Shown here in pieces: positions 1-64,000 of a DNA stretch of 64,000 bases. The DNA is from Haliotis rubra (Eukaryota). Both the position numbers and the translations under genes were made by a program. Numbering within the stretch: the first letter of the stretch is position 1; each line of letters begins with the position of its first letter. The notes beneath the pieces are model-generated. The model ran no database searches and was not told the origin of the DNA. It was given only the letters and a program-made list of their open reading frames with translations. The DNA is taken from the NCBI RefSeq assembly GCF_003918875.1, contig NW_025767398.1, positions 248,001 to 312,000 of the forward strand, read 5' to 3'.

Positions 1-11597: not shown

Positions 11598-14135
11598 TTA
11601 TATGTTTTCTGACCTAGTATTTTCTGTAAATAGATCGTGGAGAGATGACCAGAAGGTAAAAAACTCACTGTTGCTGCATGTAGAGTACGCATTATATTTT
11701 GTAATTTTATGGTATTTTGATACTTCGCTTACTACATGTTTGAAACTTGGAACTTGTTCTTTTATTTTTTGTGTGTATATTACCAGTTTCACAACAAGAC
11801 ATATTGCATTTAGAGAATTATTGTTTTTCCCTTTAAATCCAAGTACGATGTTTTCTGGTGTAAAGTCAATATTACCTTCAGTTACAGTCATCAACCATCT
11901 GGTCAAACTCTCCCAAATCTTTTTAACTTGACAACAATTACAGAGTAGGTGGACAATTGTTTCTAGTTCCTTTGAACAGAATGTACACAAAGGTGTGTCC
12001 TTTAGACCGATCCTATTTAAGAAAATATTTGTGGGTAGAATATCATACAATATCTTCATCTGTAACCATTTCAAATCGCTACATTTTGTGGATCGTTTTG
12101 CCATCATATATATATTTCGTAGCATTGTGTTATCATACTGTGTTTCAAAGACTCTTTCCCACTTTTTATGAGCATAAGACTTATTGTAATTGGAGTCCAG
12201 TAAAGAAAGGTAAAAAGTTTTGGTGCCTTTGACCTTTAGATTAAGCTTGGATATGTTAAATGGTAGTATTGGTGAGAATGGGAGTATTTTAGGTAGAAGG
12301 ATTTGTCTTCTCTTTAAGCAGGCAATTATGGAAGATTTAATACTGTGATATCTTAAGATATTTGTTTCAAATTGGTATATTTTTTGTAGTTCTTCGTAAG
12401 TATAGAATTCCCCTGTGGTTGGGTTCATTAGATCATATATAAAGTGTATTCCAGCATTGTACCAATTGATTATAAAATTTGTTTCGTTACCTATGCTAAA
12501 CATATAATGTAACCAAATACATTGATTTAACATGTCATTTGGGTTTATTATCTTATAATGCTTTTGTAAATATGATCCCCATGCAGAAATTACATCTCTC
12601 CAAAATGGATTTCTTGTGTATGGTTTTATATGTTTTTCCAAATATTCAGGATCAGCTAACCAAAGTCTTCCGTAATTAGGTATACAGTTATCCACTAATG
12701 ATTTCCATTTGCAGTTACTGGAATATAATTTTTTTATCCATGTTATTTTATGTGCATAAATATTATTCTTAATGAGTGGGACACTAATTCCTCCGTAATC
12801 AGGTGGCATAGCCAAAACGTCTCTTTTAATTTTGTCTGGTTTATTTTTCCATACAAATTTGAAGCAGGCTTGTTGAAATTGATTTATTATTTCATCTGGG
12901 GGTGATGGAATTGAGGAAAATAAATGGTTTAATTTTGCAAGCAGTAGTGATTTCAAAACAGCATTTCTACCGATTGGAGTAAGTGTTCTTATTGACCATA
13001 ATTTCATTTCCTTCTCTATCTTTTTGAACTTATCATCGTAATTCAGTTTCACCATTTTGTCAAGGTCTACATCAAACATAATACCCAGTACCTTGAAGTC
13101 GTTTTGACTCCAATCTAAGTTCCAGTCTTTACAGAGTTTATATCTACATCTTTTCTTTGAACCTATCCAGATCAGTCTTGTCTTGTCAGCATTAATTTTC
13201 AAGCCAGAAAACCTTGCAAAAAAGGATAAAATGTTCAGTAAGGCATATAGGCTACTCTCAGTGCCATCTAAAGATAAAGAGGTATCGTCAGCAAATTGTG
13301 CAAGAACATATTCAATACTTCCTTTTTTAATACCTTTTTATTTTTATTATTTCTGATAAGTAAAGCTAAAATTTCTGCGCATAAAACAAAAATATATGGC
13401 GATACCGGATCTCCTTGGCGACAACCTCTGGCTATAGGAAAAAAGGTGCTAGCAAATCCATTGACAAGTTCACTTGATTGCATATCATTAAAAAAAGTTC
13501 TGATCCACTTCTGAAAACTAGGTCCAAAATTAAAGAATCTTAATACCTTTAGTATGAAGTTTCTGTCAACTGAATCAAAAGTCTTTTCAAAATCTATTAG
13601 AACTAAAAGCCCTGGTATTTGGTAAGATTCTGTATACTCCATTAGATCGTATATCAGCCTTGTGACCTCACCAATATATCTTCCTGGTACAAAGCCTTTT
13701 GATCATCATTTATTATTACTGGTAATACTTTCTTCATTCTATTAGCTATAACCGCTGATGCAATTTTATATGATGTGTTAAGAAGAGAAATTGGCCGCCA
13801 ATTTTTTAAAAATAGTTTTGGTTTGTTTTCTTTTGGTAAGCATGTAATTAATCCTTGTTTCTGGGTGACTGATAGATTTTCGTTTTGATATGCATAATTT
13901 AACGAGTTTATTAAGAATTTGTTCAAGTCTATCCAGAAGAATTTTATAAATTCTGTTGTAAACCCGTCTGGTCCGGGACTTTTTTCATTTTTCATTTTTT
14001 TCAATGCTTCAAGGGTTTCCTCATATGTTAGTTCTCCCTCTAAAGTTGCGGTACTGTCTTCATTTAGTTTTGGTATATTGTATTTGTTTAACAAATAATC
14101 AAGATTAATTTGTGTGCAGTTTTCATTTTTATACT
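11598..14135 (-). pseudogene. Tx1/L1 ORF2 reverse transcriptase and C-terminal zf-RVT region (frameshifted)
   Basis: KSPGPDG, NWRPISLLN, IDFEKTFD, RGCRQGDPVSP, QFADD, CTFC...ETIVHLLCNC. Confidence 0.92.
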
Positions 14136-15490
14136 GCAAGGAGTGTGTGTATTTTCGCGCTGTGAGAAGTTTATAACAGGATGTTTTGGTGAGTGAATAT
14201 GTGGATGAAGCTCAGAAAACACCTGATTTATACTAATATTCATTATGTACTATGTAATTCTCTACTTGCGCACTCACACTTCCGTAGTATACGCGGATAT
14301 GTAGCTTACAACCGTGAACCGTGAACGGAACATTATCCTTTTACTAGTGATGAACTACTTGAATAACTTAGTTCTCCACTACACGTTGACAGCATTATAT
14401 AATAGTAGATATTCTCATTATAAAATGTTACTTGCTCAGGCAGAGTGTACATTTCTATTTTTGACACTGCAAAGGGGTGTATGTATTTTCGCGCTGTGAG
14501 GAGTTAATAACAGGATGTTTTGATGTGTGAATATGTGGATGAAGCTCAGAAACCACCTGATTTATACTAATATTCACTATGTACTATGTAACTCTCTACT
14601 TGCGTACTCACACTTCCGTAGTATACGCGGATATGTAGCTTACAACCGTGACCCGTGAACGGAATATTATCCTTTTACTAGTGATGAACTGCTTGAATAA
14701 CTTAGTTCGCCACTACACGTTGACAGCATTATATAATAGTAGATATTCTCATTGTAACATGTTACTTGCTCAGGCAGACTGTACATTTTTATGTTTTGAC
14801 ACTGCAAGGAGTGTATGTATTTTTGCGCAGTGAGGAGTTTATAACAGGATGTTTTGAAGTGTGAATATGTGGATGAAGCTCAGAAACCATCTGATTTATA
14901 CTAATATTCACTATGTACTACGTAGTTGTTTTTTGTTGTTGTTTTTTATTTACTTACTTACACTTCCGTAGTATACGAGGATGTATATTTTACACCCGTG
15001 AACGTAACATTATCCTTTTACTAGAGATGAACTACTTGAATACCTTATTTCTCCACTACATGTGGACAGCATTATATAATAATGGATATTTTCATTATGA
15101 AAGGTTGCTTGCTCAGTCAGAGTGTGCATTTCTACTTTTTTTTTGGACACTGCAAGGGATGTATGTATCTTCACGCAGTATGGAGTTGATAATAGGATGT
15201 TTTGACATGCGAATATGTGGATGAAGCTCAGTAACCATCAGATTTATACTAATATTCAATAGGTACTATGTAATTTTCTATTTACGGATTCACACTTCCG
15301 TAGCATATGCAAATGTAAAGCTTACAACCGCGAACGTTACATTATCCTTTAACTAGAGATGAACTACTTGAGCAACTTAGTTCCCCAATACATGCTGACA
15401 GCATATTATATAATAATTCATTATGAAAGGTTATTTGCTCAGGCAGAGTGTATATTTTATTTCTTGACAATGCAAGGAGTGGGTATACAT
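14133..15490 (+). repeat. Tandem array of about four ~334-bp units
   Basis: Unit start actgcaagg.. at 14133, 14466, 14801, 15149 and about 15470; shared tgtggatgaagctcag and cacacttccgtag. Confidence 0.92.
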
Positions 15491-15868
15491 TTGCGCAGTT
15501 AGGATCTCATAATAGAATTGAACACTTAATTGATGTAACTCACTGTTTTAGTTATGTATCAGCTTCGATAATACAATATCTGATATTACGCAAAATATAC
15601 CCACATAGTTGCATTATAACTAAACACTTCATGTCAATCCTCTTAAAAGTAAGGTGTGTACCAAAGAAACCACAAATTTTCCCGGTTTTCAGAAGCGGGA
15701 AGCACTTTTATACTCACAAGTTTGAAATGTTTTATACTTTGTTATCATACACAAATAACGAAAATTCCACAAAGCATGTTACTGACATATACACTTTCAC
15801 AAATCCCATTCTATACCATTGTTACGACTACAAACCATTCGAATTAGATACACTCCGCATCTTTGAAA

Positions 15869-17140
15869 ATGGCTGAAAAGGAAAAAATTAAGATTATGTC
15901 TTTAAACTGTAGGGGCTTAAACAATTCATTTAAAAGAAACAAGGTGTTCCGATTCTTACGAAAAAAAAGCCCACATATATTGCTTACAAGATGTACACTT
16001 TACTAAAGAACAAGAACAAATCATTAAACAACAATGGGGCTACAATCATTGCTACATGACATCATTTAAAAGTAATGCTAGAGCAACGGCTGTCTTTTTT
16101 AATAACAACTTTGAATTTAAAGTTGAGGATGTGGTTGCCGATAATGAGTCAGGAAATTATGTAATATTAAAAGTAAATATATGTGAAAAGTCTACACAAT
16201 AGCAAGCATATATGGCCCAAACCAAGATACGCCAGAATTTTATGATACAATTAAAGATCATATGGACCGCCTAGGAGGAACACAAACTATTTTATGCGGA
16301 GACTGGAATTTAGTACAAGACCCTAGAAAAGATACCTTTAACTATAAAAATATTAACAACCCAAAGGCCAGAGAAAAAAATATAGATCTGATATACGTTT
16401 TAGATTTAAAAGATCCATGGAGAGAAACAAACCCTTTCGAGAAAAGATTTACCTGGCGCCAACCTACTCCAATTAAACAAGCTCGACTAGATTATTTTCT
16501 GATCTCTCATAGTTTATTACAGAATGTTATCAAGTGTGACATACATCCAAGCGTAGATTCAGATCATTCACTTATTTCTATGACATTAGCTCTATCTGAA
16601 ACACAAAGAGGAAAAGGTTTTTGGAAATTCAACAATTCTTTATTACAAGATCCAAAGTATGTACAATTAGTTAAGGAAACTATTAAAAGCACGTTGACCA
16701 AATATAACACAAAAACAGAAGACCAAACTCCAAAATACCAAATTAATGATCAACTTCTATGGGAAATGATTCTTATGGAAATCAGAGGACTAACAATTTA
16801 CTATATACATCAACAAAGAGGAAAAAAGATAAGAGTAGAATCAATGAACTAGAAACATTATTGCATGATTTAGAGATAGAATTAGATAACAATGACAGTT
16901 TACAGGCCAAAGAAGAAATTTTAAAAAGAATAAATGATATAAAAAGTGAACTTAATGAATTTGAACAAATAAAACAAAGGGAGCATTTATTAGATCAAAA
17001 GCAAAATGGACAGAACAGGGAGAAAAACCAAGTAGATACTTTTTAAACTTGGAATTTAGAAACTTTCTAAACAAGTCTATATCAGAAATTAAAAAACCTG
17101 ATGGATCAACTATTAAAGGTCAAGAAGAAATACTTAAATA
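15869..17140 (+). pseudogene. Tx1/L1 ORF2 N-terminal AP-endonuclease domain (inverted segment)
   Basis: MSLNCRGLN, YGPN, CGDWN, LKDPWR..NP..KRFTW, RLDYFL, SDH, FWKFNNSLL, GEKPSRYF, ends QEEILK. Confidence 0.9.
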
Positions 17141-20100
17141 TTTTATTGCTCCTGACAGAGAACAGTTATTAGAATGTATTGTTTTGAAAATAAGTAAAAA
17201 CTCACTTTTCCAAATATTTAACCCCTGACCCCGTTTGAGGGGTCACGGCAGGAAAAATACCCCACACCCAGACTACAATAAACCATCTCAAAGTCTTTTC
17301 ATGCTTTAAGTATAACTGTAACATAAATATTGATCATTTTAGAGCTATTGAAGCAAGAATACCTTCTTAAAACAATTACCAACTAGAAAGTGTAGAAAAA
17401 CAGCTTTAAAGTTTGATTTGTCCCTTAGATGCAATGCATTTTTCAAAGTTAAAGTCATCGTGTGGCTCCAACTAATTAATGAACCTTAAATATTGTCACT
17501 GTTCCTGATAGAAAGCAGTTATAAGAATGTATTTTGTGAAAAAAAAGAAAAACTCATTTCGTCAATTTCCCCAAAAGAGGTGTGTGGGGGTGTGGGGGTG
17601 GGTATGTGTGTGTGTTTTGCACGGCGGTGAAAATTCCCCGCACTCAGGCTGCAGACACCTGGAATTTGAATGTACGTATGATAAGCTTTCAGAAAAATAT
17701 AGTCTTCAAAATTCCCCTATATCAGTCAACTCTATCAGTCCATGGACTATCTCAGGATGACCGAGAGGTCCCGAGTCAGTGGCCAGAATTTCTTAGACTG
17801 GTCAGCTAGTTTAAACAAGTGTAATAAAGACTGGTGTTCAGGGACAGTGGGGACTTTAACACCCAAGGCTGTGTCTATTACAGTACTGCTGGCTGTCAGA
17901 TATGTAGACAGCGTGGAACCCTTCAGTTTCCTGGATGTATGTAAGTGCTGTTACTCGGCAACTATCTGAGGTCATGCTGTAATAGGGAAAGTGAAGTCAT
18001 TCGTCTTGCAAGAAGCCTCATAATTTTTCCATTTGTCATCGTAGAGGGCCTGTGTACAGGAACGATTAGCTGTGGTAATAGCCGTAGCCACCTGCTTCTA
18101 GTAACCCTTAGTGATCAAGGATTAATGCAGATGGGCCATAAGTGTAGATTGAGCATCTGTGGAGACCAATGTAGCTGATCTGAGTGAGATGGGATCACTA
18201 CGTCAGCGCAGTTTTGGATTTGTATCTGTGAGTTCTAGTAGGTCGACAAACCAACTTCTGGACGATCACTAAGGCACGACAAAAAGCAGTGTGAAATCCT
18301 GTGTCGATCGTAGTTTGAGTAGAACTCGTGGAAGTAGTATACAGGATATCGGTTCAAGATCACTTTTGACAAAAGCCATTGTAAAGCTTTATTTCATAAA
18401 TAAAGCTTTTATCAGGCCCTAATCTCTTCCGCTATTGTATATACCACTTTTTAATCCCACAGCCAACTTCCTGGTCACTATGACCGCGAGCCAACACTCC
18501 CCGGTGGCCCTTAAATTTTAACCTGAGTAGGCGCTTACGTTCGTTTATGTAGTCCTTTTCCTTCTCGTAGATAAGCTGGTGCCGGACTACGTTTGCCCCT
18601 TGGGCTTTACATAGGCAGTAGTGGCATTTCACTCCGATACCGCACACGGAGCATGTGTAGTTCACGAAACCATTTCTGATGCTCCTCATATGAAAACCTT
18701 GGAATTATGTTCACTCCTAAATTATCCTGGAGTAAAGCTACATCTTGCCTTGCATCACAAGCTAGTAAGGCAATATTCTCTGTTAAAAATTTCCAAAGGA
18801 AACTTGGCAGCATTAATTGTACAGATTTATTTAAAATCTTTGATTGTATGATATCACCCATTCTCTGTTATGGGTCTGAAATCTGGGGCACATCCTACTG
18901 TAATACTATTGAATCTGTCAATATTAAATTCTGTAAATATGTCTTGAAACTTGGAAAATCCACCTGTAACAATATGGTCTTGGGTGAATGTGGAAGAGTG
19001 CCTTTACAGTTTACTTATACAACCGATGCAGTGAAATACTGGTGCAGACTTCTAAACAAGCCTGACTATAGATTACCAAAACAATGTTATTTTATGCTAT
19101 TATCTTTCGACAGGGTAGGACGAAATTCATGGGCAACTAGAATTAAAAATATTCTTTTTCAATTTGGTTTTGGATTTGTTTGGATAAGTCAGGAAATTGG
19201 TGATCACAAACTATTTATGGAATCATTTAAACAGAGACTACATGATAATTTATTTCAATCTTGGCATTCATCTTTGGACAGTAACTGTAAATGTCTTTAC
19301 TATAAGCAATTCAAATCTTTGCTAAATGTTGAGAGCTACTTGATAAATAATGATATCCCTCAATATTTAAAAACTATATATGCCCGATTTCGGGGCTGAA
19401 ATTTTAAACTAGCAGTTAAAACGGGCAGATACACTGATGTCACTAAGAAATTTTAAAAAGAATAAATGATATAAAAAGTGAACTTAATGAATTTGAACAA
19501 ATAAAACAAAGGGAGCATTTATTAGATCAAAAGCAAAATGGACAGAACAGGGAGAAAAACCAAGTAGATACTTTTTAAACTTGGAATTTAGAAACTTTCT
19601 AAACAAGTCTATATCAGAAATTAAAAAACCTGATGGATCAACTATTAAAGGTCAAGAAGAAATACTTAAATATTTTATTGCTCCTGACAGAGAACAGTTA
19701 TTAGAATGTATTGTTTTGAAAATAAGTAAAAACTCACTTTTCCAAATATTTAACCCCTGACCCCGTTTGAGGGGTCACGGCAGGAAAAATACCCCACACC
19801 CAGACTACAATAAACCATCTCAAAGTCTTTTCATGCTTTAAGTATAACTGTAACATAAATATTGATCATTTTAGAACTATTGAAGCAAGAATACCTTCTT
19901 AAAACAATTACCAACTAGAAAGTGTAGAAAAACAGCTTTAAAGTTTGATTTGTCCCTTAGATGCAATGCATATTTCAAAGTTAAAGTCATCGTGTGGCTC
20001 CAACTAATTAATGAACCTTAAATATTTCCACTGTTCCTGATAGAAAGCAGTTATTAGAATGTATTTTGTGAAAAAAAAGAAAAACTCATTTCGTCAATTT

Positions 20101-21972
20101 CCCCAAAAGGGGTGTGTGGGGGTGTGGGGGTGGGTATGTGTGTGTGTTTTGCACGGCGGTGAAAATTCCCCGCACTCAGGCTGCAGACACCTGGAATTTG
20201 AATGTACCTATGATAAGCTTTCAGAAAAATATAGTCTTCAAAATTCCCCTATATCAGTCAACTCTATCAGTCCATGGACTATCTCAGGATGACTAAGAGG
20301 TCCCGAGTCAGTGGCCAGAATTTCTTAGACTGTTCAGCTAGTTTAAACAAGTGTAATAAAGACTGGTGTTCAGGGACGGTGGGGACTTTAACACCCAAGG
20401 CTGTGTCTATTACAGTACTGCTGGCTGTCAGATATGTAGACAGCGTGGAACCCTTCAATTTCCAGGAAGTATGTAAGTGCTGTTACTCGGCAACTATCTG
20501 AGGTCATGCTGTGATAGGGAAAGTGAAGTCATTCGTCTTGCAAGAAGCCTCATAATTTTTCCATTTGTCATCGTAGAGGGCCTATGTACGGGAACGATTA
20601 GCTGTGGTAATAGCCGTAGCCACCTGCTTCTAGTAACCCTTAGTGATCAAGGATTAATGCAGATGGGCCATAAGTGTAGATTGAGCATCTGTGGAGACCA
20701 ATGTAGCTGATCTGAGTGAGATGGGATCACTACGTCAGCGCAGTTTTGGATTTGTATCTGTGAGTTCTAGTAGGTCGACAAGCCAACTTCTGGACGATCA
20801 CTAAGGCACGACAAAAAGCAGTGTGAAATCCTGTGTCGATCGTAGTTTGAGTAGAACTCGTGGAAGTAGTATACAGGATATCGGTTCAAGATCACTTTTG
20901 ACAAAAAGCCATTGTAAAGCTTTATTTCATAAATAAAGCTTTTATCAGGCCCTAATCTCTTCCGCTATTGTATATACCACTTTTTAATCCCACAGCCAAC
21001 TTCCTGGTCACTATGACCGCGAGCCAACACTCCCCGGTGGCCCTTAAATTTTAACCTGAGTAGGCGCTTACGTTCGTTTATGTAGTCCTTTTCCTTCTCG
21101 TAGATAAGCTGGTGCCGGACTACGTTTGCCCCTTGGGCTTTACATAGGCAGTAGTGGCATTTCACTCCAATACCGCACACGGAGCATGTGTAGTTCACGA
21201 AACCATTTCTGATGCTCCTCATATGGAAACCTTGGAATTATGTTCACTCCTAAATTATCCTGGAGTAAAGCTACATCTTGCCTTGCATCACAAGCTGGTA
21301 AGGCAATATTCTCTGTTAAAAATTTCCAAAGGAAACTTGGCAGCATTAATTGTACAGATTTATTTAAAATCTTTGATTGTATGATATCACCCATTCTCTG
21401 TTATGGGTCTGAAATCTGGGGCACATCCTACTGTAATACTATTGAATCTGTCAATATTAAATTCTGTAAATATGTCTTGAAACTTGGAAAATCCACCTGT
21501 AACAATATGGTCTTGGGTGAATGTGGAAGAGTGCCTTTACAGTTTACTTATACAACCGATGCAGTGAAATACTGGTGCAGACTTCTAAACAAGCCTGACT
21601 ATAGATTACCAAAACAATGTTATTTTATGCTATTATCTTTCGACAGGGTAGGACGAAATTCATGGGCAACTAGAATTAAAATATTCTTTTTCAATTTGGT
21701 TTTGGATTTGTTTGGATAAGTCAGGAAATTGGTGATCACAAACTATTTATGGAATCATTTAAACAGAGACTACATGATAATTTATTTCAATCTTGGCATT
21801 CATCTTTGGACAGTAACTGTAAATGTCTTTACTATAAGCAATTCAAATCTTTGCTAAATGTTGAGAGCTACTTGATAAATAATGATATCCCTCAATATTT
21901 AAAAACTATATATGCCCGATTTCGGGGCTGAAATTTTAAACTAGCAGTTAAAACGGGCAGATACACTGATGT
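16913..21972 (+). repeat. Tandem duplication, two ~2532-bp copies (16913-19440 and 19445-21972)
   Basis: Near-identical ORFs at offset 2532-2533 (17527/20059, 18707/21240). Confidence 0.95.
17751..18380 (-). pseudogene. DIRS element: end of methyltransferase-like domain and N-terminal half of tyrosine recombinase (second copy 20283-20913)
   Basis: LLPRVLLKLR...RSWFVDLLEL; STQALYDDKW; ...DLSVILR, which continues into LTNEYEPL at 8490. Confidence 0.65.
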
Positions 21973-22386
21973 TGCATATAATGAAAGGCATTGCCTGTTC
22001 TGTAAATTAAATGGTATCTTCGTTGTTGAAGATGAATGGCATGTGTTTTATATCTGTGATGCATATTCTCATATAAAAAATAAGTACATATTAATTTTAT
22101 ATCAATATTACAGAGTAAAAATGTTAATATTATCAAGGATGTATGTCTATTTTTATACTTAGTTGACATGAAACACAAATCTAAATGAAATATATATGTG
22201 CTCTACATATCATCAATTTATGTACATGTATTTTTACTGAAATACTGAAATAAAATTCTGTTCTGTTCTGTTCATATGAAAACAGCAGCACCCCTCAGTC
22301 CTACATCTCCTACCACAGGTCTCGGTTTTCCCCATAAGCACGTACTGACACCAATACGGAGCTGGTCTCATCTTTGGTATACTCAT
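20965..22386 (-). pseudogene. Polinton Cys/His-rich small protein split by the RTE-X insertion (pieces 22272-22386 and 20965-21222)
   Basis: Removing the LINE and one TSD joins MSIPKMRPAPYWCQY..CGRRCRTEGCCCFH to MRSIRNGFVNYTCSVCGIGVKCHYCLCK. Confidence 0.6.
21231..22271 (+). mobile_element. 5'-truncated RTE-X-like LINE with (TTCTG)n tail; partial duplicate at 18698-19440
   Basis: PILCYGSEIWG, KFCKYVL, VLGECGRVPL, VKYW; tail aataaaattctgttctgttctg; TSD tcatatgaaaac at 18686-18697 and 22272-22283. Confidence 0.8.
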
Positions 22387-22394
22387 ATGGGTAC

Positions 22395-22820
22395 CTAGTT
22401 TAATTGTTTTGCGATTAACACAGTTGCTGCTAGGCACAGCACGGCGAAGGCCACTTCCCGGTCCTTTTGCCCCTGGGAGGGTGCGTAGTACTGAGACAGT
22501 GTGGGTTTACCGAGGGGTTCGAGCTGTTTGCCGGTCAGCAGGTAGTATTCTTTCACGTCATCGTCGACGTCATTGAACGTTCGAACGGCATGGTTTTCAC
22601 GCTTGAATTGGTCGTTAATGAAATCGAGTCTCTGCATACGTTTCATCGTGTACTCAGCTTCTGCAGCCTGCAGTTGCTCCACGGCTATATAGTGTCGTTT
22701 TCGTTCCGCTTCTACCTCGGCCGTGTTCGACACCCGTAGTTCCGAGAAGAGGTAATTGCTCCCGGAAAATGCCAGGGAGTTTACTAAAGCCCCGCCGAAC
22801 ATCATAGCGATCGTAGCCAT
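22395..22820 (-). CDS. Polinton small protein with hydrophobic N- and C-termini and central coiled coil (141 aa)
   Basis: Intact ATG ORF MATIAMMFGGALVNSLAFSGSNYLF...ERKRH... Confidence 0.7.
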   Translation of the reverse strand: MATIAMMFGGALVNSLAFSGSNYLFSELRVSNTAEVEAERKRHYIAVEQLQAAEAEYTMKRMQRLDFINDQFKRENHAVRTFNDVDDDVKEYYLLTGKQLEPLGKPTLSQYYAPSQGQKDREVAFAVLCLAATVLIAKQLN

Positions 22821-22837
22821 CCTATATACACCTATAT

Positions 22838-23065
22838 TTATATCAAAAGATTTCCTGGTGCGATCCCTTGTTTCACGAGGATGTCCTTGGTAGCCATCGC
22901 CATACCCAGGTTCATGATGAGCATGCCCATATCCTGCTGGTCAAAATCGAGTTTGATAGTCGGTTGTTTAAGGACCCTCTTGGTCAGTCGAGCGTATGCT
23001 ACGGCTAGGCCAGCGACCACGGTGGCGTGGTATGCTTCGTTAATGAACGTTTTCCCCTCAGACAT
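22838..23065 (-). CDS. Polinton small hydrophobic protein (75 aa)
   Basis: Intact ATG ORF in a tightly packed co-directional cluster. Confidence 0.6.
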   Translation of the reverse strand: MSEGKTFINEAYHATVVAGLAVAYARLTKRVLKQPTIKLDFDQQDMGMLIMNLGMAMATKDILVKQGIAPGNLLI

Positions 23066-23095
23066 GATGTATATGATATCGAAATATATTTTTAA

Positions 23096-23350
23096 TTATA
23101 ACATAATATGGGGGTTGACCTCTACTCGTGTCTGTGGGGTTGGCTTTGGGGATTTACTACGTAGCATGAATAATGAGAGAGCAGTAGCAGCAGCAGCTAT
23201 CCACAGAGTATAGTTACTCTTGTGATGCTTAGCCAAGCCACCTTTTCTACTGGCGGCAACTCTCTTAGGGTTCTTCTTCTTGGTGACTTGCGTCGGGGTT
23301 TCCTCCTCCTCTGGGGTCGGAGTCACTTCCCGATCCATCTTGTATACCAT
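23096..23350 (-). CDS. Polinton small protein: basic KKKNPKRVA motif plus one TM helix (84 aa)
   Basis: Intact ORF; decayed homologue at about 640-920 (VTKKPKNPKK...VVIAAVWLF). Confidence 0.62.
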   Translation of the reverse strand: MVYKMDREVTPTPEEEETPTQVTKKKNPKRVAASRKGGLAKHHKSNYTLWIAAAATALSLFMLRSKSPKPTPQTRVEVNPHIML

Positions 23351-23359
23351 TACTATTAA

Positions 23360-23770
23360 CTCATTAAATCAGCAATGCTTCGCCGTGATGATCGCCGCAG
23401 TTACCGGGGCTACCGTATTTGTGGTACAGCATGCAGCTGACAGAGCTCAAGGCGTGTTCTATGAACAGGTCTTCCTCGAGGTCCTCACACAAGTAAAGTC
23501 GGCGTTCCGGGGGAATGGGAAGTAAGACGATATGCCGGTGTAGCTGCCATCATCTCAGCCCCGAGCCTGGACTTGTATCTCACGTACAGCTTGTCGACCT
23601 CATCAGCGGGCAGTTTCTGGATTTTAATCGGGGGTATAGTCCCCACCAAAGTATTGTTTCCCCTTCCCACCCACGATGAGGGCCACTAGCCTTTCACGCT
23701 TATCATCAACCCAGGAGCACGTATCTTCACCCTCGGATATCAGTTGTTCAAGCAGTTTGTTGCACTCCAT
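23360..23770 (-). pseudogene. Polinton small conserved protein (MEC..LLEQ...GGK.KQY), frameshifted
   Basis: Homologues at 51692-51930 (+), about 985-1140 (-) and its duplicate near 55035-55190. Confidence 0.65.
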
Positions 23771-24059
23771 CCTATAATATATCATGCGATTTTTAATTTT
23801 AATAATGTAATACCCTGTACACACGAAATATAGTGAGATGAAAGTTAGGTTACACACGATGAGGATCTCAAAATTCGAAATTGTATATATTATGAGCGCC
23901 TCATTCATTTTTTTGACCTTGTAGATGAGGCTGGAGAAGTTACCTCCCTTCCCTAAACAGTGACCCATTTAGAGATTGTATACGCCTGAGTATACACCTG
24001 AGCATAACAATGCCTACTGTCCTGGAGCTACGGTTCGTGTGGACTGAACACGCTATAGG

Positions 24060-27000
24060 TAACTACCTGAGGGGCTGGCGGATGAATGTAGACCAAACAT
24101 AGACATCGACGACGTCAAACCCCTGATCGTTGGCAAAGTCAACAAGGAACTGACCGACCTGGGAAGCCTCAAATTCCAGATCACAGTGAAAATGTGGCTC
24201 GATTAACAGCAGGCGGACGGCAGCACAGAGTACGTTAAGCCTTACTTCAGGGGTAAACAAGAAGTGCGACTCAACCCGAGACTGTAGACGAGTCCATCAA
24301 CACCTCGCTTCAGCAACTACGAGAATACCTGGAACGCTACACGCACAGGGGTTCCGGGTGGGCCGTGGACAAAATCGATAAGGTCTACCTGGACATAGCT
24401 AACTACATGCCGTTCAGAGGTGGAACGTACCTGGACTTACCCCCTACTACAAGAAAAAACATGCCATGGTCAACGTCAAGAACAGAGGCGATGATTGCAT
24501 GAGGTTAACAATCAGATCTGCCTTGTTTCCTGTCAACGTTAATTCGAACAGACCTTCGAGCTATCCCGAAGATGACGGACTCAACTGGGACGACATAGAC
24601 GAACCCACCCCCATATCTAAGGTCACCAAAATCGAGAAACAGCACACCCACATAGCCATCAACGTCTTCGGGCACGAAGGTAACAAAACGATCATGCACA
24701 GGATCAGCCCGGTGACTGAGGGACGCAAGACGATCACTATATTCATGATCCAGTGAGGTGACAAGTACCACTACGTGTGGATAAAACACTTCAGCAGGCT
24801 GTTGCACGACCAATCAAAAGACGAAGGGAAAACACACTTCTGTGAACGATGCCTGCATTGTTTCACCTGGGCCGACCTGCTGGAATCACACCGGGAGGAT
24901 TGCCTAGGCGTGGGGCAGACGGCCATACGAATCGACATGCCCAAGGAAGGTGACACCCCCCCTCAAATTCGACAACCACAAGAACCAGATGGTCGTACCT
25001 TACATCATCTACGCCGACTTCGAAGCCCTCGTCAAACACGTTGACACCATAGGTCCGCCCCGGACAAAAGTGTCATGCACAAAACGCAGGAGCACGAGGC
25101 CTGTGGATTCGGATACGTGGTCATCCGATGTGATAGGAAAACAAACGCGCCCGTGGTGTACAGAGGTCCCGACGCGGCTGAAATTTTTTTCATGTGTTTG
25201 CAGCACGAAGAGAAAATGATCAGGAAAAGGCTGTACACCGTCGTTACCATGCGCATGACCCAAGCTGACAAGTGAGCTCATAACGGCAGCCACGTGTGTC
25301 ACGTGTGCGACGAACCGCTGAACGGCGATTCGGTGAGAGATCACTGCCACATCACCGGTGAGTACAGAGGCGCAGCCCACAACGCGTTCAACCTCAAGCT
25401 CAGAATCAACCCCATTACAATCAACATCCCCATGGTCTTCCACAACTTGAAAGGGTACGACTCTCACTCGATCATGCAGGCCATCGCGAGGGTCGACGGC
25501 AACCTGACGTGCATCCCCAACAACATGGAGAGATACATCTCCTTCTCCCTGAGGTTCATCGACTCAGTTCAGTTCCTCCTGTCGTCTCTCCACAGTTTGG
25601 TCAAGGCCAGCGATACCTTCCACATCACCCATCTATACACCGACGCCAAGACTAGACCCCTGCTGATGAGGAAGGGTGTGTACCCCTACGAGTACATGGA
25701 TAGCTGGGCCAAGTTCGACGAGACCCGACTGCCTCCCATCAGCTGATTTTACAGCAACCTGACCGACTCGTCAATCACCCAGGACGATTACGACCACGCC
25801 CATAACGTGTGGGAGAATCTGGGCTGCAGGAACCTGGGTGATTACCACGACCTGTACTTGAAAATGGACGTACTCTTGCCGGCCGACGTGTTTGAGACGT
25901 TCAGGAGGATGTGCTTCAAGCAGTATGAACTCGATCCTGCATGGTACTACACCAGCCCCCGGTCTCTCTTGGGATGCCTTGCTGAAAAAGACCGAGGTCA
26001 AACTCCTCACCGATTACAACATGCACCTGTTCATCGAGAAAGGCTTACGAGGTGGGATTTCCATGGTCTCCAAACGCTATGCGAAAACCAACAACGAGTA
26101 CGTGAAGGGCTACGAACCTAGCAAGCCCACCAATCATCTCCTCTACCTTGATGCCAACAACCTGTACGGCTGGGCTATGAGCCAGTATCTACGTACCGGG
26201 GGGTTCGAGTGGATGTCCAAGATAGACGTCATGAGCATACCACCGGATTCGGGGAAGGGTTACATACTCGAAGTGGAGTATCCAGCAGCATTGCACGCTG
26301 CACACAACAGCTACCCCCTGGCTCCCGAACGGTTAATGGTCAATCGAGACTGGATGTCCGACTACCAACGGAACTTGCTGGGGGAAAATAAACCGGCCAA
26401 CCTTGAAAAAACTCGTACCCACCTTGATGACCAAAACCAAGTACATCGTTCACTATCGCAACCTGCAGCTGTACCTGTCGCTGGGTATGAGGCTGACTAA
26501 AATTCATAGGGTGCCAAGTTCGACCAAAGCCCCAGGATGGAGCCTCACATCAGAATGAACACGGACCTGCGAAAGCTGGACACCAGTGACTTCGAGAAGA
26601 ACCTCTACAAGCTCATGAACAACTCGGCGAAAACGCGTGACCGTGATGCTAGTCCGGTTGAAAGAGAAAGACAAGCTCAGGAAACTGATAGCCAGCCCGG
26701 CATTCAACAGGAGCAAGATATTCACTGACGATCTGGTGGCCCTGCACATGAAGAAAAGCCACATCAAATTCAACCGGCTCGTCTACGTGGGGATGAGCAT
26801 CCTCGATCTCTCCAAGCACCTGATGTACGACTTTTACTACAACGAGCTCAAGAAACAGTACGGCGACAGGTGTGAAGTGCTGTACACGGACACAGACTCC
26901 CTGCTGATGGAGATTCGAACCAAGGACGTGTATGAGGACATGAAGAAACACATGCACCTGTACGACACCAGCGACTACCCTTAGGACCACCCCATGCACA

Positions 27001-27372
27001 GCCAAGTCAACAAAAAGGTCCTCGGCAAGATGAATAGACGAGTGTGCCGGCACGCCGATCGCCGAGTACATAGGCTTGAGGCCCAAGATGTACTCCATCC
27101 TGAAAGCCGACAATGGTGAGATCCGAAAGGCGAAAGGGGTCAAGAAATAAGGGTGAAACAACACATCAAACACGTCAGGTTCAACGAAGCCCTGTTAAGG
27201 ACCCGCACCTTCAAGCATCAAATGAATATGCTTAGAAGCGACCGGGCAGAGGATATACGGACTGACGATAAACAAGACGTCCCTGTCGCCAATGGACACG
27301 AAGCGTTGGATAGCCATCGACGGGATCAACACATACGCGTACGGACATGAGAAAATTGAACCAAAAACATAG
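24060..27372 (+). pseudogene. polB: Protein-primed family B DNA polymerase (pPolB) of Polinton type, with embedded endonuclease-VII-like insert; multiple frameshifts
   Basis: GSGW, IIYADFE, VRDHCHITGEYRGAAH, FHNLKGYDSH, RKGVYPYEY, YLDANNLYGWAMSQ, KLMNNS, YTDTDS, KAKGV. Confidence 0.93.
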
Positions 27373-27376
27373 ACGT

Positions 27377-27860
27377 ATGTCACAACGCCTTGAGACCATT
27401 TACTACAGCCGCGTGGGTACTGGAAAGGGGCTAGTGCCATAAACAAGCTTTCCAAAATGGCGAGAGTATCACCGCACGAGGCCAAAGTGTGGCTGGAAAA
27501 ACAAGCTCTGTGGCAGATCTACCTATTGGCACCATGCTTCGTACCTAGAAGAAAGTTCGGTGTGTCGACGCCCAATAGCGTCCACCAGGCCGACCTCCTG
27601 TTTCTACCACACGACAGGAGGTACAAGTATGCCCTAACCGTCGTTGACGTGGCCAGCCACTACAAAGAAGCTGAGCCCTTAACCGCGAAAGATTCGCCCC
27701 AAGTAGCCAGCGGATTCGAGCGCATGTACAAGCGTAGTCCGCTGACAGGGCCACAGAGCTGCAAGTCGACCCCGGACGGGAGTTCATGGGTGCCAAGCTA
27801 GCCTAGCCAAGCACGGCGATCAGGTCAGGCGCAGTGTGGCAAGCATTCATCGCAGCCATT
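27377..27860 (+). pseudogene. Polinton retroviral-like (rve) integrase, N-terminal part
   Basis: GYWKG, KQALWQIYL, HQADLLFLP, YALTVVDVAS, VDPGREF. Confidence 0.88.
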
Positions 27861-27960
27861 NNNNNNNNNNNNNNNNNNNNNNNNNNNNNNNNNNNNNNNN
27901 NNNNNNNNNNNNNNNNNNNNNNNNNNNNNNNNNNNNNNNNNNNNNNNNNNNNNNNNNNNN
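27861..27960. other. Assembly gap (100 N)
   Basis: Run of n. Confidence 1.
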
Positions 27961-28790
27961 TTGGTGGCCTGGTTCAGTTACGTGTCTCGATATCGGTTTC
28001 TTTCATTGACCTTGAGTAAAATAATATCTAACTGAGCTTGCGAGCTTGAATGGTATTTGATAGGTCAATGTATAAAAGTGGGAGTTTGCGAAGAGCTTCA
28101 CAGAATTGAAAAGATAGTGAATCGATTTTCGAATACAATTGACCTGTATAGTATTTGATCGAGCTTCCTTGAATAAAGAGTCTCATCTTCTAGTTTCGGT
28201 CATTAAGTTAGCAGTTATTTGATTATGAATGAGGCTGTGTCATATTATTGGTGCCTTGTAGACTGTAGTGTTCACTAGTCCATTCTGATGCACTTCTAAC
28301 GGCACGAATAACCACTTTAATATCCCAGTACTTATAATTGTGTTTTCTCAGACAACCGCCAAATATACCCACGCCAAACTCAAGTTGATCGGTGTCGAGA
28401 CATCATCCAGGTATTCCGGATCCACGCCCCCGTGAGGTACATTCTGAAGACAGCGACTCAACTGTGTACATTTTCCTAAAACGCCACTTCTCTCATCATG
28501 GAATTTGCATACGTGATGCATCACCAGCTGATGAACGTCATCAAAAATTCAACTTAAACATCCCCCCGCACGTGTTCTGTCCATGGTGGAACATCGTGGT
28601 TGGAGGTAATGCATGCACACAGCACTGTGAGGGTTACACCTGTGTCCTTCATACAACTCTACAGGAATAGGTTACAGCATTCCTAAGCTGTAGGAACATT
28701 GGGGCGTTTTCATTATATGCTCAGATGGGTTTTAATTTTGTTCGTAAATATTTCGTGTGGGTCTACTATTTAAATATCTGACTGTTTCAG

Positions 28791-29660
28791 AGGCCGCCCT
28801 GTATCCCCATGCAGATCCGCAGGTGAAACCCCGGACATACACAATAGAACGCAGCCTGACGTCTCTGTAGTCACCGCCTTTTCAATCTGGGGGCCATTCC
28901 AGAAAGGCACTGGAAGGATATTTAATTCTAAATTGTACTTGTCGTGGTCAGTAGTGTTCACACATCTGCGAAATCCTTTCATCGTTTACACAGACTCGGT
29001 AGACATTGCTGAACAGTTTCTCCAGATGAGAGCCGGTAAGGAAGGTACAACGAAAATAGTTCTGGTGGACAGAGAAAAGCTATGGTCTTTCGGATGGGTA
29101 GAGAAGATCGCAAATCTATTCAATGCCAGGATACCCAAAGTTCCACCCGAACACAGTCGTGCCTGAATACACACATGCTCAACACGCCAAATATGAATTG
29201 ACACAACAAGCAGTTAAAAGTAATCATTTCAATACCACTTATTACACCTGGATCGATGTCGGTTATTTCCGACTGATCACTGAACGGAGGAAAGAGTTTG
29301 TTATAGTAAACCCCCAAATTTTAACGAATCTCGCGGCCATGAACCAAGTCTACGACGCGAACATGACATGCCCCCGACTATCTTCTTCAAGAGGAAACCA
29401 TGTGGATTGGCGGTGGGTTTATCTTCGGATCTCAAGACACATTGCCTTTGTTTATAGCAGATTATCGACAGGCCGTCCAACGCTATCTGGACATGTCCTC
29501 AGCTGTACAGACCAACAGGTACTATTTTCAATGAATACGAACAAAGAAAAGCTTATTGTTCAACAAAGAGTGGCTATTCAGTCATATGTAAACGATGTAC
29601 CTGGTGACTGTTGGTTTTATCTGGGATATGCTTGTTACAGGAATTGTTACAGTGACGTAA
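28791..29660 (+). pseudogene. HtrL/YibB-like (glycosyltransferase-like) protein, main exon with several frameshifts
   Basis: VSVVTAF, FQKG, Y..W, NPFIVYTD, YPKFHPNTVVPEY..AQHAK, NHFNTTYYTWIDVGYFR, TDQQVL, WFYLGY; tttcAG acceptor at about 28790. Confidence 0.7.
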
Positions 29661-29759
29661 ACAAACATTTATTTTTTAAATTTAAAACCAAAATATACAT
29701 TTTCATGATGTATATTTGTGTTATGTTATAAACATGACATCAGCGGGCTGTAAATCTCG

Positions 29760-30570
29760 TGAATTTCGATTTAACAAACAGACGGAGAGTTTTGCAGATC
29801 TGTTTCTTTATACTTCGGAATTTCTGATTGATTGGCAAAATCAAAACAAGATAATTTGACCAAGAAGTTTACCTTAAGCTTCCGGTATATCGATGATCTA
29901 ATATCGTTCAATGACCATGAAATAGTCAATTGCCAGCCACTGATTTACCCACCTGAACATGAAATCTCTCCACAAGGCTGTATGACAAAGGGATGATTTC
30001 AACTTTCAACTTTGAGGTAAAATCGAGCGTGCTCTTGTTATCAGGGATTTCAAAGAGCGTTATACCACTTTTGCTCACAAGTTGATTGATCAAGATTACA
30101 ATATTCAAGGCCTCAGGAAAGCATTCAAGAAGTTTTAGGGTAGACATGTGGAGGAATTTCCGAATTTGATGCATCAGTGACAAAAATATGTCTGATGCAA
30201 TTTCGTGTGTTGACTTATACCATACGTTCTCGAATTATTTCAGACCCGTAAAGGTCCGGGTTAGAATGTACCTTCAGTAATCTGGCTTGCTGACTTGGTT
30301 GACGCATGTCATCGGTTCCCAATTGCGCAGATCGATGCTCATGCTGTTGATCACTGGTTTGCCAAGCCCAGACACGATTATTTACAGACCGCCGCCATAT
30401 GGCTGAAATATTACTGAGTGCGGCGTAAAACTAAACTCATACTCACCTCTGAATTATTTCAGATGAACAAATGACTAGACTTTCTATATGTTTACATGAA
30501 CGGGTGGCACAGGTGGGGCAGGATACGCTCACCTTTTCGCGAACACCTGGTATCGTCACTATTTCATGGT
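29760..30570 (+). mobile_element. Penelope-like retroelement RT 3' fragment, decayed and interrupted by a SINE
   Basis: FRYIDDLISFN, TRLYDK.DDFNF, LRKAFKKF.GRH. Confidence 0.6.
30244..30446 (+). mobile_element. Gastropod SINE-like repeat (same family as 6563)
   Basis: Reverse complement of 6563-6810 with an internal deletion. Confidence 0.8.
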
Positions 30571-31006
30571 GAGTCATAAACACATGCTCTGTCATCATAT
30601 CGCAACGTTACAATCACTGGATTGTCTGGTCTTGACTTCCGATCTATTCTGACAAGCATCATCTTTATAGCTGTGATACTGCTGGAAACAGATGTATACT
30701 CAGATATAGTCACAACTGTACAATCGACTCTGTTTTTAGCAGATATATCTTATGGACGTGTACAGGGTTTTGCCGCTTCTATTTCATATGTTGTTGCTGC
30801 ATAATAATCACAAAATATTTTCTATACGCCAGTCAAGGTGTGTATCTGTGTTGACATTTGCTTCACACGAGTTGACGACGTGATCTACGACGACGGGGAC
30901 TGTAACAATACGTAACAGTCGGGGACGTATCTACTCGCATATTCAATAACAAGAGTGTTCCGGCGTTAAACAATATATTAGGGTATCATTCATCCTGCTT
31001 CCTAGA

Positions 31007-31240
31007 CACCCGTGAAGATCCGGGTTAGAAGTGATCTTCAGTAACCCATGCTCGTCGTAAGATGGGATCGGGTGGTCAGACTCGCGGACTTGGTTGACAC
31101 ATGCCATCGGTATCCCAGTTGCGTAGATTGATGTTTATGCTGTTGATCACTTGATTGTCTGGTCCAGACTCTCGATTATTTACAGATTGCCACCATATAG
31201 CTGAATATTGCTGAATGTGGTGGAAAGCTAAACTCAAACT
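31007..31240 (+). mobile_element. Gastropod SINE-like repeat (same family as 6563)
   Basis: acccgtgaagatccgggttagaa...tctggtccagactc...gctgaatattgctga. Confidence 0.8.
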
Positions 31241-32329
31241 CAAACTATTTCCTATAATGCCAAACTTCACATAGATAGCAGCAAGTGTTATCCAATGTAT
31301 CATGTTGACGGCATTACCCTTGCTGCTGTAGAGAATGGTATTGTTTCTGTAAACATGGTATCAACCCAAGGGAGGTAAGTTACTCTCAGTGTTTGTAACA
31401 AATAAATAATAATACAACATAGATCCTCGAGGAAACATGTGTTGTTTTGATCTGGCAGTATGGGAATATTACTAAAAGTGGCGTAAAACCATACTCACTC
31501 ACTCACATATCGCTCTGGGTCGATCTTTGTTGCATGAAGTCGGCAGTGAAGACTGCTACCAATGCTCACTCTGGAGACCCAATATAGAGGTGAGTGAGTG
31601 AGTGAGATTAAGTTTATAGTCATATCGGCAGTATTTTAGTCTCATCGTGACTAAAACTAGTATAAATTCATGATAAATGGAGTTAATTTTAAAAACCTGT
31701 CGACGATGGATAGTAAAAATAAATAGAATATCACTCAAACAAAGAATTAAAACTGGCATTTATCTCTAAATTTGATAGCAATCAGGACAACACAATATTT
31801 AAGAAACCCGGCTGAGTATCGCCAGCAACTGAAAGTTGATCACCATACTTGGGACCATGGGGACTTGAAGTGCTTTTGCTATCTACATGGACCCTAGCTG
31901 GATTTACACCGTCACTTCAATCCCTGGCGACTGTACTAAATTTTAGCCATCATTTAAAACATAAAAATACTACGATTAAAAGTTCGGTAGGACCAAAAAT
32001 TGACCTTGAACGTTGGGGACTTACGTACGTACTCAGGAGGACAATAATGTTACACACTTCTTATCCCTTCGAGAATACAGCCACTAACAATCTCGGTTGC
32101 TAATTCTACCGATTATAAAATGCCATGTGTCTATGTACATTATCAATCAAAATTTTCTGCAATAATTCAATTTCTTTTTAAAAACCAAGACTCTAAGTAT
32201 TAAAATGAACTTACGTTAAAAAGATCCTTCACGGAAGAAACTTTAGAAATAGTTATTCTTCTATGATGGAGAAATCAACACAGTCAAGCAGGACATGACA
32301 TGACCGTAATTCTTTCACCACAAGACTTT

Positions 32330-32460
32330 GTGTGTTGGCGATTAGATGCCTGATTCTGAGGGTGTGAGTTCGAATCCCAGGTGGTACTCAACCCAACAAA
32401 GGTACTTTAGAAACTGTACTTTACTAAGAAAGTGTAATCCCAAATATAACATAAGTTACA
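32330..32460 (+). mobile_element. tRNA-derived repeat fragment
   Basis: B-box-like gagttcgaatccc at about 32366; no complete cloverleaf. Confidence 0.4.
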
Positions 32461-33399
32461 TTTGACCACTTCTAAATGACATTGTGTAATCATAGTTTTC
32501 GGCCGTGGGAACGGTGCCAATTTACATTTATCAGAGGGTGACACAAAGTCCGCCGTCTAGACTACCAGTTGTCCGACTTGCATTTTGTGGAAGTCTCTGG
32601 TGGCTGAGTGGATTAGGCGGCTTACATGTCATCGGTTCCCCATTGTGTTGAGGGTATTGGCATTTTTGTTGGAGAAGTGCATGACATGTGACTTTGAAGT
32701 TGAATTTTAATTGGTATAGACTTGTTAAGAACTGAGCAAAGTATTTGGAAACTACAAACAGAATACAAGACAAATCTTATGGATAACAACTTCTTGGTTT
32801 ACTTTTCACAACGTTTCTGGCTAGTTCTTGCCCCTCCTTCAGGTAAAGGCCTTGAAGAATTTTTATCAACAGAAGTTCTAAAGGATCTAAGACAAAGCTT
32901 TAAACCTTGGTGGTAGACATAATCTATTAGTTTCAGCAACAATACCATCTGAAACAGGTGATATATTTTTACTCAATTAATTTGTTATTTGAACTGTTGA
33001 GAATATTTGGAAAATCATTCTCAACTGAGAATATGAATACCGGATCTGCTATACTTCCATCGTCCTCAATCCGCATGTTTGACCGACTTAGTGTTAGATC
33101 TGCATCCGGACTATTTGCCCCACAATTCTCCAGAATGACTTAGGGTAATTTCTAGCGTCTATCAATATCATTTCCAAAGAAAATGACCCTTAAACAGTAC
33201 TCTCAATCCTCTAAAACCTCACAAATATGTCCCAAAAATCCCATAACCCTTTATGATCGGTATTAGTCTCTTTCCCACCACTCTGGCTGCAAAAAAATTT
33301 TAAAGGAATTTTATACACACTTCTACCATAACCAGCTGCTGCCTGGTACGTAAATACATAAATACATTTGTAAAAATAGCAAGTATTGGAGACAATCAA

Positions 33400-34145
33400 A
33401 CGCTCATGCACGTGCCGGGCGACGACGTCATTGACGGTGGCGTATGGCCTTGCAATGTGTTACTGCATGCGCAGCCCGTACAGCTGCACACAACATGTGA
33501 AACTCTGAAATTTCGCTGTCACTGTCGAAAGCTTCATCTTTGGTCATTTAAACGTTCACAAATCCACATGAGAAGTCACATGCACATCATGCCAAGATTA
33601 ACATCTGCTCAACGTCATGAAGCCATTGGAATGGTTCGAGCAGGCATGAGCCAACAACAGGTGGCAGCACATTTCCATTGCCATCGTAACACCATATCTG
33701 CATGGGTCACGCGTTATCGAAACAGTAATGACGTCGCCGACCACCCACGTTCTGGGCGTTCCCCGACGTAACGACGCCAAGACAGGACAGGTGGATTCGG
33801 GTGACTCATCTCAGATACAGGTTCCAGACAGCAGTGACCACGCCCCAGACCATTTCCCAGGCCTCCAATGCTCATTTGGTAGCCTCTATGCGTCGTCGTT
33901 GCACTGCTGTGCTTCACGCACATGGTGGTCATACCGTTATTGATTTTGTGACTTCGTCATGTGACCCCCTACTCGATTTGAACTTCTGACGTCATCGTTA
34001 CGGATATTGTTCATGTTCTTTTGACAATTTCTTGTGGTCCGATACTTCAGCTTATAAAGTGTCTACATCATTTCGTCTTTGCTGTGTTGTATTCCAATTC
34101 TGAAGGCATTTTCTGTGTGCACAGTTTCTGTATGTGGCTAGTATA
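33400..34145 (+). mobile_element. Internally deleted Tc1 element
   Basis: MPRLT..QRHEAIGM..AGMSQ.QVA HTH, RSGR, QDRWIR, then C-terminal SMRRRCTAV..AHGGHT; DDE core missing. Confidence 0.8.
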
Positions 34146-34149
34146 TATG

Positions 34150-34900
34150 ACCAGTGTGCCCTAAACGAGCTGTCGAAAACGTGATGAGAATCGATTGCCT
34201 TCAGCATTTTGGTCAAGAAATGAAATTGGAGTTGTACCAGTTACCCTTGACACCTGAAGTACAGATTCTAGTACTTTTGTTACGTTTGAGTCCCTTCCGG
34301 GATTCGTACCCACACGCTCAGAATCACCTAATCAACAGCACGCACGTTATCGATCTAACCCACAAGTGGAAACTATTTCAAAATTCCAATATAAAGAAAC
34401 TAATGAGATTGGTTACTACCGAACAGGTTGTCAAAATGTTCAATATCCTTGACATTAGAATAAGAATTGTTTGGAACACCATTTGTCAGACTACCTTTGT
34501 GAAAGGTTCATCCATTCTCATGAATGTCCTTTTTCTCCAAGCACCAAAATTTGAAAAAAAACTTTCAGATTTTCGCTAGGTGCTGGTGACGTTGGAGCGG
34601 GTGCTTCCCTGTTGTAAGACGATGCATCAGGCTTTGTACATCCTGTTAGTTATTATTCATGAAATTTTGAACATATTCTCATAGACATTATTTCACCTTT
34701 TAGAGAGAAACTCTTGGTCTATTAGTCTCAGCATTACAACAATTTAAATTGTTCTTTGTGACTGCTTTAATTACTAACCAAGGCTTTTCTTCATTAAATG
34801 AAAAAGAAAACTACAATTCTGTGCTGAAACTGCATTTTAAACTTCAAGCATGTTGAAGGCAAAGACAACATTATCGCCGGTGCATAATCAAGATTTGGTT
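34150..34900 (+). pseudogene. Highly decayed Ty3/Gypsy pol remnant (RT connection and RNase H)
   Basis: IGYYR, W...CQTTF..LQAP.F, DVGAGA.LL, HPVSYYS, HVEGKDNIIA.A.SR. Confidence 0.55.
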
Positions 34901-35687
34901 GAGTGTGATCAGTTTTCACTGCGAATTTGATTTGCATGATAATAATAATGTTCATTATTATTTACCGTATTGGTCAGTTTTTAACTTTGATTCGCAAAGA
35001 AAATGTCTTCGTTCAAACGTTCCTTCTGCGAAAAGGTGAAACAGTGTCGTAACACTGTTTATTTTGAGATCTAGTAGACGTCAGTGGTGCTCGTCACTGT
35101 GTTGAGACTGAGATGCGGTTAATCTGGAAGCTACAATAGCAACCGGAATAATCCATTCTGACAGTGTCCTGTATGTAAAACGGGCAATCGATTGCCTCTG
35201 TCATCTCACATGTGAAGATCGACATGGAATTGTTAGTTTGTTTTTAATGCCAAACTCAGGAATGTTCCAGCTAAATGATATAGCAGTCTGTGAAGTTATT
35301 GAATTGTCGAATCGTTTGAACAATAAATAGCATTTATGGGTATCTAGTGATAATGATTTACAATTTACGTACAGGGCACAGATAATGTCTAAAGTAATGT
35401 TTTACCCGATAATATATTCATTTGGTTAGCCATTTGACTGGGTTGGTTTCGATAATTTCACACACGGAATTACAATTTATTAACTAACTTGACCAATAGT
35501 AAACACGCGAAACCTAATAAGTGAAAATAATTCTTTTAACTTTTACGTAAGACTTGTAACACATAACTTATTGGTCTTTTCACCATGATGTAAATTTTGG
35601 AAAGAAATGAAGACATAAAACGGTCTTTCAACAACCTCTGCATTTTCTTCACTTTGCCTCGTGGGGTAACATAATCGGAATATAGGT

Positions 35688-35900
35688 GACCGGAGAGAGG
35701 AAAGTCGCGGGTTCGATCCCCGACTGCGTCATTCGAAAAGACCTTTAAATATGGTACTTTTTGGTCCCTGTCTGGCGCTCGGCACTTATGGTTATAACAA
35801 AGACTGATCGGCTCGGAGTCAGTATAATGTGTCTGAGTGGGGTATTCATGCTTAACCGCGGCATGGTAGTTCAGTGAGCTAGAACTATAAAATCAGCTCA
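35688..35900 (+). mobile_element. tRNA-head SINE with conserved central domain (MetaSINE-like by inference)
   Basis: B box gggttcgatccc; gactgatcggctcggagtcagtataatgtgtctgagtggg...tcagtgagctagaactataaa. Confidence 0.65.
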
Positions 35901-35996
35901 AAGGTCACATGCAACGTAAAACACAACTTTGCAGATTATGATACCTTTCGGTATGGACTTAGCGAAACAAATCATCAAAAAATGCAAATTCAACTT

Positions 35997-36440
35997 ATAA
36001 AGCTGAAAAATAACGCGATGAAAAAGCCCGCGCAAAATCAGAGTTCAAACGATTCACTAATTTTCCCCAGCGCTTGGGGTAAAAGTGGTTTCAACAGCTA
36101 TGCTGCGCTGCGCTCTAACGCATGTGCATTGAATAGGTCCGCCAGCTTGAAACAGGATTCATGCCCGGATTATAAGATCGTGAGCAGGAGTAGTCTAATC
36201 CTGGTTACACAAATAAATAGTAAATAATCTACTCGTTACATAAAAGAACCTTGTATGATCTAGATCTACTCAGCTATGTGTCAACCAGTGAGGCATTCGA
36301 CATTTCAAGACGAAAACCTTTCCTGGCGGTGAGTACTCGGAGTCGGGAGACTTTGGTGTGAGCTATTGTTTCTAATGTTTTTATTTATATTTCCCAGGCG
36401 CGGGCTTTTCATAAGTTATTTCTCAGACGCCAGCTTTTAT
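35997..36440. mobile_element. MITE-like element with imperfect terminal inverted repeats
   Basis: ataaagctg..aaaataac..atgaaaaagcccgcgc versus gcgcgggcttttcat..gttatttt...cagcttttat. Confidence 0.5.
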
Positions 36441-37298
36441 ATGTTATGACAGTAGATTACCGATTTAACTGTTTATATAATTTCATTTGACTATTTCACC
36501 GCACGTACTTCTTACCGAGTCATTTTCAGTTCGATACTTAAAAGCAATGTCATTATTTAGCGTTGACAGAATTTCTAACTGTGATATAGACATGTCGTCG
36601 TCACAGACAAAACTCAATGTCTGTTTTATTGACACCTATGTGTTTGCCTGCCTCTCTGCTCATGGCGATATTCAATACACAACTTCGATCACTGACCACA
36701 TGCAATTTGAACTTAACACCTATCAGGCTATACACCATAAACAAAATGCATTGATTTATGGCCCTAGTTCGGTTTCAGTCACATTATGTAATTACACAGA
36801 CAGACAGGTGTGATACTTGTACACATGACATGTTATAATGTCTGTTGATTGCAAAAGGTTATACACAAAAAATGAGCATGCATTTACAAAACCCAACATC
36901 TCTATATACACACACACAATGAGCCGTGAAGTCATCGGCACCCATCCGCTCTGACTGGGTTCGGTATCCCGGGTGCTTCGTTTCGAGGGAAGTAAACCCA
37001 AGTACAAAATATTGCACTTTTGATTTGCGATTGTACGCTTATAATTTTGTTGATATGTTGTTTTATAATCAGCAATGTATATTATATGTCATGAATAAGT
37101 GATACTTGTGTTTTAATTATGTTTGATTTTTTTGTTGCATGTGACCTTTAAATCTGGGCTAGTACAACGCTAAACCCCTTTTCACCTCATCTTGTAGCTG
37201 GAGAATTGGGATACCATTACTACCATCATCGTGGAGAGTAGAACCCTAGAACATATACAACAAAACACTATATGTCCGCATGCTTTTATAAGCCTTGA

Positions 37299-37521
37299 TT
37301 AAAACGCATAACCGAACACCTTGACCTCACAAAACTCAAGGAGGTCACCCTCACCGTTCTTTTTCCACTCAATCGGACATACCGCCCTTGAACAGGTCGG
37401 GTACATTTTACAGTGACAGTCTTTCCTGGTTCTGCGACCGCACCATGGTAGGATCCACACAGTGCACCCCTGGCGCCTGGTTTGGTGAAGACCTCCAGTG
37501 TGAAGTTGTGTAGTCTCTCAG
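37299..37521 (-). CDS. F-type lectin terminal exon (domain 3, C-terminal half), with a 1-nt deletion in an A run
   Basis: ctacAG acceptor; ERLHNFTLEV...LCGSY...C.RPVQGRYVRL; adding one base at 37360-37364 restores GDLLEFCEVKVFGYAF*. Confidence 0.82.
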
Positions 37522-37849
37522 CTGTAGCAAAGGACGATTTCAAATATTGTCACATTCGTTGAACTAAGACATGTCAGTTTAGTGGCACTGCATGTCTCCT
37601 TTAAGGAGCCATGAAATACTTTGTGGGCATTTGGAATGGAAGTACATGACAGACACAGGGGAATTTACTAAGATCATGGCATTTACAGATTGCTCAGTGA
37701 ACTAATGAAAGTAGATCTATATAATCAACAACATTATTGGCAATAATTACGAGGGTATAACACTGTTAGTTTCCCATGATGTGCCATAAACACTACACCA
37801 ACATGCAGGGGTGAACATGGCCAGTAATCTTCAGTAAATACACAGTCTG

Positions 37850-37970
37850 ATGACCCGGGTACCTGTTCCTCAGCCATTCCAGAAGCTACATGGTACTGGG
37901 CTGACATTTCAACATCACAACGCTACGTCCAATACTGCAGTTCTGACGCACAATTTGTTAGGAACGCAAG
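37850..37970 (+). mobile_element. Tc1 transposase remnant in lectin intron
   Basis: LTFQHHNATSNTA resembles the Tc1 FQ.DNARPH motif. Confidence 0.4.
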
Positions 37971-38070
37971 AGTTGAGAAGTATGATACACATCTATTTAC
38001 ATACTAATGCACACAATTTCAAGGTGTCGAGGTTTTAGATTAGTTGAGTATGACGTAACATTATACTCAC

Positions 38071-38286
38071 GACAACAGTCACCCCTGCTTGTCACGGCAA
38101 CCTCAAACACCTCAGAATAAGCTTCAAGATCGACTTGCCACCAGGGATGATCGTCTCCTTCTGCCACAGCAAAACAACTGCCAGATCCCCAATCAGTGTT
38201 GGGGAGACCGTCTGTAGCAACTCTAGGCAGTGGCCCATACACAGAGCTCGCTGTTGCTGGCTTGCCTCTAGCCAGGTTAGACTCGC
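38071..38286 (-). CDS. F-type lectin exon (domain 3, N-terminal half)
   Basis: 216 nt, tgcAG...GTgagt; ESNLARGKPATASS...PWWQVDL...RGDCC. Confidence 0.88.
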
Positions 38287-38694
38287 CTGCATTGTGTACC
38301 AAATATAAAATATCACAAAACAACATCGTTAACTCTCTTGTAGGTAAATAAGAAGACATCTTTTGAAGGGGCAGTGTGTGAATCTTCATGGTCAAGTGTA
38401 TGTCTGAGTGGCAAGTATTACTGACTGAGCTTACACATGCCTACCAGATGTCATCGCTCATTTTCAGTGATTCATTCATGTAATTGACACATCTAACTTG
38501 TCTCTTTAACAACACGTGTGATCTCTTGTGGCATATTATAGAGACTGATTATTGTCTGGGGTTGCCATTATATACATACATGGCAAACAAATGCACTTGT
38601 AACCAGTGTTTGATATCTCTGTTTTCGCAGAGCTATAGGAACGTCCACGTGAACATAAACGACAGTTTGCCTCATAAGTTAAAGCTCTTCTTAC

Positions 38695-38937
38695 CATCAG
38701 CAATAATGAATCCGAAAACTTTGACCTCACAGAATTGAAGGAGGTCACCTTCACCGTCCTTTGTCCCCATCAGTCGGACATATCGCCCTCTAACAGATCT
38801 GATGCATTCTACACTGACAGTCTTTCCTGGTTCTGTGACTGTACCATTGTAGGTTCCACACAGCGCACTCCTAGCGCCTGTTGAGGTGGCCGGGTTCTTT
38901 CTAAAGACCTCCAATGTGAAGTCGTGTAGTCTCTCAG
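38695..38937 (-). CDS. F-type lectin exon (domain 2, C-terminal half)
   Basis: 243 nt, ttacAG...GTaag; ERLHDFTLEV...GRYVRL...LQFCEVKVFG. Confidence 0.88.
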
Positions 38938-39741
38938 CTGTAACACGTGACGAAATCGTATTTTATGACACGAGCAGAATTGGAAGAATCTCATTTGGTC
39001 CTTGCCAGCTGTCACTAAAAGTCCAGCTGCTCTGCATGAAAGGTTATAATTATTTCCCCCGACAAAGTCTGAAATTACATAACTATTATATTTAAACATC
39101 ATTACACAAATTGTTTGCTTGCATGTTAACTGGGGATGAAATCTGCCCAACCCACCTTCATCAGGGCTATCATCTTTTGGCTTGAGTCAAAAACTTGAAA
39201 ACATGTTCATCCCGTTTTCGTACTGGATTCCATGGTTCTTATCAAGGAAGGACGTTCGTTATAGTGGTAGATAGTATTGAACTGCATGTGAAAAAATTGG
39301 CTTTAGATGTTACGATTTTAGCAGCATGCCGGGATCAGTGATATCACAATATTTGATTCTTCAAAGCTGTACACAACCATTCCAGGGCAAACTTAAGTAA
39401 ACACTTTATTTCTTGATCCATGCGATATTTCTTAATAGACACGCTGAACACACAACAAATTACATATCTATCTTTAAAGGTTCAGGAACTTTGTATATAA
39501 AGGAAAACAGCTGTCATCTGAATGGCACTGAGAAAACAATAAATAAAATGTTGGACGTCCTTTTGGATAAAACTCACATATAGTGTTTGGGTAGAACATT
39601 CAGACAGGAAGTATGCATCCCCATGGACAGTAATTATACTCACCTACTTCTATTGTAGGATTCAGTTAACAGGTGTCGAGGTTTTACTTGATTGAGTATA
39701 GTTTAATGCACATCGTTACTGAACTGTAACATTATACTCAC

Positions 39742-39957
39742 GACAACAGTCACCCCTGCTTGTCACGGCAACCTCAAACACCTCAGAATAAGCTTCAAGA
39801 TCGACTTGCCACCAGGGATGATCGTCTCCTTCTGCCACAGTAAAACAACTGCCACGTTTCCAGTCAGTGTAAGGGAGGCCGTCTGTAGCAACTTCAGGAT
39901 GTGGCCCATACACAGAGCTCGCTGTTGCTGGCTTGCCTCTAGCCAGGTTAGACTCGC
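39742..39957 (-). CDS. F-type lectin exon (domain 2, N-terminal half)
   Basis: 216 nt, tgcAG...GTgagt, phase-compatible with its neighbours. Confidence 0.88.
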
Positions 39958-40364
39958 CTGCATTGTGTACCAAATATAAAATATCACAAAACAACATCGT
40001 TAACTCTCTTGTAGGTAAATAAGAAGACATCTTTTGAAGGGGCAGTGTGTGAATCTTCATGGTCAAGTGTATGTCTGAGTGGCAAGTATTACTGACTGAG
40101 CTTACACATGCCTACCAGATGTCATCGCTCATTTTCAGTGATTCATTCATGTAATTGACACATCTAACTTGTCTCTTTAACGCCACGTGTGATCTCTTGT
40201 GGCATATTATAGAGACTGATTATTGTCTTGGGTTGCCATTATATACATACATGGCAAACAAATGCACTTGTAACCAGTGTTTGATATCTCTGTTTTCGCA
40301 GAGCTATAGAACGTCCACGTGAACATAAACGACAGTTTGCCTCATAAGTTAAACCTTTTCTTAC

Positions 40365-40607
40365 CATCAGCAATAATGGATCCGAAAACTTTGACCTCAC
40401 AGAATTGAAGGAGGTCACCTTCACCGTCCTTTGTCCCCCTCAGTCGGACATATCGCCCTCTAACAGATCTGATGCATTCTACACTGACAGTCTTTCCTGG
40501 TTCTGTGACCGTACCATTGTAGGTTCCACACAGCGCACTCCTAGCGCCTGTTGAGGTGGCCGGGTTCTTTCTAAAGACCTCCAATGTGAAGTCGTGTAGT
40601 CTCTCAG
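40365..40607 (-). CDS. F-type lectin exon (domain 1, C-terminal half)
   Basis: 243 nt, ttacAG...GTaag; joins DCC+P+ERL in frame with exon 60341-60556. Confidence 0.88.
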
Positions 40608-41064
40608 CTGTAACACGTGACGATGACAACTTTTATTGCGGTTGATGTTTTTCTCTGTATATAGTAGTATATGTGATGGTGGTACGGCATCACTTCCTCC
40701 TATGGCATTATTTACGTCAAATAATGCCCCACCGATGGTTGGAAAATATGGAAAACTGCGTCGACTATCGTTTGATGTGCCCTGATATTTTTTTACATTT
40801 ATGCCTTTTTCTTGCCGGGCTTTTGTCGCTCTATGAGGGGTTTTTTCTGCTTTTTGCTGATATCACTTGTCTTACGAGACTTGGTTCTTATCTCTTGTTT
40901 CCTCCTTTGGAATTATCGAGTTCAGACAGCACTAGCCTAAACTTTTTCCTAGATACCTTACTATTGGATAGGGCTGTGGAGATATGATCCTCAATAGTAT
41001 TTAACTTTCCTCGGCCAGAACGCGAATCTCTGCTTTACGTTGCAATCACTGCAAAATATGACCA

Positions 41065-44050
41065 TTATATATTTAAGAGCTGTTAATTTGGCGTTAGCTT
41101 CTGCTGTGAAAATAGAGCTATTATTTGGTTGTCAAGAAGATAGTGTTCTGGATCCAATGACAGTGGCATAAGCCCCCGCGCCAACATCCTTGGATCCATC
41201 TGTAAATAAGGATTTATATGTATTATATTTATTACTTAATTGACTAAATTCTTGTTTATACTGTAAATCATTAGTTTCGGATTTTTTAAATGTGGTTAAA
41301 GTTAAGTCAACGTCTGGCCTCACCAATTGCCAAGGAGGAGAAGAAAGAAGACGAGAAGGAGATATATTCTCCAGCTCAATTCTGGCAGCAGCAATGAATA
41401 GTTTAATTCTGTGTCCAAGAGGCAGAACAAGATGAGGCTTTTTGTTATACAAATCCTCATAAAGAGGATTGAAGACACAGTTAAATGCAGGGTTAGATTC
41501 GTTAGAATATAGTTTGGTAATATATTGTAAAGATAATTTTATACTGCGTTGGGTAAGAGAAGGCTCATCTGCCTCGACGTAGAGACTATCAACTGGAGAA
41601 GTTCTAAATGATCCAAGACAAAGTCTGAGACCTTAGTGGTGAACAGAATCAAGTAGTTTAAGGTTGCTTTTGCAGCCTCCGCCATATACGATCGAGCCAT
41701 AATCAAGGTTAGATCGCACCAATGATCTATATAAGTGAAGGAGGGTAGTTTGATCCCCTCCCCACTTTGAATTTGAGGCAACCTTTAACAAATCGAGTGC
41801 CTTTAGGCATTTAGCTTTAAGGGATTTAATATGTGGCAGGAATGTTAAATGGGAATCGAAAATTAGACCCAAGAATTTGGCCTCCTTTACAACTTTGATG
41901 GGAGCGCCATTTAAAGATAGTTCTGGGTTCTTATTAGGCTTATATTTTCTACAAAAATGTATACAATTAAGTTTTTGATTTAGAAAATGTAAAGCCGTTT
42001 TCAAGACACCATTTATTTATTTTGTTTAAACATAACTGCAGTTGCCGTTCAATAGTATGCATATTTTTACGACAACAAGAAATATTGAAGTCATCCACAA
42101 ATAACGATCCATCAACTGAATCATTTAAAACCGTTGATTAACTATTGATCTTGATGCTAAACAGTGTGACACACAAAATACTGCCTTGTGGGACACCCTG
42201 ATCCTGATTATAATGATCAGACAGGGTTGAACCCATTCGGACTTGAAATTGCCTGTCTTTTAAAAACTGTGATATAAAGAGGCAAATGGCCTCTCAAACC
42301 AAAATCATGTAAATCCTTCAAAATGCCATGCTTCCAGGTCCTATCATAAGCTTTCTCATAAGCAACACAGCATGTTAGGTTTATTTACCATAGCATTTTT
42401 AACAAAGGATTCTAAATGTACCAAATGATCAATAGTACTACGATTTTTCCTGAAACCACATTTAATGTTTGTCATAAGGTTATTGGTTTCAAGATACCAA
42501 GTTAATCTATTATTCACCATACGTTCCATGGTTTGACAGACACAGCTAGTTAGAGATATCGGTCTGTAATTAAACGGATCTATATGATCCCTGCCAAGTT
42601 TTGGTATTGGGACTACAATGGCATTACGCCACGAAGGAGGAAATGCTCCAGACGTCCATATTTGGTCAAATATATCTAAAAGTGTCATCAGACATGGTTC
42701 AGGTAGGTGTTCCAGTAGCTGGTAATGTATATTATCATCACCCGCTGCAGTGTCATGAGCTTGCTCAAGAGCAGTATGTAGCTGATTTAATGAAAACACT
42801 TCATTATAATCTTCACCGTTATTTGATTCGAAATTAAGTTTTGTCTTTTCCTGTTGTTTCTGATATCTCTGAAACTCAGGGACATAATTTGCCGATGATG
42901 AAGTTTTGGCAAGAGTTTCGCCAATTTTATGTGCAATTTTAGGCTTGTCAGTAATTAAATTATCACCATCTTTAAGATGGTGAACAGCAGATTTTGAACC
43001 TTGGCCTTTTATTCTTTGAACCATGTTCCATACCTTAGACATTGGTGTGCGTGAATTAATTTTTGAGACATAATTTCTCCAAGATTGTCGTTTGTTTTGT
43101 TTAAAGGTATGACGCGCCTTTGCATTGAGTATTTTATATATATATTTAAGTTATACACAGTTGGCTGATGGCGGAAATAACGCTCTGCCTTTTTCCTCGC
43201 TTTTCTGGCTTGTCTACAATCTGTATTAAACCATGGTTTTCGTACATGTAGAGGACTTTGGTATACACTCATCAGCTATTTGCTTTAAAACGTCAGCAAA
43301 AGTGTAAATGGGATCAGTTATATCACTGAAATATTCAGGTCGCAGTTTTGATTTACATATAGTTTGATATAAAGACCAGTTAGCCTTCGAAAAGTTATTT
43401 CTGAAAGGATAGTTGGGAAGTGGTCACTTCCACAAAGGTCATTATGAACAGACCAAACAAATTCATTCAGGAGGTTAGAATCTGCAAGAGACAAATCCAG
43501 AGAAGAATAAGTGCCAGTTGCAGGATGCAGATAGGTGCTTGAATCATCAATAAATATGCACAGGTCAATATTGGAAATGAAATCTTCCAGTATTTTGCCT
43601 TTAGTATTAGAGTTAGTACTGCCCCAGAGTGGGTTGTGACCGTTTAGGTCACCCATAATAACACATGGCTTTGGGAGTCGATCATAGAGTGATTGAAGAT
43701 CAGTCAGCTGAAGGTTCGATGAAGGCATAATATACAGAGAGCATAACGTAAATGCTACACCCAGAGTAAGTCGCACTGCAACAGCTTGGAGATTAGTGTT
43801 AAGTGTAACAAGGCTGTGAATAACATCCTGTCGTATAAGGATAGTAGAAACTCCAGTGGCTCTATCACCTGGAGGGGAAAAATAATGATACGTTTCAAAC
43901 TGACGTAAGTTAAAATTATCTGTCTGTTTCAGATACGTCTCTTGCAGACAGAAAGCTGATGGTGTTAAATCCTGGATTATTAGCTGTATTTCATAAAAAA
44001 TTTGTCTGGAGTCCTCTACAGTTCCACTGCACAGATATTGTTAGATAAAC
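41065..44050 (-). pseudogene. LINE ORF2 APE-RT-RNase H (frameshifted)
   Basis: ORF fragments 43318-43776, 42356-43042, 41633-42004 and 41132-41452 carry the motifs in order. Confidence 0.88.
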
Positions 44051-45315
44051 CTATCTTTTGTCTGGAGGCAGATTAATTGGGGAACTACCCAGCACCGTTT
44101 TCGAGGGTAACAAGCTTTGTGCCCTAGAATGGACGTTTTCAGACACGTCCATGTCCTCATGTGATCCATATTTATTAAATAATTTGATTTTGGGGGCTCT
44201 GCCACTTTGTTTCTTCAAAGAATCTGGCTTCGGTTTGCCTTTGTTTTTAACGATTTGTTGAACGTTTGACGTTGATTGAGACCTTTGAGTTGACTGAGAA
44301 GATGTGTCATGGTCATAAGATGGTTCTGATTGGATTTGGGGCGTACCAGGAAGTGGTTCTGCAGTTTGTGTAGATATTGCAGGTGACAAAATCTTAGGAG
44401 AAACTGTTTTGATCCAAGTCAAGTTCGTCTGACAGCTTACAGATGATTTAGTTATTCTTGGTGTTGTTTCTGAAGATGTTTTGGCTTTGGAAGCATAAGT
44501 TTCCTTAATTTCCGATCTCAAGACAAGCTTTTTGGCATCAGAAGAACTGATTTTTTGAGTAAACTTGATCTTATTTATCTCCATCTGCTGTTTCCAAATG
44601 GGACAGTCTTTTGAAAATGATGAGTGATCACCTCCACAATTGGTACACTTCTTAAAGTTACTGACACAATCTTCTGTTGTATGTGTCACTTCTCACTACA
44701 GTGAGCACACACAACAGACAATGTGCAAGTACTAACACCATGACCAAACTTTTGGCATTTAAAACCTCTCAGTGCGTTTGGTATGTAGGTGTCGACATTA
44801 ATGTTACAGTACCCTGCCTTTAGTGATCTTGGAGCAGTTGGAGAAGAAAATGAAAACAGATACGTGTTTGTTGAAATGGTTTCCTGTTTTTTATGTGTTG
44901 TAAAACGCTTTACATATAAGACCCCTTGATCTTTCATTTCTGAAACAATATCAAGTTCAGACATGTCGGTGAACAATCGATCTCAGTCTCTTACGATTCC
45001 TATGCTGGTATTAAGTGTTCTGTGAGGAGAGATCGAAACCGGAATGCCGACAAACGTTTCAGTACTCATCAGGTTAGTTGCCTGTTGCCTTTTGCTGCAC
45101 TCAATAAACAGTGCCCCTGAACGTAAACGTTTGATGCTTTTTACATCACCGGCTATGCCTTGTATGCCTTTTTGTACAGCAAAAGGATTTAACTTCAATC
45201 TGGTGTTATCTTGTGTCTCCATCACAAAGAAGCGTGGCCACTAATCAATGGACGTTAACATCTGGATCAGTGTCAAGTGGACGTTTTGTTTTTTTAAGGG
45301 GGTTTCATATGCCAT
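44051..45315 (-). pseudogene. LINE ORF1 gag-like zinc-knuckle protein (frameshifted)
   Basis: KLNPFAV, LRSG, PHRTLN, FKCQKFGH, CAHC, CTNCGGDH...CP. Confidence 0.85.
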
Positions 45316-45817
45316 AGTTAGTTTTTAATGGTTCATCATCTGAGCTCCCCACCCTCCACGGAGTATCACAAGGACAATGCTAGACACAAGCGGATCTCCG
45401 ACTTGCAGCACCAAGAATACTCGGATGATATACTCAAAAAGATTAATTCTTCTACCAGATTGGCCCATGAGCCACCACCTTCTGGCATAAGTCTCTAGGC
45501 AAAGTTCGCGATAAACGTTTTACAAAAATCAAATGATCTTACATGAACAAAGGGTGCCAAGACCAAAATTTTAACAATTTTATATCAAATAAAATCTATG
45601 CACAGGGCCTGGCATGACCAGCCGATTGGTTGAACAGGGCCCATTCAACCACCCATCTAGGTGAAGTAAGGGTCGAAGTGGTGTGTTGGGCAAAGGAACA
45701 CTGTTCCTGGAACCAGTGCCCTCAACCACCAGACTCCCATCCTCCACCGACACAGGGGCGCAACCCACGGCAAATGGGTTGGTGGACCAAATATACCTCC
45801 GGGTCCACAACGGGGAT

Positions 45818-45876
45818 TGAAGAGTGCTCAGCATTACCCAGCACCCACCACGAGGAGGTGGTTCTTCACGGGTGCC
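45818..45876 (-). ncRNA. Candidate minimal HDV-like self-cleaving ribozyme at the LINE 5' end
   Basis: P1 GGCACCC/GGGUGCU (G1-U wobble), P3 ACC/GGU, L3 UCCUCGU, GG for P1.1, GC in J4/2, P2 UGAAGA/UCUUCA. Confidence 0.7.
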
Positions 45877-47569
45877 TGGTAGACAATAACCACTCCACTC
45901 GCGTCTAGCGCCATGCTGACTGCTACGAGCATCGTGTTCACGCCATCAATGCTATCGACTGCTCTGTGGTATTTTGTGTGCAATGTGTATTACATTCCAT
46001 TTCCATTTGTCATTTGATGTCGTTTTGTCGCAAACTAAATCTGTCCACAATTTCCAGTGTTTTGACCACTTCGTTCATGGCCAGATACAATCCCATCCAA
46101 AGTTTAGACATTCGTACATACAAATAGTATCGAGGCTTGTAAAGGGGATGAATCCCGGCCGTATATAAAAACGACAACGTCGATGTTTATTTCCATTACC
46201 CCAGCATATTGCTAACCCAAATAAAAGTAACAGAGCTTCCTCGGAGGATCTACAAGATAAACTTCTATTGTGAGTGTCATGTGTAATTTAATAGTTAAAT
46301 CAGGACTGTTCAAAATACAATTGGTAATCAAGTACATCGCAATCCAGGTCGGTGGGTGCTAACATATTGCCTGTATGACCCGGTTTTCACAAAACTTGTA
46401 TCGAATTATCACATTTCGGAGTAAAAGACGTGAGAAATATCCCGTTATTTTTTACTTAGCTGACATAACCATTTTTAAGACTATATTGGGTGAGGCTCCC
46501 TCGTTCTCGACCTCATTTAAATTCTGCAGTTTCATTTCTTGTCATTTGTACAAGTTGTTTTTTAACTGCAATGCATACAACGTGTCTTTGGTACCGGGTT
46601 TATCGAATCCTCATGTGTTTCAAAGATCGGAGAGCATGATGGTAGCGCATTTTGTGATGCAATGCTTGCCTGAAATGTCACCCATTGTGATAGCTCATCC
46701 TTTAAGCTGATGAGATGTTTATTTGTGAGTAAGAAGATTTTGGTGAGCATAATTTCTCTTCAAGGTGACCCCTTTGGCGCTCGCGTAAGTCATTGTATGT
46801 AAATATCGCAACATGATATTGATGTTTTGTCTCCAAAGGATTTTGACTTCCATCACGATTTCAACATCAGGTGGTGGCTCTCCAAGAAAGACTTTGATAT
46901 ACAAAAAGTTAGTGCATCATATTTGGTTGGAATCTCTTGTACTGCAGTCAATGCTTTTTCGAATTCGGTCACCAACTGCAAACTCGTATATGGGAGGGCT
47001 GGTTTAGTCGACAGCATGTGACCTGGTTTTCTCTGGATGATGGTCAAGAGTACACTCCTTCTTTGCGAGTGGACGTAAGCTCCCAGCACAATCCCATTAT
47101 TGACGACTTTCGTGATGTAATAATCCTTATTCTCCATAAACACGTATGGAGAAACGATGTTCATATCGAGCAGCCAGCCAATTTGGGACCAGATCATCGT
47201 TCATTGGTTATCGTCCATACAGATGAGATTGTATGAGGTGTTTTTTTAGATAACGCCTGCCTTGACATCGTTTAAATCGCCTACACCATCGTCGAATGCT
47301 GCGACCATCACCCATTTATCATTGTCATTACAGGCGAGATTGTACTAAGTGTTGTTTATGAATCCCCCAGTCTAAATCTCGTAGGTTACAACCTGGCTGT
47401 CACTTCTTTTCGCTTGCAAATGTTGCTTTTTAACTGTAAGGCATAACTTACCTTTGACACTGGTTTCATCGAATCCTTGCGTGTCCCCAAGATCAGAGAG
47501 TGCTATGGTGGCGCATGTTCTTACAGATGCATTCCAGGCCCTAAAGCGTTCATTGTTGTTCTTAATAGC

Positions 47570-48148
47570 CTATATGTACGGGTTGGTGTTCTATATCTAA
47601 AACGGACACTTTGAGTTACAGGATCATACCCTGCTTTAATTTTTTATACTGTAATAACCGGAAAGATTCTGTTCTACTGCTCTTGTACATCTCAATTTTC
47701 ACTGCAACAGCTCTCAACAGAGTGGAATGACGTTCGCCTTAGATATTACTGGTCATGCTTATCTGATCAAGATGGATACACAACCCTCGATAGGAACCTA
47801 TATCAGGTAATTTGGAACCAGTCATAGGTATGGGGTTGTAATTCATTCGTCTGTAACCCGAGTGTTTTCGCTAAGGGCCTGCCGAGTCTTAAGGGTTCTT
47901 CACTGGTTGATGTCAGCTTTCCATCCGACGCGTTCAGCCTGAGGCTTGCTCCTTGAGGATTAAAAGTTTTGTCGTTCAGCTATAATAACCGTTGGAAAAA
48001 ATGTGGCACTCCCATTACTGATGTTTTTACACCGCAGGTAATAAGTGAGATCGCGGACAGCTACTTCGAGTTGTCCCGACATGTTATCGATAGCATAAAG
48101 CAGTGAAATGGGCTCACCATTCATTATTCCTGAGAGAGTGATGAACAT
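47570..48148 (-). pseudogene. Polinton minor capsid (penton-like) protein, decayed
   Basis: MFITLSGI..GEPI...IDNMSGQLEVA...ASLRLNASDG...HLDQIS...STLLRAVAV..E...RTESF...YKKL; position within the structural block. Confidence 0.5.
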
Positions 48149-48184
48149 GTTGAATGTATAAAGGCACTATATTATACTTTCAAT

Positions 48185-49347
48185 ATGTACATGCTGGGTG
48201 TGTTTTATCCTATAAGTGATAACGTAAGCACTGCTGATCTCACGCAACCGAGGATCGTGGTCAATGTGGGTGAGTCTCACTGCCTACCTTAGTTTATCGG
48301 TATGTTTAAAAAATATAGGTTTTTCGCAATGAATGTGAAAATGGTGCACGCTTGGTTTTCAAACCCAATGCAATTCTGGCAAAATCAACTCAACTTCGGC
48401 GTGTGGTGCGCAATGACCGGGTGTGGCTTGACCTTGAAGGACACTTGTTGTGACAAACTGAGTCGGTCCGAGTTCTCGTTTCTCATTTACTACCAGATCA
48501 GGCGCATTCTGTAAGAAATCAGCGCACCGATTCTGCAGGACAAGGCGTTGGTTGCCACAAACAATCCGTAGGATCGGTGTGTGTACGAACGTATTTGCAA
48601 CAAATCGAAATGCATACAAAGACGGATTGGCGTTTGCCGGGTGTGAATAACGTTTTTTGAATGTCTCTCGTAGAAGCCGGCATGAGGATAAAACAATGGG
48701 GTGATAAGACGTATTCGGAATCTTACGTCATGACAAATGAGTGGAAGGATGATCTTATGGCTTTTGATGATAGGAAGGATTACCGCGTTTGGAGGTTTCA
48801 GCAGGGACCCTTTGGATACGCCAAAAGGGTTTTCTTGCGCGGGTGTCATAAGACTGAATGAACTGTGGGTTGTGCTGGGCATGCAGGTGCAAATGTGTTC
48901 AGGTAGTATAAGTCGGGGAACGGCTTTGTGGTGAACGTTGAGGATACTATTCCATCTCCGGTAGATTTACCGACGGCCATATGGCGATACAAAGAGAGTT
49001 TTGGAGAATGCCAGGTCTAAAGTAGACTACGTTTTCGGCATAGGTTTGTACATGGCTCTCAGCCACACGAAACCTAGGGTGAACAAAGTGGTAGGTTACA
49101 ACAACGAAATCATGATCGTAAACTCCGAAACTAGGCGTGAACCCTGATAATAACGTGAGCCATGTCACACCACCACCGAGTACCGGTGAAACGGGAATAT
49201 TGAAACCACCATCACCACCGGAGGCAAACCGTTTAACCCACACCACACCTATCGGCACCTTTGGTTGTCGCAAATCAGCGTCACATCCAATGTAAAACAG
49301 CACTCGTGGTCGGCGGGATCATGGTCGGTTTGTGTCTTATTTGGTAA
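48185..49347 (+). pseudogene. Conserved Polinton accessory protein with C-terminal TM segment, decayed
   Basis: WQNQLNFGVWCAMTGCG, YYQIRRIL, YERICN, SPVDLP, SKVDYVFGIGLYM, GYNNEI, ALVVGGIMVGL. Confidence 0.7.
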
Positions 49348-49534
49348 AACATTCCTTAGCAGCGATGTACTACAGATGGTGATGGCGACGATGAGACAAA
49401 CGCCCACAAGTTTTGACTTAGGATGTCGTCATCATCAGGGAATGGGGCTTCACCCTCAAAATCATCCATTTCGATATCTTCACCGCGCATCATTGATTAT
49501 ATATTGAACGTATAACATCATACATTCAATATAA

Positions 49535-50758
49535 ATGATGTTGTCGCAATATGGACAAAAACTAAACCCTTTCCGAAGATTGAGGAACACTTGGTGATCA
49601 TATGCCATTCGTCAATCCATGACAATAATGAATAATCCGAGCACTATCGATCAAAACCAGACGCTGTGGCGTGCCTGGCTTTAAAGATCACTTTGGATTC
49701 CAAGGACGATAAAAAAGAACTTGTGAGGGACATGAGCCAAGCCATCGTGAAGAAAACAATGATTAAAATCAGCGGGAACAAGTGCTGTGCATCGATGACA
49801 GCGACCTCTGGAGAACCAAGAGCGAATGCTGGAACATGAAATATCAAGGCATTTGTCCGAAAGCATCTGATTCAAATAGGTGACACGTGGGATATACTTC
49901 TACACCGGCCAAGCTCAACGCCGTGCTGCTGGAAGATAAGGCCATAGCCAATGCATTCAGAAACCAGTATTGCATTCCGCTCGACTTCAAGTTACTCAAG
50001 GGACACATGCCCTCGAATGAAACCAAGTTGGGCGACAGGTTGAAATACGAACTCACGTTTAATGAATACGGTAAAGTCGTGTGCAAGTCGATGCAAGCTA
50101 CTCGGACAGCAGCTATACCATAGACAACATTTTGTTGGATTTCAATATGGTCATGAATATGGAACTTGCCCGGCAGATCCGCAACCAGTATTCGGGAACG
50201 TTAGCCATCTTGTACTATTGCGTTCTGTGCCATCGGAATATCGTCAGGGATAAAAGCGATACACTGTGGAACATCAATCTGAACGTGCCCGCTCGATCAA
50301 TATAAGGTATTTTAATCATTTTGGAAAAAGTATTTACACCGTTTCGAGAGACAACAAAAAGTATTGGAACCCCAATACCACCAAAGTGGAAGTGACCGTC
50401 GAGGGCGTGCCCAATCAGCTTTTCAGCCAAGGCATGAGGGCAAACCAAGAGTGGGATGGAATAAAAAAACTACTGCTACCAGGAATCAATGCGGGGGTCA
50501 AGGATCTTGGTCTCCCCGACGTGACCCTTGGGGATTACCTGACGAGCAAGTATGCGCTGTGACTGGACAAGCCATCCATGAACGGACGACGGTCGACTTC
50601 ATTGCAGCAAGCGTCGCATCGAAAATGGGAGCGAGGGGATCACGATTCAAATCATCCATAAGGCTCAAGACACCAGTAAATTAAACCTATATTTGTATGT
50701 GATCATGGACGCACAACTCAATGTACAAGACGGAAGATTTGTGCACGCCATCTATTGA
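49535..50758 (+). pseudogene. Polinton major capsid protein (double jelly-roll, hexon-like), decayed
   Basis: YGQKLNPFRRLR..NNPSTIDQNQ..IVKK..IKISGN..CIPLDF..LGDRLKYELTFNEY..WNINLNVPARS..VEVTVEGVPNQLFSQG..KYAL..MDAQLN; immediately upstream of the ATPase. Confidence 0.65.
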
Positions 50759-50759
50759 G

Positions 50760-50890
50760 CTACCCCCTGGAGCCGCATTGTGCCATTGTGTGTGGTCAGA
50801 TGGAACGTTTGTGCTGGATATGTTGGAAGATTATTATAGGAATGTTTTCAATCATATCGTCATTCTTTGCTCTACTTTAGCCGTCAATAA
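50760..50890 (+). pseudogene. Packaging ATPase N-terminus with the Walker A core deleted
   Basis: PLEPHCAIVCGQ-[missing GxGKT]-FVLDMLEDYYRNVFNHIVILC. Confidence 0.6.
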
Positions 50891-50897
50891 AAAAAAA

Positions 50898-51530
50898 ATT
50901 CTCCCTATAAGGATCCGAATACCTACACTCAGAAATTCGAGTCTGTCGCTCTACCATCACACACCGAGACTCGGTATGCAAGTGCATTGAAGCTATATAT
51001 AACTCATCCTCTCGCATACGCCTCTCCAATTCTAAAACAGCTTACTGCGACCTCATGGAGTGTATGTTGGGTAGATCAAGCAGTTTGATACCACAAGCAT
51101 AGGTGAAACCACCTATGGGTATCATGTTCGTATTAATATTTGGTCTACATTCTAGGCAAAGGGTTTACAAACTTTGGCGAGTCGAACTTAGCCATAGCTC
51201 GCACCTGATTGGCTGAAATAATGCCAGCTAAGGGTTGACTAAAAGTATTAAACACATGAATAATCGGTTCGTCATTCGTGATGAAAGCTTGCTTGCAGAG
51301 CCGTGCAACTCTGCATTGTGAGTTTGAGTCCCACCATACAGCCTCTGAGATTCCTTGCAACTTTCGTGATTTCGGCTTCATATTAGATCCCCGGGGGATC
51401 TCATAGTAAGGTATCGATAGAGGGGCCTTCTCTCTGTGAGGGGACAAATGCAGACGACACAGCCCACCTGGGGGGAAAGGCACAACTTCTTTACTTTCTC
51501 CCTAGGTGGGTTGTGGCTACCGAGGGACTT
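50898..51530. mobile_element. Unclassified insertion with a tRNA-like segment and a terminal 22-bp hairpin
   Basis: Interrupts the Polinton ATPase; minus-strand tggtagagcg...gtattcggatcc; hairpin at 51458-51515. Confidence 0.45.
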
Positions 51531-51929
51531 TTGTTATTTTTTCACAAATTGAACGCGTCAATGTTTATCTATATAAATCAACCCATGGTATTTGAAATTC
51601 TCGCTCTGTTTTACCTGACATTCCTATCATTATGTTTGGGTTATGTCTTATTTAGTTATTTTAGATTTAAAAAACGATTGATATTTTACAAGATGGAGTG
51701 TGACAATCTGCTTGAACAAATGATATACAAGGATAATAAGAGCACTGAGGGTGGTGGTGTGTCTCTCTCCTCGTCGTGCATAAGTGAGAAAGACTCCCGG
51801 CCATATTCATGGGTGGAAAGGAGAAACAATACTTGGGGGATCATATCACTACCAATAAAATATATAAAATGTCCGATGGAAAAGGCGATAAACTGTATGC
51901 GAGAAACCAATCCAGACTCAGCACTGAAA

Positions 51930-52700
51930 CTCATCAGGGTTGCCTTGCGTGTTGTCGGCTATTGCGGATTTGGAGTCTTTTCTGGACTGAAGTTTTGTGT
52001 TCTTTAATTCGTAGTGGGAGAGGGCGGGGCGGGATGTAAGAGTCTCCACATTGGCAATTGATCTGGATGACACTACGAATTAAAGAACACAAGTCCAGAA
52101 AAAAGACTCCAAATCCGCCAAAGCCGACCCAAGCCAACACTGACCATGCCATCCTTTGGGACAACATCCACATCCTGGAAACCAACCGAGCAGACTACAA
52201 GATTAGGAAACTTCTTGAAGCCATAAAAATCCAATGCTTCAACCCCACCATGAACCTGGATCAAGGTTATTTTATCTCTTCAGCCTATCACCACCTAATT
52301 AAAGATCACCAGTAATCCAGCCATACCTAGTCCAACTGGCTTCTGTGCCCCCCCTTTTGTGTATAGTTATCAAAACCAATCAATGTGTACATCAACCTAC
52401 TCTCTCCAACTCACATTACCATCTCAGTGTACATCAACTCATCTATTGTATAATCTTATTCTGCATATTGTTTTAATCACTATCACTCTGTACATGAACC
52501 TACTCTGCTCAAATCACTAATTAGCAATCCAATGTATATCAATTGTATGTACACACTATGCAGCTATGTATATATTCTCCATGTTACAAATCTATATGTC
52601 ACTTGCTTGATAACGGTGTTAGTACCTACACCAAAACGTCGCCCCCATTGCCATAAAGAAATTGTCTATCCATAGAACTTGGTTTTCCTTCATCTATCTA
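51930..52700 (+). mobile_element. Penelope-like element 3' end (GIY-YIG endonuclease C-terminus) with a short inverted 5' segment
   Basis: RIKEH...DH.I.WDNIHILE...RKLLEAIKI...MNLDQG; about 51963-52016 is the inverted copy of 52071-52118. Confidence 0.75.
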
Positions 52701-53215
52701 ACTTCTAAAATGCCTCTCAAGGAAGTCAACGGTATCACCTCAGATTTGAACAAAAGGCTACACACTAGAAGTTGACCTAGAATACCCCAGAGTCGCACAA
52801 CAGATATCCGCATGCTTCCGAACGATTGATGTTCGATGGAGACTGGATGTCTGAAACTCACTGAGAAATAACTGGCTGACGTAGCAAAATCGTACCAAAC
52901 TTGATGGATAAAACCAAAATACATCGTTCACTATCGCAACCTGCAGTTATACCTGTCGCTGGGCATGAAGCTGAAGAAAATACAAAGAGTTCTCAAATTC
53001 GACAAAAGTCCTTGGATGGAACCTTACATAAGGATGAACACGGATTTAAGTAAACGGGTCACCAGCCATTTATATTCATCAACTCAGTATTCGGCCAAAC
53101 GATGGAGAACCTGAACACTCTGAGAAGAGACAAGCACAGGACATACGGTTTGAGAATGAACAAAACATCATTGTCGCCGATGGCAAAAGATGGATCAACG
53201 ACGATGGAACAGTTG
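52700..53215 (+). pseudogene. polB: pPolB fragments of Polinton copy A
   Basis: [54 protein letters not shown]; homologous to 26250-26570. Confidence 0.85.
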
Positions 53216-53229
53216 TAATAAAGGAGAAA

Positions 53230-54160
53230 CACAAATAACACAATATATATAATAGATAATATTTACTACAGCCAACGGGATACTGGAAAGGCGTGGGTGC
53301 CATCCACAAGCTTGCCGAGGTCGCGAAGGTCTCTGAAGAGACCGCTAAGTCTTAGATGCTGAAACAATCGCTGTAGCAAATCTACCTGCTGGCGCCCCCA
53401 AGACGACAAGCAGAAAGTTCAATGTCTGGATGCCCAATCGAATGCATCAAGCCGACCTCTTGTTTTACTCCCACATGACAGGGTGAGACACAAAACGTAC
53501 AACTATGCCCTGACCGTCATGCATGTCGTCAGTTGAAACAAAGAGGCCACGCCGTTAACAGCGAAAGATTCGACTCAAGTGCCCAAGTCACTAGAGCCTA
53601 TCTACAAATGGAGCCCATTGACGTAACCTGCTGAATTGTCTGGGACCTTGGAGGCGAGTTTATCGGATCCGTGTCACAGCTACTAGGAAAACACAAGGCC
53701 AATGTCAGGCGTGGAATAGCAGGGGCCAATCGCAGCTCATCTATTGGCGAAAAATGTAATCGCACCTTAGATGAACGTTTATTCAGATAGCAGTACAGAC
53801 AAGAGATGGTAGAGCCGGATAAACAATTGACGGAATGGGTGTCACGTTTGCCTGGAGTTGTGTCTGCGATCAATGACAAAGTGACTAGATTAATAAATAA
53901 AAAACTGACGAATTGTCTGTACCGCACAGCAGTAAAGAGCAGAAACTTTCACGCCAGGTCAGCTTGAGGTATTTATACCAGCCCGGCAAACACGAGGGTG
54001 ATAGTCGGTAACGTGCCGTGTGGTTTATCAAAACGTACAGTATTGATCGAGTGGATATCAAAGAAGGCCAACCCCATTTGTATTACCTGAAGGATGGGGA
54101 AGGCAAATGATTCGTGAGAGAGGAATTACTAATCGTACCTCATGATACGGTGTTACCTCT
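53230..54160 (+). pseudogene. Polinton integrase of copy A, full length but decayed
   Basis: GYWKG, HQADLL, YALTV, DLGGEFIG, NRTLDERLF, EWVSRLP, YYLKDG..FVREELL. Confidence 0.85.
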
Positions 54161-54479
54161 AATAAAAAGAAACAAGAAATATCAGGGGACATCGAACGAT
54201 GGTCGACGCTGTTTTCCCTATTTTTCGACCATCGGTGGGGCATTATTTGACGTTAATAATGCCATAGGAGGAAGTACACTATATCTTTACTTCTGTCACT
54301 TTATAATTCCCTCGTGCCAAGCAGCTCAATAGACTGATTGGCCAAGTTAACACCTATTGTTAAACTGTATGCTAGGTTCTCCCTGAAAATCCGACAGAAC
54401 TCCTCAGGTCAGGGAGGAGACGAGTTGGGATACAAAATACAGTTTGTTATATATCCAGTATCTAGATAGTGTATTGTAT

Positions 54480-57400
54480 TGCAAGATACATCATGTTTGC
54501 ATTGTCTCTTTGAGTACACTAAATGTATTAATATAAAGTATACATAATAGTGGTATGGTCACAACCGTCATTAACAAGACCTTTCACACAAATTCCACCC
54601 CCATAGCCACCATAAAACAAACCAAATTCAGTGGGACATCAAACAATGTCCCGCTAAATTTGGTAATCCCGTATCGGGGTTTTGTTTGTTTCGCTACCAG
54701 TTCATTTTGTTTGGTTTTAAATAGCCATACAGCTGCGATAACAACCGTTGTTGCAATTGCGTACATGACCCATTCGTTAACGCCAATCTATTTTTTTCAT
54801 TGCTGGCTCAACCACCTTTTTTACTGCTGGCTACATTTTTTAGGGTTCTTTGGTTTCTTCGTTACCCTTATTGCATATCCACGGGTATCGGTGTATCCAC
54901 GGATATTGGTTGTCTCTGTTGGGGTCGTTTCAGTGTTTGGTTAGTGGACAACATCCGTCTCCTCCATATTGTATATCATTAGGTGGGCACTTTCGTTTAA
55001 ATTGACAATGCTTAACGGTAATGATTTCCACGGTGAACTGTGAAAAAGCATGGGTCACCAGATTGTCATCCAAGTATTGTTTGCTCTTACCGCCGAAGAC
55101 TAGTGCCGCTAGTTTTTCATGCTATCCATGGTATGCTTTTTATCCATGTCGGGTAGAATTTGTTCGAGCAAGTCTTCACACTTCATCTTATAATATATCA
55201 ATCTGTTTTTAAATCTAACGTAACAAATTTTTAAATAACCAAAACATAACGATTTCAAAACACGGCATGGTTTATATACGTTTATAGCTACACGTTTAAT
55301 ATGCTAACCATTTGCTAAGCAGTTGCTAAGCTAGCACTGTATAAGCAATGGGTTTGTCTGTTTTCAGTATGAGCTTTACGTGTTGTCATTCTGTTTTGTT
55401 GGGATAACATCATTTTCTTGTAAACATTCCACGAACGAATCCCTATCCTTGCAGTGAAATAATGTGACCCATCGCATCAGTTCTCTGAGGTCTTTCATTA
55501 CCGAGTTGAATTTTTGAGTGAGTACCCAAATGCTATGCTTCATAAGACGACCCGAAAATGCTAAATAGGACAATATGTCTCTCTTTTTGGTGATTTCTTT
55601 ATTTACGCTGAAATCGTCTATGATGAAAAGCTTCGACTCTCCCTTAAACTTGAAATGCTTTTAACCAGTCCTGTAACGATTTGGATGTCACTCATGAAAC
55701 GCCAGTGGTGGATGATGAACCACTGCAAATGACACCTCATCCATGGGTGACGTCCTAAGCAACGAACTTTTAAAGACGACTGTGAATGATTACTATGATG
55801 TCTTAAAGAAGATGACAATAACATGACACCTTTTCTAAGTTTGAAATAGATAATAAAGGGATACTGCGACTGAAAGCGGCTCCGGACGTTGATCTCTGAA
55901 TGCCCTATGAGAAAACCCCTTGCATTGTCTACACTGGCCAATCACCATGGTGCAACTTTCTCTACGATGAATTAAATCTGGAACACTGTTGTACACAGTC
56001 AAGACTTTCAGCAAAGACCACTAAAACACTGCAAACGGTGCGGACTGATCTAGGTGCAATGGCGAGTGCGTTAGATCAGGATAATTTGAGAGAGGTACCA
56101 CAACAGACTAAGGAAGGTTTGATAGGACTCGACAAAATATTTAGTAAACAATACTTAATTAGAAACACCGGAGCTGAATCATACAATTCGGGAACTGTGA
56201 GGCCTAGTTGATGCCATGCAAACAATGCTTGTCAATAACTTAGCTAAACTAGACAATCTCAACACTCATATGGATAAGGAGAAAAGAAAACTCGAAGAAG
56301 CGGGAAGTGAATTCAACAGACGTGTTGCAGAAAGAAGGTGAAAGATTGAGGTAGATTGTGAAAGATTGGTCCGAATAGAAGCGGCTTCCACCAATATAGA
56401 AGCTCTTTGATCCCAAATCAGTAGAATTTGCGAAACCATCAATCGAGTTCTGAACGATGACACGACGAGAGAACCATTGCTAGTATTTTAACCGCACGGT
56501 GGTTTTATCATATCGACATTAGTTCTCTCTATTACGGGTGATGCTCTGACACCACCTAGCCTACCGCCTAGTGACGTAAAAGAATAGATGAAAAACATTT
56601 AAAGTCCCTGGGTGAAGCCCTAGCAAGGCTAGTGTAAGCACTCCCAGGTATAATTAGTGGTATTGCATCCTGGCTACTGAACGTATTATCTAAGATTGCT
56701 ACTTGGCTTAGTCAAAATTTGTGGACGTTAATCATGTCAGTTGTCGGCCTGCTGTATATAGACGCTAAGGAATTTTTAACTACATACAAACAAATTGCAA
56801 TGATTGATATGTCATTGATTTTGAGCACGTGCTGACGACTGCGGTTTTGGTGTAGTATGTTGCGGTGACTGGGCTTCCTGCTCTGGTGGGATCACTATTC
56901 CCGTTTCACCTGTATGCGTTGACGGTATCAGTACCGGTATGTTGACATCTGGTTGTTCGCTCGTAGCCATGACAATTTCGTTGTTAGAACCTTCCACGTG
57001 ATTAACTCTAATTTTCATATTACTAAGAGCCACGTACAAACCTATACCAAAAACGTAGTTTACTTTAGACCCGGCATTCACTAGCAAATTTTGGTATCTC
57101 TTGATGGCTTTTGGCAAATCTACAGGGGATGAAATAGAATCTTCGACGTTCGCCACAAATTGTTTCTGCGCATCAAAAGCTGTCCCCTGACCTATAATAC
57201 TCAAAAGTCTTACAACAATGGGATGAGAAAACCCATTTGATTTATCTAAAATATTTTTTTCAAATCAACTTCGGGTCCTTGCTGAAACCTCCATTCTTTC
57301 AGCTTATTTGAGGGGCAGATGGTGAACGAGTGGAATACCCAAACAACGATTAACTCCTGGCAAACGCCAATCCGTATTTGTGTTGATTCTGAATTCATCA

Positions 57401-57767
57401 TAAATACGTTCTTATGCACGCCGATCGTACGGATTATTCATTGCGCTCCATTCGGAGTCCTGTGGAACCGGTGTATTTATTTCTGTAAGTATGCACCTGA
57501 TCTGGTAGTAAACGTGAAATATGAAAACAGACTTGAAGTTTGTCACCACTAGGCAGTGTGGCCTGGTCATCGCTGAGACCAGCGAAAAAAAGAGACCGCC
57601 ACATTATTTCCGATGGTTATTATAATGTTTGTTGACTGAACAATGAAAATTTTAAACCTAATGGAGCTAGTCTCAAACTAAATGAGTCGAACAGAATGCT
57701 TAACCAGTGGAAAAGATCCCATAAGAATTATCATCTCCCGCAACAATGATCGAAAATACCAGATATA
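54480..57767 (-). mobile_element. Polinton fragment C, second copy
   Basis: Duplicate of 430-3729 (ATPase 55376-55690; accessory gene 56812-57760). Confidence 0.8.
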
Positions 57768-59366
57768 TACTCCTCAAAAGAAGTTAAGGGTCACAAGTAT
57801 TTTGGAATATAAGCAGAAGATATGGAAATAAAATTGTGACAACCAATGACAAAAACAAAACCTCAAGCTCTAAAGAAACGAAAACACAAAACAAAAAGTG
57901 AATTGTTTAGCACAACTTTATTCCACAATTCATCGAAGTCAAGTACCCCAAAATCAGAGTTCACACAAAGCCAGAAATCTTTAATAACTCGTGTAGCCAC
58001 CGTTAGCATGGATGAATTCCTGACCCTGTTGACACATGTTATTCATTAAACGCCTAAAACATTGTTGGGGGGCTGCTGCCCATTCTGGGACTAGTTGTTG
58101 ACCCAGTTCTTGTGGGTTGACGGCAGGAAAGTGATAAGCTTGAATTCTTCGTCCTATCTCATCCCAGGCATGATTCAATTGGTAACAAGTCGGGTGAATA
58201 AGCAGGCCACACCATGTGCTGAACGTTCTGCTGCTGCAGAAAGTCTGTCACCACCCTGGCACGATGGGGTCTAGCGTTATCATCCCGGAACCAGGCCCCT
58301 GGTCCAAGTTGACGAAGCAGTGGCATTACCAGAGGTTGAATAATCTCGATGAGATATCGAAGACCAGTCAAATTCCCATTGACGATTTAGAGAGCAGTTC
58401 TGTGGTGCAGATATCCGCCCAGACCATCACGCTTCCGCCTCCGAAAGGTAAACGTTGAGCAACGTTGACGTCAGCATACTTCTCTCGTTGGTGACGATAA
58501 ACACGGGCACGACCATCCTTAAACTGGAGTGTGTGGTGGGATTCAGCAGAAAAGATTGTCTGTGCCCACTGATCACGGTTCCAACGAACATGCCAACGGC
58601 ACCAATCTCGGCCAGCTCTTCTGTGCCGCTCAAGTAGTGGTGGTCGGACTGGAGAACGTCGAGAGCGCAAACGTCGGACACATAGACGATTTTGAACTGT
58701 CTGATCGGATACGTTGGTGCAACGGCCAGCTCTCAACTGATCCTGAAGATGTCTTGCGGTCAAAAATCGCTGTCGCAGAACCATCATCATCAAGTAGAGA
58801 TCATTTCGGGCTGTTGTTGATCGATGTCTTCCGGAATGGGCCGATTCTGGACAGCATTTGTTGTCCTGAACCCTGTCATAGTCACCAGATAACACTTTGG
58901 CATACATTTAGTCGCCTAGCAACACTTCGTTGGGTTTGACCATCTATTGCCAACCTATTGCCCTTCCTCTGTCTTGAATGCTGAGCTGTCGTCTGACCAT
59001 CTTCAAATTTCAAATGAGGCCGATTTGAAAATGTTTGGTCTTTTTATTGTGAAAATGTGCATGCATAAAATGACATCCATGGACAGTACGTGTAAAATGT
59101 GCATTAGGTGGCATAATGGTTGTTTCGCTGATGAGGGTCAGTTTAGTGTAGCCGAGTTCATGGTTCAAATCAAGAAGTCCGAATTTACAGTTAGATTTGA
59201 CAGTTACCTAATGAAACGGGTAATGATAACTTTGTCATGAAGTTATGATGTCTTCAGTCCAAATAACACCCATACAGAAAGTTTCCTGTCCCTATTTGTC
59301 TCAAAATTGCCCATTCTAATTTTGATGTCCACATTTCGTTTGACCCTTAACATCTTTTGAGTAGTA
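57768..59366 (-). mobile_element. Tc1 transposon, second copy
   Basis: Same TIRs and transposase as 3730-5329. Confidence 0.92.
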
Positions 59367-60340
59367 TATATAGTTCCCTATCGAGAGCTGTGAATTCATC
59401 TCGATCATTTGATGTTCCGCTGAATTTGGTCTGTGTTATGGTAGCTGTGGGGGTGGAATTGGAGTGAAAAGGATTGATGAGGGTAAGTGGTCATTATTGT
59501 GTATACTACTGATAAAAATAGGTTATGACTGATTAAATAATTATTTACAAGGTTCACTAAATATTCTATCACTGCAAGTTAATAAATGGATGTGTGCAAG
59601 TATTGATTTATTTCTAGACTGTTCTCCATGAGTATGGCTGTTGAGATCACACTCTTTTATAACTGACAGGTTGTCATTATTTTCCTTAACTTTGAGCAAG
59701 TCCTGGGGTCTATCTCCATGTTGTAATCACGTTCATTGCCAATGCACATATCGTTCTGCATCAAGTCTGTGAACCGTATGTTTAAGTACAATGTATTTAC
59801 GTGTTTATGTGTCATGTAATATTGTGTTTTTCAGGGTGTATTCCATATCCATATCCATATCCACACACAGTAGGAACTAGATATTCTTTGATTGTCTTTG
59901 GTTTACAGCTCGACCGTTTTCCCAACAGATCATGCTGATAAAACATAAGGAGCCTGTCAAGAAGAGGTGGGTGAAAAGAGGAAGTAGCCGTTCTTGGCTT
60001 GTCTTGACCCAGCCCTTCCGAAAACCCTCGTCACTATACAGCTTGTTTGGCGAATCCCATACTCTTCACTGTCTGAGTACGATAAACAGCTTAACAATAT
60101 AAGTTATAATATAGTCATATTATCTTATTATAGAAAGAGGGTAATATTTACAATTAATTATGGGATATATGCATGCCTAATTGTAGGCTTACCTCTTTTT
60201 CAGTTTTTGTTGGGAATAAGTACAGTCCCATTCTTACTGAGATCATGCCGTGTACAGATTGTTTCAGATTGTTTAAAGAACTATTACAATCTCGTCAAAT
60301 TAGATTCAGTTTTTAGTGTACATCGTAACATTATACTCAC

Positions 60341-60556
60341 GACAACAGTCACTCCTGCTTGTCACGGCAACCTCAAACATCTCAGAATAAGCTTCAAGAT
60401 CGACTTGCCACCAGGGATGATTGTCTCCTTCTGCCACAGCAAAACAACTGCCACTTTTCCAGTCAGTGTAAGGGAGGCCGTCTGTTGCAACTTCAGGATG
60501 TGTCCCATACACAGAGCTCGCTGTTGCTGGCTTGCCTCTGGCTAGGTTAATCGTTC
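60341..60556 (-). CDS. F-type lectin exon (domain 1, N-terminal half)
   Basis: 216 nt, tttcAG...GTgagt; in frame with 40365-40607 across a ~19.7 kb intron. Confidence 0.85.
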
Positions 60557-60599
60557 CTGAAATGAGGTGAAGTGCGGTGAGATGAGGTTTAACTCACTT

Positions 60600-60847
60600 T
60601 AGTGAGTGAGTGAGTTTAGTTTTATGCCGCACTTAGCAATATTCCAGCTTTATGGCGGTGGTCTGTAAATAATCGGATCTGGACCAGACAATCCAGGGAC
60701 CAACAGCATAAACATCAATCTACACAATTGGGATACCATGACATGTGTCAACCCAGTCGGCGAGCCTGACCACCTGATCCCGTTAGTTGCCTCGTACGAC
60801 AAGCATGGGTTACTGAACATCAATTCTAACCCATATCTTCACAGGTT
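60600..60847 (-). mobile_element. Gastropod SINE-like repeat, second copy
   Basis: Duplicate of 6563-6810. Confidence 0.8.
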
Positions 60848-61866
60848 TTAACTCTCTTTAACCTACAATACAATAGAATTTAAAACAAATTCATTGAAAC
60901 ATTTTATCATCAAGGTCATTTTATCATCATGTCTGTAAAACCAAGTGCAAGTGACACATAAAGTCCTTGGAAAGTACCAATATATGCCCTGTTTTTGTTC
61001 ATTTCCATAGTTACAACAATCAATGAAAATTGTCAGTAACAGTAAGTTGCTTCCCAGTTCCAAGATTTCAGGCTTTTGTTGTGTCATGAGGCAGTGGCTA
61101 TGGTATAACTTGATTAGCAAAGACACAATTGAAAATTTTACTATAAATTGTTTATCTATAATACTTATCCGCAGATTACCCTGTGTCTAATGTATAAAAA
61201 CCATGATGACGCATTACGCAAGGAGGCCTGGAGAAAGCACCAACTCCAGATATGCTATACTCCAATACTTGTATGGGTTGCTTCTGGTGTATTAACCCCT
61301 TGGCTTACAAGACACAAAGATTCTAGGGAGTGGGCAGTCCAGAATCGATGTGGTTTCAAGACAAAAGGACGCAGTTTGGCAAGTAGACCCCGCCTCTCTG
61401 CGATTTATCAGAAGACCCCAGTGAATTAAAGTCTAAGACATTAATCTGGACAGCCCCTGCTTCTAAACCATCCCCCTCGATCACACGCTGGATGGCAGTA
61501 AAAGGGAAGATGGCCTGGTGCTCAACTCGTTTAATGTTCAGTACCAATCAATCATCATAAGATGAGAAAGGAACTTAGGAGTGGAACGCTTTGAAAACCC
61601 GTAGGAATTCGGAAAACAACAATTCACTGACGTAATTGTTCGCAAGAGTAGAGGTCAGCCAGTGGATGAAGTACAAGATTGGCCTCACAGTCTATAGAGT
61701 TATGGGTATGACAGTATTACAATGCCCGGCTTCGGTGAAGATGAAGGTGATCTATGCCCAGGATAAAGTAGAACAATATGAAAAGATAATATCAATTTCT
61801 TCTGTTGAAATACGAGGTAGCATGACCATCGCAAGGAAGGCTGCTCCTTCATCTGCGTTGAGGGGT

Positions 61867-62528
61867 CAACAAAAGTTGCTGCGCTAGCACCAAAAGGCTA
61901 AACTGGTGCAAGCCTTCCACATCAATGATGGATAGATCTCGTAGATAGTGTGAGACAAGTGAACTCCAGAAACAACCATCCATGTTGGCATTAAGAGAAC
62001 AGTAGTGTAGTGCCATTGTTGAAGCCAAAGCTTGTGTCTCGTGAGGGCTAGCAGTAGTAGGTTGCGAAAAGTCATCGTAGGCGTAGGCACATAGGATGGT
62101 TGAACGCATTCAAAATGCAAGGGTTGTACGAGAGAGTCTGCTGATGAAGCTGTAGACAATAGGGTGAAAAGTCTCTTGCGTACCCTACGTCGGTCTTGAG
62201 ATGCAGAAAGGTACACTTGTAATTATAATGCCCTAACCATGCAGAGTGAGAGATCCTCAGTGTCGTCGGGCCCCATTATCATGGACAGTGGTGGAATGAC
62301 AAAAAGTCTATCTAACTCTCCGGGTAACTGATTCTTGGCAATGAAGTTCAATCTTAGTCAAGAAATACTTTGCCATGCCTCTTCCATTCAAAGTGCACTC
62401 GGTTGACATCCAGGGCATGAAGTTCCGAGATGTCTGCAGCGGTTGCAAGGGCCACTAGGAAGAAGGTCTTGAAGGTAATACACTCGAAATATTTCTCCCC
62501 CAGAGGCTCGTACTCATTCGTAAGTGAG
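61867..62528 (-). pseudogene. DIRS tyrosine recombinase C-terminal part, second copy
   Basis: Duplicate of 7830-8490. Confidence 0.8.
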
Positions 62529-64000
62529 TCAAAATTGTGCTGTTTTGCCAAGTTCCCCTTTCCTTCCAGACACTTTGAATCTTTCATACTGTTGATGCAA
62601 CAATCTGCCGGCCTCACTCTCAGTGGCTGTCTTTAAACTAGGAGAGTCCTGGGCTTCAATCAACATGTCAAGCAAAGGCTTCACATGATCATGACTGTGA
62701 GATGTTAGGAAAGCTTGAAGAAGAAGCCTTTCCAAGCCTTCGAGTACAAGCTTGTGTACCCGCATGGCGTGGTTGTAGTGTTTTCCTGAGATAAATTTTG
62801 CAACAGAGCCGCTTGCACATATTCCAGACTCTATGAATATTTCAGAAAATCCACTCCCTTCCATTCTCTTTCCTAGAGCTCCGAAAATAGCACAAACTGT
62901 ATGAAAGACTCCAAGGCGTACTATAACATTCTCAAAACATCTAATGACAGAGCTTTCTTTGCAACTGCAATATCAAAGGTAAAAATAGTGTAGCTTTTAT
63001 TAAGTTGATCGCTTGCTTCTTGAGATATTTCCAGGAGATGTTGAACTGTTGCATTGTCAGTGACTGGAGCATTCACTGGTGTCATGTAATCCACAACTGA
63101 TTGCTTCTTGTCGACCTTCTGGCTCACACTTGACAACCATCCCGTTCACCCTGGAACTTCTCCTGACTTGTGAATTCTGCAGAGTAGCCAGAGAATATCA
63201 GATATCACTGCATCTGAATGACTAGCAGGATCATCTGTTCTTGTTCTCTGGATGTCAAAGTTTGGCCCAGGCTTTCCTTTCCAGTAACAATTCGCAAGTT
63301 CTCTTTCTATAGGGTTCACAGATCTAGATTTCTGTATGATGTTACCATGAGCGGTGTGTGTTGTCCCTCTTCCTGAAGGTGTTTCTTCATTGAGAATCAA
63401 AGTTATCCCAACAAAAGTGAATCACTTCTGTTTGTCCTGGAACAGCTGTAGCTGGGAGAATAGAGTTGCTAGATGTGATCTTGTTGCAAATGGATGTTTC
63501 CAATCCAAGATTTTGACAATAAGACTGACAATGTCCAAACCGATTAAGAAGAGTCAAAATCTCTGCACTGCCAGTCCAGTGTCTGATTGTCATTGCAAGA
63601 AGCAAATGCTGTGGTAATGTCCACTTGCCATGAGTTGAAGCAAAGCACAGATCCTGGCTCAATGAGTTAAAGAGTCGCTTTGTTTTGTTGCTGGTTGAAG
63701 AATAGGCTTTACCAGATAGTACGTGAGCCACCAAATCAAGCAGAAGAGGTGGAAGTCCTAGAGAATGATCCCTGAGATCTTTAGCTGATGGTGGCCACGG
63801 AAGAGAAGTACAACTCTTGTGAGCTTCTAAGATCAATCGTCTCAAAAAACACTTTCAGAATAGATACGATCGCTATGGTGATTAGGCTGCCAAAAGCTTA
63901 TTTTTACTTCCAAAATGTCTTTAAATTTTATCCTTGAGTTTGTATGTATTGTACTCTTCATTATGCACCTAAGAACTGTGAGTAAGAATGTGGTTCAGGT
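62529..64000 (-). pseudogene. Unclassified transposase-like ORF, second copy (partial)
   Basis: Duplicate of 8491-9961. Confidence 0.6.

What the first reader, a model, noticed from the sequence alone, without database searches (positions are those of the whole stretch)
40663..54275. TIR-bounded endogenous Polinton-like virus with a virion module but no recognisable maturation protease
Seen: AGTAGT terminus at 40663, a ~100-bp inverted repeat pair (40692-40790 / 54177-54275), and gene order repeat-protein(-), penton-like(-), conserved TM-anchored gene(+), capsid-like(+), ATPase(+), small gene, pPolB, integrase. Known: canonical Polintons start with AG(T), and usually encode an adenain-like cysteine protease. 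Inference: I see no protease in any of the three copies here, and the capsid and accessory genes are divergent, so this may be a poorly described mollusc lineage of Polinton-like viruses that could be reconstructed from these copies.
Basis: partly seen in the sequence, partly recalled or inferred. Interest (0 to 1): 0.8.

Follow-up and report, generated by a model that had tools for sequence, protein, structure and literature searches.

The report
Protease-less Polinton-like virus relic, huge family
This is a broken fossil copy of an integrated DNA virus whose family is very abundant in this animal genome and, unlike typical animal Polintons, carries no capsid-maturation protease but a fixed set of membrane-anchored genes, a design so far noted mainly in a few sea-anemone elements.

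Summary
The element is real but dead. 40663-54275 has a left AGTAGT end and a 102-nt, 91% inverted repeat. The family is very large in this genome (1,495 MCP and 2,147 g4 first-look candidates). Better-preserved copies are 14-15 kb, end in AGTAGT, have 5-bp target duplications (6 of 8) and keep one gene order. The MCP folds as a double jelly-roll, and penton, A32 ATPase, pPolB and RVE integrase are supported. No Ulp1/adenain gene was found in 45 loci plus this copy, using 17 natural Polinton proteases, motif scans and profile comparison, with working controls. The absence is therefore a family trait, not a local deletion. It is not unprecedented: the MCP is a clear homologue of Nematostella Polinton-3_NV, a known protease-less chimera (PLV-type capsid plus pPolB and RVE). 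Not found described in my searches: the size and spread of the clade, a conserved block with 6-7 hydrophobic-segment genes under purifying selection, and swappable replication modules. Most likely an integrating virus that assembles without a protease, perhaps around a membrane (inferred).

The parts
40663..40793 (+). Left terminal inverted repeat starting AGTAGTA
   Evidence: same terminus in 8 family copies
40918..41010 (-). g1 3' part (hydrophobic-hairpin, coiled-coil gene), cut off from its 5' part by the LINE
   Evidence: tblastn
41067..45876 (-). Nested LINE retrotransposon (ORF1-like, APE endonuclease, RT), not viral
   Evidence: Pfam Exo_endo_phos_2 E 3e-20, RVT_1 E 1e-9; 75% to a LINE in L002
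45891..46096 (-). g1 5' part, broken
46114..47524 (-). g2a/g2b paralogous repeat genes; variable slot, fibre-like in related elements; many stops
   Evidence: same slot hits Phage_T7_tail (L045) and weakly C1q (L044)
47565..48154 (-). g3, penton (minor capsid, PX-type), in three frames
   Evidence: Atlas 0.98 to unnamed clusters incl. Preplasmiviricota-rich one; motif match by eye to PX alignment; not folded
48149..49356 (+). g4, conserved ~425-aa unknown gene with C-terminal hydrophobic anchor; 11 stops in matched parts
   Evidence: 1,537 homologues, no Pfam shown
49550..50755 (+). Double jelly-roll major capsid gene, frameshifted, 9 stops in matched parts
   Evidence: family MCP model pLDDT 73, Foldseek E 1e-15 to PBCV-1 capsid
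50734..50891 (+). 5' remnant of the A32-like packaging ATPase, frame broken in the Walker A region; unrelated DNA follows to ~51585
   Evidence: family ATPase Pox_A32 E 3e-9
51585..51928 (+). g8 remnant, N-terminal hydrophobic segment
52750..53203 (+). Remnant (~150 codons) of protein-primed DNA polymerase B
   Evidence: related pPolB DNA_pol_B_2 E 6e-19
53272..54164 (+). RVE integrase, frameshifted
   Evidence: rve E 1e-5, 4e-10
54174..54275 (-). Right terminal inverted repeat, outer ~29 nt lost
55065..57692 (-). Second, internally deleted family fragment in reverse orientation (g8, ATPase, g5, g4, g3; no MCP hit); duplicated at 899-3654
18519..27726 (.). Third, rearranged family fragment: g8-g11 on minus, long pPolB relic and integrase start on plus

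Best explanation
The window holds a dead, LINE-interrupted copy of a large family of integrating dsDNA viruses of the Polinton-3_NV/N1_NV kind: a PLV-type capsid module joined to a Polinton-type pPolB and RVE integrase, with no Ulp1/adenain maturation protease. Shown: 14-15 kb linear unit, AGTAGT ends, 5-bp target duplication, fixed gene order, double jelly-roll MCP, A32 ATPase, pPolB, integrase, no detectable Ulp1 gene, purifying selection on capsid and membrane-type genes. Inferred: the integrase inserts the genome; pPolB replicates it by protein priming and frees its terminal protein with its own vOTU domain; MCP and penton build an icosahedral shell that the ATPase fills. The 6-7 conserved hydrophobic-segment genes around MCP and ATPase most likely supply a membrane scaffold, packaging pore and entry proteins (as in tectiviruses, which also have no protease), so no cleavage step is needed. 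The variable g2 slot is a receptor-binding fibre. The family spread through virions while it amplified in this genome.
For: 7 of 16 family loci show the whole g1-to-integrase series with no unassigned interval over 350 bp. 5-bp duplication in 6 of 8. MCP fold. 17 natural Polinton proteases against 45 loci plus this copy: best E 0.018, outside the gene block, while controls scored 1e-12 to 1e-122. Ulp1 motif only in controls. 12 of 12 accessory-gene profiles score at most 0.4% against the protease profile, control 99.9%. vOTU-type Cys and His motifs in pPolB copies (domain described in PMC11161782, passages). dN/dS 0.09-0.33 in 30 of 30 in-genome pairs over 7 genes. Hydrophobic segments in 6 of 19 family reference ORFs and 7 of 13 ORFs of L050, none in MCP, penton, ATPase. 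Same block in metagenome contigs of 26-60% GC. MCP matches P3_NV at 26 of 58 ungapped N-terminal positions by eye; P3_NV and N1/N1A/N1B_NV are listed as protease-negative.
Against: No virion, free genome or proven transcript was seen, and no relative turned up in IMG/VR (exact-pattern searches). The membrane role rests on hydropathy only. The g4 fold failed (pLDDT 34), and g4 has invariant His116 and Cys154 in 120 of 120 homologues, so a protease of another fold is not excluded. Penton was not folded. The link to P3_NV is by eye; no tree with named references could be built. dN/dS pairs were chosen for open frames, which biases values down. Loci were picked mainly for long MCP frames (16 of 150 listed, of 1,495 candidates).
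Confidence: 0.72

Rival explanations
1. The family needs maturation cleavage but borrows the protease in trans from the canonical group-1 Polintons of the same genome, or depends on a large DNA virus as Gezel-14T does.
For: The genome holds many adenain-type Polinton proteases (400 candidates, 151 matches), beside group-1 MCPs in 5 of 6 loci checked. Family fragments lie inside or next to group-1 elements at C1685 and C1060. The related PgVV group includes a virophage-like isolate. Two related contigs carry VLTF3.
Against: Family and group-1 MCPs are not detectably similar (E 1.6). The family has its own pPolB and integrase. PLVs as a group lack the protease, and TSV is a nuclear lytic virus. 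Nesting is expected by chance in repeat-rich DNA.
Confidence: 0.15
2. g4 (or another block gene) is a cryptic protease of an unrecognised fold, so the missing protease is a replaced protease.
For: g4 sits between penton and MCP, is conserved in the block, and has invariant His116 and Cys154 with Asp135 in 109 of 119.
Against: No Pfam, PHROG, NCBIfam, PDB or Atlas match. No profile likeness to Ulp1 (0.1%). Cys91, Cys96, His116 and Cys154 fit a metal site as well. Conservation is spread over many Trp/Gln/Asn/Tyr residues, as in structural proteins, and it has a membrane-type anchor.
Confidence: 0.1
3. The family is now only a transposon: capsid genes are passengers and copies multiplied inside the germ line without virions.
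For: Most copies examined are broken or interrupted. Window copies multiplied by segmental duplication.
Against: MCP, penton, ATPase and the hydrophobic genes show dN/dS 0.09-0.33 between copies with dS up to 1.3, which cis-only transposition would not maintain.
Confidence: 0.1

Closest known systems
Nematostella Polinton-3_NV and Polinton-N1/N1A/N1B_NV (Krupovic 2014 PMC4028283; Yutin 2015 PMC4642659; Barth 2024 PMC11296320)
   Same: MCP homologous to P3_NV by eye; ATPase present and protease absent (Table S1); 14.4-16.6 kb; described as possible chimeras of a PLV-type MCP with pPolB and RVE.
   Different: Different host group and a distinct MCP sub-clade. No stored hit carried 3 or more of 6 short P3_NV-type motifs. 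Penton is clear here but was not found in P3_NV. Whether they share the g1-g10 membrane block could not be tested (no Repbase sequence).
Maverick-Polinton group 1 / adintoviruses (Polintoviricetes)
   Same: TIRs, AGT ends, RVE integrase, pPolB with vOTU-type motifs, DJR MCP, PX-type penton, A32 ATPase, germ-line integration in animals.
   Different: No adenain/Ulp1 protease; MCP not detectably similar to the group-1 MCP of the same genome (E 1.6). The adintovirus survey used adenain as bait (10.1101/697771, passages), so it would tend to miss this family.
Polinton-like viruses (Aquintoviricetes; PgVV/Gezel-14T, TSV, group X)
   Same: MCP + penton + ATPase without protease; replication module exchanged between relatives (SF1-helicase protein in place of pPolB in L042; no integrase ORF in contig L045; VLTF3 in L068, L069).
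   Different: Animal host, RVE integrase and pPolB as the usual state, over a thousand endogenous candidates. The 2026 preprint mentions Octocorallia, Hydrozoa and Bivalvia ATPases near Aquintoviruses in two sentences; identity with this family is likely but untested.
Tectiviruses (PRD1)
   Same: pPolB, DJR MCP, A32-type ATPase, no protease; many small membrane proteins and an inner membrane (recalled).
   Different: Bacterial hosts, no integrase; no sequence match of the accessory genes to PHROGs beyond weak coiled-coil hits.

Membership tests
Polinton/Maverick (broad definition) | Terminal inverted repeats, 5-8 bp target duplication | tested here: met
   TIRs 174-298 nt in 8 copies, 5-bp TSD in 6 of 8; window copy 102 nt, right end clipped
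Polinton/Maverick (broad definition) | pPolB and RVE integrase | tested here: met
   Pfam DNA_pol_B_2 and rve; remnants in the window
Polinton/Maverick (broad definition) | Double jelly-roll MCP and A32-like ATPase | tested here: met
   Pox_A32 E 3e-9
Polinton/Maverick (broad definition) | Single jelly-roll penton | tested here: inconclusive
   Atlas 0.98 to unnamed clusters, motif match by eye to PX proteins; no PDB sequence hit; not folded
Maverick-Polinton group 1 / adintovirus | Adenain/Ulp1 maturation protease | tested here: not met
   with positive controls from the same genome
Maverick-Polinton group 1 / adintovirus | Group-1 type MCP | tested here: not met
   blastp E 1.6 against the group-1 MCP of L021; one reference only
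Maverick-Polinton group 2 | Group-2 type MCP, often phospholipase | not tested
   No group-2 reference sequence held; no phospholipase family hit
PLV (Aquintoviricetes) | Capsid module without protease | tested here: met
PLV (Aquintoviricetes) | MCP/ATPase phylogeny inside the PLV groups | not testable with these tools
   No named references for a tree; only indirect through P3_NV
PLV (Aquintoviricetes) | Usually no RVE integrase | tested here: not met
   RVE present in family copies
Polinton-3_NV/N1_NV-type chimeras | MCP homologous to P3_NV | tested here: met
   By eye: 26 of 58 ungapped positions, and shared motifs to the C terminus; no E-value
Polinton-3_NV/N1_NV-type chimeras | pPolB + RVE with no protease | tested here: met
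   reference state
Polinton-3_NV/N1_NV-type chimeras | Shared accessory gene block | not testable with these tools
   Repbase sequences not available

The most novel reading that the evidence does not exclude
This is the exemplar of a large, unnamed clade of animal dsDNA viruses (over 1,700 MCP clusters) outside the Maverick-Polinton groups. It builds a membrane-containing, tectivirus-like virion with no maturation protease, using a conserved set of new virion proteins (g1, g4, g5, g8-g10), swaps fibres and replication modules, and still spreads infectiously among molluscs and other marine invertebrates. It would be a living model of the proposed ancestral, pre-protease polintovirus.
Probability: 0.35. 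Interest if true: 0.75.

Novelty: new member of a known kind. Interest (0 to 1): 0.5.

Why it matters
Nearly all described animal Polintons carry an adenovirus-like protease, and at least one survey used it as bait, so a protease-less clade is easy to miss. The Nematostella elements stood as oddities. Here the same design is a dominant mobile family of a 1.38-Gb animal genome and recurs in other hosts with one conserved block of unknown, membrane-type genes. That gives many natural copies for asking how a Polinton-type capsid assembles without cleavage, and whether animal Polinton-type elements make particles at all. The copy in the window adds little by itself.

Tried and rejected
Pfam on the window's six frames with X at stops found only the LINE and no viral gene; the copy is too decayed. 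Single-sequence fold of g4 failed (pLDDT 34), so no fold search was run on it. Atlas gave no usable hit for g4; PDB sequence searches for g3 and g4 gave nothing; PHROGs and NCBIfam gave no name for accessory genes. IMG/VR: no relative in 2 scans; phage records: none. Possible counter-example: comparing by eye the 150 MCP places with the 150 listed protease places gave one pair within about 12 kb (C1685). There a truncated family MCP runs into what reads as a group-1 MCP tail, outside the TIR-bounded copy, so the protease is assigned to a group-1 element. Expression: no RNA holder listed on record; contigs of 3 guessed-RNA runs and 1 unlabelled run cover 28-30 of 30 bins including intergenic ends, which shows presence only. 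The idea that the MCP's weak Capsid_N hit (E 0.004) marks an NCLDV-like PLV was dropped: Foldseek identities are 8-15% to all DJR groups. Earlier scan findings: none in 3 look-ups. Literature searches with no or irrelevant result. The complex-prediction job was not used.
Full report
Observation. The left end AGTAGTA is at 40663 and an inverted repeat pair lies at 40692-40793 / 54174-54275, 102 nt, 91%; the right arm lacks the outer ~29 nt. The window's first 9,961 bases duplicate 54049-64000 at 99.4%. Neighbouring stretches show the 54-kb unit again upstream and downstream, so the repeated ends are segmental duplicates. A further sibling on another contig (L088, 92-95% identical) shares the LINE and the clipped right end. 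Pfam on six frames found no viral family in the element, only APE and RT domains of a LINE, bounded at 41067-45876, which splits gene g1.

The family. A 79-aa natural piece of the capsid gene found 150 scored matches among 1,495 candidates in the 1.38-Gb genome; a g4 piece found 150 among 2,147. These are not copy numbers. I fetched 16 loci as pairs of 10-kb stretches, mostly chosen for long capsid frames or closeness to the window copy. Seven of 16 show the full series g1, g2a/b, g3, g4, g5, MCP, ATPase, g8, g9, g10, g11, g12, pPolB, integrase with no unassigned interval over 350 bp; the rest are truncated, deleted or interrupted. A further small gene, g9b, lies between g9 and g10. Eight copies with AGTAGT ends measure 12.2-15.0 kb, and 6 of 8 have a 5-bp target duplication. 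Against these references the window copy keeps g1 (split), g2, g3, g4, MCP, the first ~70 codons of the ATPase, part of g8, ~150 codons of pPolB and the integrase, nearly all with stops or frameshifts; g5 and g9-g12 gave no hit. It is 66-74% identical in DNA to the other family copies: an old, dead insertion.

Gene identities. A natural family MCP modelled at pLDDT 73, pTM 0.79 and matches PBCV-1, iridovirus, mavirus and Sputnik capsids (E 1e-15 to 1e-12, 9-13% identity; viral library likewise): a double jelly-roll. The ATPase hits Pox_A32 (E 3e-9), the integrase rve, and pPolB hits Rho_N, Endonuclease_7 and DNA_pol_B_2. g3 scores 0.98 to unnamed Atlas clusters, one half viral with Preplasmiviricota commonest, and shares motifs by eye with the PX pentons of Krupovic 2014 Fig. 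S2; it was not folded. g4 has 1,537 homologues and no family name. Hydrophobic segments (KD19 of 1.6 or more) occur in g1, g4, g5, g8, g9, g10 (6 of 19 references) and also g9b in L050 (7 of 13).

Is the protease really absent? The genome holds canonical protease-bearing Polintons: PF00770 gave 2 matches, one beside a group-1-type MCP (type recalled), and that protease found 151 matches among 400 candidates. Seventeen diverse natural proteases were searched against six frames of 45 loci (33 family stretches, 12 metagenome contigs) and the window element: best E 0.018, outside the gene block, against 1e-12 to 1e-122 for controls. A Ulp1 motif scan hit only the two controls and 0 of 14 metagenome contigs. 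Profile comparison of 12 accessory genes with the protease profile gave at most 0.4%, control 99.9%. The one protease near a family MCP (C1685) lies outside the TIR-bounded copy, behind a junction with a group-1 MCP tail; 5 of 6 other proteases checked sit by a group-1 MCP and none by a family MCP. The family is not free of cysteine-protease motifs: pPolB copies keep vOTU-type Cys and His motifs, the domain proposed to release the terminal protein (PMC11161782, passages). Against my reading: g4 has invariant His116 and Cys154 and its fold failed.

Beyond this host. The MCP has 1,752 homologues at 90% clustering; the best 120 are 60-67% identical and include an Elysia marginata protein named major capsid protein and proteins in lucinid-symbiont bins. 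g4 is in Mactra antiquata. Metagenome scanning gave 44 loci. Of the 14 examined, those long enough keep the g3-g10 block (g1 too where the contig reaches it) at 26-60% GC, while the replication end varies: integrase and pPolB flipped, an SF1-helicase protein in place of pPolB (L042), no integrase ORF (L045), VLTF3 (L068, L069), and the g2 slot filled by unrelated genes with tail-fibre or weak C1q hits. No relative was found in IMG/VR. Between copies in this genome dN/dS is 0.09-0.33 in 30 of 30 pairs over 7 genes (open frames chosen, so biased low).

Mechanism. Shown: an integrating linear element with capsid, packaging, replication and integration genes and no Ulp1 gene, whose structural genes were under selection as it multiplied. 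Inferred: protein-primed replication with vOTU self-processing, integration with 5-bp duplication, and a virion built without maturation cleavage, probably on a membrane scaffold from the hydrophobic genes, with g2 as an exchangeable fibre and g5 (coiled coil plus anchors) as a tape-measure-like protein. I put the family-level identity at about 0.85 and the membrane step at about 0.5. Rivals are a borrowed protease or helper virus, a cryptic protease in g4, and cis-only transposition.

Comparison with what is known. Krupovic 2014 (PMC4028283; passages and supplements 1, 3 part 1, and 4 read) lists Polinton-3_NV and N1/N1A/N1B_NV as ATPase-positive and protease-negative, and its printed P3_NV MCP agrees with this MCP at 26 of 58 ungapped N-terminal positions by eye. 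Yutin 2015 (PMC4642659; passages and section 7) states that PLVs lack the protease and that two sea-anemone Polintons may be chimeras with a PLV-type MCP. Barth 2024 (PMC11296320; passages) places P3_NV and N1A_NV in a small clade by the PgVV group. Bellas 2023 (PMC10120064; passages and section 9) found cnidarian MCPs the only metazoan ones outside the Maverick-Polinton cluster. A 2026 preprint (10.64898/2026.06.19.733378; passages and sections 5-7) adds Octocorallia, Hydrozoa and Bivalvia ATPases near Aquintoviruses. Stephens 2024 (PMC11131425; passages and section 8) reports thousands of coral polintoviruses, some with VLTF3 and frequent unknown genes; I saw no treatment of protease absence in what I read. 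Starrett (10.1101/697771; passages) baited with adenain. Jeong (10.1101/2023.08.22.554363; passages) covers mollusc pPolB2. Nine searches found no paper describing this clade's gene block; the preprint's supplements were not seen, the coral paper's supplements were not read, and subscription journals and Repbase are not covered, so it may be catalogued there.

Verdict. Real feature; observation partly confirmed; interpretation partly supported. It works like an integrating PLV-capsid Polinton and is best filed as a new, very abundant member of the P3_NV/N1_NV kind, not as a group-1 Polinton. Interest 0.5: the kind is known, but its scale and its conserved membrane-type block appear undescribed.

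Noticed in passing
window 1-9961 and 54049-64000; G000:C2508 flanks L025-L027: A 54-kb unit is repeated head to tail (at least parts of three units, 97-99% identical); the upstream unit lacks the equivalents of 41263-44444 and 48129-48631.
   Followed up: partly
window 37312-40632 (-), also 6287-6512 and 60324-60549: Repeated F5/8 type C (possibly fucolectin-like) exons; the element begins 30 bp from the last such frame, so it may lie in an intron of a tandemly amplified lectin gene.
   Followed up: partly
window 52040-52315 (+): Short frame that looks by eye like the tail of a Penelope-type GIY-YIG endonuclease (recalled; no Pfam support), inside the viral element.
   Followed up: partly
window 50891-51585: Unrelated DNA replaces the 3' two-thirds of the ATPase; part is 70% like L018:775-951.
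   Followed up: no
window 41067-45876; L002:992-5862; L017: The same LINE family has inserted into at least three different copies of this virus family.
   Followed up: partly
window 11598-16852: Further LINE fragments (RT, zf-RVT, APE) around a ~330-bp tandem repeat at 14112-15518; a 2.5-kb tandem duplication at 16913-21972.
   Followed up: no
window 3943-4347 and 33304-33771: Tc1/mariner-like transposase fragments (DDE_3; HTH).
   Followed up: no
L042:9970-13596 (-): Relative with the same capsid block but a 1,209-aa SF1-helicase protein in place of pPolB (Tlr1-like swap).
   Followed up: partly
L068:5749-6387 and L069:388-933: More distant relatives (MCP 45-50% identical) carry a VLTF3-like late transcription factor.
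   Followed up: partly
L045:8863-8985: Contig with the full capsid block and pPolB but no integrase ORF between g10 and pPolB.
   Followed up: no
L085-L087 (G000:C1685); L023 (G000:C1060): Nesting: a family copy inserted in an older family copy, itself joined to a group-1 Polinton; family fragments beside another group-1 element.
   Followed up: yes
G000:C2374:590396-597697 and C2514:306718-310352: Short TIR pairs (7.3 and 3.6 kb apart) related to the window's TIR, probably non-autonomous derivatives.
   Followed up: no
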